Shown piece by piece: positions 1 to 64,000 of a stretch of 64,000 bases of DNA. Location: assembly GCA_964532205.1 (NCBI GenBank), contig CAZHGQ010000004.1, positions 3,118 through 67,117 of the forward strand. The letters run 5' to 3'. The notes under the pieces are model-generated. The model saw nothing but the letters and a program-made list of their open reading frames with translations. It was not told the DNA's origin and searched no databases. The position numbers were made by a program, and so were the translations under genes. The number at the start of each line of letters is the position of its first letter. The first letter of the stretch is position 1. Source of the stretch: an uncultured Candidatus Saccharibacteria bacterium (GTDB taxonomy: Bacteria; Patescibacteriota; Minisyncoccia; Phycocordibacterales; JAKAEA01).

Positions 1-51
1 ACCAGATTCGGCTTATCAAACACTTTTTGTCCTTTTTCTAGTTTTATCATG

Positions 52-2880
52 TTATTGAGTGAGTACTGCTCGTACTTTTATATTATCACCTAACGTAGCA
101 GGTGTGTAGCGAATAAATGTTGTGTCATTGCCCTTATCGGTTGTATTGTAGCTCCCCCACGATGAGCCGTCGGTGGTTTTTTCCCAGGTACCGGTCGCCG
201 ATGTAGTGTAATCATTCACGAGCAAGTCACCAGTCACAGCGTTATACAACCTGACACGCAGTGTCGGCACAGTACCACCAAAAGCAGTGGCGAATCGCCA
301 CGCAAACCGCTTGTTTACAGCACTCGATTTAGCAACCGAAGGCTGATAATGCGAATCGGTGGCATTGGCAGTGTCATCATAAATCACTGTGACACTGAGA
401 ATTTGAGGGGGTATACAAAAAACACCAATCGTAGAGAATTCAAACATAAACTGGATGCGGCGCGAGCCAGATAGACTCGTTAAATCTCCATCTTTTTCTA
501 CCAAGGTCCATTCACCCGTATTATCATCAATACCTTTCAATCGATAGTAGAGTCGATATGGTTCAGGAGCAATACAAAAACCGTTTGGTCCCATTTGACA
601 ATTTCTATTTACAATTACTCGCTGAAACTTGGCACAGTCTGGAGTGTACATCGCCGGCGTAATCGCGCGTTGATTTGTAGCTGCAGCACGTGACCAATCT
701 GCTGACAATGGCAGAGCATACATTTGATGTAGTGCGGCAGTGGCACCATGCTTAACAATGTGCGCGACTCCATTTTCACTCCATACTGTCTGCATCTGTG
801 AGGCGGTATTGTAGTGTAGAACTGTTTGTGGATTAAGATCAATGACATAGTCAGAACCGGAGCCAATCGTTCCAGCTGACGTACTGAGTGTAATAGATGT
901 ACCAGAAGTATAGGCCGATATGGTATACCATGTTGAAATGAGCGTTGGATCAGTTGAACCAAAACCTATTCTAAAACCAATCATACCCGTTGTAAAAAAG
1001 GTATTCGTACCCGTTACCCCCGTACCAGACACTGCCACAGTACCAGAAGAAACGTATGCCTCACCATTCATTGAAACCTGATCCTGTTGTTTATCATCGA
1101 TACCAAAAATTTGATCAAATGGATTGCCGGCTTCCTGTGGGTAGCGCGTTACATAATTTCGATACGCGCTAGCTCCGGTCGACATCACAATAAGTCTGTC
1201 CATGGCGTCAGCAATTTCAACCTGGTTCAAGTTTGTTGTTGCAGGAAATGTACCTGTTCCACCTGGTGGGATTTCTGGACGATTATCAGATGTCCAGTGC
1301 AAACTTCCAAAAACAATTCTTGATAAAGCCGCTCGATATATACGTGTAGCAGTCACAAAATAAAGAGATTCCTCACCTGCCCCCGGACCATGATTCAAAG
1401 TACCGATTCGCCCATTGTTTACAGGTTGAATAGTACCAGTTAGAAGTTCGTTACCTGTTGCAATAACATCAGCTGAGTCAATAACAAAACTCGTACCAGC
1501 GTTAATCGTACCAGCTGATGAAGTTAAAGTGATAGACGTGGCTGAAGAGTATGACGCAATTGTGTACCAAGTAGCAATAGCCGCCGGACCGGTCGAACCG
1601 AAACCAATTTTCATACCTACCATACCCGCTGTAAATGTGGTGCCGGAGCCAGTGACTGCCGTACCAGAGACAGCAACTGTGCCGGTTGAATAGCTACTTA
1701 CCGAGATTGTCATTTTACCCGAAGCCACAGTACCCGTAGCACGCAAATTATAACGATATATTTTAGCGTAGGAAGATGTGTACCCATCGAGTACATAAGC
1801 ATAGTGAAGAGTCTTACTTACCTCTGATTGAACCGCCAAACCACACGCAGACACATTTGTTACTACGTTAGCAGTCGTTCCAGCATCCGACATCCAATAC
1901 ACAGCTTTGATGTTATCGGTATTTGTAGCCGCAGAAATAGTTGTGCCACCCACGACGAAATCAGAATAATTTACACCTTTAACAAGATATAATCCACCAT
2001 TTGTGGCTGTACCGTTTATTGTTGTTAAACCAAAACGTAGCTCTTCAATAACATATGTTGAGCCAGCAGCGATTGTACCGGCAGACGAGGCTAATGTAAT
2101 ACTTGTATTATTGGTAATCGCAGAAATCACATACCAGCTTGAAATCTGAGTTGGATCAGTTGAACCAAAACCAATACGAGCACCGACTGCCAAACGCTCG
2201 TCTTGCCACAATGTATTTGTCCCTGTTACAGCGGTTGTCGAAACCTCGACTGTGCCAGCAGTATGCAAATAACGGAACGCTCTAAATCCACGAATCGTGT
2301 GGGCTGTTGCAGTTGGTAATGTTGCAATAATAAAACCCTTCCAAGTATAAGCTGAGGTTGTTTTGTTAAATTCATAAAGCGTAATTTGTCGCGTAGCCAC
2401 AGCAGTTGCCAGGTTTTGCACCATAAACACCCAATCGACTGTCGAGCTGAATGTGATGGCGTGAGGAAACATGTACGGAATATTGGCCACAATGACAAAG
2501 GGACGACCCGAGTTCACCGTACCCGCTGATGAACCGAGAGTCAAAGATGTGCCCGATCCACGAGTTGAAATGTTGTACCACGTTGTAATTTGTGCTGGAT
2601 TGGTTGAACCAAAACCAATGGCCATACCACCAGCATTTGCAGGAAAATTCGTACTAGAACCTGTAACCGCTGTACCCGAGACCGCCACTGTTCCTGTTGT
2701 ATCTACCACCTCCTGCATCGGTCGGGCAATTCCAATTGGCAGTGGTCCAACAAATTTATCCGTCGCCGCTGAGCCAGTGTTTTGAATTATCAAAGATCCC
2801 AAACTGGTTTTATTTGGATCATAGGAAGTAATCGGTGTCGTTGTTCCAGTAAAAAGATGTTTTACAGCTCGTGATGACAT
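52..2880 (-). CDS. Giant repeat protein, paralog 1 of 3 (942 aa), about 90-aa modules with IGFGST-P-QI-WY motif; no signal peptide
   Basis: Long ORF starting 1-2 nt after paralog 2. Internal repeats (GTVAVSGTAVTG ... IGFGSTxPxxI..WY.I ... TSITL.SSAGTI). Conserved N-term (M..RA..H.F.G.TTPI.SYD) and C-term (YIRYTP..L.D..KVRA.LTQ) shared with the two upstream paralogs. Confidence 0.75.
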   Translation of the reverse strand: MSSRAVKHLFTGTTTPITSYDPNKTSLGSLIIQNTGSAATDKFVGPLPIGIARPMQEVVDTTGTVAVSGTAVTGSSTNFPANAGGMAIGFGSTNPAQITTWYNISTRGSGTSLTLGSSAGTVNSGRPFVIVANIPYMFPHAITFSSTVDWVFMVQNLATAVATRQITLYEFNKTTSAYTWKGFIIATLPTATAHTIRGFRAFRYLHTAGTVEVSTTAVTGTNTLWQDERLAVGARIGFGSTDPTQISSWYVISAITNNTSITLASSAGTIAAGSTYVIEELRFGLTTINGTATNGGLYLVKGVNYSDFVVGGTTISAATNTDNIKAVYWMSDAGTTANVVTNVSACGLAVQSEVSKTLHYAYVLDGYTSSYAKIYRYNLRATGTVASGKMTISVSSYSTGTVAVSGTAVTGSGTTFTAGMVGMKIGFGSTGPAAIATWYTIASYSSATSITLTSSAGTINAGTSFVIDSADVIATGNELLTGTIQPVNNGRIGTLNHGPGAGEESLYFVTATRIYRAALSRIVFGSLHWTSDNRPEIPPGGTGTFPATTNLNQVEIADAMDRLIVMSTGASAYRNYVTRYPQEAGNPFDQIFGIDDKQQDQVSMNGEAYVSSGTVAVSGTGVTGTNTFFTTGMIGFRIGFGSTDPTLISTWYTISAYTSGTSITLSTSAGTIGSGSDYVIDLNPQTVLHYNTASQMQTVWSENGVAHIVKHGATAALHQMYALPLSADWSRAAATNQRAITPAMYTPDCAKFQRVIVNRNCQMGPNGFCIAPEPYRLYYRLKGIDDNTGEWTLVEKDGDLTSLSGSRRIQFMFEFSTIGVFCIPPQILSVTVIYDDTANATDSHYQPSVAKSSAVNKRFAWRFATAFGGTVPTLRVRLYNAVTGDLLVNDYTTSATGTWEKTTDGSSWGSYNTTDKGNDTTFIRYTPATLGDNIKVRAVLTQ

Positions 2881-2881
2881 A

Positions 2882-5335
2882 TTAGTTTTGTGTTAACACT
2901 GCTCGAACATCGATACCGTCAGTGAGAGATGTTGGGGTATATCTGATATACGTAGTTTCATTCGTTTTATCGGTCGAGTTATAACTCCCCCAAGCTACCC
3001 CATCATTGGTGGATTTTTCCCACACACCGTTAGCAGCCGCCACAGTTGTATCCGTCAACAAAGAGGCTCCGGTCACGGCATTGAACAACTCAATCTTTAA
3101 GGTTGGAACTGTTTTACCAAACGAGCAACACATTCGCCAAGCAAATCGCTCATTAGTCACATCAGATTGTGTGGTAGAAATTTGAAAATGTGAATCAGTA
3201 TTACCATCCTCAAACAATACAGCCACGTCTAGCAACCGGCTCGGTATCATTAGTCCGCCCATAATACAAAATTCAAACATAAATTGGATGGCGTTGGCTG
3301 CTGTTACACCCGATAAATCACCATCATCAGTAAGCAATACCCACGAACTTGTGGCATCGGAAGAAATATCTGACGTTCGATAATATACTCGAAACGGATT
3401 TGGTGGCAATTGGAAATTGCCACTACCCAAATATTCATCACACAAAACTGTGACCCGATCAAACTTCACACAACCTGTTGTACTTAAAGATGGCGTAATG
3501 ATGCGCTGGTGATTGGCTGGACTTGTAGTATACGCAAAGTCCCAATGCGCACCGATCGGTAATACGTACATTTGGTTTAAGGTGGCGCCGGTACTTGAAC
3601 GAATAATGTGCAAAACACCGCCCGTACTTATATCACACGTCAAAAGTTGGTTGGCATGCTGAAAGTGTACCGGCGCCAACGAACTCAACGCAGATTGATC
3701 CTGTTGTTTGTCATCAACACCGAATGCATATTCAAATGGCATACCATCACTTTCAGGATATTTAGTCAGGTACTGTCGATACGCCGCGTTAGTAGCAAAT
3801 GCCGTCACCACAAAACGATCAATTGAATTGGAGTATTGTATATTGAGCATTAAACCGCTGGCTGGAATGTTTGCTATACCACCTGGCGGCACTTCCTGTC
3901 TGGCATTTGCTCCTGTTATATACGTAGTACTACCAGCGGTAATTCCTGTGAGGGCGGCACAATAAAGTCTCGTAGTCGTTACAAAATAAAGATACGCCGC
4001 ACCAGACCCCGGCCCATGCGCTGCAGTTGCAATCGTACCATTGTTACAAGCGGCGTTTGGAATTGTACCTGTCACAGAAAAGTTACCAGTAATAACAACG
4101 TTAGTACCAGATGACAACGTCATTTTTCCGGTTGCCACAGCATTGTTTGAGCGCAAATTATATTTAAACACCTTTGCCGTTGATGTGTTTGTGCCATCCA
4201 ACACATATGCCCAGTGTGTGGTTTTGTCTGTTTCGACATCAACAGCACAGCCGTTTGGTGCAGTGTTAGTCACTGTGGCTGCGTCTGCCAGCCAGTATAC
4301 CCCTCGTTGATTATCGACGTTTGTAGCTATAGCCGGAAACGTGTTGCCTGCGGTTGTAAAATCAAGATAACTAGCGCCTTTGAGTAAGAATAGACCACCG
4401 TTTGTTGGTGCGGTGGCTTGAGACACAGCTAAAGCGAATCGTAATTCCTCAATCACATACGATGTACCCGCTGCAATGACACCTGGCGACGTGGTGATGT
4501 TAAGTGATGTATTGCTAGCGATAGAGCCAATTTGATACCAATTTACAATCTGTGTCGGATCAGTTGAACCAAAACCAATGCGCGGACCCAGACCGCCGGC
4601 GACAGCTGTTGCACCGGTACCTGCAGCAATTAGTTCACTGGTAAACTGTGTACTTGAACCAGTTACCGTACACGAAGCAATGACGAATGTAGTACTTGCC
4701 GGGATCGCGCTTGAAGCACCTGAAACCGTGATCGAGGTCGTGTTAGTAAATGTAATGATTGGATACCAACAGTTAATTTGAGCAACGTTGGTGCTACCAA
4801 AACCAATCATCTTACCAACCATAGCTGAAGTGAATGTCGTACCAACACCAGTCACCACACCAGAGACGGCCATAGCCACAGTACCTGTAGCATAAACACT
4901 AGCTGGAGCCGCGACAGCTACCGTACCCGTTGTATGTAAATATCGCAACGCTCGAAAACCACGAGTGGTGTTGGCATTGGCAGCGCTTGGTAATGTGGCG
5001 GTAATAAAACCCTTCCAATTATACGTACTCGAAACTTTGTTATATTCGTACAAAAAGATACGACGGGCTGCGGTTGCCGACGCTAAGTTTTCAGTCAGAA
5101 ATACCCAATCAATCGTTGAACTGAACTGTATGATGTGTGGGTACATCATAGCCACAGCTGTTGACTCTTCTGCTGGTCGAGCCACTGTTACCGGCAAAGG
5201 ACCCGCATAATTATCCTCCGGGTTAATGCCGCTTTTTTGGATCATCAACGTACCTAGATTTGTCTTTGTCGAATCGTATGAACTTATGGGCGTTGTGGAT
5301 CCAGTAAACCGATGTTCTGTAGCGCGAAGTGCCAT
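2882..5335 (-). CDS. Giant repeat protein, paralog 2 of 3 (817 aa)
   Basis: Same architecture as 52..2880 and 5337..7976. Shares a near-identical 142-bp tract with paralog 3. Confidence 0.75.
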   Translation of the reverse strand: MALRATEHRFTGSTTPISSYDSTKTNLGTLMIQKSGINPEDNYAGPLPVTVARPAEESTAVAMMYPHIIQFSSTIDWVFLTENLASATAARRIFLYEYNKVSSTYNWKGFITATLPSAANANTTRGFRALRYLHTTGTVAVAAPASVYATGTVAMAVSGVVTGVGTTFTSAMVGKMIGFGSTNVAQINCWYPIITFTNTTSITVSGASSAIPASTTFVIASCTVTGSSTQFTSELIAAGTGATAVAGGLGPRIGFGSTDPTQIVNWYQIGSIASNTSLNITTSPGVIAAGTSYVIEELRFALAVSQATAPTNGGLFLLKGASYLDFTTAGNTFPAIATNVDNQRGVYWLADAATVTNTAPNGCAVDVETDKTTHWAYVLDGTNTSTAKVFKYNLRSNNAVATGKMTLSSGTNVVITGNFSVTGTIPNAACNNGTIATAAHGPGSGAAYLYFVTTTRLYCAALTGITAGSTTYITGANARQEVPPGGIANIPASGLMLNIQYSNSIDRFVVTAFATNAAYRQYLTKYPESDGMPFEYAFGVDDKQQDQSALSSLAPVHFQHANQLLTCDISTGGVLHIIRSSTGATLNQMYVLPIGAHWDFAYTTSPANHQRIITPSLSTTGCVKFDRVTVLCDEYLGSGNFQLPPNPFRVYYRTSDISSDATSSWVLLTDDGDLSGVTAANAIQFMFEFCIMGGLMIPSRLLDVAVLFEDGNTDSHFQISTTQSDVTNERFAWRMCCSFGKTVPTLKIELFNAVTGASLLTDTTVAAANGVWEKSTNDGVAWGSYNSTDKTNETTYIRYTPTSLTDGIDVRAVLTQN

Positions 5336-5336
5336 A

Positions 5337-7976
5337 TTAATATTGGGTCAGTAATGCCCGAACTTTCGTATTGTCTGGTAATGTTGCAGGTGTGTAACGA
5401 ATATATGTTGTTTCGTTAGCCTTATCAGTTGTGTTGTATGCTGTCCAATTACTACCGCCATCCGTTGTTTTTTCCCAGGTGCCAGCTGGTGTAGCACTGT
5501 TATCGTCGAGCAACAACCCGCCAGTCACAGCATCATAAATACGCACCCGGAGTGTTGGCACAGTTGTATTGAAAGCTGTAGCAAATCGCCAAGCAAATTG
5601 TTTGCTTGCCAAAACTGTTTTGCCTGTTGAGGGTTGATAGTGAACATCTGTTGAATAATCATCATAAAGCACTGCTAATGACATAATTCGTCCCGGCACA
5701 CACAAGAGACTTATAGTCACGAACTCAAACATAAACTGAATATTTTCTGCTGGGGCTAAACCAGTTAAATCACCGTCTTCAGGTAATGCAGTCCAGGCAC
5801 CGGAATTGTCAGTAATACCATTTGTTCGGTAGTACGAAAGAATTGATCCAGTTGGAATTCGAAACTCTTCACTACCCAGGTGATCGACAACAGATGTTAA
5901 CATTCGTCGAAAAGCCGAACAGTTAGGCGTAGAAATCGAAGGCGTAATTACCCGCTGATTTGTAGAAGATGCATAGTACCAATGCGCTGATAAAGGTAGT
6001 GCGTACATCTGACACAGCGCTGCCGTTGTGCCGTGTTTAATAATGTGTGCAATACCATTTTCACTCCACACCGATGTAACTTGCGATGCGGTATTGAAGT
6101 GAATTGGCGCGTTTGGATCGGCAGTTGATTGATCCTGCTGTTTATCATCAACACCAAAGAATCGATCAAATTGATCGCCGGCTACGGCCGGATAACGAGT
6201 AACATATTGTTTAAAAGCAGTGGCACCAGTGGTAAGCACAATCAGGCGATCAATAGCACTGGCAATCTCTACTGCGTTTAAAGCACCTGTGGCAGCAAAA
6301 GTGTTGATGCTACCGGGAGGGATTTCGGGTCGGTTATCAGAGATCCAACCAAGGTTACCAGCAAATATTTTTGAAACCGCTGCCCGATATATACGCGATG
6401 CTGTCACAAAATAGAGCGATTCCTCACCCGCTCCTGGACCATGGTTAAGTGTGCCAATACGACCATTATTCACCGCTACTACTGTACCAGTTACCAATTG
6501 ATTACCAGTACAAATCACATCGGCCGAATCAATAATATAGGCAGTACCACCACCAATCGTACCAGCAGACGAAGAAAGCGTGATTGAAGTACCCGAAGAA
6601 TATGCCGAAATTGTGTACCAAGTGGTAATGAGAGCTGGGCTCGTCGAACCAAAACCAATTTTCATGCCTACCATTGCGGCAGTAAATGATGTACCTGTTC
6701 CTGTTACTGCCGTACCTGAAACAGCCACACTACCGGCAGTTGTGTAAGCAATACTCATGAGCATTTTACCTGACGTAATAGTACCCGTGGCCCGTAAATT
6801 ATATCGATAGACCTTCATGTAGGTTGAGCCAACGCCGTCGAGTACATACGCATAATGCAAACCTTTATTAATTTCATCCTGAATCGCCAATCCGCAGGCG
6901 GCGGTGTTGGTAGATACGTTTGCTGTTGTGCCTGCATCACAAAGCCAGTACACACCACGTTGATTGTCGACACTACCAGAAATAGAGGGGAATGTGTTAC
7001 CGGCACTTGTGAAATCCAAATAGCCCACACCCTTACACAAATAGAGTCCGCCGTTTGTGGCCGTCGTGTTTGTCAACGCCATAGCAAAACGTAATTCCTC
7101 AATAACATATGCTGTACCGGCTGGAATCACACCCGGTGAAGTCACCAGGTTCAATGATGTTTCACTGGCAATTGCGCCAATTTGATACCACTGTGTAATT
7201 TGTGTTGGATCAGTTGAACCAAAGCCAATGCGCGGACCTAGACCGCCGGCGACAGCCGTGACTGTCGTACCGGCAGCAATATCTTCAGTCACAAATTTAG
7301 TATTAGTACCCGTTACCGTACAAGACGCAATGACATAGTTAGCTGAAGCCGCAATTGCACTTGAAGCGCCTGAAACTGTAATCGAGGTCGTGTTGGTAAA
7401 TGTAATGATTGGATACCAACAGTTAATTTGAGCAACGTTGGTGCTACCAAAACCAATCATCTTACCAACCATAGCTGAAGTGAATGTCGTACCAACACCA
7501 GTCACCACACCAGAGACGGCCAAAGCCACTGAAGTACCCGCCGAGTAGTAGCTCACAGGTGCAGCAACTTCAACCGTACCTGTAGTATGCAAATATCGTA
7601 AGGCTCGAAAGCCACGAGTTACGTTTGTGGCCGTCGGTGTTGTAGCAGTAATAAAACCTTTCCAGTTGTATGTGCCTAAGACTTTATTATATTCGTACAA
7701 AAAAATACGCTTAGCAGCAGCTGCGGCGTTTTCAATTAAAAATACCCAATCAATCGTTGAACTATAAGTAATAGCGTGCGGGTACATCATAGCCACGCTA
7801 GTTGATTCTTCTACTGGTCTGGCAACCGCCACAGGTAGAGGCCCAACAAAATTATCCTCTGGGTTGGTACCACTCTTTTGAATCATGAGTGTTCCCAGAT
7901 TTGTCTTGGTCGGATCATATGAGGCGATCGGCGTCGTAGCCCCATTAAAAATGTGTTCAACAGCTCGTAAAGCCAT
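5337..7976 (-). CDS. Giant repeat protein, paralog 3 of 3 (879 aa)
   Basis: Same architecture. Stop lies 2 nt from the upstream gene (7979). Confidence 0.75.
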   Translation of the reverse strand: MALRAVEHIFNGATTPIASYDPTKTNLGTLMIQKSGTNPEDNFVGPLPVAVARPVEESTSVAMMYPHAITYSSTIDWVFLIENAAAAAKRIFLYEYNKVLGTYNWKGFITATTPTATNVTRGFRALRYLHTTGTVEVAAPVSYYSAGTSVALAVSGVVTGVGTTFTSAMVGKMIGFGSTNVAQINCWYPIITFTNTTSITVSGASSAIAASANYVIASCTVTGTNTKFVTEDIAAGTTVTAVAGGLGPRIGFGSTDPTQITQWYQIGAIASETSLNLVTSPGVIPAGTAYVIEELRFAMALTNTTATNGGLYLCKGVGYLDFTSAGNTFPSISGSVDNQRGVYWLCDAGTTANVSTNTAACGLAIQDEINKGLHYAYVLDGVGSTYMKVYRYNLRATGTITSGKMLMSIAYTTAGSVAVSGTAVTGTGTSFTAAMVGMKIGFGSTSPALITTWYTISAYSSGTSITLSSSAGTIGGGTAYIIDSADVICTGNQLVTGTVVAVNNGRIGTLNHGPGAGEESLYFVTASRIYRAAVSKIFAGNLGWISDNRPEIPPGSINTFAATGALNAVEIASAIDRLIVLTTGATAFKQYVTRYPAVAGDQFDRFFGVDDKQQDQSTADPNAPIHFNTASQVTSVWSENGIAHIIKHGTTAALCQMYALPLSAHWYYASSTNQRVITPSISTPNCSAFRRMLTSVVDHLGSEEFRIPTGSILSYYRTNGITDNSGAWTALPEDGDLTGLAPAENIQFMFEFVTISLLCVPGRIMSLAVLYDDYSTDVHYQPSTGKTVLASKQFAWRFATAFNTTVPTLRVRIYDAVTGGLLLDDNSATPAGTWEKTTDGGSNWTAYNTTDKANETTYIRYTPATLPDNTKVRALLTQY

Positions 7977-7978
7977 AT

Positions 7979-8602
7979 TTATACTTCTTTGTAATCAATA
8001 TTAATTTGTACCGTGGTCGTACCTGAAATCACACAATACAAGGCTTCATCTACCCCACCCTCAATGTAGTTGGGGTGATTATTAGCACCATATAAACCCC
8101 CAGCTTTTGGTGAGACATATTTCTCATGATCCGTACCACCGGAGGTAAACCTAAATGAAACTGATGTCGCGTCAGCAGTCAGTGAAAAACGACTAGCGTA
8201 AACCCGAATTTTTTTTCCTGAACCAGGCACTCGCACATTACCCGACGAAGATAAACTTGTTGTAAGTTTAGTAACTCCCTGTCCAGAAATTAAAGAGCTG
8301 AGAGTGTCTTCAGTAGCTGGATTGATTCTGGTGTTGGTAGCATTTTTTAAACCAACCACGCTTGATGACGGTGTACTACCCATGACATAAGCCGAGGCTT
8401 TGCTGGGCATCATTTGCGAGACGGCAATACCCACTCCTGCTACACCGAGCGCTTTAAGAAAATGTCGTTTGCTATCATCACTTATTACTTCCCTGGTTTT
8501 TACGTCAGTCACCAAAACAGACGCTGGTGTTTCTACCTGCGTTTGCGGTTCGGTTATTTTTCTATTTCGTACAAAACGAAAAGAGTGTTTGTTACTGTAC
8601 AT
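7979..8602 (-). CDS. Exported protein with Tat-like signal (KRHFLKALGVAGVGIAVS ... ASA), 207 aa; true start may be downstream of the annotated Met
   Basis: S-K-R-H-F-L-K motif followed by a hydrophobic h-region and AxA. First gene of the tight four-gene minus-strand cluster, next to tatA. Confidence 0.5.
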   Translation of the reverse strand: MYSNKHSFRFVRNRKITEPQTQVETPASVLVTDVKTREVISDDSKRHFLKALGVAGVGIAVSQMMPSKASAYVMGSTPSSSVVGLKNATNTRINPATEDTLSSLISGQGVTKLTTSLSSSGNVRVPGSGKKIRVYASRFSLTADATSVSFRFTSGGTDHEKYVSPKAGGLYGANNHPNYIEGGVDEALYCVISGTTTVQINIDYKEV

Positions 8603-8645
8603 AAAAACTACAAACTCACAACATCATTACATGTTGCGTAAAGAA

Positions 8646-8819
8646 CTAGCGCTTTTTCTGCTCCGGTCCGGGTGTTTCTGACTCATCCTTGAAGCCCCCA
8701 CGGATATGTCGAATTGCTTCGCCAATGCCCTTAGCCAATTCTGGCACTTTCTTGGCACCAAACAACAAAACAATAACCGCTGCTACAATGATGATCTCTT
8801 TTGTTCCGAGTCCAAACAT
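8646..8819 (-). CDS. tatA: Twin-arginine translocase subunit TatA/E (57 aa; not in ORF track)
   Basis: My translation: MFGLGTKEIIIVAAVIVLLFGAKKVPELAKGIGEAIRHIRGGFKDESETPGPEQKKR. N-terminal TM helix plus amphipathic helix, the canonical TatA layout (LLFG.KK.PEL.K..G). Confidence 0.75.
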   Translation of the reverse strand: MFGLGTKEIIIVAAVIVLLFGAKKVPELAKGIGEAIRHIRGGFKDESETPGPEQKKR

Positions 8820-8930
8820 GTATTTGTGCTTAATTTATAATCCCTCACAATGAAAAGTATATCATTGTGCTGCACTATTACATATCCACACTTGTTAATA
8901 TCTTTCGAAATTACTCAAATTCTACCCAAC

Positions 8931-8955
8931 AAAAAAGCCCTTGCGGGCTTTTTTG
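8931..8955. terminator. Bidirectional rho-independent terminator (gcccttgcgggc hairpin flanked by A/T runs)
   Basis: aaaaaagcccttgcgggcttttttg, immediately downstream of minus gene 8956..9519. Confidence 0.7.
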
Positions 8956-9519
8956 TTATTTATAGATGAGTTGGAAACTAAACGTATCAATAGGCGGTTC
9001 ACCTGAGGCATTATCTTCTGTCAAAATAACTTTAATTGGTACTCCGGCTTCCAAACTTACACCTAATTTCTCAAAATTGAGAGTGGTTGTAAATGTTGTT
9101 GTTGGTGTCATCCAGTTTGCTACCTTAATAACTGCTGGTTCACCAAGTTTCTGCCAGCTATTTTTTGTGTAGTAGTACAACTGAGCCATACCTGCCTGCC
9201 CCTCAAACATTGTCCAGGCACAACCTAGTTTTGTGGCATTACTGTTATCAATTTTACCCGAGAGAGTTAGAGGAAAATCTACACGATCATTTGGTTTATG
9301 TGAGGTAATAGTCAGACCACAACTTGAATTTGTGGCCACCGGCTTTGGTGTTGGTGGTGTGGTTGTTGGCTTAGGAGTTTGTGTGGTTGAAGTTGAGGTT
9401 GTCGGAGTTGGTGTTGGTATTGGGGCTTCAACTGAACGACTCCAATAAAAGTACGCGAGTAACGCTACAAAAATTACTAATAAAATAATAAGGGTCGATG
9501 AACCTTTGTTATGCTTCAT
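8956..9519 (-). CDS. Membrane-anchored protein with Pro/Thr-rich linker
   Basis: N-terminal TM helix, PTPTPTTSTSTTQTPKPTTTPPTPKP linker, then a globular domain. Confidence 0.55.
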   Translation of the reverse strand: MKHNKGSSTLIILLVIFVALLAYFYWSRSVEAPIPTPTPTTSTSTTQTPKPTTTPPTPKPVATNSSCGLTITSHKPNDRVDFPLTLSGKIDNSNATKLGCAWTMFEGQAGMAQLYYYTKNSWQKLGEPAVIKVANWMTPTTTFTTTLNFEKLGVSLEAGVPIKVILTEDNASGEPPIDTFSFQLIYK

Positions 9520-9558
9520 ATTATTAATTATACAAATATTTTTTTAATAACCAAGGAA

Positions 9559-10533
9559 CTACAAGATTGAACCGTTAACAAAGAAAGAAACGGTGTACCA
9601 CAGACCGACCATGATCAATACGAGAATCAGTCCATAACTAACATGACGAACATTATGAGATTTAAAACCGGATCGCAAAATGCTACCAAATACAATTAAG
9701 AGCAGTATGCCGATGAGGTCATAGACGAGCGCCAGAATCATGCGCGGACTTGTCGCTGGGACTGCTAATGGATTTTGAGATATGTTTTCGGCAGCACCAA
9801 GTACTGCTGTTGTAGCCTCCACGACCGGCCACTCTTCATTCTTGACTGCAATTGGTGTAGTCGCTGGGGTGGTCGAAGCGCCAGTTACAGCCACAACATT
9901 CGGTTCAGCTTTTTTGGGCTTAGCCACTGTCGCGACAACCGGTGTCACTTCACCTTCTGGGGATGAACCAAACATCTGAACGACAAATGTGGTTTGGCGA
10001 CCTTCGTATATCCCATCCACAACAGCAATACCGACATGAGTGTATCGGCCATTCATAATATTAGCGCGATGAAGTGGTGAGTTAAGCCAAGCTTGATTGA
10101 CTGCTGAAGAATCAGAAAAATCAATAGCCAGATTTTCTCCGGCATACACAAAAGAATATCCGGCCTGAGAAATCCAGTACCACGGCGATGTACCATCCGG
10201 CGCATAATGCGCAAAGTAACTACGATTGATCATGTCCTGAGCCTTGGCTAAGGCGGCTTTTTCCAGACGTGGGTCAGTCACCAATGCCGGTAACCCTGCC
10301 CCAGCTCGATCCTGATTGGCTAACAATGTCAGAGCGGAAGCATAAACTGCAGCCGAATTTTGCTGGCCAATAAACAGATTTTTCTGGAAACCAATAACCA
10401 CGAATAAACAGATGATAATAATAAAAAGAACGGCCGCGCCAACTTCTGAAAGAAGTCTAGGCGCGAAGCCGTTCTTTTTATGTGAGAGAAATAAGTGTGA
10501 CAGGAAGCGTTTCATCCTGTTATTATTCCACAC
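9559..10533 (-). CDS. CAP/SCP (PR-1/YkwD-like) domain protein with N- and C-terminal TM segments
   Basis: NQAWLNSPLHRANIMNGRYTHVGIAV matches the CAP-domain signature (SPGHRANIL...G). Confidence 0.65.
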   Translation of the reverse strand: MWNNNRMKRFLSHLFLSHKKNGFAPRLLSEVGAAVLFIIIICLFVVIGFQKNLFIGQQNSAAVYASALTLLANQDRAGAGLPALVTDPRLEKAALAKAQDMINRSYFAHYAPDGTSPWYWISQAGYSFVYAGENLAIDFSDSSAVNQAWLNSPLHRANIMNGRYTHVGIAVVDGIYEGRQTTFVVQMFGSSPEGEVTPVVATVAKPKKAEPNVVAVTGASTTPATTPIAVKNEEWPVVEATTAVLGAAENISQNPLAVPATSPRMILALVYDLIGILLLIVFGSILRSGFKSHNVRHVSYGLILVLIMVGLWYTVSFFVNGSIL

Positions 10534-10550
10534 TTTTATCCCCGATCAAA

Positions 10551-11780
10551 CTAGTTGAGGACAGGCATTGGACCTTGAGCACCTGGGCACACAATAGAGT
10601 TAATCTTCCAACGTGTTGTCTTGTAGACATAGCCAGTTGAAACATTTGCCTTACCGAGACCGACATCGGCCCATGGTTTCAAGACATCAACATTATTCTT
10701 GAGCTGGAAGGCATGAACTGCGGCCAATGTAGCTGCATCATACACACCATTAATCACAAGCTTAGTCTGTTCATGATCATTGAGGAATTTTTGTAAGAAA
10801 ACTACATCGTCAATGTTGTTTCTGCCGCCAAATTTAATGTAGCTATTGAGCATTGGACAGCTTGGACCAGTACTTGCACCGAGAACCGTGCCGCCAGTAC
10901 CACCAACATATCCTACATAGTTACCACCACCCGTTGCTGGAGGAGGTGTGTTATCAGATGCTGGAGCGTGGTAAGTATTTGTAATGGTACATGTAACCGG
11001 AGCCATACCTGCAGTGCCGCTACATGTGTCACTGAGTTCAAATGTGTAATGGGCTGATGCAGTAGTCGTTGCTTCAGTTACGGCAAAAGATTTGTTTCGA
11101 AGAACCATAAACGTACGGGTGCTTGAGGCTGCACCTGAGTAAACTTCTGAGCCATTTGATGTTACGTTGACAATAAAATCAGATGTAGAAGCAGTACCAC
11201 CAGACACAACAACCTGAACTGTAAGCTGGGTTTTTACTGGTGGACAACCTTTTGTGTCACCAAAGAATTTGCAGCATTCATTGTTATGATCATTACCAAA
11301 ATCCCATGGATCACAACAACGATCGTTACCATTACCGAAGTCACGTGAATCACAGCAGCGATCACCGCCATTACCAAAATCATGCGAATCGCAACATCGG
11401 TCATTGTTGCCAAAATCGTGACTGTCGCAACATCGGTCATCATTGCGACCAAAATTATCACGGTCACAACATTTATCATTACCACCACCGAAATCATTGT
11501 CATTGCAGCAGTTGTCATGATTACCAAATGAAGGACCGCAATTGTTACCACCGCCACCGCCACCGCCAAAAGATGCAACTGGCGAAGAGCCGCCCTCTGA
11601 GTCGACTGCCGGCCGTACATCATCTGCAATGGTTGTTTGAGTACCAATATCTGCAGAAATTTCTGTGCCGATTTGATCAACCACAGTTGCAGTCTGAGCC
11701 ATTGTTGCACCAGCGGGCAAAAAAGCTACCGCGAGTGTCATGTACACAGCTAAAGCCTGTACTGTTATGTGTTTTTTCAT
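10551..11780 (-). CDS. Secreted cysteine-rich tandem-repeat protein with C-terminal peptidoglycan-binding-like domain
   Basis: Signal peptide. About 6 tandem 11-aa repeats (DRCCDSHDFGNN). C-terminal FLQKFLNDHEQTKLVINGVYDAATLAAVHAFQ resembles PG_binding_1. Confidence 0.6.
   Translation of the reverse strand: MKKHITVQALAVYMTLAVAFLPAGATMAQTATVVDQIGTEISADIGTQTTIADDVRPAVDSEGGSSPVASFGGGGGGGNNCGPSFGNHDNCCNDNDFGGGNDKCCDRDNFGRNDDRCCDSHDFGNNDRCCDSHDFGNGGDRCCDSRDFGNGNDRCCDPWDFGNDHNNECCKFFGDTKGCPPVKTQLTVQVVVSGGTASTSDFIVNVTSNGSEVYSGAASSTRTFMVLRNKSFAVTEATTTASAHYTFELSDTCSGTAGMAPVTCTITNTYHAPASDNTPPPATGGGNYVGYVGGTGGTVLGASTGPSCPMLNSYIKFGGRNNIDDVVFLQKFLNDHEQTKLVINGVYDAATLAAVHAFQLKNNVDVLKPWADVGLGKANVSTGYVYKTTRWKINSIVCPGAQGPMPVLN
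11270..11520. repeat. Tandem approx 33-nt coding repeats (Cys-rich CCDxxDFGN modules)
   Basis: Repeated ...gtcacgatcaccgccattaccaaaatcatgcgaatcgcaacatcg... units visible in the sequence. Confidence 0.6.
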
Positions 11781-11914
11781 ATTAATTTATAAGTTAATAA
11801 AATACTTAACCGAGATGGGGTAAATATATAGCAAAGACGGCTGAAGTCAAGGATACATACAATAGCTAAAATCTGTATGAAAACTGCGGCCTTCGGCCGC
11901 AGTTTTTTGACATA

Positions 11915-12403
11915 TTACATCTGAACAGGTGGTACTGGTGGAGGTGGTGGAGTCTGACTTGGAGGAACTATAATAATTGGTCCACCGAAGTAATATTCCT
12001 TAACCTGGAACAATATATAGAAACCAATGACTAGACCGATAATCATACCAACGATATTCATCATAACCAAACTACTCAAAGCACTCACCAACATACTATA
12101 GAAAGAGAAATTCCAGCCCTTTGGTGACGGCTTGAACAAACCCGGCAACGCAACAGCTTCGAGTACGAGCGCTACCACACTCAACAGGAGCGAGATATAC
12201 CAGCCACCTGAAAGACCACCATAAACGGCGTAAGGCATGACAGCACCCAAACCAAACAAAGCCAAGAGTGCAGGCAGACCGAACAAAATACTGATAATCA
12301 CAAGGTACGGAGCAACTTTGACGATGAACTCTTTACCACCCTTTGGCAACTGTGGAGCCTTTTTGCCAAAATACACATTCAATGTCTCAATTAATTGATT
12401 CAT
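11915..12403 (-). CDS. Polytopic membrane protein with Pro-rich C-terminus
   Basis: Four hydrophobic helices. C-terminal PPSQTPPPPPVPPVQM. Confidence 0.5.
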   Translation of the reverse strand: MNQLIETLNVYFGKKAPQLPKGGKEFIVKVAPYLVIISILFGLPALLALFGLGAVMPYAVYGGLSGGWYISLLLSVVALVLEAVALPGLFKPSPKGWNFSFYSMLVSALSSLVMMNIVGMIIGLVIGFYILFQVKEYYFGGPIIIVPPSQTPPPPPVPPVQM

Positions 12404-12525
12404 AACATCTATTAGGTTTATAAACTAACCCCCTTATGATACACCATTGGTAGCTAAGCTCAACTGTCAGATTTTCCCTACCCTAGCGTCTCTATGCTTG
12501 CAGGTTTATACATTAAATAAATAAC

Positions 12526-12672
12526 ATGGATCAAGATAAACAACACAAAAACGATGATCAAAAAGATGAAGATATGATGAATGATGAGGATAAAGAAGAT
12601 AAGGATAAAAAAGATGATGAAGACGAAGATGAGGATGACACCGATTCTTCAGATGATTCGTCTGGAATGTAA
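12526..12672 (+). CDS. Small hyper-acidic protein (48 aa, D/E/K-rich; not in ORF track)
   Basis: Translation MDQDKQHKNDDQKDEDMMNDEDKEDKDKKDDEDEDEDDTDSSDDSSGM. Followed directly by a terminator hairpin. Confidence 0.35.
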   Translation: MDQDKQHKNDDQKDEDMMNDEDKEDKDKKDDEDEDEDDTDSSDDSSGM

Positions 12673-12675
12673 ACA

Positions 12676-12699
12676 AAAACCGCACATTGTGCGGTTTTT
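12676..12699. terminator. Bidirectional rho-independent terminator (accgcacattgtgcggt)
   Basis: Perfect hairpin flanked by A-run and T-run, between convergent genes. Confidence 0.7.
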
Positions 12700-12704
12700 G
12701 TTTC

Positions 12705-13199
12705 CTACATACTCATTGGCATATGCGGTGAACGATACCCCATCAACTCGGGATTAAGCATACCGAAGATCATGGCAACATGCGCCACCACCAAGAAGAT
12801 GGCGACAAAGATTGCATGGAGTCGCAATTTTTCTTCCGAAGTTTTACCACGCGCTATTAGATTAAACTCAAGCAGCGAAATTCCGACTAATGGAATAACA
12901 CCCAATAAATAAAATCCAACCGCAATCACATCAGCCGGACCACGCCAGCCGCCAGACACAGTAAGTGGTACTACAGCATTGAAGAACAGATAGAAGAACA
13001 CTCCCAGAAAATAGATACCGACCAAAGCCCCAGCCCAACGATTTAAACTTTTTACCCAACCATCAACTGGCCGTTTAAAGAGAATATATAGTTCACTGAC
13101 AGCAATTGTTTCCGCCAAAATAACTGGTAACGCCATGAATATAATAAGATTCCATGGCTGATTTGAAGCTAAAAGCTCCATATAGTGAGTCATTGTCAT
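12705..13199 (-). CDS. Integral membrane protein (hypothetical)
   Basis: Four to five hydrophobic helices; no recognisable motif. Confidence 0.5.
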   Translation of the reverse strand: MTMTHYMELLASNQPWNLIIFMALPVILAETIAVSELYILFKRPVDGWVKSLNRWAGALVGIYFLGVFFYLFFNAVVPLTVSGGWRGPADVIAVGFYLLGVIPLVGISLLEFNLIARGKTSEEKLRLHAIFVAIFLVVAHVAMIFGMLNPELMGYRSPHMPMSM

Positions 13200-13228
13200 A
13201 GATACGTTAATTAATTAATAATAATTAA

Positions 13229-13609
13229 TTAACGGCAAGGACTATGTTCAAAAAGAGAGAGCCATCGGGAGATCAGCAAACGCTGTCCCACGTCCTTCGG
13301 CACGTCACCTGATTCAAAACAGAAAAGTGGTTGGAGTTTGAGGTAGCGTAACGAGTATTCATAAATAAACAGTGCCACCACAACAGTTAGCAGCAAAACC
13401 AAGAACAGGCTTGGTTGAACATTTGAAAATGACTGGTAGGCCGAAACGTGTTCAACACTCATTAGCACGCCCTGAGCAAAACAATCTACAGCAGAAGCCA
13501 TTACCCCACTCGACATTACATCATGATTGGGTTTTTCACACAGTGCAGTAAAACCAACCACAGAAATCGAGATGAAGATAAGAGTAAATAATATGACAAA
13601 CCACTTCAT
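13229..13609 (-). CDS. Small membrane protein, paralog of 21103..21720 (shared GxxASAVD, MSVxH, RWLSLFE[HN]SP motifs)
   Basis: Clear similarity to the copper-operon membrane protein at both N- and C-termini. Confidence 0.55.
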   Translation of the reverse strand: MKWFVILFTLIFISISVVGFTALCEKPNHDVMSSGVMASAVDCFAQGVLMSVEHVSAYQSFSNVQPSLFLVLLLTVVVALFIYEYSLRYLKLQPLFCFESGDVPKDVGQRLLISRWLSLFEHSPCR

Positions 13610-13650
13610 ACTTTCATCCTACTCTTTTTTTATGTTTTTTCAATGAAATG

Positions 13651-13677
13651 AAAAACCCCAAACACAAGTTCGGGGTT
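13651..13677. terminator. Probable terminator hairpin (aaccccaaac...gttcggggtt)
   Basis: Imperfect stem with one G-U pair and flanking A/T runs, downstream of 13704..14159. Confidence 0.4.
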
Positions 13678-13703
13678 AAAGTATGGTCTTCATGGAAACC
13701 TCT

Positions 13704-14159
13704 CTAGGCAACCTTGGTACCACAACGCGGACAGAATGCGGCGTTGGTAGGAAACACAAGATCACACTTTGAACATGACAATTTTCTGAACATCTCAATG
13801 GAAGGAATCTTCTTTTGCTTTGCCCGGCATTCAGCAACACGCAGAAGATACTCTCTTACCTGTTGATGGTGTCCGAAAATTTTCGTATCGTTGCACCATT
13901 CTAAAATGTGACGCACCGACCAAAAATCGTACATCGACACGAGTTCTTTTGCCAAATATAACGCCCGCACATCGTGTGATGGCAATGATCTAATTTTCTG
14001 CAAGATGTCTATGGTCTTTTGGTGCCTTTTACCTAATTCAAACACGCACAAAAAAAGTGAAAGACCAAAATACCCACCCACACAGCACACGGTAACAACG
14101 AACCAATTCGGGAGCAAATCCATGAGAACTCCTTTGTAAAATCTTCCGGTATAATACAA
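13704..14159 (-). CDS. Membrane-anchored protein with C-terminal zinc ribbon (CSKCD...CPRCG)
   Basis: N-terminal TM helix and CxxC-x13-CxxC motif. Confidence 0.5.
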   Translation of the reverse strand: MYYTGRFYKGVLMDLLPNWFVVTVCCVGGYFGLSLFLCVFELGKRHQKTIDILQKIRSLPSHDVRALYLAKELVSMYDFWSVRHILEWCNDTKIFGHHQQVREYLLRVAECRAKQKKIPSIEMFRKLSCSKCDLVFPTNAAFCPRCGTKVA

Positions 14160-14180
14160 CTTATTTACAAAAAGTCAATA

Positions 14181-14606
14181 TCACTCCGCATCCCAAAATG
14201 TGCGGCCAGTTTTATAGGCTTCGATAGAATCATGAATTGTGGCAAAGAGCGGTTCGGGTAAATCAGTAAGATCGTACCAACCCCAATGCTCTAGTTTGTC
14301 CGGTTCAAGTACCTGTGGTTCACCCGACTGCCAATCCGCAATCAAACCAATGTGAACATAATGTTTTGGCGCATAACGTTTAATATTTGAAACATATAAA
14401 AAGCGCAGATTTTTTATCTCTATACCACACTCCTCCCCGATTTCTCGTAAGGCACATTCTTTATATGACTCCATGTATTCCAGGTGACCGCCGGGAAATG
14501 CATATTCACCCGAGCCATGTGAACCCTTGCGTTTGCCGAGCAAGACTTTACCGTCTTTTAGAATCATAATGCCTATACCGACGCGAGGTTTTGTTTCTTG
14601 ATTCAT
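14181..14606 (-). CDS. NUDIX hydrolase
   Basis: Nudix box GGHLEYMESYKECALREIGEECGIEI (Gx5Ex7REUxEExGU). Confidence 0.8.
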   Translation of the reverse strand: MNQETKPRVGIGIMILKDGKVLLGKRKGSHGSGEYAFPGGHLEYMESYKECALREIGEECGIEIKNLRFLYVSNIKRYAPKHYVHIGLIADWQSGEPQVLEPDKLEHWGWYDLTDLPEPLFATIHDSIEAYKTGRTFWDAE

Positions 14607-14617
14607 GAAATCGGTGT

Positions 14618-14746
14618 TTAGGAAACTGTGATATTTTCAGCTTGTAATATGTAATTAACTAATGCTGGCACCCACTGCTTTTGAGTAATTAAAAGACCAA
14701 TGCCGATTATGATTAAAATGAGCAAGAAAATTCTTAAGGCTTTCAT
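14618..14746 (-). CDS. Possible 42-aa single-TM peptide
   Basis: My translation: MKALRIFLLILIIIGIGLLITQKQWVPALVNYILQAENITVS. Unannotated short ORF. Confidence 0.2.
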   Translation of the reverse strand: MKALRIFLLILIIIGIGLLITQKQWVPALVNYILQAENITVS

Positions 14747-14894
14747 GGCATTAGTATATCAAAAGATAAATGGTTGGACACCGAAAGGTCCGGTATTCTG
14801 GAGATACTGTGTCACCAAACTTATATGAAATCTCTACAGGAAAGGCTTATGTACATTGGGAACCTTCAACAAAAAAACGCCGCAACGGAACCCG

Positions 14895-15401
14895 TCACAG
14901 CGTTTTGTGTTGAACCTTTCTGGTAACGATTAACCAATCAAGCGGGCCGCCATTGCCAACCTCCAACACCACCGAAAAACCTAACCCGCCTTTCTTTGTA
15001 TGCACTGCCATTGATCTTGTGTTGCTGCGTCTAATGCCCGCAACAAAATTTCGATATCCCATTTCCCAAACGACATTCTCAAATCTGCGAAAAAGGGTCG
15101 AGTACGTTCCACCCTTTCTCGAACCCCCGAGAACATATGCTTGGGCAATGAGGCAAGTCTCACAGAACTGATCGACATGAAGCAATTGTCTTGCCGCTTC
15201 TACGATCGGACGGAATATTTCTTCGGTTTCTGCCTCCTGAAGCGTGAGGCCAAGAATGTATCCGACCACAACTCCTGAATGGTTAAAGGTGCTTACTGGC
15301 TGGATAGCAAGCTTGGAAAGCAGATCTTCCCCGATTTGCCAATGAAAGATCCCTTCTTGAACAGCCTTTTGCTGCAACTCTAGAAGTGACAAAACAATCA
15401 C
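14895..15401 (-). CDS. Possible GNAT-family acetyltransferase (hypothetical)
   Basis: GGSRKGGTYSTLF resembles the acetyl-CoA-binding R/QxxGxG/A motif; weak. Confidence 0.3.
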   Translation of the reverse strand: MIVLSLLELQQKAVQEGIFHWQIGEDLLSKLAIQPVSTFNHSGVVVGYILGLTLQEAETEEIFRPIVEAARQLLHVDQFCETCLIAQAYVLGGSRKGGTYSTLFRRFENVVWEMGYRNFVAGIRRSNTRSMAVHTKKGGLGFSVVLEVGNGGPLDWLIVTRKVQHKTL

Positions 15402-15555
15402 CTCCTTTCGGATTTTGATATTACAATATATTTATAAAAAGTCAAACGGCTGGGTGCCGTCGTAGAGGATGTTAGAACTATTTTCGAGAGAAGGAATGAT
15501 GCGACGATCTACATTCCTGACATGCAAAGTATAGCAGTTTTAGCTTAATTCGGCT

Positions 15556-15626
15556 CTTTTTGGCTCTTTTTGGCCTAATCTGGCCTAGCGTTAGGGCAAT
15601 TTAGGGCAAAATAGGGCAAAAAAGAA
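15556..15626. repeat. Cluster of short direct repeats (ggctcttttt x2, tggcct x2, tagggcaa x3) at the left edge of the low-GC island
   Basis: Seen directly. A 19-mer aatttagggcaaaataggg recurs at 26281-26299. Confidence 0.5.
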
Positions 15627-15635
15627 CACTTTTTA

Positions 15636-17609
15636 CTAGCTTTCATCAATGGCTTTAATGATTTCGAACACCCTCCCCACCTCCTTTTCCTTGGCTAAGT
15701 AGTCAGCGTACATTTTGTGCGCATTTTGAATTAGCTCCTGATAAAGCACTACTCGGATGTTCTTTACTGCCAGAGATTTTGCTGACTCTTCTCTTTTTTG
15801 TGCATTTTTCCAATCGGAAAGATTCTTCCCCACAATACAAACCACTTCAACCGGTTCTTTGGTGTTGGCCTTATCAAGGATTTCTAAAAGCTTGTCCCTG
15901 TATTTTTCTACTTGTCCCAGTAATTCTGAAGTACTAACTGTTCGGTCTGGCCTCTTTAATTCAATTATAATGTGTTTACCGGCTGAATTCTTATATCGAA
16001 TATCAACACGGCCATCTTTCTCATCACCTTTTGCCTTGGCGTTTAATTTATTAAAAGCTGTCTTTACTTGCTGTTCAAGATACGGTGCTTCTGTAGCTCG
16101 GTCCCAAGAAGGATCAAGTAACCAGAGATTATCGTAGAGATGTTGCTGCACTACTTTCTCAAGAGCATTATCCTCAACTTTCTCCTGAAGGGCCTTAATA
16201 ACAACCACCCTGGCTTTCGTGATTTGGTGATACAAAGTTGCTTCTATGTCATTATGCTCACTAAAAATCTGTGTGAACAAAGCCACATTTGAAGGGTCCA
16301 TATTTTCGAGTGCATCAAGATTTTCTCTGTAATTCAGAGTCTCGAATGCAAGAATAGCATGCTTGAACAATGTCTTTCGCTGGTCATCTGACTCAAGTGT
16401 GAGCTGATTGATTTTTCCGAATAGTGACTCAGCTTTTTTCTTTTTATCTCCCTTCAGACCGGAGAACCATTGTCTTATGACCTTGTTTTCTGTCGCCTTT
16501 TTGACACCCTCTCTGTTTCTTAGGTCAGTCCACTTTGATTGTACGTACTTCAACTCCCCATTGATGAAAGCTAGCAATTCCTTATATCTTGGATCGTCGT
16601 TTATTATGCTTTGTCTACTTGTAGTTGCGATATCTTCTTCATCGTCAGTATCCAAAAAATCAGCGTGGATTTCTCCAATTATATATTTGGTATACATTCC
16701 ACCTTCGGCGAAACTTTCCATGATATCTTCCTGAGCAAGCTTTCCACGAACCATCACTACAATCTTGTTGAGATTGTCTTCGCCATCTTTCAAATCGCCC
16801 GAGGAATTGACGGTACCAATCCAACCAGTTACCTTCACTTTTTTACCTTTGATTGTCAGCTCACCATCTCTTTTTTCCTTGTGTTCTGCTTTTTCAGAAC
16901 AGTGATCGGCATATTGTTTGCTGGCCGAACCGAAATACCAAATATATTGAAGTTTATGAAAATAATCCCGATCAGTGATTTTTACTTCGGAAGAATTAAT
17001 GAGGACGGAAAACTTATTTTCACTTCCAAGAATACTGAAGCGTCTTGCCACTCTCTTTTTTAGAGCTTCGTCTGTACCCTCAGTCACATTCCTCTTGAGT
17101 TCAGAGATCGTTATTCTTGTACCATTCTTTGTAAGAGATATATTTTTAGGGTCTATAGGCACAGGATGATACGTGCCCATACCTCCAGAAGCTTCCAACT
17201 GCTTCTCGATTTCACTTGCTATCAAAACAAGACCGTTCTTCTCACCATCCTTGTAAGTTTCAATTTCAATTTTATTAGCTATAGAAAACAGAGACAGTTT
17301 TCCGATGCCCTTTCGACCCATAACAGGTCGCTTATATTTTTTGGTAACTGACATACCAGCTTTCCTTCGGTCATATCCAACTGTAAGGTATTTATCATTG
17401 ATGTCATCGAGAGACATGCCATGTCCGTCGTCCTGAATCAATATTTTTTCTTTTTCTGTGGAAATCTCAACCTTAGTCGCATCGGCATCCCAAGCATTCG
17501 CAACTACCTCGGACAAAACCGCAGGGACGTTACTGTACAATTTTATACCTAAGTGATTGAGTACATTTAGGCTAATTTTAATTTGATATTTTTTGTCGTT
17601 CTTTTCCAT
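15636..17609 (-). CDS. MORC/MutL-like GHKL ATPase fused to C-terminal PD-(D/E)xK nuclease domain; predicted restriction component
   Basis: Bergerat ATP-binding motifs EVVANAWDADA, DDGHGM, GRKGIGKLS. C-terminal VDIRY...HIIIELKRP (D...ExK). Overlaps the downstream C5-MTase gene by 32 nt. Confidence 0.65.
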   Translation of the reverse strand: MEKNDKKYQIKISLNVLNHLGIKLYSNVPAVLSEVVANAWDADATKVEISTEKEKILIQDDGHGMSLDDINDKYLTVGYDRRKAGMSVTKKYKRPVMGRKGIGKLSLFSIANKIEIETYKDGEKNGLVLIASEIEKQLEASGGMGTYHPVPIDPKNISLTKNGTRITISELKRNVTEGTDEALKKRVARRFSILGSENKFSVLINSSEVKITDRDYFHKLQYIWYFGSASKQYADHCSEKAEHKEKRDGELTIKGKKVKVTGWIGTVNSSGDLKDGEDNLNKIVVMVRGKLAQEDIMESFAEGGMYTKYIIGEIHADFLDTDDEEDIATTSRQSIINDDPRYKELLAFINGELKYVQSKWTDLRNREGVKKATENKVIRQWFSGLKGDKKKKAESLFGKINQLTLESDDQRKTLFKHAILAFETLNYRENLDALENMDPSNVALFTQIFSEHNDIEATLYHQITKARVVVIKALQEKVEDNALEKVVQQHLYDNLWLLDPSWDRATEAPYLEQQVKTAFNKLNAKAKGDEKDGRVDIRYKNSAGKHIIIELKRPDRTVSTSELLGQVEKYRDKLLEILDKANTKEPVEVVCIVGKNLSDWKNAQKREESAKSLAVKNIRVVLYQELIQNAHKMYADYLAKEKEVGRVFEIIKAIDES

Positions 17610-18666
17610 TTTTCTGTAGATGCTGTTTTATACTTTGACCTATCACTTCTCCCAATCTGACAGGGACCGCATTACCAATAAATTTTGCCACTTGAGCAAC
17701 AATAATTGGTTTGTTTGTAGGGACAAACTGGTAATCTTTGGGGAATGTTTGGAATATCGCTGCCTCACGAAGACTTATGGCTCTATTCTGCTTTGGATGA
17801 CCGAATCTACCATTTCCAAGGCCTACACACTGAGTTGTCATGGTAGGTGCAGGCTCATCCCACCTCATTCGCCCATATACAGTACTACTGTAGGTCTTTC
17901 CTGATTCTTTCTTGTGGCACTCTAACATCAAATCGTCAGACCAGCTATCTGAATTGCCTCCATCATGAGGAGTAGCTTTAATACGTCTCAAATTAACTGG
18001 GGCAAGCTTTCGTGATCGATGTAAGGGGTCTTTTTTGCTTGTCTCTCCATCTTTGATTGGTTCAAGGTCTTTAATAACATCTCGAACAGTGACTCGATTA
18101 TCCTTATGAGTTCTTTTAATCAAGGAAATCTCACCAAGCTTGGAAGCAAGTAGAACTAATCTTCGGCGTCTTTGTGGTACTCCAAATTCTGATACATCCA
18201 CAACTTCATATTTATATTTATATCCATTATCTTCCAAAGTCTTAAGGAAATTTGCGAAAACAGGATATTTATTAGTGTCTGCTAGGCCGCTTACATTTTC
18301 CATAGAAACAACATCCGGTTGAGTCTGCGCAATAAGTTGGGCAAACTTTCCCAATGGCTCAAGTTGCTTTTGTGTGACCTCTTTTAAATTTAATTTCGAG
18401 AAGGGCTGACAAGGTGCGCAACCTGCAAGTACTCGAATTGAATCTTTTTTTGAACCAAACAATTCATTCACTTGATCGGCTGTAACCTTGAGAATATCCT
18501 TGTCGATAAATTTTGTTTTGTTGTTGTATTCGTATCCGAATTTACACGACGAATCGTTATCAATACCGGCCACAACGTCTAAACCTTCCTTTATGAGACC
18601 ATGGGTCAAACCGCCAATACCGCAGAATAAATCAATGACTTTAATTTTTTTACGATTTGAGCTCAT
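17578..18666 (-). CDS. DNA (cytosine-5)-methyltransferase; start moved to internal Met at 18666
   Basis: Motif I DLFCGIGGL, motif IV PCQPFS, motif VI ENV, QRRR. The ORF-track start at 18813 adds a non-homologous 49-aa leader. Confidence 0.85.
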   Translation of the reverse strand: MSSNRKKIKVIDLFCGIGGLTHGLIKEGLDVVAGIDNDSSCKFGYEYNNKTKFIDKDILKVTADQVNELFGSKKDSIRVLAGCAPCQPFSKLNLKEVTQKQLEPLGKFAQLIAQTQPDVVSMENVSGLADTNKYPVFANFLKTLEDNGYKYKYEVVDVSEFGVPQRRRRLVLLASKLGEISLIKRTHKDNRVTVRDVIKDLEPIKDGETSKKDPLHRSRKLAPVNLRRIKATPHDGGNSDSWSDDLMLECHKKESGKTYSSTVYGRMRWDEPAPTMTTQCVGLGNGRFGHPKQNRAISLREAAIFQTFPKDYQFVPTNKPIIVAQVAKFIGNAVPVRLGEVIGQSIKQHLQKNGKERQKISN

Positions 18667-18724
18667 TAGTAACACTATTATAATCCGAAAACGCTTAATT
18701 GACGATCCGAAGTGTAACAAAAGG

Positions 18725-19159
18725 CTAACCCTGAAACTCCACCTCAAACGGATACATTCCCATTCCGCAGGTTCCTTGGAGTGTGCCGAGTTTACCTTCA
18801 CCAATGTCAACATCAGTTGATCCTGTTTGCGGGAGTGATTTGCTTATGCCAAGACTTGGAATACGGACTGAGGATGAGCAGTCGAAAGTTCCTTTTGTGT
18901 TGAATCGAATAATAGTTGGAATACCTGCCTTAGCAATACTCTTTCGTGGTTGGTAGCCACCCCTCGCAGTTATTTCAATAATCTGCTTTCCATCAACAAT
19001 GCTGACATTGTTGGCATTTGCTACTTGTCCAGTGTCACCACTGCTTTTTGTGAGCATAAAAGCTCCCCCGATGAGGAGTATCGCTACCATAATTGAGATG
19101 ATAGTTGCTTTCATAATTGGAATTATACTAGAAGTTAAAGACTGGCGGAATAACCCCAA
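18725..19159 (-). CDS. Small exported metal-binding-like protein (CSSS...TCGMGMY), cupredoxin-like?
   Basis: N-terminal TM/signal. Cys/Met-rich C-terminal motif. Lies in the copper operon. Confidence 0.35.
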   Translation of the reverse strand: MGLFRQSLTSSIIPIMKATIISIMVAILLIGGAFMLTKSSGDTGQVANANNVSIVDGKQIIEITARGGYQPRKSIAKAGIPTIIRFNTKGTFDCSSSVRIPSLGISKSLPQTGSTDVDIGEGKLGTLQGTCGMGMYPFEVEFQG

Positions 19160-20147
19160 TCACGACCAGGCTATTAATAAGGTTAAAGAGCGCGAACATG
19201 ATGACAATCAGTCCAGCTGTTTTGAAGAAGACACCTGCCTTTGAACTCTTTTGAATACTGAATGAGCTGAAACTGATAAGTGCCAGGACCGGTAATGTAC
19301 CGAGCGCGAATGCAAGCATGGTGAGTCCTCCGGTGAGAAAGCTTCCTGTAGTAAGGGTATAAAGTTGCATTGACTGTGTAAATCCACATGGCAAGAAGAA
19401 CGTTGCGATACCAACGAGAAGCGGCGTAAGCGTATGATTGAACTTTGATACTCCATGCGCGTGCTTAGCGATGAACTTCGGCATTGATGGCTGAAGTTTC
19501 TTAGCCCAATGGAAAGTATCGAGGAGATTGATACCAAGAATGAGCATCACGATACCAATAACCAGACTTAGGATAAATGTTGCAGAAGTGTTAAGTGTGA
19601 ATGCAGACCCTATGGCACCAATCACACCACCGAGAACAAAGAACGCTACAATACGACCACCATGGAACATGAGTTGGGGCCGTACCTTATCACCCTCTTT
19701 AGCGAAAGTTGCAGACATAGAGAGGACCAGACCTCCCACAACTGCCATACAAGTTGAAAGTGATGCTATTATGCCGATCACAAATGCGGTCCCGTAAGTT
19801 ACGTTACCGGCACTTACAAGATTTACGATTCCCATTTTCTGCAGTACCACAAAGAGTACTGCAAAGCCGAGAGCGATCGGGACCGCGATCTTGAAGTCTC
19901 CCCATTTGGCATCATGTTGCAACTTTTCAACCGAGATAGTATAGCCATGAGGTTTGAGCGGTATAGTGAGTTCCTCTGCAACCTGCTCCGGTGTCTTATC
20001 ACCGAAGTCTCCGGTAACTTCAACTGAATGATTTTTCAGGCTTGATTTGACATGAGTAATGTTTGGGAGATCTCCAAGTTCGCTTTCAGTCATGAGTACA
20101 CAGGCATTACAATGCATGCCGTGTACGTGGAAAGTAAGTGTTTTCAT
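19128..20147 (-). CDS. HMA-domain (GMHCNAC) membrane protein, DsbD/CcdA- or MerT-like metal-handling permease
   Basis: N-terminal heavy-metal-associated motif MHCNACV, then about 6 TM helices with conserved Cys. Confidence 0.5.
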   Translation of the reverse strand: MKTLTFHVHGMHCNACVLMTESELGDLPNITHVKSSLKNHSVEVTGDFGDKTPEQVAEELTIPLKPHGYTISVEKLQHDAKWGDFKIAVPIALGFAVLFVVLQKMGIVNLVSAGNVTYGTAFVIGIIASLSTCMAVVGGLVLSMSATFAKEGDKVRPQLMFHGGRIVAFFVLGGVIGAIGSAFTLNTSATFILSLVIGIVMLILGINLLDTFHWAKKLQPSMPKFIAKHAHGVSKFNHTLTPLLVGIATFFLPCGFTQSMQLYTLTTGSFLTGGLTMLAFALGTLPVLALISFSSFSIQKSSKAGVFFKTAGLIVIMFALFNLINSLVVIGVIPPVFNF

Positions 20148-20168
20148 AATTGATAATATTTCTCTGGA

Positions 20169-20390
20169 TTAGATGATCTCTCCTTTTTTCTCAAGCATCA
20201 TATGATGGATTGTAGCAACCTGAAGCCACGTTGCGATAAGTATAAGTATTCCTGCGCAAAGCAAAGCGTCTACTTTAGTAACACCTAACACTGAATTATC
20301 AGCTCCTCCGAAAACTGCGGCTAGAAATGAAATTACTCCGATGAGACCAACTGCAACACTAGTGACATGCATTACTTTTGATATCTTCAT
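20169..20390 (-). CDS. Small membrane protein (2 TM)
   Basis: Hydrophobic 73-aa ORF inside the operon. Confidence 0.35.
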   Translation of the reverse strand: MKISKVMHVTSVAVGLIGVISFLAAVFGGADNSVLGVTKVDALLCAGILILIATWLQVATIHHMMLEKKGEII

Positions 20391-20418
20391 ATATTTATGT
20401 TAATTATTTTTTATAAGT

Positions 20419-21063
20419 TTACTTGTACCACTGAACATACCAAGACTGCATCTGTTGAATCTCCTTTGATTGTGAGGAGATAATGTTCTTTGCGAGCTGC
20501 TGCATTTCAGGACGATTTGTACCTGACTGAAGCATGTTCGCCATCATGATCGCCAACTGGTGATGAGGGATCATTTCTTCGATAAATGCTTTGTCGAAAT
20601 CAGAGGCATTTTCCAAAGCAGTCATATCTTCCTGACCACCCATATGCATTCCGCTTTGAGACATCATGCCGCCACCCATCATTCCTGTACTTACCTTTGG
20701 AACAGCACTACCAAACCAATCCTGATACCAGCCATTCATGCTTTGAATCTCTGCTGTCTGAGCTGCAATGATGGCCGTTGCTAGAGTTTTAATTTCAGGA
20801 CGCTTTGCTTTTTGGAGCGCAAGGTTTGCCATGGCGATAGCTCCCTCGTGGTGAGGAATCATCTGCTCAATGAAGTGCTTATCGATCGTGCTAGCGATTT
20901 GGTTGTTTCCAGTCACTCTTTGGTCATACGATGAGTTATTTCGCCAATTCATCATTCCGTAACTTCCGTATCGCATCATGGGATAAAACACTCCGGCAAG
21001 GAGAAGCCCTATCACGATCCCTCCGATACCGTATAAGATTTTGTTGTTTTGATTGTTGTTCAT
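20419..21063 (-). CDS. DUF305 family protein (duplicated FIxxMIPHHxxAIxMA motif)
   Basis: Two copies of the F(I/E)xMIPHH(E/Q)(G/L)AI.MAN motif; the family is copper-resistance linked. Confidence 0.7.
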   Translation of the reverse strand: MNNNQNNKILYGIGGIVIGLLLAGVFYPMMRYGSYGMMNWRNNSSYDQRVTGNNQIASTIDKHFIEQMIPHHEGAIAMANLALQKAKRPEIKTLATAIIAAQTAEIQSMNGWYQDWFGSAVPKVSTGMMGGGMMSQSGMHMGGQEDMTALENASDFDKAFIEEMIPHHQLAIMMANMLQSGTNRPEMQQLAKNIISSQSKEIQQMQSWYVQWYK

Positions 21064-21085
21064 ATTTTTGTAGTTAGATTAATAA

Positions 21086-21286
21086 TTATTCTCCGGCATA
21101 CTTCACAGGATCGGCTGTAAAGTGATTCTTACAGTGGATAGCGCAAAAGTAATAGGTTTTGCCTTTGTAATCTGCGCTTGCCTTAATGCTGTCCGCATCA
21201 AGCTCCATTCCGCAGACAAGATCGAATGCCACTGCCGGATCAAGATTTTTATACTTTTTGTTGCCTTTAAGCTTTTTTGTTTGCAT
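21086..21286 (-). CDS. YHS/TRASH-domain metal-binding protein
   Basis: DLVCGMELD...YYFCAIHCKNHF. Confidence 0.7.
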   Translation of the reverse strand: MQTKKLKGNKKYKNLDPAVAFDLVCGMELDADSIKASADYKGKTYYFCAIHCKNHFTADPVKYAGE

Positions 21287-21720
21287 AGATTTTTTAGATT
21301 AGAAATGGTAATAGAAACTCTATGCAAAGAGGGACTGTTTTCAAATAACGAAAGCCAACGAGTAATTTTCCGAGAACGACTAAGTTGCCGTTCCGGATCA
21401 AATCTAACTCGCCACAATAACCGACTGGCTAAGATAGAATCTCGATGTTTTATGTAAAAGAATCCTGCGCTGAGAAATACAGCAAACAGAAGTGCGAGCA
21501 ATAAGATAAGTGGAACTGATGGGACAACGCCGAAGAATGAGATGAACGCTTGGATATGATGTACCGACATTGCAGCAATGTTTTCCGGACATGGCGTGTT
21601 GTCTACGGCTGATGCAATACAACCGGTGACATGATTAGCCCCATGATTCATTGAGGTAAAACCGAACACCCCTATTACCAGGACACTTATGATTATTAGT
21701 AATGATAGGAGTTTTTTCAT
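21103..21720 (-). CDS. Membrane protein, paralog of 13229..13609; 3' portion overlaps the YHS gene in another frame, so true C-terminus is uncertain
   Basis: Shared motifs with 13229..13609. ORF continues about 60 aa beyond where the paralog stops. Confidence 0.45.
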   Translation of the reverse strand: MKKLLSLLIIISVLVIGVFGFTSMNHGANHVTGCIASAVDNTPCPENIAAMSVHHIQAFISFFGVVPSVPLILLLALLFAVFLSAGFFYIKHRDSILASRLLWRVRFDPERQLSRSRKITRWLSLFENSPSLHRVSITISNLKNLCKQKSLKATKSIKILIRQWHSILSAEWSLMRTALRQAQITKAKPITFALSTVRITLQPIL

Positions 21721-24050
21721 TATAGTTTTTTAGCCTTAATGCGAAGTGAGTTCGACACCACAGACACCGACGACATCGCCATGGCAAAGCCCGCGAATAC
21801 TGGATTTAAGAGCCAACCGAAGACCGGATACAAAGCCCCTGCCGCAAGCGGAATACCGACAATGTTGTAGATGAAAGCCCAAAATAGATTTTGTTTGATT
21901 CCTCGCATGGTGATCTTGGAGAGCTTGATAGCTTTTACAAGCTTTGAAATATCTCCGCCAAGAAGCGTAATGCCGGCCGATTCAATAGCTACATCAGTTC
22001 CGGTCCCCATGGCAATACCTACATCCGCTTGGGCAAGCGCAGGGGCATCGTTTACTCCGTCACCGGCCATTGCAACCACTCGACCCTGTGATTGTAATTC
22101 CTGAATCTTTTTCAGTTTATCTTCAGGAAGCACGTGAGCAACTACATCATCAATACCGACAAGAGATGCAATGTACTTAGCGGCCTTTTCATCATCACCG
22201 GTAAGCATAACCACTTTGATACCAAGAGCATGAAGATTCTTCACCGCTTCAACTGATTCAGTTTTTATTTCATCGGCAACCATAACAAAGCCAAGGACTT
22301 TCTCTTCGGTAGCTAGAATGACCGGAGTTTTTCCCTGAGAAGTAAATTCTTTAAGTTTTGCTGTATCGAATGGAATTTTAAGATCACTTACGAGCTTTGC
22401 ATTACCGACAAAGTATTCAATGCCGTTGATTGATCCTTTCAATCCTTTGCCCTGAATACCTTCAAAGTTTGAAACATCCGATACAGAGATATTCTTTTCT
22501 TGCACATAATTCACTATCGCATGAGCAATCGGATGTTCTGATTTTTTCTCAAGCGATGCAAGAATCGATACGAACTCTTCATCTTTTAAACCCGAATGAT
22601 TTTGTATATCTACGAGAGTTGGTTTCCCCTTAGTGATGGTCCCTGTCTTATCAACCACCACAGTATTTACCTTATGGAGTTTCTCAAGAGTTGCCGCATC
22701 TTTGATGAGGATACCTTCCTTAGCTCCTTTACCAACACCAACAATGATTGCTGTGGGTGTAGCTAAACCAAGAGCACATGGGCATGCAATAACGAGAATA
22801 CCAACAAATGAGACAAGTCCGAATGAGAGAGCTTGAGAGAATCCAAGATATTGCGAACCGAAGATAAGCCACGCGCCGAGAGTAAGAAAAGCGATTACTA
22901 GAACGATAGGCACAAAGACTGACGAGATTTTATCTGCGAGTGCCTGGATTGGCGCTTTACTACCTTGAGCGTCTTCAACCATTTTTATGATTTGGGCGAG
23001 AAGGGTTTCAGACCCAACTTTTGTAGCTTTGAATGTAAATGAGCCGCTTGTGTTGATGGTCCCAGAAACAACACTATCGCCAATTTTCTTCTGTGCCGGC
23101 ATTGGCTCGCCGGTAACCATGGATTCATCGATAAAAGAGCTACCCTCGGTAATGACACCGTCAACAGGAATCTTTGCGCCTGGCTTAACGATAATGAGAT
23201 CGCCATGTTTTACGTCGTTTACGGAAATCTCCACCTCTTTTCCATCTCGAATGATCAACGCCGTCTTTGCCTGAAGATTAAGTAATTTTTCTATAGCATC
23301 ACCTGTCTTTATTTTCGATCGAGCCTCAAGATATTTGCCGAGAGCGATAAAGGTAATAACTACGATCGTCACATCGTAGTATTGGTAGTCCACGTTTATG
23401 AATGGTCGCAGAGCTTCCTCGAAAGCGGTTACCGCAAAGCTATATAAAAAGGCGGCCGAAGTTCCAATACCGATGAGCGTATCCATATTTGCCTTGCCGT
23501 ATCGAAGAAATCTATAAAATCCCATGAGATAGGGTTTGCCGACGACAAAGAGAATGTATGTAGCGAGGATCGGGAGAAGATGGTGAATAAACTCTTTGAT
23601 TGTATAGCTCATTTCAGGGACTGCTTTATACTGAGCGAGAATGTCCCAAGCCATCACGAGTGCCGCAAAAATTGCCAAGGGAATGGCCGAGAAGACCTTT
23701 GTTCGCATATCAGCAACTTCAGCAAGCTTTTCTTTCTTTGATTGGTTTAGCCCGAGGTGTGCAGCATGCTCATCGGCCGACATGCCCATTTCTTCGGCTG
23801 ATTGACCGCCATGGTCGTGCGACATCTCTTGGTCTAGAGCCAGGGAGTATCCAAGCGGTTCTATTTTCTTTGAAAGCTCTTGTGCGCTTGTTTTTGATTC
23901 ATCAAAAGCCACCTTTGCCTTTTCGGTCCCATAATTCACTTCAGCAGAGTGGACCCCTTCTGTTTTCTTAAAGGTTTTCTCGATAATACCAGCGCATGAA
24001 GCGCAATGCATTCCTTTTACTCTGTAAGTTTTAGCTTGTGGATGATTCAT
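21720..24050 (-). CDS. copA: Copper-translocating P1B-type ATPase; start moved to Met at 24050 (MNHPQAKTY...)
   Basis: HMA GMHCASCAG, CPCALGLATP, DKTGTIT, GDGVNDAPAL. Confidence 0.9.
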   Translation of the reverse strand: MNHPQAKTYRVKGMHCASCAGIIEKTFKKTEGVHSAEVNYGTEKAKVAFDESKTSAQELSKKIEPLGYSLALDQEMSHDHGGQSAEEMGMSADEHAAHLGLNQSKKEKLAEVADMRTKVFSAIPLAIFAALVMAWDILAQYKAVPEMSYTIKEFIHHLLPILATYILFVVGKPYLMGFYRFLRYGKANMDTLIGIGTSAAFLYSFAVTAFEEALRPFINVDYQYYDVTIVVITFIALGKYLEARSKIKTGDAIEKLLNLQAKTALIIRDGKEVEISVNDVKHGDLIIVKPGAKIPVDGVITEGSSFIDESMVTGEPMPAQKKIGDSVVSGTINTSGSFTFKATKVGSETLLAQIIKMVEDAQGSKAPIQALADKISSVFVPIVLVIAFLTLGAWLIFGSQYLGFSQALSFGLVSFVGILVIACPCALGLATPTAIIVGVGKGAKEGILIKDAATLEKLHKVNTVVVDKTGTITKGKPTLVDIQNHSGLKDEEFVSILASLEKKSEHPIAHAIVNYVQEKNISVSDVSNFEGIQGKGLKGSINGIEYFVGNAKLVSDLKIPFDTAKLKEFTSQGKTPVILATEEKVLGFVMVADEIKTESVEAVKNLHALGIKVVMLTGDDEKAAKYIASLVGIDDVVAHVLPEDKLKKIQELQSQGRVVAMAGDGVNDAPALAQADVGIAMGTGTDVAIESAGITLLGGDISKLVKAIKLSKITMRGIKQNLFWAFIYNIVGIPLAAGALYPVFGWLLNPVFAGFAMAMSSVSVVSNSLRIKAKKL

Positions 24051-24054
24051 ATTT

Positions 24055-24327
24055 TTATTTGCGCTTAAGTTTATAAACCTTAAGAATCTCATCAACTGCT
24101 TTCTTCTCACTGCCATGTTTCATCTGATGGACCACATGTGTAGAGAGATGGTTTTCAAGAACTAGATTCTCAATTCCAGTAAGCGCCTCTTTGATGGCCG
24201 AAACTTGGGTAATAATGTCGATACAATATTTCTCATCCTCAACCATCTTCTGCAAACCCCTGATTTGTCCCTCAGTAATTTTTAATCGGCGAATAGCTTT
24301 TGTTTTGATGTCTTGTCTCATACCCAC
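24055..24327 (-). CDS. csoR: CsoR/RcnR-family metal-sensing transcriptional repressor
   Basis: RLKITEGQIRGLQKMVEDEKYCIDIITQVSAIKEAL ... H..H pattern of DUF156/CsoR. Confidence 0.8.
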   Translation of the reverse strand: MGMRQDIKTKAIRRLKITEGQIRGLQKMVEDEKYCIDIITQVSAIKEALTGIENLVLENHLSTHVVHQMKHGSEKKAVDEILKVYKLKRK

Positions 24328-24365
24328 ATGATACCCCTAGGGGGTATATACTGTCAAATCAAGCA

Positions 24366-24992
24366 ATGGCGTATTGGAAAAAAGACGAATCCATTGTAGA
24401 TTTGTATCAAATTACTATTACTATGACGCCGGTCCAGAAGATACAATTCATCAAAGTTTTAATCCATGAAAGAGCTCTGATAAGTCCTGCTGGTATTTTG
24501 AAGTTACAGCTCAAGGATCAGCCATCGTTGTCGGTAAAAGAGCAGATTCTTATTTTGAAAAAACTTGAGCAAGAAGGTCTTATTGGCGATCTGAATGTTA
24601 TCGGCAAAGCAGTTAGTTTCTGGGTGATAAGCACCTTTGCCAATTATTTAAATGAAAATAAAGTTGATACCGACGTCATTACAATCGAAATTGGGACCAA
24701 TGCCCTCTCTATTGATAAGGTCACTGCTGCGGTCCGCTTGAATACTGTTGAGGCTATCTTTAATCCAAAGAGTCAGGAGTTCGAGACCTTGCTCAAACTC
24801 GCCACTACCAAGAATCATCAGGTCACCTATACTGATATCCTCGGAGAATCTGTTTCTAAAACTACTAAACGCAACCTTACTTTTGTAATCAGAAATATTA
24901 AAGAGGTACTCGGTATCCTTCCAGCCAAGAAAGCTAAAAATAAGGACATCATCAAGAATATTAAAGGCTTAGGCTACAAGCTGATTACCTGA
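24366..24992 (+). CDS. Hypothetical protein, possible C-terminal winged-helix (NIKGLGYKL)
   Basis: Clean ORF. Weak OmpR-C-like ending. Confidence 0.35.
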   Translation: MAYWKKDESIVDLYQITITMTPVQKIQFIKVLIHERALISPAGILKLQLKDQPSLSVKEQILILKKLEQEGLIGDLNVIGKAVSFWVISTFANYLNENKVDTDVITIEIGTNALSIDKVTAAVRLNTVEAIFNPKSQEFETLLKLATTKNHQVTYTDILGESVSKTTKRNLTFVIRNIKEVLGILPAKKAKNKDIIKNIKGLGYKLIT

Positions 24993-25118
24993 TCACATTG
25001 AACCCACACTAAACCCATAATCATTCCGTCCACCTTTCTCCTTCGGACGAATAAAGTCAGAGCGTAATGCTTTGGCTTTTTTGTTTAGAGCATTAATTAC
25101 TAACTAACAACATTACTC

Positions 25119-25391
25119 ATGATTAAAAAACGGAGTTGGTCCCAGCCCGAAGCTGATGGACCTGATGTGTTCACAACCTATGACCTTGGAGTATCAGCGG
25201 CACTCATGTGCCTAGGTTACAAGCTTATCCGCTTGGACCGAGACGATCCTCGCAAGGCTCTTTTCGTATTCAAGCGAGAGGCAGAAATTGATAATTATGC
25301 CAATCAATATTTTTCAGACCAACTGAAAGTCAAAGCTCGGTCGTTCTTTGACAGCATCAAGGCTCTCAAGAACAAACTCTACTCGGAATAG
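25119..25391 (+). CDS. Small DUF5659-like mobile-element protein
   Basis: TTYDLGVSAALMCLGYKLIRLDR...ALFVFK pattern. Confidence 0.35.
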   Translation: MIKKRSWSQPEADGPDVFTTYDLGVSAALMCLGYKLIRLDRDDPRKALFVFKREAEIDNYANQYFSDQLKVKARSFFDSIKALKNKLYSE

Positions 25392-25393
25392 CC

Positions 25394-25678
25394 ATGGTCC
25401 TGACCGATGCAGACATTGCAAAGTTTCAGGCACTCTACCGAAGCGAATTCGGTAAGGAAATATGTGCTGAACAAGCCTACGAGCAAGGTATCAAACTTGT
25501 GCGGCTTATGTCTGCCATCTATCGGCCAATGACCGAAGAACAATTTGAAAAGATTCAGAAACACAGAGTAGCTACGCTCCCTTTATTAATCAATAAAATT
25601 ACCCAAGATGACCTGGAATCCAGACCCCAATTCGTGGAAGGATCGCAAGAGAATGAGAGCAACAAGCCTGTTGCGTGA
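25394..25678 (+). CDS. Hypothetical protein
   Basis: ORF only. Confidence 0.3.
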   Translation: MVLTDADIAKFQALYRSEFGKEICAEQAYEQGIKLVRLMSAIYRPMTEEQFEKIQKHRVATLPLLINKITQDDLESRPQFVEGSQENESNKPVA

Positions 25679-26555
25679 TATCCCTTTTGATCGACTCCGT
25701 CCAAAGGATAAACCAACTCGTTACTTTGTAGATAATGAGTATGTTGATGGTTGGTATGTAGCGAAGCTCCCCAGACTTTGTGGTGCCGTTTTGGATGTTC
25801 TCTTGCGGCATTGCAATACTGAAACTCAAGGAGCTTTTCCAAGTATCAAACGTATAAAGAAACTTACTGGTGAAAATAATCCAACGAGCATAAGCAAAGC
25901 AATTCAGATTCTTGAAGATCATGAAATTATTATTGTCCAAAGAAGCCAACAGGGTTTTGGCAGGTCCAACCTGTACGCATTTCAAAGTTCAATCTACTGG
26001 AAACCCTTGGATGAACACTCGAAGCGTATTAAGTTATCAACTTGGAAAGGAAGATATCAAAAAGGAAGGAACCATGATATCAAACCCAATGATAATTCAG
26101 GAAAAAGTAGTGAAATTGATACTCTAACTAACCTAAATAATAATTCTCCTAAAGATTTAACTAACCAAATACGGTCCTTGGCTGACCAGATGAGAATAAA
26201 CAAAAAGCCACAGAGAGTTGCTATTCCAGAGGGTTCTGGCAATACTTGGGTTCCACCTTGGCACAGGCCTGACAACAAGGGAAATTTAGGGCAAAATAGG
26301 GACAATAATGCACCTGTAAGTACAGGAGAAATGCAGGGTGAGGGTAGTATCAATATTGATATCATTGAATCCGTAATAACGGGAAATTTACGGGAAGTGA
26401 ATGATAACAATTCTGATATCATCCAGCCGTTAAAAAACGGTGAAAAAACGGATACGTTAGACGAAATAGAGCGGAATAAAGCGGAAGAGGATAAGAATTC
26501 AATCTACCTTCCAAACATCAGGGATGAGGACATAAGTGCAGGAACAGCAGGATAA
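25608..26555 (+). CDS. Winged-helix DNA-binding protein, possible element replication/regulatory protein; start likely internal
   Basis: FPSIKRIKKLTGENNPTSISKAIQILEDHEIIIV resembles a wHTH; low-complexity C-terminus. Confidence 0.4.
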   Translation: MTWNPDPNSWKDRKRMRATSLLRDIPFDRLRPKDKPTRYFVDNEYVDGWYVAKLPRLCGAVLDVLLRHCNTETQGAFPSIKRIKKLTGENNPTSISKAIQILEDHEIIIVQRSQQGFGRSNLYAFQSSIYWKPLDEHSKRIKLSTWKGRYQKGRNHDIKPNDNSGKSSEIDTLTNLNNNSPKDLTNQIRSLADQMRINKKPQRVAIPEGSGNTWVPPWHRPDNKGNLGQNRDNNAPVSTGEMQGEGSINIDIIESVITGNLREVNDNNSDIIQPLKNGEKTDTLDEIERNKAEEDKNSIYLPNIRDEDISAGTAG

Positions 26556-26561
26556 ATTACT

Positions 26562-28154
26562 ATGAACCAAACTACTCCACGAATACTCTACATATACGCC
26601 AGAAAATCCTCTGAAAGTGAGGACCGGCAAGTTCAATCTATCGACGATCAGGTGAACCGCCTAAAGGAGCTGGCAAACAGTCTGGGAATCACTATCAAAG
26701 AGGTTCTGACAGAAGCTAAGTCTGCCAAGAAGCCGTATTGCCGACCAGTCTTCGATGACATGCTCAAACGCATTCAGCGAGGTGAGGCTGATGGCATTCT
26801 TTGTTGGCAACTTAATCGACTTTCTCGAAACCCCGTTGATAGCGGAGCTCTTAGCTGGATGTTGCAGCAAGGAGTTTTAAAATGTATTCAAACAATTGAT
26901 CGTCAATATTTACCTGATGATAACGTCCTTCTTTTTAGTGTTGAAAGTGGGATGGCAAATCAATTTATTATTGATCTTAAGAAAAACAGCATGCGAGGAA
27001 TGGTTGGAAAAGCTGATCGAGGTTGGCTACCCTCTCGTGCTCCGATGGGATATTTAAATGACAAACTCGAACATACAATCATCGAAGATAAGGACCGTTT
27101 TGATTTGGTCCGAAAGATGTGGGACGTGATGCTTACCGGCAATTACACTCCTTCTCAAATTTTAAAGACTGCAAATGATAAGTGGGGCTTTAGAACTCCC
27201 AAAACAAAACGAAGTGGTGGCGGTGAACTTGCCAACAGCATGATTTATAAGATATTCACCAACATCTTCTATACCGGCATGTTTGAATGGGCTGGAAAGC
27301 TGTATAAGGGCAACCATAAGCCCATGATTAGCCTTGAGGAGTTCGATCGGGTCCAAGCTATCCTGGGCCGAAACGGTAAGCCACGCGGCCAGACTCATGA
27401 GTTTGCATACACTGGCCTTATTTACTGTGAAGAATGTGGCTCGATGTATACCGCAAGTGAAAAAACCAAGTGGGTTGAAAGTGAAAAGAAGTTTAAAACA
27501 TATATTTACTATAACTGCACACGACGTAAGAAAGGAATCACCTGTACGCAAAGAAAACCGATTACGCTCGAAAAACTTGAGGAACAAGTAGACATTCAAC
27601 TTGAGCGATACAGCATTCTTCCTAAATTTAAAGATTGGGCTCTTGAGATTTTGAACAGAGAAAATAATAAAGAGATTGAGGACCGAACCAAGGTCTACGA
27701 GACACAGCATAAAGCAGTCGCCGAAACTCAAAAAGAAATCGACGCTCTTACCAAGATGCGTTATCGAGAATTGATTGATGATGAGACCTTTGTGAAAGAA
27801 CGTGACGATTTGAAAGCAAAACTTACCAAGTTAAAGGCCAATCTGCACAATACCGAAAACCGAGCCGAGAAGTGGCTAGAACTTACTGATAAGACATTTA
27901 ACTTTGCCTGCTATGCACGAGAAAACTTTAATTCTGGGACCTTGGAGAAGAAGCGAGAAATCTTTGCAGCACTTGGTTGGAACTTTTCAATAAAAGACAA
28001 AATAGTGAGCATTAAAGCCAATGATTGGTTTGTTCCAATAGAAAAAGCTTACCCAGAGCTTGAAGCTGAATATCGTCGGTTGGAACTACAAAAATACCTT
28101 TCAGCTGAGGCACGAAATGCTGCTTTTGCCTCACTCATTCTACGTTGGGGTTAG
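26562..28154 (+). CDS. Large serine recombinase rec1 (resolvase N-domain, recombinase domain, zinc ribbon, coiled coil)
   Basis: YARKSSESEDRQVQSIDDQ catalytic-Ser region. CEECGSMY...YYNCTRRKKGITC zinc ribbon. About 60% identical over the N-domain to 60008..61657. Stop codon lies inside the 268-bp inverted repeat. Confidence 0.85.
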   Translation: MNQTTPRILYIYARKSSESEDRQVQSIDDQVNRLKELANSLGITIKEVLTEAKSAKKPYCRPVFDDMLKRIQRGEADGILCWQLNRLSRNPVDSGALSWMLQQGVLKCIQTIDRQYLPDDNVLLFSVESGMANQFIIDLKKNSMRGMVGKADRGWLPSRAPMGYLNDKLEHTIIEDKDRFDLVRKMWDVMLTGNYTPSQILKTANDKWGFRTPKTKRSGGGELANSMIYKIFTNIFYTGMFEWAGKLYKGNHKPMISLEEFDRVQAILGRNGKPRGQTHEFAYTGLIYCEECGSMYTASEKTKWVESEKKFKTYIYYNCTRRKKGITCTQRKPITLEKLEEQVDIQLERYSILPKFKDWALEILNRENNKEIEDRTKVYETQHKAVAETQKEIDALTKMRYRELIDDETFVKERDDLKAKLTKLKANLHNTENRAEKWLELTDKTFNFACYARENFNSGTLEKKREIFAALGWNFSIKDKIVSIKANDWFVPIEKAYPELEAEYRRLELQKYLSAEARNAAFASLILRWG

Positions 28155-28414
28155 TCACTGCGCGCGACTCGATGCTTACTCTGCCCTCGGTAGGAATCGA
28201 ACAATTGGTAAAGGACAACGCCGCTCCACGGGTTCCTCACACCCCTCCAAGGGGGTGGAGGCCCACTACCTTCAAACCAGCGCTCTGTTGAGCGCTCATT
28301 CGTTCGTTGTGTTGAATTTGCCACCCCCGACTACCCGCCTCACGGCCCCTCACGGGGCTCACGCGGGTCACCCGGCTCACGCACCCGCACGCCGCTCAAC
28401 CACACGGGGTGGAG
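28147..28414 (+). repeat. 268-bp perfect inverted repeat, left copy (partner at 59561..59828)
   Basis: Compared base by base with the reverse complement of 59561..59828; identical over 268 bp. Confidence 0.85.
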
Positions 28415-28443
28415 TGAATACGCGAATCACAGCAGCGACATTA

Positions 28444-28461
28444 AGGACATTCAGATGTCCT
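28444..28461. promoter_or_regulatory. Perfect palindrome AGGACAT-N4-ATGTCCT about 130 bp upstream of the Pycsar-like effector gene; candidate operator
   Basis: Seen directly (aggacattcagatgtcct). Confidence 0.3.
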
Positions 28462-28588
28462 TTACCTGTACCACTACACGAGGTCAGCCACGCTACCTTC
28501 CAATGAAGAAAAGACACAGTCACCAAATCGCATTTGTCAATCTGAACTTCGCAGCAGTTTGAACGAATAAACACTATACTTACATCCC

Positions 28589-29497
28589 ATGATTGAGCGA
28601 TTCACGGGACCAAACGGCGGGGCAACGCTTAGTGACGCCATGTTGCAACAACGTATCGTCCAGCATGATGATGCGATTGCAAGGAAATTTATCGGATTAG
28701 GAACGCTGAATGAATACCAAGCTGGCAATGTGTTGATGGAACAGGCAGCCGCCGACGAAGCCGTTTTCTTCATTCTGGCTGGCGAAGTCAACGTTGAAGT
28801 AAATGGCCGGACCGTTGGTATCCGCACGGCTACTGAAACCGTGGGCGAAATTGCCGCCGTTGATCCCACTGCCCCACGGTCTGCAACCGTTCGCGCCGCA
28901 GGCGAAGTCGTGACGCTTCGCGTTGGGTCCGCTGACTTCATCAAAATTGCCGATGAACATCCCAAGGTGTGGAGAGCCACAGCACGAGTCATTGCTGATC
29001 GGCTCCGGCAACGGCATCGATTTCATCGTCCGCCTAATGCAAAGCCCATTCTGTTTGTGGGGTCTAGCGTCGAAGGGCTGGAAATCGCTAAGCACATCCA
29101 ACTTGGCATGAAGCATGACCCGGTAGAAGTTCGCATCTGGTCGAACGGGGTGTTCGGTCCTTCAAGCGTAACAGTCGACAAGTTACTTGCGCAAGTTGAC
29201 CAGTGCGATTTCGCCGCGTTTGTGTTCGGACCAGACGATCGCGTTGCGAGCAGGGACGAAAAATACGAAGCGCCTCGCGACAACGTTATTTTTGAAATGG
29301 GCATGTTTTTGGCCCGGCTTGGCTTGGACCGGACGTACATGGTGAAGGAACAGCGAACCGATTTGAAAATCCCCTCCGATCTTTTGGGGATTGCACCGTT
29401 GACATATGTTGCCGACGCCAAAACCAAAATCGACGTTACTCTCGGCCCCGTCTGCACGGAACTAGCTAAAAAATTGCGTGAATTGGGCTCAATCTGA
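28589..29497 (+). CDS. cNMP-binding domain fused to TIR-like/N-deoxyribosyltransferase-like effector domain (Pycsar effector-like)
   Basis: N-terminal cyclic-nucleotide-binding signature (FFILAGEVNVEVNG...VGEIAAV...RSATVRA). C-terminal ILFVGSS...FVFGPDD...NVIFEMGMFLARLG resembles the catalytic-Glu region of TIR/SLOG NADase-type domains. Confidence 0.65.
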   Translation: MIERFTGPNGGATLSDAMLQQRIVQHDDAIARKFIGLGTLNEYQAGNVLMEQAAADEAVFFILAGEVNVEVNGRTVGIRTATETVGEIAAVDPTAPRSATVRAAGEVVTLRVGSADFIKIADEHPKVWRATARVIADRLRQRHRFHRPPNAKPILFVGSSVEGLEIAKHIQLGMKHDPVEVRIWSNGVFGPSSVTVDKLLAQVDQCDFAAFVFGPDDRVASRDEKYEAPRDNVIFEMGMFLARLGLDRTYMVKEQRTDLKIPSDLLGIAPLTYVADAKTKIDVTLGPVCTELAKKLRELGSI

Positions 29498-29512
29498 AGA
29501 AGGATTACTGGA

Positions 29513-30205
29513 ATGGGACTAGCCGACGATCTCGAAAGCGAAGTGGCAGCTATTCTTCGCACCAAATGGGATGAGCGTGAGGGGCGCGTCGTTCCCGACA
29601 CAAACGACGTAAAACTTGGGAACGATGCTGTCACGCTCGATGGCACAGTTCTTTATGCCGACCTCGCCGACTCAACTGATTTAGTTATTGGTTACAAGCC
29701 TTGGTTCGCGGCCGAGATTTATAAGTGCTACCTGCATTGTGCCTCCAAAATCATCCGTGACGAAGGTGGTGTTGTCACCGCGTTTGATGGCGATCGTGTG
29801 ATGGCTGTATTCCTTGGGGACTTTAAAAACACGTCGGCTGCTCGCTGCGCCCTAAAGATTAATTACGCGGCTGCAAACATCGTCACTCCAGCAATTGAAA
29901 AGGAATATCCGAAAAGTCCCTACAAGGTACATCAATCTGTAGGAGTAGACACGAGTAAACTATTCGTCGCCCGAACAGGAATCCGTGGCTCAAACGATCT
30001 CGTCTGGGTTGGTCGCGCTGCCAACTACGCTGCAAAGCTCTGTTCGCTCCGGGAAGGTTTATACGCATCTTGGATTACCGATGCTGTCTACAGCATTATG
30101 GATGACAACGCCAAGTACAGTGATGGTAAGTCGATGTGGGAACAACGGACGTGGACGGCGCGGAACACAACTGTGTATCGGTCAAATTGGTGGTGGAAAC
30201 CCTAG
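29513..30205 (+). CDS. Minimal class III nucleotidyl cyclase (PycC-like)
   Basis: TVLYADLADSTDL and GDRVMAVF metal-binding and signature motifs of the CHD cyclase fold. About 230 aa with no regulatory domain. Confidence 0.65.
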   Translation: MGLADDLESEVAAILRTKWDEREGRVVPDTNDVKLGNDAVTLDGTVLYADLADSTDLVIGYKPWFAAEIYKCYLHCASKIIRDEGGVVTAFDGDRVMAVFLGDFKNTSAARCALKINYAAANIVTPAIEKEYPKSPYKVHQSVGVDTSKLFVARTGIRGSNDLVWVGRAANYAAKLCSLREGLYASWITDAVYSIMDDNAKYSDGKSMWEQRTWTARNTTVYRSNWWWKP

Positions 30206-30310
30206 AACCTCGTGTCCAGACCCCATTCCTGTCGCCGCTTTGAACATTACGTTTTCTGGCATCCATGTCCTACTACCCCGAATCTTCGATCACGTACCCG
30301 CTCCCCACCC

Positions 30311-30646
30311 CTAGAGTGCAGGTCCCAAACGAACAAGCACCAGCACGTCAACGTCGGGATCGATAGTGACACTGATCGGTTCATGCGCTTCCAGACGAAT
30401 AGTACCATCGTCATGGATGTCGATTTGGGCGACGCACAAGTCTGTTGCTTTTGAAATGAAGATTGTGCATCGCCAGTATCCTGCACATTCACGCCAAACG
30501 ACATCTAACTCCCGGCCGTCACGATGTTGTTGTGCAATCTCACAATCATCTCGCAGATGACACGCCAAGCTACCAAGCACGCTTGGACAGGACATATGCT
30601 GGCCAATGATCTGCTTGAGAATTGACACTTTCATGGGTCCAGCCAA
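30311..30646 (-). CDS. Hypothetical protein
   Basis: ORF 22 nt downstream of 30669..31058, same strand. Confidence 0.3.
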   Translation of the reverse strand: MAGPMKVSILKQIIGQHMSCPSVLGSLACHLRDDCEIAQQHRDGRELDVVWRECAGYWRCTIFISKATDLCVAQIDIHDDGTIRLEAHEPISVTIDPDVDVLVLVRLGPAL

Positions 30647-30668
30647 AAGAGATTAACGAACGGCATGC

Positions 30669-31058
30669 TCAGTCATCAATGACTTCCGGCTTTTGTGTTG
30701 GCTCGGCATCAACCCAGACCTTCCACGTCGCCATGATGTCTTCGTCCGCATCCTCAATATCCTTCAATACTCTCTCAAGCGGGACACCGGACTTGCGAGC
30801 AGCATCCAGAATCACTTTTGGAATCATCGCAGGTGGCAACGTCTTCTTCGGATCGGGTGCGACCACCTTCGCCACCTTCCCGATATACTTGTACTTGCCA
30901 TCAACAATGATCTCCGCTACCTCGCCCGGAACCGTTCGCGGCTCATGCTCATACGAAAAAAGAACAAGTCTAGCGGGGACACCATACGCCTGCTCGCCAT
31001 GATTTGCGGCCAGAGTGATTGCCCTGAACTGACTTGCCGTCACACGCACGGTAAACAT
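30669..31058 (-). CDS. Hypothetical protein
   Basis: ORF convergent with the cyclase gene. Confidence 0.35.
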   Translation of the reverse strand: MFTVRVTASQFRAITLAANHGEQAYGVPARLVLFSYEHEPRTVPGEVAEIIVDGKYKYIGKVAKVVAPDPKKTLPPAMIPKVILDAARKSGVPLERVLKDIEDADEDIMATWKVWVDAEPTQKPEVIDD

Positions 31059-31245
31059 CTTTGTATTGTGAGCTTCTGCTCAGCATCAATCAACCGCCAG
31101 TTCCCGAAGTAGCGCGTTCGTCATTTCTTCATCCCTTCCGCGCATAATGCCCCCTAACCCATGAATTCTCGTCGCATCTTCATTTTTTCCTTGATCTTTT
31201 TGCCCAGAAATCTATAGACAGATTTATCACTTCGCAGGAGGGCAT

Positions 31246-33669
31246 ATGTTGGATCGAAAATTCCGGATGCACGCTTTTCTCTCGCTGGCGGCGTTCTTAA
31301 GTAGCGCCAGCCTCGCCGACACCATCACCAACGACGGCACACTCACCGATCCCGTAACCAACACCGGCAGCAATGCGTTTCTAAACAACGGAACGATTCT
31401 CGCGCCAGTTCTCAATCAAGATGAAGCGACTTTCGAGAATCGCGTCACCGGCGTGGTTGGCTACGTTGAAAACACTTCCGCTGCGTATTTCAACAATCAA
31501 GGGCTCGTTAACTCCGTATTCGTCAATCGCGATTTCGCCACGCTTTTTAACACCGGGACAATCAACCAGCTTGAAAACTACTCCCTTGGATTCGTCAACA
31601 GCCAGAGGCAGATTACGCGATCAGTTTTCAACTACGGGCTTGGATCTTTAGGAATCGGCTCCTTTGCTACGGTCGGCGAGCATGTTTTTAACTACAGCTT
31701 TGGCAGCGTCAAGAACACCGGCAGGATCTACGGTCATGCATTCAATGATGGTTTGGGACGATTCCACAATGCCGGGATCGTCATGCAGAATGCGTACAAT
31801 GGCGGTCAGGGCACATTCGAGAACGCAGCAACAATCTCCGGCAACACCTATAACAGTGGGGGCGGATTCTTTCGAAATGATTCGGTCATTCATGGCTCAG
31901 TCTACAACTACAACTCCAGCGCCTTCGACAATTCCAACTCCGTATCCGCGATCAACGGCGACGTACACAACTATGATCAAGCTACGTTCAGGCACGCCAC
32001 CAAAATCAAAGGCAGCGTCTACAACGACGCCAGCTTTGCTGTCGTCCAGCCTACACCTTCCCAACCAGCTTTAATCAATGGAAACTTCTTCCAGAGTTCC
32101 AGTGGAAATCTCGTCCTCTCAATCAACTCGCAAAATGCATCAAGCACCAAGTTAGCAATTGCTGGCACTGCTAATTTTGCCGGGACCCTTACCGTCACGC
32201 ACGGTGATCTTGATCCTGCCATTGGGAGTCGATACCCACTCCTCTCGTATAAGGCCATCAGGGGGCATTTCGACACCCTTAACGGCTCCATCATCGACGA
32301 AAGCAAGTTCTTTGGTCTGGATTACCAAGACGCCAAACTCGACTTAATTACGCTCGCAACGCCCAAAAGACTTAATCGCGACGGCACATTCGGACATTTG
32401 ACCGACTCCACAAATCTCGGCAGCGGCCTGATTCTGATCACTCACGGACGTGGTAGCAATGTCGATGTCTGGGCAACGGGAATGGCGACTGCGATTCAAC
32501 AACAGATTTCCTCTCCGGACAATTGGGAGACCGCAACCTTTGACTGGAGAGATCTTGCCGCCCCACTTGACGCTCCGGAAGTCGCCCGCCGCGCTAATCA
32601 GATCGGTGATAGTCTGGCAAACTGGATGCGCGAGGAAGGACTGCACTTTAGTAACATTCACGGGTTAGCACACAGCGCGGGCGTGTGGCTCATCAATCGT
32701 TTCGGGGAAGAAGCGCCGCAAGCCGTTGGAGCGACTTTTGTTCACGATACCTTCTTCGATGCCTTTGTACCCTCAGACGGAGTTAGTGATTCTGGCCGAG
32801 AAATTTCGAATTTGGGGCAATTCGCCTCAATCGCTGAACAGTTTGTGGACCACCGTAAGAGCCTAGCATACGACACAAACGCGACGCTCGAATACGCGTC
32901 GAATATTGATGTGACCGGCGCCGACCCTGACTTCATCCATGTTCTCCACCGCACAGCTATGGTTCATGGTTGGCCTTATCGCTGGTACCAAGAGTCGGTC
33001 CTGAATCCATCGAATCCAAAATACGAGGGCGTCGGCTTTTTCCGTTCCGCGGAATTCCTTGGCTACAACCCCTCCATAGATAAAGCCGACATCGGCCAGC
33101 GAAAGTACCTTCCTTCATCGGTCTTCATCCGATCAGATTCTACTACCCCCGTTTCGCTGGATCTTATTCATATAATCGTTAGCGACCCCAACAAGGTGAA
33201 CGTCACTTCTGGCGTGCTCGAACTTAAGGCCACCAGCAATGCGCCGAATACATTGCCGCAGTTCGGGGAACCTCCTGCCGATGACGACGTGCCAACTGGT
33301 GATCCGACGCTCGCGACCTTGATCGCAACTCTCGACCAACCCGTAAACTCGTTGGTGTGCGATTTCAGCTTCTCGGGTGCGGGAGGAGGCTTGTATTCAA
33401 TCTACTTCAACGGCCACTTCGTCGCTCAGTACGACCAGCGATATATTGGCAACGACGTTGCTTCCACTGGACTACTGTTTCTTGGTCAGGAATATGAGCC
33501 AGGAACCTACACAATTCTGTTTCGCCTTGATCCGTACGACGGACTCGATTCATCTGTCAGCATTTCCAACCTCCGACTTGCAGGCCCCATTCCAGAACCG
33601 CAGACATTTTTGTTCTTGGCATTGCCGATGATGATTCGCATCCGTCTCCGCCGTCCTCCCTGTGCATAA
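31246..33669 (+). CDS. Secreted repeat-containing lipase/esterase with PEP-CTERM sorting signal
   Basis: Signal peptide. N-terminal G/N-rich beta-repeats. GLAHSAGV (GxSxG) in an alpha/beta-hydrolase-like region. C-terminus GPIPEPQTFLFLALPMMIRIRLRRPP (PEP motif, TM, basic tail). Confidence 0.6.
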   Translation: MLDRKFRMHAFLSLAAFLSSASLADTITNDGTLTDPVTNTGSNAFLNNGTILAPVLNQDEATFENRVTGVVGYVENTSAAYFNNQGLVNSVFVNRDFATLFNTGTINQLENYSLGFVNSQRQITRSVFNYGLGSLGIGSFATVGEHVFNYSFGSVKNTGRIYGHAFNDGLGRFHNAGIVMQNAYNGGQGTFENAATISGNTYNSGGGFFRNDSVIHGSVYNYNSSAFDNSNSVSAINGDVHNYDQATFRHATKIKGSVYNDASFAVVQPTPSQPALINGNFFQSSSGNLVLSINSQNASSTKLAIAGTANFAGTLTVTHGDLDPAIGSRYPLLSYKAIRGHFDTLNGSIIDESKFFGLDYQDAKLDLITLATPKRLNRDGTFGHLTDSTNLGSGLILITHGRGSNVDVWATGMATAIQQQISSPDNWETATFDWRDLAAPLDAPEVARRANQIGDSLANWMREEGLHFSNIHGLAHSAGVWLINRFGEEAPQAVGATFVHDTFFDAFVPSDGVSDSGREISNLGQFASIAEQFVDHRKSLAYDTNATLEYASNIDVTGADPDFIHVLHRTAMVHGWPYRWYQESVLNPSNPKYEGVGFFRSAEFLGYNPSIDKADIGQRKYLPSSVFIRSDSTTPVSLDLIHIIVSDPNKVNVTSGVLELKATSNAPNTLPQFGEPPADDDVPTGDPTLATLIATLDQPVNSLVCDFSFSGAGGGLYSIYFNGHFVAQYDQRYIGNDVASTGLLFLGQEYEPGTYTILFRLDPYDGLDSSVSISNLRLAGPIPEPQTFLFLALPMMIRIRLRRPPCA

Positions 33670-33710
33670 ACCAATTGATAGGCTGCAATGTTTAATTATA
33701 TGATATACGC

Positions 33711-34049
33711 ATGTACGTTTTTACCGCCGTTGTTCTTACCGTAAGCTCCGCTTGTCTGCTTACGTTTATTCTTATCTGGCTCACTGGCGATTTGTTCAGC
33801 TTCATATATTACGCGGCAACTCAGCATCTTGGGGGTGTTTTCGTTGCCGCGACACTATTTGGCGTTCTTATGCATTACGCCACACGTCGTTTCGTACGTC
33901 GCCGATATTTACCAACAATTCTCAGTAGCGCTGTGGCACTCGCGATCCTCTCTTTCTTTGCAGGCTGGATGCTTCTAAGCAGCCACTTTGACGATGTTCC
34001 AAGTATTACGACTACCATCGCCTACCTTCTGAATACTCATCTGCCCTAG
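33711..34049 (+). CDS. Small integral membrane protein
   Basis: Three to four hydrophobic helices. Confidence 0.4.
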   Translation: MYVFTAVVLTVSSACLLTFILIWLTGDLFSFIYYAATQHLGGVFVAATLFGVLMHYATRRFVRRRYLPTILSSAVALAILSFFAGWMLLSSHFDDVPSITTTIAYLLNTHLP

Positions 34050-34206
34050 CGGTATTACGCACTGTCCAGATTGCTCCTAGGTGATAATTCTCGCTCTTCA
34101 ATCTCTCAACTGCGTCGTTGATTACCTGTCGCCAAGTTGCATCAGACTTTGCATGTCCAGCACAAACGCGCTAATTTACCGCTGGTCGGACTGAATTGGG
34201 GTCATC

Positions 34207-34929
34207 ATGTCACTTCGCGTCAAACGGGCTACGCCCGACGTGATCGTTTCGCACTGGTGCAAACTGATTGAGAACTTCTCGTTCTCATCTCGAACCTTTT
34301 ACGAGAAGCTGGACCAAGCCATCAGCAAACGCCAGATTCCCAACATAAACAGCGGTCAGATCCATTGGCCGGAAGGAAGCGTTCTTTCTGCCAAGCGAAT
34401 CTATCTTCGCCTGGTACGCGAACGCCTCGTCATCGACATTTGTGCGGCACCATTTGGCACGGGCTTCTTTGTGTCATGGAGATTGGGAGAGATTCGCCTT
34501 CGTGTCAGCTTCTTCCTGCTCTTCCTGCTGCTGTGTTCCTGCTATTGGCTGTATGGAAGCATCTATGATCGATATAGCTGGGACATTTATCGTTTTCGCC
34601 ACCGATATCCGGGTGAATTCCTGGGCATCATTGTCGCAGTGGTTGCAGTGTTCTTTCTGATCTTGTTCTTCCTACGCCAGGTTGTTGCCTCCGGGCTATC
34701 CGATCTTGATGCAGTGTTATTGCGCATCCCTATCCTCGGCCCATTCTACGAACGTTTCCTGCGACCCATCACCTACTACCGCATCGACTTGATGCTCGCG
34801 TATCAGGAAGCGGTGCATCAGGCGGTGCTGGAGGTGGTCGATGAAATCACCACCACCGGTGGGATCAAACCTCTCAGTGAATTGGAGCGCCGTCCCATTC
34901 TCACCGAACTGTACAAACGCAGGCGATGA
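34207..34929 (+). CDS. Membrane protein; stop lies 6 nt before the large HerA/FtsK-like ATPase start
   Basis: Three or more TM helices. 6-nt spacing to the next gene. Confidence 0.45.
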   Translation: MSLRVKRATPDVIVSHWCKLIENFSFSSRTFYEKLDQAISKRQIPNINSGQIHWPEGSVLSAKRIYLRLVRERLVIDICAAPFGTGFFVSWRLGEIRLRVSFFLLFLLLCSCYWLYGSIYDRYSWDIYRFRHRYPGEFLGIIVAVVAVFFLILFFLRQVVASGLSDLDAVLLRIPILGPFYERFLRPITYYRIDLMLAYQEAVHQAVLEVVDEITTTGGIKPLSELERRPILTELYKRRR

Positions 34930-34935
34930 GCGGCT

Positions 34936-37900
34936 ATGTCAGCGTATCTTTCCATCGATGAGCAACTTGCCCAGGAGTTTTACGATTGGGAACTCATTGG
35001 TCGGGGCTGGCAGGTGTGGGACGACCCGGTATCGCCAGAACCGCCGTTCCGACCATTCATTCGGAAGATGCCGCAATGCAGTCGTTCTGATGATGGCAGA
35101 GATCACAGTCTTCTGAGTGGTGTTATTGCTCGGCTTGCCAGACTCTTCGCCGGTCGACCCAACCTGCCTGTGGAACCCGAACCCACTTGGACACCGCTTC
35201 GGATCATCCATGATCCGCCACCCGTGGTGGAACTTGCGCTCGTCCCGCCTGCGGATTTTGATGCTTCGCAGCAGATGATGGCTCAACTGCTTGCTTCGCT
35301 TGCGATGGCGAATCATCCAATCGCATTTGAGATTCTCGCGAGCCAGAACACGATAGTATCGCAGTTCGCCGTTGCACAGAGTGATGCATCAGCAGTACGC
35401 AGTCAGATTCAGGCCCACTTTCCCGAAGTCGCGTTGAGTCAACAGACGAACGTTTTGAAGGATCGATGGGACGCTTCAGGTGAAGCCTCGCTCATCTTTG
35501 AGATCGGTCTCTCGCAGGAGTTCATGCGCCCGCTGCCCGTCCCGCCCAAACTCACGCCTGATGTGCTGGTCAGTGTCATGGGAGCAATGGAGGAAGTGTC
35601 CACCGACGAACTAGCGCTCATGCAGATGATCTTTGAGCCCGCCCGTTATCCGTGGGCAGCGAGCATGCTGCGAGCGGTGACCTTCAATGACGGCAGCGAA
35701 TTCTTCGATGCATCGGAAAGTGTACTCGATGAGACAAAGGAAAAACTCTCCCGTCCTTTGTATGCCGCCGTCATTCGACTGGCGGTTAAGACCGCCGATG
35801 AAGCTCGCACGTTCGAAATCGCCCGTTCCTTAACCGCTTCGCTCACCGCAGGTTTTCAAGGCTATGGCAATGACCTGATAGCTTTAAGCAATGATGAGTA
35901 TGATCCAGACGATCACGAGTTTGATACCCTTCATCGCCAGTGCCGACGCAGCGGCATGATCCTCAACAGCGATGAACTGGTGAACTTTGTTCACATACCT
36001 TCTTCCGCTGTACGCACCTCGAAGTTTACCCGGCAACTCAAACGCACCAAACGCGCTCCCGCCATTGCTGCTGGCAGAGATTGTGTTTTGGGTGAGAACT
36101 TCCACGCCGAACATACCATTCCTGTGGGTGTGGCTGCGGAAGAGCGCTCCAGACACATGCACCTCATCGGTGCATCCGGCACGGGAAAGTCGCAGTTGCT
36201 TTTGAACCTCATCGTGCAGGACATGGAACATGGCAAAGGCTTGGGGCTTCTCGATCCGCACGGCGATCTCGTGGACGACGTGCTTTCTCGCGTGCCCGAA
36301 GATCGAATTGATGATGTTGTGCTGCTGGATCCATCCGATGAGACGCACACCGTTGGCATCAACATCCTTTCTGCTAGAACCGAAGTCGAGAAAACCGTCC
36401 TCGCGTCGGATCTAGTAGCTGTGTTCCAACGACTCGCGACTAGTTGGGGCGATCAGATGACTTCAGTGCTTGGGAACGCTATCCTCGCGTTTCTGGAGCG
36501 TCCGCAGGGAGGTACGCTTGCCGATCTTCGACGCTTTCTCATCGAACCCGCGTATCGCAACGAAGTGCTTTCTTCCGTCACCGACCCGGAAGTCATCTAT
36601 TACTGGAAGAAGCAATTCCCCCTCATTCGCGGCATGCCGCTTGGCTCTGTGCTCACCCGACTCGACACGTTCCTGCGTCGCAAACCGATTCGGCAGATGG
36701 TCTGCCTCAAAGAAAAAGCTTTGGATTTCGCGGATATCATGGATCGCGGCAAGATTTTCCTCGCTCGCATCCCTCAGGGTTTGGTTGGCGAAGAGAATGC
36801 TCACCTTTTGGGCAGCTTGCTGGTGTCCAAGTTCTATCAACTGGCAATGGTGCGACAGCAGAGCGCCGCATCTCACCGCCGCGATTTCTATCTTTACATC
36901 GATGAGTTCCACCATTTTGTCACGCCGTCGATGTCATCCATTCTCTCTGAAGCGCGAAAGTATCGCTTGGCATTGATTTTGGCTCATCAGGAATTGCGGC
37001 AACTGGAAAGTCGCGGTGTGGATCTTTCGAGCGCCGTTCTTTCTCATCCGTATACCCGCATCTGCTTTCGTGTCGGAGATCAGGATGCCAAGCGTTTGGC
37101 GGAAGGGTTTTCGTTCTTCACCGCGGCGGATTTGCAGAGTTTGAGCACCGGTGAAGCCATCTGCCGCATGGAACGGTCGAATTACGATTTCAATCTTCGC
37201 ACAAAGCTTCTGCCAGAATTGGAATGGCAACGGGTTGAGGAAAAAAGAAGGAGTGTCATCGAGCGGTCGCGAGACCAGTTTGCTGTTTTGCGGAGTTCGC
37301 TAGTGGATGCCACGTCACTTACGACGGAGAGCTTCACCGCGGAGGAGATTGCGGAGCCAGAGGTCGAACCAATCATTGTGGAGCCGAAACCGGAGACTCC
37401 CGCACCGGCACCACGTCCAATCGCAAAGCCGCCGAAAGTGAAGCCGCTGGCGGATGAGCCCGCGAACCTGGGACGCGGCGGACCCGAACATCAGTATCTG
37501 CAACAACTCATAAAGCAGTGGGCGCAGGGTATGGGGTATCGAGCTTCTATTGAGGCGCCGTTGCCGGAGGGCGGAAGTGTCGATATCGCCTTGGAAAAAG
37601 GCAATCACCGCATCGCCTGCGAAACCAGTGTCACCAATACGCCCGCATACGAGGTCAGCAATATCCGCAAGAGTCTGGTCGCGAAGTATCAATACGTCGC
37701 GGTTGTGACGACCGACCTCAAGCACCGCGAGAAGATCGAAGCGGCGGCGGAGCAGTCATTAACTGACGCGGAGCTGAAGCAGGTGCGATTCTTCTCCCCC
37801 GACGAACTCTTCGCGTTTGTTCAAGAGTTGGAGGTAAACGACGCGAAGCAGGAGCGGCTGGTGTGCGGATACAAAGTGAAGACCTCGGTGCGCTCCACCG

Positions 37901-37986
37901 ACGCACAAGATCAAGCGATGCGGCAGCAGGCGATTGCCCAGGTCGTCGCTCGTTCGGTGACGCGGATGCGGAAAAAGAAACAGTAG
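34936..37986 (+). CDS. Large HerA/FtsK-superfamily ATPase (DUF87-like) with Pro-rich linker and C-terminal PD-(D/E)xK-like or DNA-binding domain
   Basis: Walker A GASGTGKSQ, Walker B IDEFHHF, ARKYRLALILAHQ (HerA-type arginine-finger region). Paralogous ATPase core to 53398..54690. C-terminal GGSVDIALEKGNHRIACE. Confidence 0.6.
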   Translation: MSAYLSIDEQLAQEFYDWELIGRGWQVWDDPVSPEPPFRPFIRKMPQCSRSDDGRDHSLLSGVIARLARLFAGRPNLPVEPEPTWTPLRIIHDPPPVVELALVPPADFDASQQMMAQLLASLAMANHPIAFEILASQNTIVSQFAVAQSDASAVRSQIQAHFPEVALSQQTNVLKDRWDASGEASLIFEIGLSQEFMRPLPVPPKLTPDVLVSVMGAMEEVSTDELALMQMIFEPARYPWAASMLRAVTFNDGSEFFDASESVLDETKEKLSRPLYAAVIRLAVKTADEARTFEIARSLTASLTAGFQGYGNDLIALSNDEYDPDDHEFDTLHRQCRRSGMILNSDELVNFVHIPSSAVRTSKFTRQLKRTKRAPAIAAGRDCVLGENFHAEHTIPVGVAAEERSRHMHLIGASGTGKSQLLLNLIVQDMEHGKGLGLLDPHGDLVDDVLSRVPEDRIDDVVLLDPSDETHTVGINILSARTEVEKTVLASDLVAVFQRLATSWGDQMTSVLGNAILAFLERPQGGTLADLRRFLIEPAYRNEVLSSVTDPEVIYYWKKQFPLIRGMPLGSVLTRLDTFLRRKPIRQMVCLKEKALDFADIMDRGKIFLARIPQGLVGEENAHLLGSLLVSKFYQLAMVRQQSAASHRRDFYLYIDEFHHFVTPSMSSILSEARKYRLALILAHQELRQLESRGVDLSSAVLSHPYTRICFRVGDQDAKRLAEGFSFFTAADLQSLSTGEAICRMERSNYDFNLRTKLLPELEWQRVEEKRRSVIERSRDQFAVLRSSLVDATSLTTESFTAEEIAEPEVEPIIVEPKPETPAPAPRPIAKPPKVKPLADEPANLGRGGPEHQYLQQLIKQWAQGMGYRASIEAPLPEGGSVDIALEKGNHRIACETSVTNTPAYEVSNIRKSLVAKYQYVAVVTTDLKHREKIEAAAEQSLTDAELKQVRFFSPDELFAFVQELEVNDAKQERLVCGYKVKTSVRSTDAQDQAMRQQAIAQVVARSVTRMRKKKQ

Positions 37987-38032
37987 CGTCCAGCATAGTT
38001 GACTATTTTCTCATCGCCTTTGGTGGTCAATT

Positions 38033-38257
38033 ATGATAGACTATCCGGCGATGACTCACGAGCAATTGCTGAAAGTGGTTTGCCGCCGGATGAAGCGTCT
38101 GGACATGACACCGTACCGTTTGCATCAGGAACTCAACGGTAAGGTTTCAAAGCAGACGGTCTACAACTTCATCGAGCATGGCAGGCACGTCACCACGGAG
38201 ACACTCGTGGCGATTCTTTCGGTGCTCAAGCTTTCGATCAGCGAACCGGACGAATAG
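38033..38257 (+). CDS. XRE-family HTH DNA-binding protein
   Basis: SKQTVYNFIEHGRHVTTETLVAILSVL. Confidence 0.6.
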   Translation: MIDYPAMTHEQLLKVVCRRMKRLDMTPYRLHQELNGKVSKQTVYNFIEHGRHVTTETLVAILSVLKLSISEPDE

Positions 38258-38266
38258 GAGGCGATC

Positions 38267-39850
38267 ATGATTGCACGCACGTCGTACGAGATTCACAAAC
38301 CGGTGGGCATCTGGATTCGCGTCTCGACTGAAGACCAGGCCCAGGGTGATAGTCCTGAGCATCATGAGAAGCGTGCCCGCTATTACGCCGAATCCAAAGA
38401 GTGGGACGTCAAAGAGGTGTATCACCTGGAAGGTGTGAGTGGAAAGACGCTCATGGGGCATCCCGAGACACGCCGAATGCTCGAAGACATCCGCACCGGG
38501 AAGATTCGCGGGTTGATCTTCTCCAAGCTCGCCCGTCTCGCCCGCAATACCAAGGAACTCTTGGAGTTCGCCGATATCTTCCGCGAACACAACGCGGATT
38601 TGATTTCTCTTCAAGAATCGATTGATACCTCCACACCCGCAGGCCGTCTCTTCTACACCATGATTGCAGCGATGGCGCAGTGGGAACGGGAGGAGATCGC
38701 GGATCGCGTGAAGGCATCGATTGCCATCCGAGCTAAGCTGGGCAAGCCGTTAAGCGGCAGACCGGCATTTGGATATACACTTAAGGATAAGAAGGTCGTT
38801 CCCCATCCCACCGAAGCCCCGGTTCGCAAGCTCATCTATGAATTATTTGCCGAGCATCGCCGGTACAAGACGGTGGCGAGGCTGCTCAACGAGTCCGGGT
38901 ATCGCACCCGAAGCGGTGGACTCTTCTCCCATTCCACCGTTGAACGACTCATTGACGATCCAACCGCTAAAGGCGTGTATCGCACAGCGTTCACTGAGAA
39001 GATCAAAGGCAGAAGCTGGGTAAGCCAGAAGCCGGAGAGCGAATGGACGACGATTGCGGTTGAGCCCATCGTTTCTGAGGAGTTGTGGGAACAGTGCCAC
39101 AAGTTGCAGGCAGAGCGGTACCAACCTCGCAAGCGTCCAGGCAAACGTCCGGTGCATCTGTTTGCAGGATTGGCGTACTGTGAATGCGGCAAGAAGATGT
39201 ATGTCCCGTCCAACACGCCCAAGTACGTCTGTCAGGCCTGCCGCATCAAGATTCCCATCGTGGACTTAGAGAATGTCTTTATTGAACAACTCAAAGGTTT
39301 CTTCCTATCCCCCGATCAACTTGCAACGCATGTCGAATTGGCAGATGACAACATCCGAGAAAAGCACAAGCTTCTTGAGGTGCTTCAATCGGAAGCGGAC
39401 AAGCTTCAAGCCGAGATTGACAAGACCTACCAACTCTATCTGGAAGGACAGTTATCCACCGAAGGCTTCGGCAAGTTCTACAAACCCCTGGAAGACCGGC
39501 AGAAGCAACTTGGGGAGGAGCTACCCAAGCTCCAAGCTGAGCTTGACCTGCTGCGGATTAATGGCATTTCCGCTGATCTCGTCATGACTGAAGCCAAGGA
39601 CCTCTATGCCCGCTGGAAGGATTTAGACAAAGACGAGAAGCGCCGAGTCATTGAATCTCTTACCGATCGGATCACGATCGGAAAGGAGGCGATAGACATA
39701 AGTCTTTGCTTTCGCCCCTCCTATGAAGAAATGACAAATAGGCAACGCGAGCTTGTCATGGCGTTACCTATTTGCCACCTCAAGCTAACTCATCGAATCG
39801 TCGAGAGTTGTGTAAAACCGAAGATCCCGAGCATGATACAATCGAGGTAA
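38267..39850 (+). CDS. Large serine recombinase rec3 (distinct subfamily from rec1/rec2)
   Basis: IWIRVSTEDQ catalytic Ser. Recombinase domain. CECGKKMYVPSNTPKYVCQAC zinc ribbon. Coiled coil. Confidence 0.85.
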   Translation: MIARTSYEIHKPVGIWIRVSTEDQAQGDSPEHHEKRARYYAESKEWDVKEVYHLEGVSGKTLMGHPETRRMLEDIRTGKIRGLIFSKLARLARNTKELLEFADIFREHNADLISLQESIDTSTPAGRLFYTMIAAMAQWEREEIADRVKASIAIRAKLGKPLSGRPAFGYTLKDKKVVPHPTEAPVRKLIYELFAEHRRYKTVARLLNESGYRTRSGGLFSHSTVERLIDDPTAKGVYRTAFTEKIKGRSWVSQKPESEWTTIAVEPIVSEELWEQCHKLQAERYQPRKRPGKRPVHLFAGLAYCECGKKMYVPSNTPKYVCQACRIKIPIVDLENVFIEQLKGFFLSPDQLATHVELADDNIREKHKLLEVLQSEADKLQAEIDKTYQLYLEGQLSTEGFGKFYKPLEDRQKQLGEELPKLQAELDLLRINGISADLVMTEAKDLYARWKDLDKDEKRRVIESLTDRITIGKEAIDISLCFRPSYEEMTNRQRELVMALPICHLKLTHRIVESCVKPKIPSMIQSR

Positions 39851-40738
39851 ATGACGTCTACAAGAGGTGGGGTGAATATTGAACTTCAAGTACGCGATAT
39901 CGCGCTACTTCGTGACCTTTTTGAATCTCGATTCATGGCACTCCGGCACATCGCGGGCCTACATTTTGACTCTCGGCACGAGCCAGCCCGAAAACGAGTA
40001 TCTCTACTTTGCAGTGCAGGATACATCCGGGTGAGGGCACGCCACTTTAACGAACCTGCGCTGTACTTCTTGACCGCGCGCGGCATGCGACTTCTTTCGC
40101 AATACGGCCACTTAGGATCGTATCCTCATCTGTCTCGCGCGGTCTTGCAGAAGCGACTTGAGATAAGTTCACTAACTCTCCGGCATGAGCTCGATGTGCT
40201 GGATGTCAAAACGGCATTTGTGAACGCGACAAGATCAAACGCCAAACTCCGCATCGCAACCTTCTCAACGTGGCCGAAACTGCATTCCTTTCAAATGCTT
40301 TCAAGCGACGGGTCTGAAGTCATCGTAAAGCCTGATGGGTATATCGTCGTCCAAGAACCGCGTGCCGATTGCCCGCTTGTCATCCATCGATTCTTCCTTG
40401 AAGTCGACCGAAGCACCGAATCGCTTCGGGTCATTGACACGCGATGCAACGCATACGTCGACTATTACCGCAGCGGGGGCTTCGCTGTCGCAAACGGATT
40501 GTCATTCGACGATTATAAGCGTTTCCCATTCCGCGTTCTGATCATCACCAAGAGCGAAGAACGCCTGCAAAACATCGCCGACCGGATAAGCAAGACCGCT
40601 GGATCTCAGATTTGGCTTACGACACAGCGCGATTTCATAATCGGTTCGCTTGGGCAGATTTGGCGCTTGGTGAAACACGGCCACACTAACCAGCCGAACG
40701 ATCACAAGTCGCTCTTCATCACCCGCACCAATTTTTAA
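39851..40738 (+). CDS. Replication-relaxation (Replic_Relax) family protein
   Basis: N-terminal wHTH (DIALLRDLFESRFMALRHIAGL) and FFLEVDRSTE core motif. Confidence 0.6.
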   Translation: MTSTRGGVNIELQVRDIALLRDLFESRFMALRHIAGLHFDSRHEPARKRVSLLCSAGYIRVRARHFNEPALYFLTARGMRLLSQYGHLGSYPHLSRAVLQKRLEISSLTLRHELDVLDVKTAFVNATRSNAKLRIATFSTWPKLHSFQMLSSDGSEVIVKPDGYIVVQEPRADCPLVIHRFFLEVDRSTESLRVIDTRCNAYVDYYRSGGFAVANGLSFDDYKRFPFRVLIITKSEERLQNIADRISKTAGSQIWLTTQRDFIIGSLGQIWRLVKHGHTNQPNDHKSLFITRTNF

Positions 40739-40762
40739 CCAACAGTGGATAGCAACTACTAC

Positions 40763-41092
40763 TCATCTACTGGAGTGCAGTTCCTTCAGACCTGCTCGCG
40801 CATCATCGGCCTCCTTATCCAATCCTTCTGTCTCTGCCAGGGGGATTACCCTCTGAAACATTTCGATCGCTTCGACTAAGCGTCCGAGATCTTTCATCAA
40901 GCATGCGAGGCAATAGAGAATCTGCACCCGATCGTAGGTATCTTCTTCTTGTTCAGCCTTAAGCAAAGCTTCGCGAAGTTGATTTTCTCCATCAGTGGTA
41001 CGGCCACGATCGAGTAGCAGTAGTGCTTTATTGAACATGTCACGTGCATTCATTTTATCTCCCATACATTCTAATGAAGTTGCGAGAAGCAC
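40763..41092 (-). CDS. TPR-like small protein; candidate immunity protein for the upstream Rhs toxin
   Basis: Helical TPR-like repeats. Immediately downstream of the toxin gene, overlapping it by 38 nt. Confidence 0.4.
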   Translation of the reverse strand: MLLATSLECMGDKMNARDMFNKALLLLDRGRTTDGENQLREALLKAEQEEDTYDRVQILYCLACLMKDLGRLVEAIEMFQRVIPLAETEGLDKEADDARAGLKELHSSR

Positions 41093-44000
41093 GTGGTACT
41101 AAATACATCTCAGAGAGGAGTTTGACTTGCCTCTCGATGTCCGCAACTCCAAAATTCGGATTTGCGTTGGCGAAAAGTTCCCACTGCTTGTTCCACTCAG
41201 GGTGCAGTGTCTTGTGGAGTGCGTAAGGTATTTCTGTAATCCGTTGATCTACGAACTTGCGCGGGTCATAGCCGAGAGCTCGGAGCCGATTGCTGAAAGT
41301 GGAATTCTTGAGCAGTTGCTGCGGCACAAGATGATGTTGCCTCATTGCCGCTGGTCCGTAGCGTGCACGGTAGCCTGATGTATTTCGTACCATGCCGCTC
41401 GGCGTCGATCCGGACAATGAATAAACTGCAGTTGAGCCAACTCCGACCACACCGCCCCAGTTGACCGCAGCCCCACTAAAGACGCTTGCAGCAGTTGAAC
41501 CACCGCCCATCACTGAAGCAACAGTTTGACCACCGATAATGGACAGCGCTGGTGGAGGTGTCCGGCTAAAGAGCATCAACGCGCCCTGGGCGCCTTCATC
41601 GGCGTATCGCAACGCCGTGGTCGAGAACCGGCTAATCGCGCCGGGGAACGAACCGGCCAGAGCGCCGATGTTCGTGCCGACCTCCACGCTCTTCCAGTAG
41701 TCCGCTCCTGTCGATGCGGAATAGATCGCGCCACCAGCGCCGCCGACCGCTGTTCCTGCAGCGAGATACCAAAGCGCAGAAGTGCCACCTGACGCTACGG
41801 TCAACGCGACTGTGCCGGCCCATCCGGAAATCTTCGCTAGATGATATGGATCGGCATTCCACTCCGCAGATGGCCGGAACGCGTCATATTTACCCGAGAA
41901 ATCCGTCCACGCATCGAGTGTGCTTGGATTGCTCCATTGTCCTTGTGTTCCGGCGAAACCATCCTTCTCCTGCACGCCCGTCCATTCGACGTTTTTGCCA
42001 TCAAAGAATCCACCGGCGGTATAGCTTTGGTAGGCGTAGCCATCTTCTGTCTGCGGCGTGCCGCGGTAGCTGTCGTGCTCGGTTTGGTTGGGCATCCAAA
42101 GCATGCCGTCACCATCATCACGACCGCCACGCCAAAGGTAACGGAAGCGGTAACCGTCGCTAGACGTGGACCTGCCGTATTGATCGACTTTATAATCAAA
42201 GGTGCTGGTTCCTGTGGATTGACCGACTGCAACCTGTCCTTCTGTTGTGTATGTGTACATCTCACGGTTGATCGCCAAACTTGTAAAATCTTCGCGGATG
42301 CGCCAGACGCTGCCATCGGGTCCGCTGTACACCCAGACACGACTACCATCATCATTGTCTCGAAGCACCATCCGTCCGGGTTCACCGGCGCTCCAGACAT
42401 ACTGATTCTGGGGCTGAGTGCGATACGTGCCGTCAATCTGCTCTTGTTTCTCTTCAATCACATTGCCAGCGGCGTCATAGAACAGGTGCAGCGTGCCCTG
42501 ATATCCCGTGACCTCTTGCGTGCTGTTGGTCTCGGAGATGCGTCGTCCAAGCGCATCGTAGTCGAATGTCAGCGTGTGCGCATTGGGAATATCGTAAGCG
42601 TATTGGTATTGAGAATTCCCCGGATCGGCGAAGATCTCGTCGAGCTTGACTGTCGTCTTGCTTGCGAGCCGACCCAACCCGTCATACTGAACAAAGACAT
42701 CAATGCGCTGATCGATATTATCGACAGGTGTTGATTGAATCGGGCTATTGCCGGTTGGCACTGGGCGCTGGAACACTAAACGTGCAGGTGGATCAAAGGT
42801 GTTTGTCCCGCTTCGGTCGCGTGTCAGGACACTGGCATCGATGATGTTATCCCAATTCTGCGATGAGATTGGCAGCGGATCACCATCGGAATCGGTCGTG
42901 ACGGAAGGCGCGTTGAGGCTGGTCAATCTTCCGCGTTTGTCGCTGCCTGTATTCAGCCAGTAAGTGAAATTCCCTGGATAGTCTCCATCACCGCGGACGA
43001 ACGACTGAACTCTGCCCAACTGGTCATATACCTGATTCGCCGGCGCGCTGCCCGAGCCATACAACTCGCTTCTCCACCGTCCGTTGAAGTTGTCTTGGCT
43101 ATCAAGCCAAGAGTAAAGAACATTCCCATCAGCGTCGTAGCCATAAGCACGTTGTTCGAGGCCGACGTCATGAATGACTACGCGCCCAAACCGATCGAGC
43201 CCGCCATATTGATCGTTGACGCGACCTGCATCGTCGGCGACCTGGTTCCAATCCATTGTCACTGCTGATGCAGGATCGAGATCATAAATGTATGTCGTAC
43301 CTTGAAATGATACGGCCACGCCGCCAGCACTAAGCACACGCGGCATATTACGTTCGACAATGCGATTCAAGCCAAGATACTCGTAACGTTCCAGCCGGTC
43401 GTTGTTTACGGCGGTGGATGGATCACCATCGACCATGAATCCAACTCTGCTGATCCGATCGTTGAGCACTCGGCTGAAGTTCACGAGCGTACTGCTGGTC
43501 GTGTAGTCTTGATATCCATACACCACGCCCACTTCGCGGCCATCGGGATAGACTGTCTTTGCAAGACGGGTGAGATTGTTTCCAAAATCGGTGGTGTAGA
43601 CGTATTGAACCTTTTGCGATGGAGTCCCTCCTGTACGAGCGACCGATGTCTTGTGTTCCTGCCATTCTGTTACGAGATTGCCAAGCCCGTCGAAGTCCCG
43701 GATCACTTGATTCTTGACCGTTGTTCCAGAATCGAGCGTTGTAAATTCAATTCCCCGGCTGAGTGCATCGAATCGTGTGCGAATCTTCTGACCACGATCC
43801 AACATGTTGGCCGGTTTCGATGCGGCATCGATCCACTCCGTCAGCGTCAGTCTGCCAAGTGTGTCGTAGTTGAATCGCTGCTCGCGAATCTGTTTCTGCG
43901 TAGCCGACGTGCTGAGGTTGTAGATTTCCTCTTTCTGTTGCCTGTTTTCGCCCAATGCGGTATAGCCGGTCATCACCTCGCGATGCCCTGATCCAGAGTA

Positions 44001-47000
44001 AGCACCAGCAGGACGACCGTATACAACACTGCTCAAGAGCCCGCTGTGATTGACAAGAATCGTGCTGTTTTTCGTGACGCCATAGTTGTACGTCGTGATG
44101 TAGGAATAGGCGGTGTTTGATTTGTAGGTGGTGGTTTCAATCTGGGTTTGCTGATCAAAGCCGTTGTAGGTGTAAAGCGTTTTTCGCGTGTCGTCTGCGG
44201 TTGGAGCAGATGAGCGATATCCTTCTTGAACAATGGTGGCACGATCCAGCGCGTCATAGGTTGTGCGAGTGACTACACCTCGCGGACTCACCACATCCTG
44301 CAACCGGCCCGCAGTGTCAAAAACATAATCTGTCTGCAACCAACGATCCCAACCATCAGCTGCAGTATCGCGTCCAGGAGCGGTGCTTGGTCGCGAAAAG
44401 TCCCGCACGCCGTTTGCATTGGCATCGCCATCATCGCCATTGTTGCCCCAGTTGACCTGATTGGTCAGTCGGTCCGCAGAATCGTAATAGTTGCCGACAA
44501 GACTGATGCGGGCATTCAAAGAAGTTAAGTCACCCAAATCCGTCTTGTCATGATCCCGCTGCCCGGTTGCAATCAGAGTTGGATTTCCGTTGCCGTCATA
44601 ACTTGTTTCAACTTGTTCCAAAACAACATCATCGCTTACGCTGCCAGCGGCGGTATAGTTGCCGGAAGCACCAGGTGCCGGATCATCTTTTCCATCAGTC
44701 GTGTATCGCTTGGTTTCCCGGCTAGCCCCGTCGTACACCATCTTCTGATTTAAGCCGCCGGGGTTGCGCTGTTTGATCAGGTTGCCGCGATTGTCGTACC
44801 ACATGCTGGTGGTAAGGTAATTGCCTTTTGTGCCCGCAGTACCGGACCATTCCTGCTCGACGCTATACTGCCGTACTTCGTACACGTTTCCGCGATCATC
44901 AAACAGGGTGTCTTGATATGCGCGACGTTGCGCGGAGAGCGTGCTATCCACCGTTCCCAGATTCAAACTGTTGATGTTCTGCCCGTCGCCGTCGTAAATA
45001 CCCTTGCCAACACATCTATCCAAGTTGTCAAAAACACAGAGTGTAATAGGTGAGTTTACCGTCGTGTCGCTGGTGACTCCTTCATGCGTCAACACCAGAC
45101 GATCGCGCCAATCATAGCGCATGGCGGTCACGCGATCCGCGTTAGAGCCTCCTGGAATTTGCGTGACCTTCGTGAGCGTATCGTCACCCACGTTTCCACC
45201 GTCAACGCTGCCACCATCATATTCATTGGCAGTGACCTTCGTCATATTCGTGCCGGGAGAACCTGGAGACCAACTACTGTCATCCGTACCCACCCACGTT
45301 GAGATTGCACGATCCAGTCCGTCATACACGGTGCGCGTGATGGTTGGGTTAAAGCCGGAGAGACTTCCGCCCGTGTACAAATCTCGACCGGCAGCTTGGC
45401 GCGTCTGCCGTCCCCGCTCATCGTAACCAAACTCGGTGCGATATCGGGTTGTCGTGCCTGTTAGAGCGCCAGTGCTGGCGGTATAGGCGTTGCCCGAGGT
45501 GTCCGCGAAACGCTCGACCGCTGTGGCTTGCTGCTGGATATTATGCTCAGTGCGCGTGCGTTTTGTGACTGTTGAAAGCAAGTCACCCGAGCTATCGCGC
45601 ACCACGTCGATTTCATCAAGCACACCTGTCGCGCGATTATCTATAATGACATGGGCTGGTGGAGTATTCCCTGAGCTCGGCAACGGCGGCGTGATTGTCA
45701 CTCGCTTCAGAGCGGCACTGTCGTCATATTCACTCCTAGTAATCCCCGTGCTCAAGCCCATGTAGGTGTTTGCATCCGTAATCTTTCTGTTTCGACCAAG
45801 TAGATCCGCTTCGAAGCCCGTTGTTAATGGAGCTCCGCCACTATCAACAACACTCTGCTTAAGGGCACCCGTGGCGTCAAAATACTGGTTGGTTGCGACC
45901 TTGCCATCGCCGTCCGTAAACGACGTTTCTCTGCCGAAAGAGTCGTACGCCATAATCTCGGTCTTTGATGTGGTTTGTGTGCCGCCGTTCTGAGCCTGAA
46001 GAATGTCGGGAAGCGTTGTAGTTCTTTGTGTGATCCGGTCACTACTATATGAATACGAATAGCTTGTCGTAACGGCACTCGCGCTGGCGTCGCTTCGATA
46101 GACCGTATCAGAAGCGACAACAAATGCGCTCGACGTTGGTGTGCCACCTGTTGCACTTGGACGAGCGCTGTACGTGAGTTCGACTTGCAGATTTTGCGAT
46201 CCTCCTGTCCCCTGTTTTCGACCTGTACGCCACAAGTACCCCGTAGCACTTGCTGGGTCATACTCAAATGTATGGACCAACCCGGTGGCACTCTGCAAGG
46301 TTGCCGGGTGATTGTTGCTGTCGCTGATTGACGCGACAGCTGTCGGCGTCGCTGTAAGGGTCAAGCGTCCTTTTGCATCGAATTGATTGGCGGTGTTCCA
46401 AGTCGCCGCCGTTGTCGCTGTGGGCGAGCTATAACTTGTGAGCAGGACTTCGCCACGGCTGTTTGTGTAAACGACATTCTTGTCGTTATTGCTCAGATCT
46501 GCATTGTCGGAATCCGGTAGGGATTCAATTGTCTTTGAATCCCACGTGTTTACACCACTGCGCCCACCGGTGGTACTCGACGATGGACCAGCATAGTCAT
46601 AGCTGAACGTTCCACTGCCTTGAATCGTCTGCGTTTTCACTCGATTACGCCGAAGTACGGTGGAATCATCGGCGGCGTAGTAATCGAGCACAAGATTCGC
46701 GTACGGTTGGAGTGTCGCTTGGTTCACTGACGCTGGATCCATTCCTTCGCGGCCAAGCGCACGCTCATAAGAAGCGCCCTCAAGCACGAGAATCAGTCGG
46801 CCATAGTTGTCATAGCGATAGAGCTTGCGTTCGACTGCATTGCCACTTTGCTTGACGGTAACGCGCTTCAAGTTTCCAGGATTGCCATATGTGGTGTCGC
46901 TTCCACCGTAATATTCGTATTCGACGTTGCGCACCGCTTCGACTGCACCCGCATTGAGGTCGTTGCGTCGCTCCATCAGCATGCCAGTGAGTTGATTGAT

Positions 47001-48764
47001 ACCGTTATAGCTGTATGTGAGGCGTTCAAGAATAGCAGAGTCAGAAAGCCGTTTTCGCTCCACGGTGTTTGGCAATCCGGCAGCCGTGTAGTTGATCTTC
47101 GTTTCGTTCCCTGCCGAATCCACGTAGCGATCCAGTTGGCCACGCTGCAGCGACGCGATGCTGCTGCCGAAACCATGGAAATAAAACTTGTTACCCAACG
47201 TGTCTGTTACGCGGTATCCCGTGCCATCGACCACAAGCCGATCTAGGCTGAAATCACGTGCCACATAAGCAGAGCCGGTGTAATCAAACCACTGTGAGGA
47301 TCGACCACCGGCTACGAGAATCATGCTACTCGTCGCTTGAATCAGAGACGGCCACTGTGCCATGCTCCATCCAGCGCCATTGAGTGCATCGATTCCCTGC
47401 CCGCGAGAATTGTTCCACGTTCGTGTGTGACCCGAGACAATTCCGCCTTCCGCCGGGTCGAGGTCGGATGAGGTAAAGAACACCGAACCATCTGCATACC
47501 GAACAACACCGGAAAAGCCGTCGGTCATCGGATCACTGCTATCAGCACCTGTCGCGGTGCCACCTGGACGATCGGCAAGTGGGTCATTGAAGTATGATGG
47601 GGTTGCTCGGACGGCGGTCAGCCGAACTGTATCCATGTATTTACCGGGTGTTCCCGCGTTTCCATCCGGATCAACTTCCACAATAATGCTTTGTTCTGCG
47701 AGCGTAGGCGACGGTCTGACTGCCTCCACATAGAGCGTTGTGCCAAGCGCTTGGAATTGCGCCAGTGTATACGTAGTTCCGGATGTGCCTCCGGCAACAA
47801 AATCCGACACCGTGCGGGTTGCGTCCGAACCGTCTTTTTTCCAAAGGCGCAACCATCCAGCGGCGGGTGTGTCCGACGTCGTCGCACCGGAGCTCGGATC
47901 GGAACTGTCGTATGTAAGCTTGATTATCGCGGAAGACGTCAAACCGCTCGGAAGCGTGAGTTGAAGCGGTACAAATTTCAATCCCGTTGCCGTGTCATCA
48001 TTTGATGCTGACCCGTCACGGTTGTAGCCATCGGCAAAGTCGGGAATTCCATCGAGGTCAATGTCGCCATTATTAACGGTAATGATTTTGCCCGGTCGAC
48101 CAATGGACTCCTCGATATCCGTCTCTGAGCCGTTTCGCTCCGGCGACCCCGCACTGGTGTTGTCCGAGTCAATGGACACATCCATGCGCTTCACCGAATC
48201 TGCATAGTACGAAAAGAACAGCGTGTAGTCGTCATTATTCACTAATCCGTCGCCGGTCATATCACCTTGGGTATACTTGGCCCCAGTTGCACCAAAATTT
48301 CCCGCGAGAATGTTGAAATCAATGCTGTTTGCTTTCAGATCCCGATCAAAATCTCCTGGTTGAAATTCGAAGCGGTAGACATTACTCAGCGAAGGCGAGG
48401 CCGACGAAAGTGTAAGTTGGAAACTTCCTTTGGAGAGAATCGCGCCCATACCCGGAAATGTTACTTTCGCAGTGGCGGCATCCGGAAACGTCACGGTGGG
48501 CGTCGAGTTCGCAGGTGCCGAACCGGTCTCGATATCGATTAGCGAGAAGTTGGAGGCGCTCAAACCGCTGCTCACGGCATCACTAAAACGGTACACCACG
48601 CCTTGTGAGCCCGCTTGTGTGTAATCGAACGATGCTTCCATTAGCCGGACGGGGGCGCTGAGCAGTTGCCGACGTTCCAGTGCATCCATTGCACAGTGCG
48701 CAAGAAGACTATGAACGCTGGCACGATTCCGGCGAGAGCGACGATCCATGATGGCTCCTTCCAA
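41055..48764 (-). CDS. Rhs/YD-repeat polymorphic toxin (2569 aa) with dockerin-like N-region and C-terminal QHH (AHH-like HNH nuclease) domain
   Basis: GDMTGDGLVNNDD. Dozens of YD repeats (YxYDxxGR). Distinct about 120-aa C-terminal tail with RQHHLVPQ. Confidence 0.75.
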   Translation of the reverse strand: MEGAIMDRRSRRNRASVHSLLAHCAMDALERRQLLSAPVRLMEASFDYTQAGSQGVVYRFSDAVSSGLSASNFSLIDIETGSAPANSTPTVTFPDAATAKVTFPGMGAILSKGSFQLTLSSASPSLSNVYRFEFQPGDFDRDLKANSIDFNILAGNFGATGAKYTQGDMTGDGLVNNDDYTLFFSYYADSVKRMDVSIDSDNTSAGSPERNGSETDIEESIGRPGKIITVNNGDIDLDGIPDFADGYNRDGSASNDDTATGLKFVPLQLTLPSGLTSSAIIKLTYDSSDPSSGATTSDTPAAGWLRLWKKDGSDATRTVSDFVAGGTSGTTYTLAQFQALGTTLYVEAVRPSPTLAEQSIIVEVDPDGNAGTPGKYMDTVRLTAVRATPSYFNDPLADRPGGTATGADSSDPMTDGFSGVVRYADGSVFFTSSDLDPAEGGIVSGHTRTWNNSRGQGIDALNGAGWSMAQWPSLIQATSSMILVAGGRSSQWFDYTGSAYVARDFSLDRLVVDGTGYRVTDTLGNKFYFHGFGSSIASLQRGQLDRYVDSAGNETKINYTAAGLPNTVERKRLSDSAILERLTYSYNGINQLTGMLMERRNDLNAGAVEAVRNVEYEYYGGSDTTYGNPGNLKRVTVKQSGNAVERKLYRYDNYGRLILVLEGASYERALGREGMDPASVNQATLQPYANLVLDYYAADDSTVLRRNRVKTQTIQGSGTFSYDYAGPSSSTTGGRSGVNTWDSKTIESLPDSDNADLSNNDKNVVYTNSRGEVLLTSYSSPTATTAATWNTANQFDAKGRLTLTATPTAVASISDSNNHPATLQSATGLVHTFEYDPASATGYLWRTGRKQGTGGSQNLQVELTYSARPSATGGTPTSSAFVVASDTVYRSDASASAVTTSYSYSYSSDRITQRTTTLPDILQAQNGGTQTTSKTEIMAYDSFGRETSFTDGDGKVATNQYFDATGALKQSVVDSGGAPLTTGFEADLLGRNRKITDANTYMGLSTGITRSEYDDSAALKRVTITPPLPSSGNTPPAHVIIDNRATGVLDEIDVVRDSSGDLLSTVTKRTRTEHNIQQQATAVERFADTSGNAYTASTGALTGTTTRYRTEFGYDERGRQTRQAAGRDLYTGGSLSGFNPTITRTVYDGLDRAISTWVGTDDSSWSPGSPGTNMTKVTANEYDGGSVDGGNVGDDTLTKVTQIPGGSNADRVTAMRYDWRDRLVLTHEGVTSDTTVNSPITLCVFDNLDRCVGKGIYDGDGQNINSLNLGTVDSTLSAQRRAYQDTLFDDRGNVYEVRQYSVEQEWSGTAGTKGNYLTTSMWYDNRGNLIKQRNPGGLNQKMVYDGASRETKRYTTDGKDDPAPGASGNYTAAGSVSDDVVLEQVETSYDGNGNPTLIATGQRDHDKTDLGDLTSLNARISLVGNYYDSADRLTNQVNWGNNGDDGDANANGVRDFSRPSTAPGRDTAADGWDRWLQTDYVFDTAGRLQDVVSPRGVVTRTTYDALDRATIVQEGYRSSAPTADDTRKTLYTYNGFDQQTQIETTTYKSNTAYSYITTYNYGVTKNSTILVNHSGLLSSVVYGRPAGAYSGSGHREVMTGYTALGENRQQKEEIYNLSTSATQKQIREQRFNYDTLGRLTLTEWIDAASKPANMLDRGQKIRTRFDALSRGIEFTTLDSGTTVKNQVIRDFDGLGNLVTEWQEHKTSVARTGGTPSQKVQYVYTTDFGNNLTRLAKTVYPDGREVGVVYGYQDYTTSSTLVNFSRVLNDRISRVGFMVDGDPSTAVNNDRLERYEYLGLNRIVERNMPRVLSAGGVAVSFQGTTYIYDLDPASAVTMDWNQVADDAGRVNDQYGGLDRFGRVVIHDVGLEQRAYGYDADGNVLYSWLDSQDNFNGRWRSELYGSGSAPANQVYDQLGRVQSFVRGDGDYPGNFTYWLNTGSDKRGRLTSLNAPSVTTDSDGDPLPISSQNWDNIIDASVLTRDRSGTNTFDPPARLVFQRPVPTGNSPIQSTPVDNIDQRIDVFVQYDGLGRLASKTTVKLDEIFADPGNSQYQYAYDIPNAHTLTFDYDALGRRISETNSTQEVTGYQGTLHLFYDAAGNVIEEKQEQIDGTYRTQPQNQYVWSAGEPGRMVLRDNDDGSRVWVYSGPDGSVWRIREDFTSLAINREMYTYTTEGQVAVGQSTGTSTFDYKVDQYGRSTSSDGYRFRYLWRGGRDDGDGMLWMPNQTEHDSYRGTPQTEDGYAYQSYTAGGFFDGKNVEWTGVQEKDGFAGTQGQWSNPSTLDAWTDFSGKYDAFRPSAEWNADPYHLAKISGWAGTVALTVASGGTSALWYLAAGTAVGGAGGAIYSASTGADYWKSVEVGTNIGALAGSFPGAISRFSTTALRYADEGAQGALMLFSRTPPPALSIIGGQTVASVMGGGSTAASVFSGAAVNWGGVVGVGSTAVYSLSGSTPSGMVRNTSGYRARYGPAAMRQHHLVPQQLLKNSTFSNRLRALGYDPRKFVDQRITEIPYALHKTLHPEWNKQWELFANANPNFGVADIERQVKLLSEMYLVPRASRNFIRMYGR

Positions 48765-49056
48765 AGACCCCGACCGAATTGTCTTTGCTTTGATTAACCC
48801 TTTTGTGCCCCGGCGTGTCGCGACTCCCGTTGCGAACAGCGCGCCGGGTTACTTCTCGAATTCAATAGACCAATATGATCAAGCTACGTCAAGATAATTT
48901 TCAGTTAAGACAACTTCATTGAATTTGCTTCGACAGTGTTTCAGGATCGTATCCCCGCCTTGCGCCACAGAACACATCGTGCGAAAATCAAATCAGAATA
49001 TCGCAGCGTCAATTGTCGCGTGTTTGATTCTCAATCTCACATTGAAAGGAGACTTC

Positions 49057-49374
49057 ATGGCCCGCACTCGAAAGCCAACCAGTTCGTCCGAGCCACTCAT
49101 TTCGCAGACGCCACCAGCGGAAGCTACAAACAAGCCAGTGCATACCATTCGCTATGGCGCGGTCAAAGCTACTGTGTGGCAGAACGACAGCGAGAATGGA
49201 ATTTTTCATACCGTGACTGTAAGTCGAAGCTGGCGAGACGATAAAGACCAATGGCACGACTCGCAGTCGTTCCATTTCAAAGAGCTGCCACAGTTGTCAA
49301 AAGCTGTCAACGACGCCCACTCTTGGATCGCGTGGCAAGAGCGGAGAATGGCAGACGCGGCGAAAACGAAGTAA
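49057..49374 (+). CDS. Hypothetical protein (start moved to Met with AAGGAG RBS)
   Basis: aaaggagacttcATG. Followed by a terminator. Confidence 0.4.
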   Translation: MARTRKPTSSSEPLISQTPPAEATNKPVHTIRYGAVKATVWQNDSENGIFHTVTVSRSWRDDKDQWHDSQSFHFKELPQLSKAVNDAHSWIAWQERRMADAAKTK

Positions 49375-49398
49375 GGCTGCTTGCAGCACACCTCCATT

Positions 49399-49424
49399 AG
49401 CCAGGCATCACCCTGGCTTTTGTT
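49399..49424 (+). terminator. Rho-independent terminator (agccagg...cctggct then T-run)
   Basis: Hairpin plus tttgttt. Confidence 0.65.
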
Positions 49425-49524
49425 TAAATGAAAAACCGCTGGCTGATTGAGAGGGGGAAACTCAACCGGGGACGCCAGCGGCAACAGCAATCTATCCATT
49501 CACCTGCGTTGACACAACAAAAAG

Positions 49525-49917
49525 CTAGAAATCTTCGGGCAAGAGAACGGTGGTCACCGAGCGGTCCGCTTCGGTGATGATCCAGAGCTTCACCCCGCAG
49601 CGATCCGTGTAGACCGACAGCAATCGCATCCCTTCCTTCAGCGCGAGATCATTCTCCCTTCGGTCTGATTCGCAGACCTCTCCCCAATCTCCTCTCACAT
49701 GACGAGCTAGGCAACTTGGGATGTCTTCTGGATGCAACTTGTCCTTCGCACTGGCAGTGATAACGCACTGCCCCACTGGAAACAATGATAGCGGCATGAT
49801 GGACTCCTGAGTTTGGATGGATGTAGAAACGATCTTCCTTGAGCGTATGACAGGAATTGATCGCGCGCAACCGTTGGCTGTGGGTAAGAAGACCGCCTTG
49901 ACCGGGCTCAAACACAA
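49525..49917 (-). CDS. Conserved hypothetical plasmid/element protein (HVRGDWGEV...DRREN...WIITEADRS motifs)
   Basis: ORF with distinctive motifs; function unknown. Confidence 0.4.
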   Translation of the reverse strand: MCLSPVKAVFLPTANGCARSIPVIRSRKIVSTSIQTQESIMPLSLFPVGQCVITASAKDKLHPEDIPSCLARHVRGDWGEVCESDRRENDLALKEGMRLLSVYTDRCGVKLWIITEADRSVTTVLLPEDF

Positions 49918-50258
49918 TCAAAATCAAAAAAACTTTGAATTGCTAAGTTGCCGTCACCACAATCCGCGCGGAATTGAAAGGCGAAATCTGGGCTCATTTC
50001 GCCGTTGTCTCCGCTCCATATCGTGCTATGTTGCTTCCGGCTTTTTCCGTTGCCGGTTCCTGCACAATCGACTCTCCTGAGATCGACAATACGTAGCTCT
50101 TCTTGTCCTAGTTACGATGGAACTGGCGAGGTCATTTGTTCGCGATGCGACAGTAGTGCAAAGACCCAAACCTCAACTGGTGAAGCGGTTTCCTGCAAGT
50201 GCTGTCGTGGATATGGCAGGATCGTGTGCCCGATGCATTCACTGCCAAAACAGGCTCT

Positions 50259-50501
50259 TCAAAGTGACCGCTCGAATGATGCAAGCATGACAGAGGGTTC
50301 CTTGCCGCAGGCTTTGCACCAGGAAATAAACTCAACCGGATCGATGCGACGATCCCCAACCTCGACCTTGTGAACATAGGAGGGAGGCTTGCGGAGCTTT
50401 TCCGCAAGCGCACGCTGGGATTGGCCGCTTTGATTCCGCAGCGCCCGCAGCGTGCGACAAAGTTTTCGGTACGCAGGAGTGTGTTGTGCCCTTGCACCCA
50501 T
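50259..50501 (-). CDS. XRE-family HTH transcriptional regulator
   Basis: LRALRNQSGQSQRALAEKL...SYVHKVEVGDRRIDPVEF. Confidence 0.65.
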   Translation of the reverse strand: MGARAQHTPAYRKLCRTLRALRNQSGQSQRALAEKLRKPPSYVHKVEVGDRRIDPVEFISWCKACGKEPSVMLASFERSL

Positions 50502-50563
50502 TACAGGAGCAAGGTAACGTGAACGTCTGATGCTCCCATTTTGGGAGTAACTGGAGGTGTGGT

Positions 50564-50755
50564 ATGTCCAGCCGTAGTTGTCCCCGCTGTCATGAAAAAG
50601 GAACTGTCACCTGCAGCCGCTGCAAGGGATCTGGGCAAGTGTACAAGGGCTTCTTCCGGGATGGCGAAAGTCGCCAGGAATGCCCGAAGTGCGATGGCAA
50701 GGGAGAAGTCCAGTGCCCTCGCTGTGAGGGTTCGGGCACGGTGGAGAAGGGCTGA
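50564..50755 (+). CDS. Small DnaJ-type zinc-finger protein (four CxxCxGxG repeats)
   Basis: CPRCHEKGTVTCSRCKGSGQV...CPKCDGKGEVQCPRCEGSGTV. Confidence 0.5.
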   Translation: MSSRSCPRCHEKGTVTCSRCKGSGQVYKGFFRDGESRQECPKCDGKGEVQCPRCEGSGTVEKG

Positions 50756-50878
50756 TAGACCGACTCTGTGCTGATGATGCCGCTTAACACAGGGATAGTC
50801 GTCCGGTCGAGAATAGTCCAAGCCGACGAGCAAATACTGGGTCGGCTTGGACTTCATCCTTCCAAGAACAAGAACGGT

Positions 50879-51568
50879 CTAGTCTGCAAATGCTACGGGT
50901 TCTAAGCCTTTGCCAGATTCGGAATTGTCCACATCATAACCCACACGCAAACAACCCTTCTTCCATTTGCAACTGCGGATGGTCACCTCTCCCAAATCTG
51001 CTAAGGTCCCGATATGCGTGCCGCCGCACGGGAGCGGCGGGAAGTTTTGAATTGTGACGATGCGAGGCGGCGGTACTCCGTCTGTCATCGAGACTTGGCC
51101 TCCCGCCTCGATAGCGTCGCGAAGCTCAGCAGCCAATGTCGACTCAAAGCCTGAGGGTGGCGCTATTTCACACTGAAATTCGACACGAGCTTCACCGGGC
51201 CAGTGATGTCCACCCTTCGCTCGCAAGGAAGGCAACAATCGTTCGGCGACTCCGGCAATCAAGTGGCCAGCGGTGTGATAGCGTGAGTTCACTGCGCGAC
51301 GATCTGCATCAATCCGAACCTCTACCTCTTCTCCGACTCGTAGACCGTCGACGCTGTCAACAGTATGCGCAATATTGTCGTCATCAGCATAGTCCGCACG
51401 CAAAATCTTCGCTGGCCCAATCCAGCCAAGATCACTAGGTTGCCCGCCACCTTGTGGAGCGACAATCGTCTGATCAAGAAAGACCACCGGCGATGGCTCA
51501 GCGATAATCCGGACCACGCGGGCGCGGCAAATAGCTGCTGAACTTGTGAAATAGGTTTTATTAGTCAT
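50879..51568 (-). CDS. AlaX-like alanyl-tRNA-synthetase editing-domain protein (tRNA_SAD)
   Basis: HTAGHLI and CGGTH zinc-binding motifs. Confidence 0.65.
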   Translation of the reverse strand: MTNKTYFTSSAAICRARVVRIIAEPSPVVFLDQTIVAPQGGGQPSDLGWIGPAKILRADYADDDNIAHTVDSVDGLRVGEEVEVRIDADRRAVNSRYHTAGHLIAGVAERLLPSLRAKGGHHWPGEARVEFQCEIAPPSGFESTLAAELRDAIEAGGQVSMTDGVPPPRIVTIQNFPPLPCGGTHIGTLADLGEVTIRSCKWKKGCLRVGYDVDNSESGKGLEPVAFAD

Positions 51569-51634
51569 TGTGGGTTCCTTATCTTGATAATCAATTCCTG
51601 TATATACGAGCTGACGAATTTTGAGAGATCATTC

Positions 51635-52498
51635 TTATGAGTGATGAAATAGCGGCAGATCTTGGGAAACAAAATCAACGAAACCGCTAATTGATAATCG
51701 CTCCCCTGCTCCAGCACAGGCGGTCACAGCATGGATACGCCTTGCTGATGCGATCACAAGTGCGCCTATTGGAGGATCAAACTCGACATCCGGCGGACCG
51801 ATTCTCGAACGATCAAGCCCGTAGGTCTTGTTCCCCTTATCATCGTAGAACCGAAGAGTGTCGTACTCCGAGCGATTCGTGATGACACGATTCCAGAATT
51901 GGAGTCTTCCACCACTCTCTGTTTTCTTCACATAAACATTGACGAAGAGCTGTTCCTGAATGGAACGGGTTTCGTCACATGGGAAGTCAAGGTCGGCACG
52001 GTCATCGTGGGGATATGCTTCTCCACCGTCCCGAAACACTCGGCACACGCCGGTAAAACATGGCTTTCCGGAGATTCGAAGTTCACGCACACCATGCGGC
52101 CAGGCGTAGCCGACCTCGCGCAGCACCCTATGAATTGGAAATTCATAGGGTGCAAAATGCCGACACAACGCTTTGGACATCTGGTGAACTGAGTCAAAAT
52201 ACTTCGGGCATAATTCTTGCCCAAGACATCCGAAAAGCGAGTTGCCAATCGTGCCGATGCGCTCGGCACCCGTACCCGGCTCATAGGTGGTCCAATGTGC
52301 AAAGGTGAGCAAGCGATCAGCGACGACTTGGCAAGCCGCTTCTGAGAAGAAGCCGGGAATGACCACAGCAAAGTCATCCCGTCGAATCAGCCGACGAAGG
52401 TCTTCCTCTCGGATTTCATCAATCACGCGAACGCCTGGCGGCAGCGTGTCTGCGAAATCGTCGAGAGAATCTTGCCTCGCAGACAATAAATGAGACAT
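51635..52498 (-). CDS. 2OG-Fe(II)-oxygenase-like protein (start moved to Met with strong AGGAGG RBS)
   Basis: YPHDDRAD (HxD) ... RIHAV pattern. RBS aaggaggct 5 nt upstream of ATG at 52498. Confidence 0.35.
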   Translation of the reverse strand: MSHLLSARQDSLDDFADTLPPGVRVIDEIREEDLRRLIRRDDFAVVIPGFFSEAACQVVADRLLTFAHWTTYEPGTGAERIGTIGNSLFGCLGQELCPKYFDSVHQMSKALCRHFAPYEFPIHRVLREVGYAWPHGVRELRISGKPCFTGVCRVFRDGGEAYPHDDRADLDFPCDETRSIQEQLFVNVYVKKTESGGRLQFWNRVITNRSEYDTLRFYDDKGNKTYGLDRSRIGPPDVEFDPPIGALVIASARRIHAVTACAGAGERLSISGFVDFVSQDLPLFHHS

Positions 52499-52825
52499 GT
52501 AAGCCTCCTTTCGAAAGGAGGCCCAGCGGGCAGCGGTAGGCATTCGGCCAATTGCAAAACACTTGCAATTACAATGAATATGGCTCATAATGCACACATT
52601 GGACAGAGGTTAGGACTGACTCGCGAAAGTTTAGGTCCCGATCCCTGAATTGCCCGTCTGGGCCCAATGCCACTAGAGTAATCTGGTGGCTTTTTTTATC
52701 TTAACGCGCATCACAAATCTCGTCCAGAAAAATATCGTTATAGAGAATACTTCATACTTGACGACTAATTGCAGTCGATGGACCTTTCGTTGATTTTAGA
52801 TGCGGCTTTGGCCGATGATTAAAGT

Positions 52826-53320
52826 ATGACCGAAGATCTTGGAAAGAGCCTCTATCGACTGACGGTCAATCTCCGATTGGTTCGTCCACCGAAACCGGAC
52901 AAAGAGAAGCTCTCGGAGCGGGAGATCATGGCGCTTTTCCTCATTAGGTTCTTGGGCACCTGTCCTGTCGAACAACTACGCAGAAGACTCGATGTCCCGA
53001 TGAACACTGCAAGCACCTACATCCGACGATTAGCGGACAAGGAGTTTATTGGGCGATCTTTCGATTCCAAAGACGCCCGAATTCATCTGCTGCAGTTAAC
53101 GAAGCGAGGCGAATCGTTCCTAGAAAAACTTGAGGAAATGCGCGGGCACCGCATGGATACCTACATCGGAGAGCTCGCATTGACGGGCGCTGAAGAGACT
53201 TCCCTTCGTCGAGTGTTGAAGAAGGCAAATGATCTGATTGAGAATCAACTGCGAACCCGCATCAGACGCACGGCTTCTGAAGAGTCGAACGTCCCTCCAG
53301 CCACACTTGACGAAGAGTAG
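52826..53320 (+). CDS. MarR-family transcriptional regulator
   Basis: Winged-helix region TASTYIRRLADKEFIGRSFDSKDARIHLLQLTKRGE. Confidence 0.65.
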   Translation: MTEDLGKSLYRLTVNLRLVRPPKPDKEKLSEREIMALFLIRFLGTCPVEQLRRRLDVPMNTASTYIRRLADKEFIGRSFDSKDARIHLLQLTKRGESFLEKLEEMRGHRMDTYIGELALTGAEETSLRRVLKKANDLIENQLRTRIRRTASEESNVPPATLDEE

Positions 53321-53397
53321 CCCGCCGGAGGAGAGCGATCGACATGCTGACGATTGAAGGTTGCTTGGAACGATTTGAATTGCGCCGGCAGCATTCA

Positions 53398-54690
53398 CTA
53401 TTGAATCCAGCGTCGCAGCTTTTCCTCGACGCAGTTCCTTCGGCTGCCGTACCGCTGGTGGGAACGCTGAACAAGCAGTCTGCTGCGTCCGCACGGCAGT
53501 TTGAGCGCGGCAAGCGTTCTCCCGCGAAATGGCTCTTGCTGCTCGCCATCGCGCATCAGTTTCGCGAGCACTCGAAAGTTCCCCAAGGACGAGAACTCTA
53601 CCGGGGCAAATGATCCGCCAAACTCACGGGAAATAGTTTGCGCATCACTCTCTCCCACTCGGAAACTCAGCATCGAGCCGACGTTACCAAACACGGCTTT
53701 GCGGATAAACTCCGGCACCTGATCCAGGTACTGATGACTCAAGGTCAAGCTGAGTCGGTACTTTCGAGCTTCGGAAAGAATCGATGAAAAACTCGTCGTT
53801 GAAAAGTTCTGAAATTCATCTATCGCCAGAAAAAAGTCCTGCCGCTTTTCTTCTGACACATTCACCCGACTCATCGCTGCGATCTCAAAGCTGGTCACGA
53901 GGATTGAACCAAGGAGATTCGCTTTATCTTCACCCAGCGCGCCTTTGCTGAGGTTCGCGATAAAGATGCGCTTGTGATCCATCATAAAACGAGGATCAAT
54001 CTTTCGTTTCACCTGTCCCAGGACGTGTCGCAGGGGTGGGGCCATGAGTAATTGACCAACCTTGTTTTGAATTGGCGCGATCGCTTCCTTCTGAAACCGC
54101 TTGTCATACCCCTCAAATTCCCGCGTCCAAAATGATCGGACGATGGGATCATTCACCTGCTTCACGACCCAACGGCGATAGTGTGGATCAACCAGCATTC
54201 GCTGGATGCCCAGGATTGATACATTCTCGCATTCGAGTAAAGCGGAGATCGCGGCAGACAAAATGTACTCAGTTCGTGGTCCCCAGGAATCCGACCAGAT
54301 CGCCTTCATGCTGCCAATCAATCCAGAAACGACACGGTGCCGCTGATTGACAGGCACAGACTGAAGCAAATTGAATCCAATTGGATATGAAAGATCGGCA
54401 GGATTGAAATAGACGACATCTTCGGTGCGGTTACGTGGAATATGATCCAGTACATCGCGAGCGAGATCGCCGTGAGGATCAACTAACCCGACGCCGCGGC
54501 CATAATAGATGTCCTGCAGAATCAGGTTTCGCAGCAGTGTGCTCTTGCCCGTGCCCGTTTTTCCCACAATGTACGTATGTTGGCGGCGATCTTCGGGAAG
54601 CACACCAAAAGGCAGCGTCCCATTCCAGACATCTCGATTGCCGATCCAGTTGATCGATTCATCATGAATGTCATTGTGCTCCTCGCTCAT
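53398..54690 (-). CDS. HerA/FtsK-superfamily ATPase (DUF87-like, 430 aa), paralog of the ATPase core of 34936..37986
   Basis: GKTGTGKSTLL, IDEFQNF, SEARKYRLSLTLSHQ. Confidence 0.65.
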   Translation of the reverse strand: MSEEHNDIHDESINWIGNRDVWNGTLPFGVLPEDRRQHTYIVGKTGTGKSTLLRNLILQDIYYGRGVGLVDPHGDLARDVLDHIPRNRTEDVVYFNPADLSYPIGFNLLQSVPVNQRHRVVSGLIGSMKAIWSDSWGPRTEYILSAAISALLECENVSILGIQRMLVDPHYRRWVVKQVNDPIVRSFWTREFEGYDKRFQKEAIAPIQNKVGQLLMAPPLRHVLGQVKRKIDPRFMMDHKRIFIANLSKGALGEDKANLLGSILVTSFEIAAMSRVNVSEEKRQDFFLAIDEFQNFSTTSFSSILSEARKYRLSLTLSHQYLDQVPEFIRKAVFGNVGSMLSFRVGESDAQTISREFGGSFAPVEFSSLGNFRVLAKLMRDGEQQEPFRGRTLAALKLPCGRSRLLVQRSHQRYGSRRNCVEEKLRRWIQ

Positions 54691-54909
54691 ATGCCCGAAT
54701 CAGCCGCCGTTCCTTCGGAAAGACCCTTGGAGTAATCCGGCGCCATTGGGAAACCCACACGCAACGACATCCGTTGTGGTTGACGAGCCGCTAAGGTAGC
54801 GGAGGCTGAAACGGAAACACCAACAGCCTGCCCGCTTGTGTAGTCGTCTGTTGAGCTCCTTCTCAAAAGTATATCTCAACGAACGAAACATTAACTGTGG
54901 AGAAGCTCT

Positions 54910-57378
54910 TCACTTTGACGCAGCTTTGCCACCCCCATCTGCAACAATTAGGGGATTGAGAGGGTTGTTCTTCATCGCATCCACTCGCATCTTCCATTTT
55001 TCCCACTCAACCCCCGACATTCGCACCTGACCAGCCGTTCGGAGACTTTCCAACTCGGCGAGATATGAGTTAACCGCCTTTACAAAGATTTCTCCGTCAG
55101 CACCGACGGGCGCAACCTCGCGCTCCAGCCTTCTCAGGAGCTTTTGGATTGCTGAGATTGAGACGTTGTCCTTATTCAGCCGATTGAAGTCGTTTATAAC
55201 ACGCTTAACTGTCTGAGTAGATGAGTACTTAAGCGTCACGGCGCGACTTCTCTCCAAAGCTTCGCGAATAAAATCACAAATTGCGATGACGTTCGCCCTA
55301 AGGGCTTCGTAAGCCTCTATCTCCTGATCGTCAAATCGCCCAGCTGAGAGATGAGATACAACCTCTTGAAGAACCCCCATCTTGTCGTACTCCCCGCCAA
55401 ATTCCGGCTTCACACCGCGGAACAGTGCTTTCGTCGATTCTACAAGGCCACCAGTTCCATATTCTGGAGACGCGACATGGTTTCGGCAGGTAGCCGCGTT
55501 TTTCTCCCAAGTCTCAGGCAACCATTTTTCAATGTAGTGCAACACCGCTTGCGCATACACGCACTTCGGGATGATGTCCTCTGTGGTGACGATCTGAACG
55601 TTGTCAGAAAAAGAAGTGACCAGAGTTCCAATTTGTCCGACAAACTGCACATCGATCAACTTCCGTTTCTTCTTCGGGTTATTGCCAGTGATGGTAGATG
55701 CAACATCGTTCGCAGGCGGATCAGAGTCTATAACAACAGCTGTCGGCGGTATCGGCTCGTCGGCCCATCGTGATTGCTCCAAGACATTCTCTACGTTTCC
55801 AACGCCATCGGCAGAAACGAACACCACGCTGTTAAGATCCAAAAACTGCCCGACGTTCTCCGGCGTGGCAAACACTCGGATCAGTTCAGTCAAAATGTAC
55901 TGGTCTGTGGCTCCCTCTAGTAAGATGTTGTCAGCACCAAGAAATAAACTGGGAGCACTATCGATACCCAGCGCGGTTCTTACAGGTTCATACCGTCTAG
56001 CCCGTGCCTGCTCGATGTATTGTGTACCTTCTTCCGATTCCTCTTTCTTGACAACCCGGATTCGCCGTGGAAAGTTTCTGTTGATTAGGTATGGCGAATG
56101 GGTCGTATAGATGAGTTGGCAGGTTTGATGCGACGATTCTGGGCTTACAAGTGATTCAAATACTGCCAGAAGGTTTCGTTGCCCCAGAATCGAAAGTGCT
56201 GAATCCGGTTCGTCCATTAAGATAATTGAGTTCCGGTTTTTGTGCGAGAGCTCCATTGCTTTTGCTTGAATGTAATAGCTAAGAAAGTAGCGGAGCCCGG
56301 AACTTCGTTCGCGAAAGGTGTAGATAGAGTCAGTCTTATCTCTGATTTCGAAATAGACCACCCCATCCTTGCAATTCATGGACAGTGAAAACTGCTCATC
56401 CTGCTTCCAAAAATGCGAAAGATTGAGCTTGTCATTCAACTCATCGTTCCACTTCGCAATCTGTCCTTCCACATACCCGCGATCGTTTTGATCGCGTTCA
56501 TAGATGTAGCGTAGTGTCTCTGGAGTTATTTCAAGAATCTCTCGGAACAATTGCATCTCAAGCCCATCCGGAGAGACGTGCTGTCCGGGGATGGCATCAA
56601 TCGACTTCTTGGCGTTTGAAAGTGAGGTGAGAAACTCTTGACCAACTGCGTTTTGTGGCGGAGGTGGCGTGAGCCGCCGAATAACGCCAGCAGCTTCCTC
56701 CATCTTTTTCCTATCCAGCAATCCGACACTTTCAAAGGCTTTGTCGCCGCTAGCAACAAGAAGAGACGCCAGCGGAATTTCGCTGGCAAGCTGGGCCTGC
56801 GAGTGGATATATCTGACTGTAGGAAGGAGCGCTCGCACCCTACTAAGTTGCGATTCATCCAAGAGGACTGCTTGCTCGGATGGTTCGATGTAAATCCTCG
56901 CGGGCTTCTTCGGCTCTTCGTCGGGTGCCAATATCAAAACGAAATGTTTAGACTCTGGACTTCCACTCGGAGAAACAGCCCCGCCGATCGCACTACTTAG
57001 CGCCGTTGACTCTTCCGCATTCTCAATCTCAAAACGCAAGCCGATGTTCGGCCAAGCTTCAACATTTCGGGTCCGGATTCCCGCAAAATGGCAGAGATCG
57101 GTCCGCTTGAACACGTCTCCAGATTCGATTCCCTTCCCTGTTGCGACCTTACTTATCGCATTGAGTAGGTGCGACTTGCCGCTCTCGTTGGCTCCTACGA
57201 TTGTTGTGATGTCGCTTTCTACCGGAATTTCGATGAATGGGAAGATATCTTGTGCAGCAAAAGATGGCGACATTTTGTTCCACGGTCGGTACTCACGCGT
57301 CTCACCCTTTTCGAATGTCCCGCGGTAATTGAGATGAAATGACTTGTACCAACGCAACAGCACTGCTCGAAGTTTCAT
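54910..57378 (-). CDS. OLD-family ABC-ATPase fused to TOPRIM nuclease plus about 250-aa C-terminal extension (Gabija GajA/PARIS/OLD-like)
   Basis: N-terminal ABC ATPase (GANESGKSHLL; signature SSGLRY; Walker B IILMDEPDSALS; TTHSP H-loop). TOPRIM LLEGATDQYIL...VSADGVGNV. Confidence 0.6.
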   Translation of the reverse strand: MKLRAVLLRWYKSFHLNYRGTFEKGETREYRPWNKMSPSFAAQDIFPFIEIPVESDITTIVGANESGKSHLLNAISKVATGKGIESGDVFKRTDLCHFAGIRTRNVEAWPNIGLRFEIENAEESTALSSAIGGAVSPSGSPESKHFVLILAPDEEPKKPARIYIEPSEQAVLLDESQLSRVRALLPTVRYIHSQAQLASEIPLASLLVASGDKAFESVGLLDRKKMEEAAGVIRRLTPPPPQNAVGQEFLTSLSNAKKSIDAIPGQHVSPDGLEMQLFREILEITPETLRYIYERDQNDRGYVEGQIAKWNDELNDKLNLSHFWKQDEQFSLSMNCKDGVVYFEIRDKTDSIYTFRERSSGLRYFLSYYIQAKAMELSHKNRNSIILMDEPDSALSILGQRNLLAVFESLVSPESSHQTCQLIYTTHSPYLINRNFPRRIRVVKKEESEEGTQYIEQARARRYEPVRTALGIDSAPSLFLGADNILLEGATDQYILTELIRVFATPENVGQFLDLNSVVFVSADGVGNVENVLEQSRWADEPIPPTAVVIDSDPPANDVASTITGNNPKKKRKLIDVQFVGQIGTLVTSFSDNVQIVTTEDIIPKCVYAQAVLHYIEKWLPETWEKNAATCRNHVASPEYGTGGLVESTKALFRGVKPEFGGEYDKMGVLQEVVSHLSAGRFDDQEIEAYEALRANVIAICDFIREALERSRAVTLKYSSTQTVKRVINDFNRLNKDNVSISAIQKLLRRLEREVAPVGADGEIFVKAVNSYLAELESLRTAGQVRMSGVEWEKWKMRVDAMKNNPLNPLIVADGGGKAASK

Positions 57379-57612
57379 AACTGTCCTTCAATGAAAAATA
57401 TCGTCGATCGAATTCAATTGCGAGGAGGCGTAGCCCAACGAATATGTTAGCATTGCGTGCAGACGTACACAATTCATCTGCGATCATAGGTTCGTCATGA
57501 GTAATCCCCACCTCCCAATTGACAACCGCAGCCACGTCATGCTTCGCTAGAAACAGTCTCGTTCTTTCCCATTTAGCGCACGCTTCAACCTGCGTCCCAT
57601 GTCGGGTCGCTC

Positions 57613-58029
57613 TTGCTGCGCGCAGAAAGGGTGGCCATGCCACGCAAACAAAAGGTACGACGCTTTGATCCAGGGTTTCATTGTGTTTCGCAGCTAAGTT
57701 TGGAAGAAGAAGCGCGGTTTCTACACCGCGAGGTCGAGAATAGTTTAATCGCCTCTCCCGCCGAACTCGACAAGCTGCGGATTGAGCGACACACCCATTG
57801 CGAACAATCCTGGCAACACCTTTGTTGTCTTCTCGCTCACGTAGCGGAGAAGGATCGCCGAGTATTGCAGGCACTTCTCTTCCGCGACCTATGGTTTGTG
57901 GTCGAATTGTATCGCACCTACCTCAAAGCCAACGCAGAGGACGCGCCACCCATCCGTCAGCACGCGAAGCCTTCAACGGCCCTTGAATTCAGCGATTTTC
58001 TCTTTGACCTTCAACCCCGAAAGGAGTGA
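57613..58029 (+). CDS. Hypothetical protein, translationally coupled to the primase
   Basis: Stop codon at 58027-58029 with primase ATG at 58032. Preferred over the Arg-rich antisense ORF 57302..57874. Confidence 0.35.
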   Translation: MLRAERVAMPRKQKVRRFDPGFHCVSQLSLEEEARFLHREVENSLIASPAELDKLRIERHTHCEQSWQHLCCLLAHVAEKDRRVLQALLFRDLWFVVELYRTYLKANAEDAPPIRQHAKPSTALEFSDFLFDLQPRKE

Positions 58030-58031
58030 CC

Positions 58032-59138
58032 ATGAGTTGGATAGACTTTCGTAAATTGCGTGAGTCCGTGTCATTTAAGCAAGTGCTCGCCCACTACAAG
58101 ATCGAGCTACGAATCACAGGTGACAAAGCCACCGGGTATTGTCCTTTGCCCACACACAAGGGCGAGCGGCGGTCGCCGTCATTTTCTGTAGAGCTTTCGA
58201 AGCGAATATTTCAATGCTTTGGCTGCGGAGCTAAAGGCAACCTGATCGACTTCGTCTGCTACATGGAGGGTAAGAACCCTCGGAACGGTGCTGACGTGCA
58301 TCAGATCGCGATGCTTATCCACCAGACGTTTTTGGAAACCCCAGCTACTCCCCCAGTGAAAGCACCACCGCCTACCAAACCGTCTGTGCCCAAGCCGGTG
58401 TCAACTGCAACAAAGGCGTTGCCCGATCCCACCATCCCTGTTGTGATCAACGCTCCGCTCGATTTCGAGCTAAAGGAGCTTGATCCCGATCATCCGTATC
58501 TGCTTGGCCGCGGCTTCACCGCAGAGACTATCAACCATTTCGGCTTAGGTTTCTGCAACCGTGGCACCTTCAAGGGGCGCGTCGTGATCCCGCTCCATGA
58601 TCTGAAAGGACGTTTCCTTGGGTATTGCGGGAGAATCACCAGCGACAAGCTGATCTCTCCCACGTGTCCAAAGTACAAGTTCCCGCCGCCGCGAGAGCAT
58701 GAAAGAGCGATTCATGAACTTCGCAAATCGCACTTCTTGTATAATGGACATCGCATCAAATCACCGGTGCAGGACTTGATTGTCGTCGAGGGATTTCCAT
58801 CCGTGTGGTGGTTGTGGCAACATGGGCACACCAACACAGTATCGGTGATGGGTGCAGCCTGCTCTAGCGAGCAAGCGCAACTCATCATCAAACACGTCGC
58901 AGCTGATGGGCATGTCTGGGTATTTACCGACGATGACGAAGCGGGCTTACGCTGCGGCGAAAGCCTGCTGAGTCTCATCGCGCCTGAACGGTTCGTCAGA
59001 TGGTTACAACCCATCCATGGCACGCAGCCAACAGATTGCAACGCAGAACACCTCGCCGAACTTCTGCCGCTTGGAACATCGACAGATGCACCCAAAGCGA
59101 GTTCTCGCACGAGAAAACCACTTCCACGCACTGCGTGA
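58032..59138 (+). CDS. DnaG-like DNA primase (CHC2 zinc finger plus TOPRIM), plasmid/phage type
   Basis: CPLPTHKGERRSPSFSV...FQCFGCGAKGNLIDFV and LIVVEGFPSV TOPRIM. AAGGAG RBS before ATG at 58032. Confidence 0.7.
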   Translation: MSWIDFRKLRESVSFKQVLAHYKIELRITGDKATGYCPLPTHKGERRSPSFSVELSKRIFQCFGCGAKGNLIDFVCYMEGKNPRNGADVHQIAMLIHQTFLETPATPPVKAPPPTKPSVPKPVSTATKALPDPTIPVVINAPLDFELKELDPDHPYLLGRGFTAETINHFGLGFCNRGTFKGRVVIPLHDLKGRFLGYCGRITSDKLISPTCPKYKFPPPREHERAIHELRKSHFLYNGHRIKSPVQDLIVVEGFPSVWWLWQHGHTNTVSVMGAACSSEQAQLIIKHVAADGHVWVFTDDDEAGLRCGESLLSLIAPERFVRWLQPIHGTQPTDCNAEHLAELLPLGTSTDAPKASSRTRKPLPRTA

Positions 59139-59185
59139 GTCATCAATACAGAACGACCAGCACTGGTCGTTCTTTTCATCTGAGG

Positions 59186-59449
59186 TCATTCCTTCATTCG
59201 CCTAATCGTCTTTGACAACACCGCAACGAGTTTGTTTGGGTTTGCTCCGCGGGCTAGCACCAACGCAATCATCATGATCTTCGAGAAAAACATAGCGGCA
59301 GCAATTCCTCCGATCGCCGCATACGCCGCCGCCAGCACACAAAAAACGACGACCACTCCAACCGTAACCCATCGTTCCGCCTGACTTACAACTGTCATCT
59401 TTCCCCCTTGTGAGAAACAGCAACTGGCTGTCGCACCGTGCGACATCAC
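59186..59449 (-). CDS. Small membrane protein (hypothetical)
   Basis: Two hydrophobic helices. Confidence 0.3.
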   Translation of the reverse strand: MMSHGATASCCFSQGGKMTVVSQAERWVTVGVVVVFCVLAAAYAAIGGIAAAMFFSKIMMIALVLARGANPNKLVAVLSKTIRRMKE

Positions 59450-59560
59450 ACCCCACTATCCCTATATAGCCAGATAGACGCGCATTAAGTTCCCCGAGCA
59501 ACTTTCCTAGGAAAAATGAGATTTCCAATCCATGCAGAGCAGTAATCAACTAAACGGGTT

Positions 59561-59828
59561 CTCCACCCCGTGTGGTTGAGCGGCGTGCGGGTGCGTGAGC
59601 CGGGTGACCCGCGTGAGCCCCGTGAGGGGCCGTGAGGCGGGTAGTCGGGGGTGGCAAATTCAACACAACGAACGAATGAGCGCTCAACAGAGCGCTGGTT
59701 TGAAGGTAGTGGGCCTCCACCCCCTTGGAGGGGTGTGAGGAACCCGTGGAGCGGCGTTGTCCTTTACCAATTGTTCGATTCCTACCGAGGGCAGAGTAAG
59801 CATCGAGTCGCGCGCAGTGACTAACCCC
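59561..59828 (-). repeat. 268-bp perfect inverted repeat, right copy
   Basis: Reverse complement identical to 28147..28414. Confidence 0.85.
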
Positions 59829-59920
59829 TTCTGGGAAATGCGCGAAGTTTCGCGCGTTTCCAGTGCCGCTTCAGGCGGCAACCCGCAACGCGAACGCCAT
59901 TTCCGGGCCTCCGTTGCAAC
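59826..59920 (-). repeat. Inverted about 95-bp duplicate of the rec2 3' end/att arm (matches 61434..61528 with 1 mismatch), abutting the inverted repeat
   Basis: Reverse complement of 59826..59920 aligns to 61434..61528. ORF 59684..59938 is the resulting remnant (ATEARKWRSRCGLPPEAALETRETSRISQKG). Confidence 0.75.
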
Positions 59921-60007
59921 AACAACGACACGAGTCACTGCCTTGGCGCATTTTTCTTAACGTGCTACTATGCGCGCGCAAATCATTAGCAGTTAATTCG
60001 CATTCAC

Positions 60008-61657
60008 ATGGAAACAATTCACAGCAGCGGCAGGTATTTCCTGTACGCGCGCAAATCCACCGATACGGAGGAAAAGCAGGTTCGAAGCATCGACGATCAA
60101 CTCGCCGAACTTCACGACTTCGCAAAGTCGCACAACCTCAACATCTTGGAGACGTTTATTGAACGGCGCACCGCGAAGATTCCGGGTCGCCCGGTATTCA
60201 ACGAAATGCTCGATCGCATCCAGCGCGGCGAAGCAGATGGCATCCTTGCTTGGCATCCTGATCGCCTCTCCCGCAACAGCATTGATGGCGGCAGGCTTAT
60301 CTACCTTGTCGACCAAGGTGTCATCCGTGATCTCAAGTTTCCCATCTACACATTTGACTCAACCTCGCAAGGCAAGTTCACACTTGCCATCGCTTTCGGA
60401 CAAAGCAAATACTACGTGGACAACCTTTCGGAAAACGTCAAACGCGCGATGCGGCAGAAGGCAAAAAGCGGTCAGTTTCCTGGCCGAGCACCAGTCGGCT
60501 ACCTAAACGATCCGCGTACACGAACGGTGGTGCTTGATCCTGCACGAAGCCACCTGGTGCGGAAAGTCTTCGAGCTTTTTGCAACCGGTCAGTGGTCGAT
60601 CCGCGAGCTACGCGCCACCAGCACCAAGCTCGGATTACTCAGCAGTTCTGAAAGGCCACTCTCACTCTCTGAAATGCACCGCTTCCTGCGCAACCCCTTC
60701 TACTACGGTCTGTTTCGCTATGCCGGTGAACTCTATGAAGGACGCCATGAACCACTCATTGCGAAATCCGTCTTTGATCGTGCCCAACTGGCACTGTCCC
60801 AGCGAACCAAACCCCGCTGGAAGCCTTCATCCGAGAAACTGTTTCAAGGCGTATTTCGGTGTGCCGCGTGTGGCGCGTTCATCACGACTGAAACACAGAA
60901 GGGACGTAACTACCTTCGGTGCACTCGCAAAAAAGGTGCCTGCTCACAGCCGTACCTGCGGGAGGATGATGCGGTCCGACAGATGCAGGTCATTCTTTCT
61001 GAGATCGCCGTGCCCCAGGAAACGGTCGATACACTTCGCGCTGAATTTACCGAGCGTAAAAAACAAGAAGCAACTCATCGCGCCGACAATCTCTTCGATC
61101 TTCATCAGCAATCTGCGGAGATAGACAGCAAACTTGAACGCCTCACAATCAGCTATCTCGACAACATCGTCACCCTCGACGAATACCGTTCAACCAAAGC
61201 GGCCATTCTGCTTGAGAAGACCAAAATCAAAGATGAAACCCGCCTGGTGGAACAACACTCGAACGGTTGGCTCGAACCGATGGAGGCCTTCATTGCAGAG
61301 CTTAACCAAGCCATTTCTGTGGTTTCTGGCTCAGATCTGCGAGAAAAACGCGATTTTCTCACAAGGGTCGGCTCGAACTTAATAATCCAGGATCGCACGA
61401 TCCACTACGATTTCCAGCCACTCTGGAAATACGTTGCAACGGAAGCCCGGAAATGGCGTTCGCGTTGCGGGTTGCCGCCTGAAGCGGCACTGGAAACGCG
61501 CGAAACTTCGCGCATTTCCCAGAAGGGGTGCCCAATGGGAATCGAACCCATATCGCCGGGACCACAATCCAGCGTTCTAACCGTTGAACTATGGGCACCA
61601 TATTTGCCCAGGTTTTTAGTAAACCCACCTAAGCATTGTGCGCAGGAGAGGATTTGA
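60008..61657 (+). CDS. Large serine recombinase rec2 (ortholog-type of rec1); functional C-terminus probably ends near 61528 at the tRNA-His junction, and the ORF reads through the tRNA antisense to the first stop
   Basis: FLYARKSTDTEEKQVRSIDDQ. Recombinase domain. CAACGAFITTETQKGRNYLRCTRKKGAC zinc ribbon. Confidence 0.8.
   Translation: METIHSSGRYFLYARKSTDTEEKQVRSIDDQLAELHDFAKSHNLNILETFIERRTAKIPGRPVFNEMLDRIQRGEADGILAWHPDRLSRNSIDGGRLIYLVDQGVIRDLKFPIYTFDSTSQGKFTLAIAFGQSKYYVDNLSENVKRAMRQKAKSGQFPGRAPVGYLNDPRTRTVVLDPARSHLVRKVFELFATGQWSIRELRATSTKLGLLSSSERPLSLSEMHRFLRNPFYYGLFRYAGELYEGRHEPLIAKSVFDRAQLALSQRTKPRWKPSSEKLFQGVFRCAACGAFITTETQKGRNYLRCTRKKGACSQPYLREDDAVRQMQVILSEIAVPQETVDTLRAEFTERKKQEATHRADNLFDLHQQSAEIDSKLERLTISYLDNIVTLDEYRSTKAAILLEKTKIKDETRLVEQHSNGWLEPMEAFIAELNQAISVVSGSDLREKRDFLTRVGSNLIIQDRTIHYDFQPLWKYVATEARKWRSRCGLPPEAALETRETSRISQKGCPMGIEPISPGPQSSVLTVELWAPYLPRFLVNPPKHCAQERI
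61526..61599 (-). tRNA. tRNA-His (GTG) with genomically encoded G-1
   Basis: Hand fold: 8-bp acceptor including G-1:C73, D stem GTTC/GAAC, anticodon loop TTGTGGT, T arm ATGGG-TTCGATT-CCCAT. Confidence 0.7.
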
Positions 61658-61722
61658 ACCTCCAAGCCCTTGCGGGCGCTACCACCTCAAGGTAGTGCGT
61701 CTGCCAATTTCGCCACCTGCGC
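61639..61722 (-). tRNA. tRNA-Leu (GAG), long variable arm
   Basis: Hand fold: acceptor GCGCAGG/CCTGCGC, anticodon loop TTGAGGT, variable arm CGCCCGCAAGGGCTTGG, T arm AGGTTCAAATCCT. Confidence 0.7.
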
Positions 61723-61814
61723 ATTCAAGGTCTTTCGACGTTGTGCATGAACTATAGCAAAATGATGCCTTTTTTCAAGCTCGATCAGCTTTCTATCAGA
61801 AAATGGTCGAAAAC

Positions 61815-61843
61815 AAAAAATGACAACTTTGTTGTCATTTTTT
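61815..61843. terminator. Bidirectional terminator hairpin (aaaaaatgacaac ttt gttgtcatttttt)
   Basis: Perfect stem with A/T runs, downstream of rplS. Confidence 0.65.
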
Positions 61844-61894
61844 GGTAGGCTGCACTTTCTATATATTCTACCCTGCCCTTTTAAATAATTTTGA

Positions 61895-62320
61895 TTATTC
61901 AGCAGCTGGAGTTTCAACCGGAGTTTCCTTTGTTTCAGCAGCTGGAGTTTCTTCGGTTCGCATACTCTGAGTTCGGCGCATTTCACGACTGATTTCCTTG
62001 GCTGCCTTCTTGCGGATATGATAGAGCTTTGCTCGACGAACTTTAGCGCGGCGGACAACTTCAATCTTATCAATTAATGGTGAGTATAGTGGGAAAATTT
62101 TCTCAACACCAACACCACTAGCTACTTTACGAACAGTAAATGTCGCACCGGCTTCGCTGCCATGCTTGCGGGCCAAAACCAAACCTTCAAAAACCTGAAG
62201 ACGTGTCTTGTCACCTTCCTTAATTTTCTGGTACACCTTTACAGTGTCGCCAGAGCGAAGGTTGAGAGTTGAGCGCTGCTCAACATTGACCGGAGAAATT
62301 GTGATGTTTTTCGTCTGCAT
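61895..62320 (-). CDS. rplS: 50S ribosomal protein L19 with Pro/Glu/Thr-rich C-terminal tail; start moved to internal Met
   Basis: [31 protein letters not shown]...[29 protein letters not shown]. Confidence 0.85.
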
Positions 62321-62373
62321 ATAAGTACGGAACACTTTAGCATACGGTTGTAGCTTTAGCAAGAGCCACGGTT

Positions 62374-63099
62374 TTAAGCCTTATGCTGGCGCATATCTTC
62401 CTGAGCCCGAACAAAATCCATAGGAAATGGCGCTTCAACCCGGGCCTCAGCACCATCAGGAGTTATAAACTCAAGGAGTCGAGCGTGCAGAGCCAACCGA
62501 ATAAAGCCCAAAGCCGCCTCGCGCTTGGGTGCATAGAGACCATCAGCCACAATCGGATGATTTATAGCCTTAAAATGCACGCGGATCTGGTGGGTGCGGC
62601 CAGTTTTTGGGTAGACCTCGACATATGTATGTGTGCCGTCATTCATTAATACCTTGTATTCAGTGATGGCTTCACGGGCTTCACCGCGACCACCTCGCTG
62701 AGCCGACCAGAGCCGAAAATCACTACGCGATCGGGCAATTGGTCGATTGATTACACCCTCTTCCCCCTTCATCACACCATACACAAAGGCATTGTAGGTT
62801 TTATGGACTTCACGGTCCTGAAATTGTTTTTTAAAAAACTCAAAGGCTTCAGCAGTTTTAGCAATGAGTAATACACCCGATGTTTCGCGGTCGAGCCGAT
62901 GCACAATACCCGAACGATGAATAACTGTGCCGTCAGTTTTGGTAATTGGTTCACCGACGTTTTTTGATTCTGGGTAATGCTCTTCAAACCATTCAGTCAC
63001 ATTTGGTTCAGCGGTCCGGCCATCAGCATGAACAACCAAGCCGGCCGGCTTGTTGATGACGACACAGTGTTTGTCTTCGTAAAGAATCTTGATATCCAT
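62374..63099 (-). CDS. RluA-family pseudouridine synthase
   Basis: [12 protein letters not shown]...[16 protein letters not shown] catalytic-Asp motif. Confidence 0.8.
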
Positions 63100-63418
63100 A
63101 ACGACATACTATCTGATTTTTGCAATATGTAAACGAAAGACAGATATGATACAGTATCGGCAGAAAGGATGTCTTATGAATAACACCGAACTTCTGGATT
63201 TGTCTGTCCAGGCTCATCTGTGCGCCACAAAAAAATATCGCCGTCGGGCAATTTTCGAAGCAGCCAAAAAACTGGTTGGTGACACAAGCGAAGAAGAACG
63301 GGCCGAGGTTATCGCATTAATTTTCCGGACAATTATTGCACCGGAACCGAGTGAGCTTGGAAAAATTGAGAAGCGAGATCCCACCGTACCACTCATCATC
63401 CAGATCAAGTGCGACTAA
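63089..63418 (+). CDS. Hypothetical protein
   Basis: ORF followed by a terminator. Confidence 0.35.
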   Translation: MISITTYYLIFAICKRKTDMIQYRQKGCLMNNTELLDLSVQAHLCATKKYRRRAIFEAAKKLVGDTSEEERAEVIALIFRTIIAPEPSELGKIEKRDPTVPLIIQIKCD

Positions 63419-63420
63419 CA

Positions 63421-63449
63421 AAAAGCCGAAGGTATTCCCTTCGGCTTTT
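63421..63449. terminator. Bidirectional terminator (aaaagccgaagg...ccttcggctttt)
   Basis: Hairpin with flanking A/T runs, between a plus CDS and minus tRNA-Val. Confidence 0.65.
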
Positions 63450-63452
63450 GCG

Positions 63453-63528
63453 TGGTGCGCGATGAGGGACTCGAACCCCCGACCTTCCCGGTGTAAACGG
63501 GTTGCTCTACCAACTGAGCTAATCGCGC
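63453..63528 (-). tRNA. tRNA-Val (TAC) with encoded CCA
   Basis: Hand fold: GCGCGAT acceptor, D arm GCTC-AGTTGGTA-GAGC, anticodon loop TTTACAC, T arm GGGGG-TTCGAGT-CCCTC, ACCA end. Confidence 0.75.
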
Positions 63529-63587
63529 ATGTAAACACCTAATGTGGTGTTCACTATACAGGATTTTCTAAAAAAATCCAGATCTAG

Positions 63588-64000
63588 TTAAAACCCCAGT
63601 CTATGTTTGAAGAAGTCGCCAATACCACGAAAGAAACCATACCCTCGTGCTGGTTTGCCATTGCCTTGTGGCATGGTTGTAGAGCCCATACCCCATCCCC
63701 GCATCTCACCGACCATGATTTTGGTAGCAATAACAGATGTGCCGGAAATAGCACCTTCCACACCAGCACGATCACCAACTACCAACGCTGAGATAGTTGT
63801 TGTAGCACGATTCTTCATAACAAAAGCATTTGTTGCGTCAACTGTATATGTGGTTGTACCCTGATTACTTTGTATACCAGGCTGAGCCAATGTAATGGTT
63901 GTACCACTAATTGCAATGATTTGACCATGAACACCGTTGGGTATTTGGGGAACACGACCATCTTCAGGACGACCCCGACCGCTTGCTGCTAAGGCAAAAG
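63588..64000 (-). CDS. Partial hypothetical protein (5' end beyond window)
   Basis: ORF continues in frame to the window edge. Confidence 0.3.
   Translation of the reverse strand, partial: FALAASGRGRPEDGRVPQIPNGVHGQIIAISGTTITLAQPGIQSNQGTTTYTVDATNAFVMKNRATTTISALVVGDRAGVEGAISGTSVIATKIMVGEMRGWGMGSTTMPQGNGKPARGYGFFRGIGDFFKHRLGF

Follow-up and report, generated by a model that had tools for sequence, protein, structure and literature searches.

A probable polymorphic toxin-immunity cassette with a DUF2380/SitA6-like nuclease tail on a mobile island of an uncultured Candidatus Saccharibacteria bacterium

The DNA analysed here, called the window, is a stretch of 64,000 nucleotides from an uncultured Candidatus Saccharibacteria bacterium (GCA_964532205.1 CAZHGQ010000004.1:3118-67117). 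On its minus strand lie a very large gene for a YD-repeat (Rhs-like) protein and, directly downstream, a small gene for a TPR protein, both within an island of about 52% GC. The features are as follows.

41055..48749 (-), stop codon included: toxin gene, encoding a YD-repeat (Rhs-like) polymorphic toxin of 2564 aa, from ORF and homology
48651..48749 (-): basic stretch and ALERRQLLSA motif (residues 1-33), predicted planctomycete-type export signal, from a pattern match
48192..48359 (-): two dockerin-like repeats of Ca-binding type (residues ~131-186), by motif only, GDFDRDLKANSIDFNILAGNF and GDMTGDGLVNNDDYTLFFSYY
47604..48197 (-): domain of ~200 aa of unknown function (residues ~185-382), from BLASTP
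42153..47522 (-): YD-repeat shell region (residues ~410-2199), from RHS_repeat matches and Rhs homologues
42030..42152 (-): divergent Rhs core end (residues 2200-2240), YRFRYLWRGGRDDG…EHDSYRGTPQTEDGYAY, from alignment
41412..41855 (-): Gly/Ala/Ser-rich, weakly hydrophobic linker (residues 2299-2446), from homologue comparison
41058..41411 (-): C-terminal toxin domain of 118 aa (residues 2447-2564), DUF2380/SitA6-like, predicted AHH-like His-Me finger nuclease
40763..41053 (-), stop codon included: candidate immunity gene, encoding a TPR protein of 96 aa (KALLLLDRG family), from synteny and TPR profiles
28155..61657 (no strand), approximate limits: island of ~52% GC bearing the cassette, from the GC step and mobility genes
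34936-37986: TraG/TrwB-type coupling protein
39851-40738: Replic_Relax protein
58026-59138: primase
61525-61722: tRNA-His and tRNA-Leu

Both open reading frames were recovered where a sequence-only reading of this DNA had placed them, but their ends needed revision. The longest ORF of the toxin gene (41055..48764(-), 2569 codons) begins at a TTG and accounts for the length of 2569 aa given by that reading; the true start is most likely the ATG at 48749, which has the ribosome-binding site GGAAGGAG ahead of it, and the resulting product of 2564 aa is identical to the NCBI-derived protein P0002 and has full-length homologues in P0003 (47% identity) and P0004 (41%). Similarly, the longest ORF of the small gene (40763..41092(-), 109 codons) runs from a GTG, and the gene most likely starts at the ATG at 41053, with GGGAGA 6 nt upstream and the TAA of the Rhs gene (41057-41055) ending 1 nt before it. 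The same 96-aa gene was called in an independent assembly, and the 100-aa call of NCBI (P0084) would give an overlap of 11 nt. The overlap with the toxin 3' end that had been described is thus an artefact of taking the longest ORF. The two genes are intact, carry ribosome-binding sites and are tightly coupled, and the next gene beyond them, Replic_Relax, is convergent. A search of all six frames of the window for the orphan cassettes suspected downstream returned a single copy of the toxin domain and a single copy of the immunity gene.

The mobile-element context claimed for the locus was borne out by the GC content, which rises from ~0.41 to ~0.54 at ~28.15 kb, by three large serine recombinases in the window (including those at 38267-39850 and 60008-61657), and by the coupling protein, Replic_Relax, primase and tRNA genes. 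A comparison of the two boundary regions for att sites or direct repeats found no common word longer than 11 nt; serine recombinases need no att repeats.

The C-terminal domain contains the motif RQHHLVPQ at residues 2470-2477, as had been read, and its key residues are H2472, H2473, P2476, H2512, H2516 and N2520. In the family of this domain, which comprises 64 cluster representatives, nearly all with the domain at the C-terminal end or close to it, H26, H27, P30 and H66 (domain numbering) are invariant and H70 and N74 nearly invariant. DUF2380 (PF09533, SitA6) matched 42 of 44 family members, with a best E of 1.6e-10; the window domain itself scored below the cut-offs of DUF2380 (19.6 bits vs 26.3) and TIGR02269 (16.3 bits vs 85.75), and the curated DUF2380 cut-off was reached by relatives such as P0038 (29.0 bits). 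When the toxin family was aligned with pMF1.20 by hhalign, a probability of 93.9% and an E of 1.6e-7 were obtained over 53 columns; pMF1.20 is a DUF2380 protein with DNA-cutting activity in vitro, which the neighbouring protein pMF1.19 inhibits (PMC6091211). The AF2 model of the domain (pLDDT 91.5) has a β-β-α topology in which the HH pair (H26, H27) lies at the end of strand 23-27, the second strand spans residues 58-62, and H66, H70 and N74 sit on helix 63-83 (HxxxH). In this model, the placement of the histidines on strand and helix fits the published AHH/LHH/WHH active site (PMC3113570). The same domain is also carried by proteins of PAAR-like+DUF6531+RHS, TcdB_mid+RHS, PT-HINT and eCIS_core architecture, and a family of toxins distributed over such carriers and over Rhs proteins argues against a non-toxin fold, which had been named as the outcome that would overturn the assignment. 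Family membership, invariant residues and modelled topology together suggest that the last 118 aa form a nuclease of His-Me finger (HNH/EndoVII) type that belongs to the DUF2380/SitA6 lineage. By analogy with AHH and HNH enzymes, H2472, H2512 and H2516 would hold the metal and H2473 would activate the water used to cut the DNA of a neighbouring cell.

The small downstream protein is TPR-like, as had been proposed, at the level of its family: TPR_12 scored 29.7 bits for the window protein, just short of its cut-off (30.1), TPR_2, TPR_12 and TPR_8 matched 9 of 10 family members, and the family profile matched solved TPR proteins at E 2.5e-14. Immediately after the toxin domain, 11 of 13 genome loci, spread over several phyla, have a homologous TPR ORF of ~100 aa. 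One of these loci, L003, was left out of profile building and scored E 2e-26 for its TPR homologue. The gene is absent beside P0003 and P0004, paralogues with other C-termini. The synteny of the TPR gene with the toxin domain is therefore conserved among unrelated genomes, and the possibility that the ORF is non-conserved noise can be dismissed. The TPR protein would be made together with the toxin, and it probably binds the nuclease domain and protects the producer.

At the other end of the toxin protein, an Arg-rich stretch is followed by the pattern ExLExRxLL[AS] (residues 21-33, by pattern only), with LE.R.LL at residue 24. The same LE.R.LL-type motif is N-terminal in P0003, P0004, P0006, P0007 and P0010, and it recalls the consensus RRLxxExLExRxLLA (PF07595) borne by cell-surface proteins (PMC8567305). 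The statement that there is no obvious signal peptide had overlooked this planctomycete-type motif, which is a pattern match with no Pfam or NCBIfam HMM match. Through its …ALERRQLLSA motif, the toxin protein may be directed to the cell surface; no secretion apparatus for it was identifiable within the window. The dockerin-like N-region noted earlier consists of two GDxDxD…D…(L/F) units, which are clearer in P0003 and P0004; the motif repeats stand, but the window protein has no Pfam match to them, and a weak PF00404 match was found in its 47%-identical homologue P0003. The adjoining domain of ~200 aa, also without a Pfam match, shows 35-40% identity by BLASTP to tandem copies in P0007, P0009, P0011, P0012, P0015 and P0016, and on this sequence similarity it is common to other giant surface proteins. 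The dockerin-like repeats and this β-rich domain might present or anchor the toxin protein.

The identification of the giant protein as a YD-repeat protein held, with PF05593 matching in three stretches (E 6.8e-8), TIGR01643 matching at E 6.6e-5 and further RHS_repeat matches appearing when sub-fragments were searched. The shell is 27-46% identical to the Rhs proteins P0003-P0006, P0013, P0014 and P0018, and the toxin protein could be aligned with Rhs homologues over its whole length. An AF2 model of residues 1100-2290 consists of β-hairpin repeats at low confidence (pLDDT 41.8); the Foldseek matches of this low-confidence model with E < 1e-10 were exclusively Rhs, TcC or teneurin structures, and the best E was 4.5e-21, but at a TM of ~0.1. 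By homology, the long YD-repeat region would be an Rhs-type shell around the C-terminal cargo, with a putatively closed fold.

The core end that follows, YRFRYLWRGGRDDG…HDS…TEDGYAY, can be aligned with canonical core ends and keeps two Asp, but the aligned region has no DPxGL, the aspartyl autoprotease site. The Rhs core models (TIGR03696, RHS-core) gave no NCBIfam match at E ≤ 1 for the whole protein and no match at E ≤ 10 for residues 2134-2450. Judged from its sequence, the core end is non-canonical, and autoproteolytic release of the toxin is unproven because both DPxGL and a core model match are missing. The Gly-rich linker between core end and cargo is shared with P0004 and P0005, whose C-termini are different, and with P0017 and P0018, whose C-terminal domain is that of the window protein. 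A single 19-residue segment of it exceeds a Kyte-Doolittle value of 1.2, and the linker may aid the passage of the cargo across the target membrane.

P0003, P0004 and P0005 share the N-terminus, shell and core end up to the linker, beyond which their C-termini and the genes downstream are unrelated. The C-termini are thus exchangeable, the toxin domain occurs on several delivery scaffolds, and the candidate immunity gene after it varies together with it, as in polymorphic systems, and we consider it probable that the locus is a two-gene polymorphic toxin-immunity cassette on an integrative mobile island. The island would gain a competition or addiction module from it. A further-reaching proposal, that the window protein forms with P0003, P0004, P0005 and P0018 a distinct Rhs-like clade, seems unlikely. 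In such a clade, export would depend on the planctomycete-specific N-terminal signal rather than on a type VI or Tc partner, and the cargo would be released or translocated by non-canonical means, through a core end lacking DPxGL and a Gly-rich, membrane-active linker. If true, this would be an undescribed, self-contained and contact-dependent route of toxin delivery in PVC-type bacteria.

The nature of the nuclease is open to two other readings. The tail could be a true Tox-AHH (PF14412) member with Q for A, and not part of a separate DUF2380-type lineage: its HH dyad, two helix histidines and aromatic residue agree with the signature [AG]HH, N, H, H, Y published for AHH (PMC3482391), weak AHH matches were found in 4 of 44 family members (best E 0.0067), and SitA6 alleles have been described as containing AHH nucleases (PMC8546572). 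However, the HMM search of the tail that had been suggested as a check gave the sub-cut-off DUF2380 match and no match to Pfam AHH at E ≤ 1, DUF2380 is a far better match for the 42 relatives mentioned above, and the residue directly ahead of HH, which is Q in the window and D, E, R, K, N, Q, S or, once, W across the family, is never A or G. True membership is accordingly doubtful. The earlier description of the tail as AHH-like is upheld by the HH on strand 1, the two helix histidines and the DUF2380/SitA6 homology, but the tail is no Pfam AHH member; its nearest curated family is DUF2380, and DUF2380/SitA6 nucleases have been placed with AHH in the literature (PMC8546572, PMC3113570). It is less likely still that the His-Me finger enzyme acts on RNA or another substrate instead of DNA. 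HNH-type toxin domains are diverse, and assays have been confined to one distant relative, pMF1.20, on plasmid DNA, yet the one activity demonstrated by experiment in the lineage is that of a DNase, and the HH…HxxxH layout is that of DNase-type HNH toxins.

The part played by the cassette and by its small gene can also be read differently. With recombinases and conjugation-type genes on the same island, and with a homologous DUF2380 pair that improved the maintenance of plasmid pMF1 (PMC6091211), the cassette might mainly stabilize the island by addiction (post-segregational killing), and not mainly be a weapon against neighbours. This is improbable, given that intracellular addiction needs no export and shell scaffold of 2446 aa and that the same domain is found elsewhere on the dedicated delivery scaffolds PAAR-Rhs, eCIS and PT-HINT, although the two roles are not mutually exclusive. 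Small all-TPR proteins act as chaperones in other secretion systems, but it is very unlikely that the TPR protein serves the toxin in that way, or as a secretion adaptor, instead of conferring immunity. Its gene goes with the toxin domain and not with the delivery scaffold: a member of this TPR family comes after the domain not only on the Rhs-like protein of the window but also where Proteobacteria carry it on full-length PAAR-Rhs proteins, and in one Saccharibacteria and two Lachnospiraceae MAGs (whose contigs are mostly truncated upstream), and it is missing beside paralogues with the scaffold in common but a different C-terminus. Moreover, a place downstream of the toxin is the usual immunity position.

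Among known systems, the closest relatives of the toxin domain are the SitA6/DUF2380 (PF09533, TIGR02269) lipoprotein toxins of myxobacteria, which are homologous to it, share the motifs HHxxPQ … H…H…WN..W and, including the pair pMF1.20-pMF1.19, have a neighbouring neutralizing protein and often reside on mobile DNA, as here. They are, however, stand-alone lipoproteins delivered by outer-membrane exchange, whereas the window domain is carried as cargo at the C-terminus of an Rhs-like protein of 2564 aa and has an insert between HH and strand 2 that is ~10 residues longer; the immunity partner here is a 96-aa TPR protein, whereas theirs is a Gmx_para_CXXCG (PF09535) protein, and pMF1.19 matches PF09535 at E 1.8e-68. 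Tox-AHH (PF14412), reportedly a polymorphic toxin domain of Zhang, Iyer and Aravind (2011 and 2012), has an HNH/EndoVII fold whose first strand bears the HH dyad and whose helix bears two histidines, as modelled for the window domain, and it too is borne as C-terminal cargo by carriers that include Rhs and HINT proteins. It differs in having [AG]HH where the window family has a mostly polar or charged residue ahead of HH, and in its immunity proteins, which include α-repeat proteins (Imm-ank), with TPR not among the listed immunity families. The metal site of colicin E9 DNase, HH…HxxxH, lies on a β-β-α motif, as predicted here, and LHHDKP…TTPKRHIDIH of the colicin can be overlaid on HHxxP…(I/V)xPxxHxxxH in the same register, although neither sequence nor profile similarity is significant (probability 0.8%). 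Like the window pair, colicin E9/Im9 has a small helical immunity protein encoded beside the toxin, but immunity fold and delivery route differ.

For the scaffold, the top Foldseek matches of the shell model were Rhs effectors and Tc-toxin C components (such as RhsA 7q97, Tse15 8uy4 and TcdB2-TccC3 6suq), which, like the window system, combine a YD-repeat shell with a C-terminal toxin that varies and an immunity gene encoded downstream. Unlike them, the window system is without a PAAR, VgrG or TcB partner, and its protein has the planctomycete-type export motif at the N-terminus, a core end without DPxGL and a shell region of ~1800 aa as against ~1200 aa. The planctomycete PF07595 surface proteins resemble the toxin protein in their Arg-rich N-terminus followed by an ALERRQLLSA-type motif, their very large size and their dockerin-like repeats; they differ in that the PF07595 HMM does not report the window sequence, and the motif carriers mentioned in PMC8567305 include no toxin or YD-repeat/Rhs protein. 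Set beside these systems, the cassette is well formed, but as an instance of bacterial warfare of a known type it is essentially ordinary.

The two ORFs that the sequence-only reading took for a giant toxin gene and its neighbour are both present where it had placed them. The large ORF comprises 2569 codons when read from a TTG; GGAAGGAG lies directly upstream of the ATG at 48749, and the 2564-aa product from this ATG is identical to a protein in an NCBI record (P0002), with RQHHLVPQ at residues 2470–2477. The small ORF comprises 109 codons when counted from a GTG; its ATG at 41053, with GGGAGA 6 bases upstream, sits 1 base past the toxin TAA and gives the same 96-aa product that was called in an independent assembly (L001). 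Because of this start and the independent call, the overlap with the 3' end of the toxin gene that had been described is an effect of choosing the longest ORF, and the 100-aa product called by NCBI would overlap the toxin gene by 11 nt. The pair is organized as follows:

Toxin gene, 41055–48749 (−), YD-repeat (Rhs-like) protein of 2564 aa
TPR gene, 40763–41053 (−), candidate immunity protein of 96 aa, directly 3' of the toxin gene

In a promoter scan, sigma-70-like sites were about as numerous as expected by chance, and terminator-like sites were fewer.

Since a word-indexed homologue search returned no matches for the toxin domain (the last 118 aa, residues 2447–2564) and, with the TPR ORF, recovered nothing but the query, an exhaustive HMMER search was needed to recover the toxin-domain family, which comprised 64 cluster representatives, 44 of them at E ≤ 1e-10. 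In nearly all representatives the domain ends a few to ~25 residues before the C-terminus at most; in relatives, DPxGL or the …VHN terminus of a HINT domain often precedes it, and its carriers include PAAR-like+DUF6531+RHS, TcdB+RHS, PT-HINT and eCIS_core proteins. Alignment of the 44 sequences revealed that H26, H27, P30 and H66 are invariant and that H70 and N74 are nearly so (H2472, H2473, P2476, H2512, H2516 and N2520 in the full protein). A confident AF2 model (pLDDT 91.5) predicts a β-β-α topology, with a strand (23–27) ending in HH, a second strand (58–62) and a helix (63–83) bearing H66, H70 and N74. The same arrangement has been described for AHH, LHH and WHH, in which metal is held by the leading His of the dyad together with two His of the helix, and water is activated by the other dyad His (PMC3113570).

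With regard to ancestry, 42 of the 44 family members match Pfam DUF2380 (best E 1.6e-10), whereas AHH gave weak matches in 4; the domain in the window itself remains sub-threshold against both DUF2380 (19.6 bits, cut-off 26.3) and TIGR02269 SitA6 (E 0.0054). DUF2380 corresponds to the SitA6 toxins of myxobacteria (PMC12077181); one member, pMF1.20 of plasmid pMF1, is a nuclease that cuts plasmid DNA in vitro and that the neighbouring pMF1.19 inhibits (PMC6091211). Profile comparison of the toxin-domain family with pMF1.20 gave a probability of 93.9% (E 1.6e-7), and both contain the HHxxPQ motif; at the profile level, the toxin domain is homologous to this assayed DNase, and it would itself act as a DNase. 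Given the topology and the family matches, the toxin domain follows AHH in the logic of its fold, and its ancestry is DUF2380-like. The AHH-like nuclease tail proposed earlier thus stands with respect to the HH on a strand and the helix His, and the HMM check places the domain in a toxin family, although as a formal member of neither AHH nor DUF2380 at curated thresholds. Judged from these comparisons, it is a divergent DUF2380/SitA6 branch that is rare in the databases searched and occurs in several bacterial phyla. The family also appears to reach haloarchaea, because a 2145-aa TcdB-mid+FG-GAP+RHS protein ending in the toxin domain (P0033, WP_416841215.1) is assigned by NCBI to the genome of Haloferax sp. 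DFSO52. When PDB sequences were searched with the toxin-domain profile, the matches were all chance ones, to 'GWN..W' motifs of chromodomains; in hhalign the colicin E9 DNase aligned in the expected register but without significance, and tblastn of the domain against plasmids gave no matches.

The downstream gene was assessed by a pattern-seeded locus scan covering one genome per species, with patterns taken from a 10-sequence alignment. The toxin domain was found in 13 loci, from Lysobacteraceae, Stenotrophomonas, Pseudomonas, Citrobacter, Photorhabdus, Xanthomonas, Holophagales, Saccharibacteria, Lachnospiraceae and a Gordonia-labelled MAG; the patterns exclude the window variants RQHH and YRARYGP, and the source genome is therefore outside these loci. 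In 11 of the 13, the next ORF encodes a ~100-aa protein with a KALLLLDRG start and a TPR-like body like that of the window TPR protein, and one such protein (L003), left out of profile building, matched the profile at E 2e-26. With a homologue directly 3' of the toxin domain in so many loci, the TPR ORF occupies an immunity position and is not the noise that it might have been. The TPR family matches only generic TPR models, together with solved TPR proteins (E 2.5e-14), and no dedicated immunity family in Pfam or NCBIfam matched it; a toxin domain only partly covered by existing models is now linked to one particular family of small TPR proteins as its candidate immunity partner. The TPR protein accompanies the toxin domain rather than any one delivery scaffold, which argues for immunity and against a role as secretion chaperone. 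As an immunity protein, it would neutralize the toxin.

Pseudomonas entomophila and Photorhabdus akhurstii are the two exceptions, with a different downstream protein of ~220 aa. P. entomophila carries the toxin domain as a full Rhs copy and an orphan copy, and the P. akhurstii locus also has it. The ~220-aa protein (L006 2895–3584 and 4317–4982; L013 487–1128) is conserved in both species, ends in HCPGCF and has no Pfam match, making it a second candidate immunity family; membership in the SitI6-type Gmx_para_CXXCG family was considered, and no relation was detectable.

YD/RHS repeats are the only features of the toxin protein that Pfam and NCBIfam recognize. Over >90% of its length it aligns with the homologues P0003 (47% identity) and P0004 (41%), and over 69–85% with P0005 and P0006 at 30–33% identity; all have in common with it the N-terminus, the repeat region and an unusual conserved core end, YRFRYLWRGGRDDG…HD(S/T)…RGTP..ED.YAY. 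In an alignment with canonical Rhs core ends, this region retains two Asp, but the cleavage motif DPxGL is missing, and none of the Rhs core-domain models matches it. It is followed by a short conserved stretch and then by a Gly/Ala/Ser-rich, weakly hydrophobic segment, which also occurs in P0004 and P0005, with other C-termini, and in P0017 and P0018, with the same C-terminal domain. Past this segment the paralogues are unrelated, and each is closely followed by a gene of its own, none of which resembles the toxin domain or TPR gene of the window. C-termini have thus been exchanged along with downstream genes, and unrelated C-termini with their own downstream genes on a common scaffold are what defines polymorphic toxins. 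By eye, the P0003 C-terminus (L016 15673–16368) has a restriction-endonuclease-like D…E.K motif and that of P0004 (L017 7853–8347) an HExxH zincin motif, each with its own downstream gene.

The AF2 model of the shell (residues 1100–2290, alignment of six sequences) reached a pLDDT of 41.8, too low a confidence for a closed cocoon to be demonstrable from it. The Foldseek matches of this model at E <1e-10 were exclusively Rhs effectors, TcC proteins and teneurins (down to 4.5e-21; TM ~0.1), confirming the repeat type. The shell would encapsulate and release its cargo, and the Gly-rich linker may have a role in membrane passage.

Delivery had been left unclear for want of an obvious signal peptide, PAAR or LXG. 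The toxin protein starts with MDRRSRRNRASVHSLLAHCAMDALERRQLLSAP, which agrees with RRLxxExLExRxLLA (Pfam PF07595), a consensus regarded as an export signal, specific to planctomycetes, on very large proteins of the cell surface (PMC8567305). The LE.R.LL motif recurs N-terminally in P0003, P0004, P0006, P0007 and P0010, and only one other match to the pattern was found in the window, inside a 116-codon ORF. Since the LEPR-XLL and Planc_extracel HMMs reported no match at this N-terminus, the assignment rests on pattern and conservation. A planctomycete-type export route is likely on this basis; the motif would offer a possible exit for a giant Rhs-like toxin from a cell without an obvious type VI or Tc partner, which bears on competition among PVC bacteria. 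The dockerin-like N-region that had been noticed is visible by motif as two repeats (residues ~131–186), which are clearer in P0003 and P0004, with a weak PF00404 match in P0003. An unannotated ~200-aa domain follows (residues ~185–382, 47604–48197 (−)) and contains the GDIDLDGIPDFADGYNRDG segment; copies with 35–40% identity, up to four in tandem, occur in other giant proteins, including P0007, annotated as an autotransporter-associated beta strand protein.

The mobile-element context proposed for the cassette is borne out. At ~28.15 kb, just past the end of a large serine recombinase gene, GC steps up from ~0.41 to ~0.54. The ~52% GC island that extends from there to ~61.6 kb contains genes for two further serine recombinases, a TraG/TrwB-type coupling protein, a Replic_Relax protein, an FtsK/HerA-like ATPase and a primase, has tRNA-His and tRNA-Leu at its right edge and carries defence genes. 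No att repeats were found at the island, and no orphan toxin or immunity copies, for which a downstream search had been proposed, occur in the window. Further features of the window outside the cassette include:

52–7976 (−), three consecutive large ORFs (942, 817 and 879 aa), no Pfam or PADLOC matches
15636–18813 (−), type II restriction-modification pair: REase with HATPase_c_3 (PADLOC REase_II, E 6e-94) and C-5 cytosine methylase
19128–24116 (−), copper P-type ATPase near a TauE/SafE-CopZ protein (19128–20147)
26562–28154 (+), large serine recombinase gene; GC step exactly at the gene end (~28100–28200)
28589–30205 (+), Pycsar, complete anti-phage system at the left island edge: PycTIR cNMP-binding TIR effector (PADLOC E 1e-110), then PycC cyclase (E 3e-102)
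51635–52597 (−), WelO5-like 2OG-Fe(II) oxygenase/halogenase homologue (E 1e-7), same strand as the toxin gene and upstream of it
54910–57378 and 53398–54690 (−), OLD/AriA/Gabija-like AAA_15 ATPase (822 aa) and adjoining HerA/FtsK-like ATPase (PADLOC mad8, HerA)
60008–61657 (+), third serine recombinase ORF; overruns tRNA-His (61525–61598 (−)) and ends inside the start of tRNA-Leu

Because GC steps exactly at the recombinase gene end, the low-GC segment (1–28 kb) and the 52% GC island have the appearance of two mobile elements, either side by side or one nested in the other. The OLD/AriA/Gabija-like and HerA/FtsK-like ATPases may form a further defence module, and the recombinase–tRNA overlap may mark an integration site or reflect an over-extended ORF. 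Three small ORFs after the WelO5-like homologue have no family matches. In the low-GC part, the exact TauE/SafE-CopZ sequence belongs to a ≥90% identity cluster of 282 members, including a Patescibacteria MAG, which suggests a widely transferred metal-resistance gene.

Taken together, the reading of an Rhs toxin with a nuclease tail and an immunity gene is supported, with the refinements described. Features of moderate interest are a toxin–immunity pair for which no dedicated curated model was found, the non-canonical core end and the likely planctomycete-type export route. The system belongs to a known kind, that of Rhs-type polymorphic toxins with an HNH-type nuclease domain and, here, a candidate immunity protein, and is otherwise a textbook polymorphic toxin cassette, carried as cargo of a mobile island beside Pycsar and an OLD/Gabija-like ATPase.

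Follow-up and report, generated by a model that had tools for sequence, protein, structure and literature searches.

The question raised by the locus described here is how the 3′ end of a recombinase gene came to be present twice, in inverted orientation, beside a tRNA-His gene with which it shares a short core, and what such an arrangement might be for. The window, that is, the whole stretch of 64,000 nucleotides that was analysed, comes from an uncultured Candidatus Saccharibacteria bacterium and contains two genes for large serine recombinases, rec1 and rec2, which lie next to the repeats in question (Table 1). A preliminary description of this DNA had proposed attP-like and attR-like sites at three junctions, produced by tandem or nested integration followed by an inversion, or else an inversion system run by a serine recombinase.

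Two elements inserted successively at one tRNA-His gene

The repeats claimed in the preliminary description were all found where it had placed them. Arms A and A′ form an inverted pair of 268 nt that is 100% complementary, and arms B and B′ an inverted pair that is 99% complementary, whose sole mismatch (61444 A versus 59909) is silent in rec2 (GAA/GAG); the presence of two inverted copies of the rec2 arm differing at one position is thus confirmed, with a measured length of 97 nt. Both pairs lose identity sharply at their inner ends, and they overlap in the core (GGGGT), which is common to the three junctions and sits at the 3′ end of tRNA-His, as had been claimed, and which is 5 nt long. Chance cannot account for repeats of 268 and 97 nt; it could account for the 5-nt core taken alone, and the same three-junction layout, with cores that are tRNA 3′ ends, was found at 42 further loci. 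The junctions read ...CGTT GGGGT TAGTCACTG... (junction 1), ...CAGAA GGGGT TAGTCACTG... (junction 2) and ...CAGAA GGGGT GCCCAATGG... (junction 3). The tRNA-His gene is on the minus strand and ends in ACCCC, so that the core is the reverse complement of these five bases. This tRNA gene, which rec2 adjoins, is complete (ARAGORN).

Table 1. Features of the two elements and of the adjoining tRNA genes, in positions of the window
Feature	Positions	Strand	Remark
rec1	26562..28154	+	large serine recombinase of element 1 (1-28146), which is older and phage-like
Core copy 1 (GGGGT)	28147..28151	+	junction 1, at the GC step
Arm A, distal copy	28147..28414	+	P′-type arm of the element 2 attP
Cargo of element 2	28415..59560		31.1 kb, GC about 0.53
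Arm A′	59561..59828	-	inverted repeat of arm A on the proximal side, 100% identity
Core copy 2 (ACCCC on the + strand)	59824..59828	-	centre of the inverted attP copy, junction 2
Arm B′	59824..59920	-	inverted copy of the final 97 nt of rec2, core included
Unique region upstream of rec2	59921..60007	+	
rec2 ORF	60008..61657	+	large serine recombinase, 549 aa, ATG at 60008
Arm B	61433..61529	+	rec2 3′ end, P-type left arm of attP and attR
tRNA-His(GTG)	61525..61598	-	3′ end (61525-61529) is core copy 3; junction 3, attR
tRNA-Leu(GAG)	61638..61722	-	host flank; the rec2 ORF ends within it

The region 28147-61528 has a GC content of 0.528, against 0.428 in the left flank and 0.465 in the right flank, and is a 33.4-kb integrative element (element 2) that is driven by rec2 and inserted at the very last bases of tRNA-His. 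This element displays the usual traits of elements integrated in tRNA genes, which are (i) an intact tRNA, (ii) an integrase gene proximal to that tRNA and (iii) a foreign base composition. Element 2 sits between tRNA-His and an older phage-like element (element 1), whose recombinase, rec1, used the same site. Because the 3′ end of rec1 (GC 0.42) meets the arm of element 2 exactly at the GC jump, junction 1 is the old attR of element 1, and this hybrid, now the attL of element 2, is not the attP for which it had been taken. Junction 3, which joins the rec2 end, the core and the tRNA, is the attR-like hybrid that had been described, and junction 2 holds an intact attP-like site, as had also been proposed, namely a complete second attP region (B-core-A, about 360 bp) that is inverted and lies directly upstream of rec2. 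Two serine-recombinase elements were therefore indeed inserted successively at tRNA-His; the later inversion that had been invoked is unneeded, since an inverted attP upstream of the recombinase gene is conserved in 143 of 170 relatives and no accident after integration has to be assumed.

The cargo of element 2 includes a Pycsar pair, an OLD/GajA-like ATPase, T4CP-like ATPases, a third serine recombinase, a Replic_Relax gene, a giant RHS ORF, a MarR regulator and a primase. Between B′ and B, the unique region upstream of rec2 and the body of the gene make up a 1.5-kb cassette; no consensus promoter was scored in this unique region, and the only find of the promoter and terminator scans was a terminator-like hairpin in arm A (28289-28306). 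As for element 1, PHROG matches upstream of rec1 comprise tail-fibre, methyltransferase and ATPase genes, and relatives of rec1, some of which adjoin tRNA-His, occur in viral contigs. The two recombinases are 31% identical, and the idea that rec1 has the same architecture as rec2 was rejected, for an inverted copy of the rec1 3′ end was looked for in the window and not found.

A layout shared by a recombinase clade

The overall layout, which can be written [A cargo A′][B′ rec B] tRNA, is the hallmark of the whole recombinase clade. A scan of genomes and metagenomes yielded 170 genes of the rec2 family, mostly from Patescibacteria, and rec is flanked by B′/B repeats in 143 of them (median length 106 nt, 99.2% identity), so the layout is not an accident; about 17 of the 27 exceptions are loci cut by a contig end. 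Among the 79 loci with at least 2.5 kb of upstream sequence, A/A′ adjoins B′ in 40. Cargo bracketed in its turn, with cores that correspond to tRNA 3′ ends, was seen in 42 loci of the family. Cores are reverse complements of these ends (such as TGGCGG at a tRNA-Ser and TGGCTG at a tRNA-Gln) and measure 3-13 nt in most chained relatives, with one outlier of 25 nt (L037). Repeat lengths are specific to subfamilies, the bearers of the layout span many phyla and the clade that conserves the design has members that are only about 45% identical. Cargo can be as little as a multicopper oxidase, a methyltransferase or a PG-binding protein, these minimal cargoes being mutually unrelated.

Two further features of the family concern the behaviour of the repeats. 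The rec cassette points toward the tRNA in 107 relatives and away from it in six, a bias that may have other causes than the one considered below, and the flipped cassette of L038 is 94.6% identical to the normally oriented cassette of L024. The B arm differs at about 13 sites between related elements and at about three (mostly none) between the arms of one element; to judge from these counts, the two arms of an element are evolving in concert.

Viral contigs contained 19 distant relatives only, none with the repeat layout flanking rec; one of these contigs (L164) has a single inverted match, 62 nt long and located 2.8 kb upstream of rec. The sequence cluster of rec2 has a single member; P0001 is 100% identical to rec2, and no contig was matched by exact look-ups of rec1, rec2 and P0001; an exact search of metagenome contigs for the B-core junction likewise gave 0 matches. 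An empty tRNA-His site was sought via the neighbouring RluA gene of close relatives, whose contigs end before the site is reached. A search for circular contigs among the relatives gave a terminal overlap in L020 alone, a contig with fragmentary repeats.

A full-text search of the literature turned up no account of such a layout. If the picture drawn here is true, these about 140 related elements represent a widespread and apparently undescribed mobile-element architecture, whose hosts, mainly the ultra-small Patescibacteria together with several other phyla, are groups in which gene flow is poorly understood. The survey also brings to light a whole clade of serine integrases devoted to tRNA 3′ ends. 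The layout also explains why contigs of such genomes frequently break at these loci.

A recombinase frame that spans the crossover core

Both recombinases match the Pfam families Resolvase (PF00239), Recombinase (PF07508) and Zn_ribbon (PF13408). In the family alignment the YxRKST motif (S17) and four cysteines are invariant, and an AF2 model of a relative (P0097) places long helices (338-441) between the strands of the ribbon. The protein encoded by rec2 thus fits the large serine recombinase family, with a catalytic domain, a recombinase domain and a zinc ribbon with a coiled coil.

Phage and ICE integrases of this class (phiC31, Bxb1, A118/LI, SPbeta) have the same Resolvase, Recombinase and zinc-ribbon architecture, short att sites with a small common core, an integrase gene beside attP and the same 5-bp offset of a distal motif between attP-type and attB-type half-sites, but element 2 differs from them in that (i) it targets the final bases of tRNA genes, (ii) its integrase ORF spans attP and a second, inverted attP is kept inside and (iii) no directionality factor is evident. 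A paper of 2020 called the use of t(m)RNA genes by serine integrases unreported and saw it for only 14 of 297 such elements (PMC7192596). The offset could be followed here, the zinc-ribbon motif of LI integrase being shifted by 5 bp between attP and attB (PMC3783163). Measured from the divergence point or core, the hexamer CTCGAT of arm A (28168-28173) lies 16 nt out at junctions 1 and 2, as against 11 nt for the T-arm hexamer ATCGAA of tRNA-His (61541-61546), and in 22 of 36 loci, the window included, a T-arm-like hexamer lies 5 bp farther out in arm A than in the tRNA arm. By these motif positions, the right arms obey the 5-bp attP/attB rule of serine integrases; in the left arms there is no clear motif, and a mirror-image motif was looked for and not found.

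Both rec frames had been thought to end at or next to the core, which is correct for rec1, whose TAG stop (28152-28154) adjoins the core and is contributed by the arm of element 2, and incorrect for rec2, which runs through it. In the integrated state, the rec2 frame crosses the core and continues for about 43 codons, antisense to tRNA-His from codon 507 onward, into tRNA-Leu, where it stops (61655-61657); in the attP configuration it would instead continue for 47 codons encoded by arm A, up to a stop at 28289-28291. This is a property of the clade. Every one of the 23 chained loci has a rec ORF that runs across the core, and the B-core-A reading ends 15-22 codons past the core in a conserved peptide, W(R/L)C.L..(I/V)RTFF.ENP, whose Leu and Pro codons vary synonymously and whose pattern is retained in some homologues without the DNA motif. 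AF2 predicts with confidence a terminal helix preceded by a disordered linker. In the window itself, the tail of rec2 matches the family motif weakly, and the alignment of its A-tail form with the nearest relative (P0003) extends through the tail. Hence, in the clade, the recombinase frame spans the crossover core and arm A encodes a conserved C-terminal peptide, that is, the attP core falls within the integrase ORF, which has conserved coding sequence to either side of it.

It follows from a frame that crosses the core, with a peptide encoded beyond it, that integration would swap this peptide for antisense-tRNA sequence. At least 48 of the 54 loci in which rec points to the tRNA have a spare inverted copy that encodes the tail in frame, and the live rec ORF in those loci ends in antisense-tRNA residues. 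Two considerations temper the weight that the tail can bear. In L154, which targets tRNA-His and has the same repeats, the ORF stops two codons past the core whichever state it is in, so the architecture cannot be explained by tail swapping alone. In addition, ATCCGAAC in the tail motif coincides with a presumed DNA-binding motif, and some of the conservation of the peptide is thus imposed at the DNA level.

Possible uses of the spare attP copy

The best explanation in our opinion, to which we would give a probability of about 0.5 from the sequences compared, joins the anatomy described above to an inversion toggle that would re-arm a self-truncating integrase. The excised circle would possess two identical inverted attP sites, one on either side of rec. 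Integration via the site at the 3′ end of rec would cut off the tail of the gene and put antisense-tRNA sequence in its place, and this truncated integrated state would be the common and quiescent one, with the spare inverted copy serving as a store of the intact 3′ end. If the rec cassette were inverted between B′ and B, whether through RecA-type recombination or through action of the recombinase on its own attR, the gene would be rejoined to this end and the integrase re-armed without excision, and the active integrase would then tend to flip itself back to the truncated state. Recombination from arm to arm might also be what maintains the identity of the arms. Speaking against such a toggle, the arms (100-430 nt) are far longer than it would need.

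More tentatively, and we rather doubt that the evidence will stretch so far, these elements may form a distinct class in which directionality lies in DNA topology, not in a directionality factor, the integrase flipping between intact and truncated forms. The integrase gene would be disabled by its own integration reaction, since it spans attP, and the stored inverted attP copy would allow the cassette to flip between the two forms. If the enzyme recognises only the tRNA half of attB, it would pair attR with the internal attP, which would result in self-switch-off after integration and in re-arming by rare recombination between arms. A toggle of this kind, if true, would amount to factor-free control of directionality by gene truncation and an invertible spare end, which is of relevance to the genome-engineering tools derived from serine integrases.

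Other readings have to be weighed against the toggle. It is rather improbable, in our estimate, that the second attP plays no regulatory role and either only allows the circle to integrate in both orientations or is a selfish duplication, with ordinary gene conversion keeping the arms identical and flipping as a neutral by-product. Such a history would suit copies that are identical far beyond the size of a recombinase site, concerted evolution (for which plain gene conversion is enough) and L154 with its repeats and no tail swap, but equivalent sites predict orientations of about 1:1 where 107:6 is observed, the spare copy has kept a conserved peptide in frame in most loci with rec pointing to the tRNA, and the design has been maintained in spite of the divergence of the clade. 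Less probable still is a role for the inverted copies in single-stranded DNA, in which A-A′ and B-B′ would fold after conjugative transfer or uptake. In CTX-phi a double-stranded attP is formed by the folded strand, and in DIRS1 an internal complementary region splints the ends; folding would here rebuild a double-stranded attP in the manner of the former or splint the ends in the manner of the latter, and the arms would be homogenised as mismatches in the stems are repaired. Such a role would suit an internal segment that exactly reverse-complements the circle junction, arms that greatly exceed the length of an integrase site and evolve in concert, and a cargo, in the window, with T4CP-like ATPases, a Replic_Relax protein and a primase. 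However, the smallest elements have no transfer genes and nothing but unrelated cargo, serine recombinases cut two duplex partners and the recombinase gene would fall in a single-stranded loop.

Perfect inverted repeats with a recombinase core do bracket the cargo, as they would in a phase-variation switch (of the Hin, Gin or shufflon kind) that inverts the 31-kb segment and alters its expression, a reading that we judge very unlikely, for in the small elements inspected the orientation of the cargo is constant, with the main ORFs all on the minus strand, and an Xre-type gene, wherever present, adjoins A′; close relatives, moreover, have unrelated cargo, and the boundaries have neither promoter nor gene fusion. 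We give hardly any credence to a one-off rearrangement, that is, an inversion following tandem or nested integration, of which the tandem integration is real and the rest is contradicted by the family survey, in view of the 143 of 170 relatives, the many phyla and the subfamily-specific repeat lengths. An assembly artefact arising from mixed circular and integrated forms is scarcely credible. The window does come from a metagenome-type contig, and many contigs of relatives break at the repeats, one of them (L141) being palindromic, probably as a graph artefact, but the junctions 59560/59561 and 59920/59921 are absent from circular and integrated forms alike, and the layout is seen again in assemblies made with SPAdes, MEGAHIT and other programs, in a contig of 1.8 Mb (L018) and in a closed genome of 579 kb (L039, CP174360.1).

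Several known systems share parts of this design. SSV1-type integrases, from archaeal fuselloviruses, are tyrosine recombinases with attP within the integrase gene, which is split near its middle. The likeness to the elements described here is an attP inside the integrase gene and a gene split by integration, whereas the enzyme class and the mid-gene position differ and there is no inverted spare copy for repair in situ. In mycobacteriophages BPs and Brujita, attP lies in the 3′ part of the repressor gene, so that the product acquires another C-terminus on integration, with a change in its activity. An integration-dependent swap of the C-terminus is thus common to both cases, but there it is a repressor gene that is split, by a tyrosine integrase and without inverted repeats.

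Hin, Gin, Cin and PinQ likewise combine a serine recombinase with a segment that has inverted sites and occurs in both orientations (here, among relatives only). They are small invertases with a C-terminal HTH, sites of about 26 bp, an enhancer and an invertase gene outside the segment, whereas rec2 encodes an integrase-type enzyme of about 500 aa inside the cassette, the arms of the family measure 32-434 nt and the element also integrates. By enzyme size, site length and gene position, rec2 does not belong to a Hin/Gin-type switch; what survives of the inversion system suggested in the preliminary description is the occurrence of the rec cassette in both orientations among relatives.

The yeast 2-micron plasmid, which has relatives of the same kind, is a replicon in which inversion by FLP, a tyrosine recombinase, serves copy amplification. 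The circle predicted here would resemble it in having two long identical inverted repeats with recombination sites and two unique regions, one of them with the recombinase gene, but the smallest elements have no replication genes. Amplification of the 2-micron kind through a replication protein in the cargo was considered and rejected, given that the minimal cargo genes are mutually unrelated.

Tandem arrays in tRNA islands, finally, also grow by successive insertion at one tRNA end, with the newest member nearest the tRNA; they usually involve tyrosine integrases and long direct repeats, unlike the short cores seen here. In the tandem insertions of the present family (the window, L033, L037 and L064), the newest element is the one next to the tRNA.

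A layered insertion at the 3' end of tRNA-His

The window contains two inverted repeat pairs, perfect or near-perfect, which abut each other and overlap by five bases: arms A/A' bracket the cargo of element 2, and arms B'/B bracket its recombinase cassette (see table). Written in a common sense, junction 1 (28.15 kb) reads ...CGTT-GGGGT-TAGTCACTG, junction 2 (59.83 kb, reverse strand) ...CAGAA-GGGGT-TAGTCACTG and junction 3 (61.53 kb) ...CAGAA-GGGGT-GCCCAATGG. With tRNA-His encoded on the minus strand, its last bases, ACCCC, are complementary to the core. Arm identity breaks off sharply at each inner edge, and the sole mismatch (61444 vs 59909) is a synonymous GAA/GAG change. The repeat pairs, shared core and tRNA-His end of the preliminary description were thus all re-derived. 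Its statement that both recombinase frames stop at or next to the core holds for rec1, which stops one codon past it, but not for rec2 (ATG 60008), which passes straight through, running ~43 codons further antisense through tRNA-His into tRNA-Leu (stop 61655-61657).

Coordinates of features in the window
Feature	Position	Detail
Tail-fibre-like ORFs	52-7976	three paralogues, 817-942 aa
Tandem repeats	11293-11481	five of 36-39 nt, within ORF 10551-11780
Motif AGGGCAAWWTAGGGCAAAATAGGG	15593-15633, 26278-26308	copies 10.7 kb apart
HTH_36 ORF	25608-26555	
rec1	26562-28154	
Arm pair A/A'	28147-28414, 59561-59828	268 nt, 100% complementary
Pycsar pair	28589-30205	complete
T4CP-like to Replic_Relax genes	34936-40738	
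Weak inverted repeat	36205-36284, 54449-54528	
Third serine recombinase	38267-39850	no zinc-ribbon match
RHS-repeat ORF	41055-48764	2569 aa, minus strand
ATPase pair	53398-57378	
Arm pair B'/B	59824-59920, 61433-61529	97 nt, one mismatch
tRNA-His(GTG)	61525-61598	minus strand, ARAGORN

rec1 and rec2 share 31% identity and belong to the large serine recombinases, each combining Resolvase, Recombinase and zinc-ribbon domains. GC content is 0.428 over 1-28146, 0.528 over 28147-61528 and 0.465 beyond, stepping exactly at the first core. The left block has matches to phage-family tail-fibre, methyltransferase and ATPase proteins, and viral contigs contain rec1 relatives (35-44% identical), some of which adjoin tRNA-His, tRNA-Trp or tRNA-Gly. 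Element 2 carries the Pycsar pair, an OLD/GajA-like ATPase, T4CP-like ATPases, a third serine recombinase, a Replic_Relax gene, a giant RHS ORF and a primase. Host DNA, from a Parcubacteria/Paceibacterota-like bacterium, makes up the right flank, which encodes ribosomal protein L19, an RluA-type pseudouridine synthase and tRNAs. From these contents and the GC step, it follows that the rec1 element arrived at tRNA-His first, and that the GC-richer element 2 was later inserted between it and the tRNA; the successive use of one tRNA end proposed earlier is therefore upheld, the rec1 3' end meeting element 2 at the first core.

Junction 3 is attR, and junction 2 is a complete inverted copy of the attP region of element 2, directly upstream of rec2, much as previously suggested. 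Junction 1, then read as a further attP-like site, is instead a hybrid, as the GC step at its core indicates: the former attR of rec1, now attL of element 2. rec2 is a bona fide large serine integrase, and element 2 is an integrative island belonging to a tandem array beside a tRNA. For LI integrase, attB has the zinc-ribbon motif 5 bp nearer the centre than attP does (PMC3783163). In the family of rec2, the T-arm hexamer TTCGAA lies 11 nt from the arm divergence point in the tRNA arm, and T(T/C)CGAA lies at 16 nt in arm A (22/36 loci), which identifies arm A as a P-type half-site mimicking the tRNA and the tRNA arm as a B-type half-site. The window fits the 5-bp offset (ATCGAA at 61541-61546, CTCGAT at 28168-28173). 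The other flank of attB is unconserved, in keeping with insertion beside a recombinase gene of foreign origin; the window and arrays L033, L037 and L064 (L-numbers denote loci of rec2 relatives) are examples.

An inverted attP across relatives

A scan with an alignment of rec2 relatives, covering one genome per species plus JGI metagenomes, gave 160 loci. Most are from Patescibacteria; Planctomycetes, Omnitrophota, Ignavibacteriota, Nitrospirota and others contribute the remainder. An inverted repeat (median 106 nt, median identity 99.2%) pairs the gene 3' end with an upstream copy in 143 of 170 recombinase copies, ~17 of the remaining 27 being cut by contig ends. Where enough upstream sequence is available, a second pair (A arms: median 199 nt, 99.5% identity) starts where the first ends and brackets 0.6-31 kb of cargo (40/79 loci). 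In loci with both pairs, the overlap, 3-13 nt in most (25 in the outlier L037), without exception complements the 3' end of a tRNA (such as TGGCGG for Ser or TGGCTG for Gln), and a convergent tRNA gene follows. Such inverted repeats are absent at rec1 and at more distant viral relatives.

This recurrence across contigs from different assemblers, a 1.8-Mb contig and a closed genome included, together with junctions in the window that belong to neither the circular nor the integrated form, excludes an assembly artefact. It equally excludes the one-off inversion after tandem or nested integration that had been put forward. Against the described systems that we found, (i) a serine-integrase clade dedicated to tRNA 3' ends, (ii) an integrase ORF spanning attP and (iii) a conserved inverted internal attP are all new. 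Use of t(m)RNA genes by serine integrases was itself called previously unreported, and was observed for only 14 of 297 such elements (PMC7192596). Full-text literature searches found no description of the layout; its nearest analogies (SSV-type gene partition, integration-dependent immunity, invertase switches and 2-micron topology) do not combine all three features.

Several loci deserve separate mention. Two or three family members stand in tandem in L033, L037 and L064, forming chained, inverted-repeat-bounded segments; in L037, the upstream recombinase gains a native-like tail from its neighbour's A arm. B arms are decayed in L142, L144 and L109 (12-29 differences), which may be inactive copies. 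The 2071-nt terminal inverted duplication of L141 (1-2071 and 9496-11566), which includes the recombinase gene, probably arose where the assembly graph was traversed wrongly at the B repeat. In an Ignavibacteriota contig (L018:6491-9829), the A-arm-bracketed segment holds crcB and an enolase gene, either housekeeping-type genes as cargo or a chromosomal segment captured by inversion.

A recombinase with two possible ends

The rec ORF passes through the core in 23/23 fully chained loci. Read into arm A, as in the excised circle, it ends 15-22 codons on with a conserved peptide, W(R/L)C.L..(I/V)RTFF.ENP. This native tail overlaps the DNA motif in part, but synonymous variation occurs at its Leu and Pro codons, and the pattern LL..hR[ED]FF.DNP persists in some homologues that lack the DNA motif. 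In the AlphaFold prediction, a disordered linker is followed by a confident terminal helix (residues 500-513, pLDDT ~87). When the frame instead enters the tRNA, the case for most integrated copies, its last residues are arbitrary antisense-tRNA sequence (...WRRRWDSNPR...). Among the best 120 database homologues, ~18 end in the native tail and roughly two thirds in a tRNA-derived end. Of 54 loci with rec directed toward the tRNA, at least 48 retain an upstream inverted copy that codes for the native tail in frame with arm B. In the window, the tail motif of rec2 is weak; its native-type reading spans 47 codons, up to a stop at 28289-28291 where a terminator-like hairpin lies, and aligns across the tail, with modest similarity, to its nearest relative P0003, which occurs in the B-core-A state.

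The cassette is directed toward the tRNA in 107 copies; in six loci (L016, L038, L046, L058, L132, L154) the tRNA lies upstream, abutting B', and the gene points away. Between flipped L038 and normal L024, the cassettes share 94.6% identity. B arms differ at ~13 positions between related elements and at ~3, mostly 0, within one element, and A arms show the same likeness; as a crossover at the core is unable to homogenise them, the arms must often recombine or undergo gene conversion with each other. In the tRNA-His-targeting, flipped relative L154 (1562-3400), the repeats are present and the ORF stops two codons past the core in both configurations, leaving no tail difference; its arm beyond the core has a T-arm-like motif at attB-type spacing.

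We infer that the excised circle would carry two identical inverted attP sites, one either side of rec, and that integration via the site at the rec 3' end would strip the native C-terminus, the state that would then accumulate in genomes. The internal inverted copy would store an intact end, so that no excision would be needed to regain the full gene, only a flip of the 1.5-kb cassette between B' and B. An active enzyme, in turn, could truncate its own gene by flipping the cassette; this would account for the 107:6 bias, otherwise unexpected from two equivalent sites. Judged from sequence, rec would thereby toggle between intact and truncated ends. Against this model stand the length of the arms, far greater than such re-arming needs, the weak tail motif of rec2, and L154, whose repeats come with no tail difference. 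The second attP might be neutral, or the complementary copies might act in single-stranded DNA, in a CTX-phi or DIRS1-like manner. A phase switch of the cargo is a further, unlikely alternative; in the small elements inspected, the cargo keeps one orientation relative to rec, and close relatives carry completely different cargo.

Cargo of the two elements

In element 1, the tail-fibre-like ORFs contain many direct repeats with a period of ~2.6 kb, and the second AGGGCAAWWTAGGGCAAAATAGGG copy lies inside the HTH_36 ORF, just upstream of rec1. Directly inside the left arm of element 2, the Pycsar pair consists of a cNMP-binding TIR effector (PycTIR) followed by the PycC cyclase. Further in, a T4SS coupling-protein-like ORF (1016 aa) precedes the third serine recombinase and the Replic_Relax gene, suggesting that the cargo houses either a nested element or a module for conjugation or mobilisation. 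A HerA/TrwB-like ATPase and its neighbour, an OLD/AriA/GajA-like AAA_15/21 ATPase, may form a defence pair; the weak inverted repeat reflects paralogy with the T4CP-like gene.
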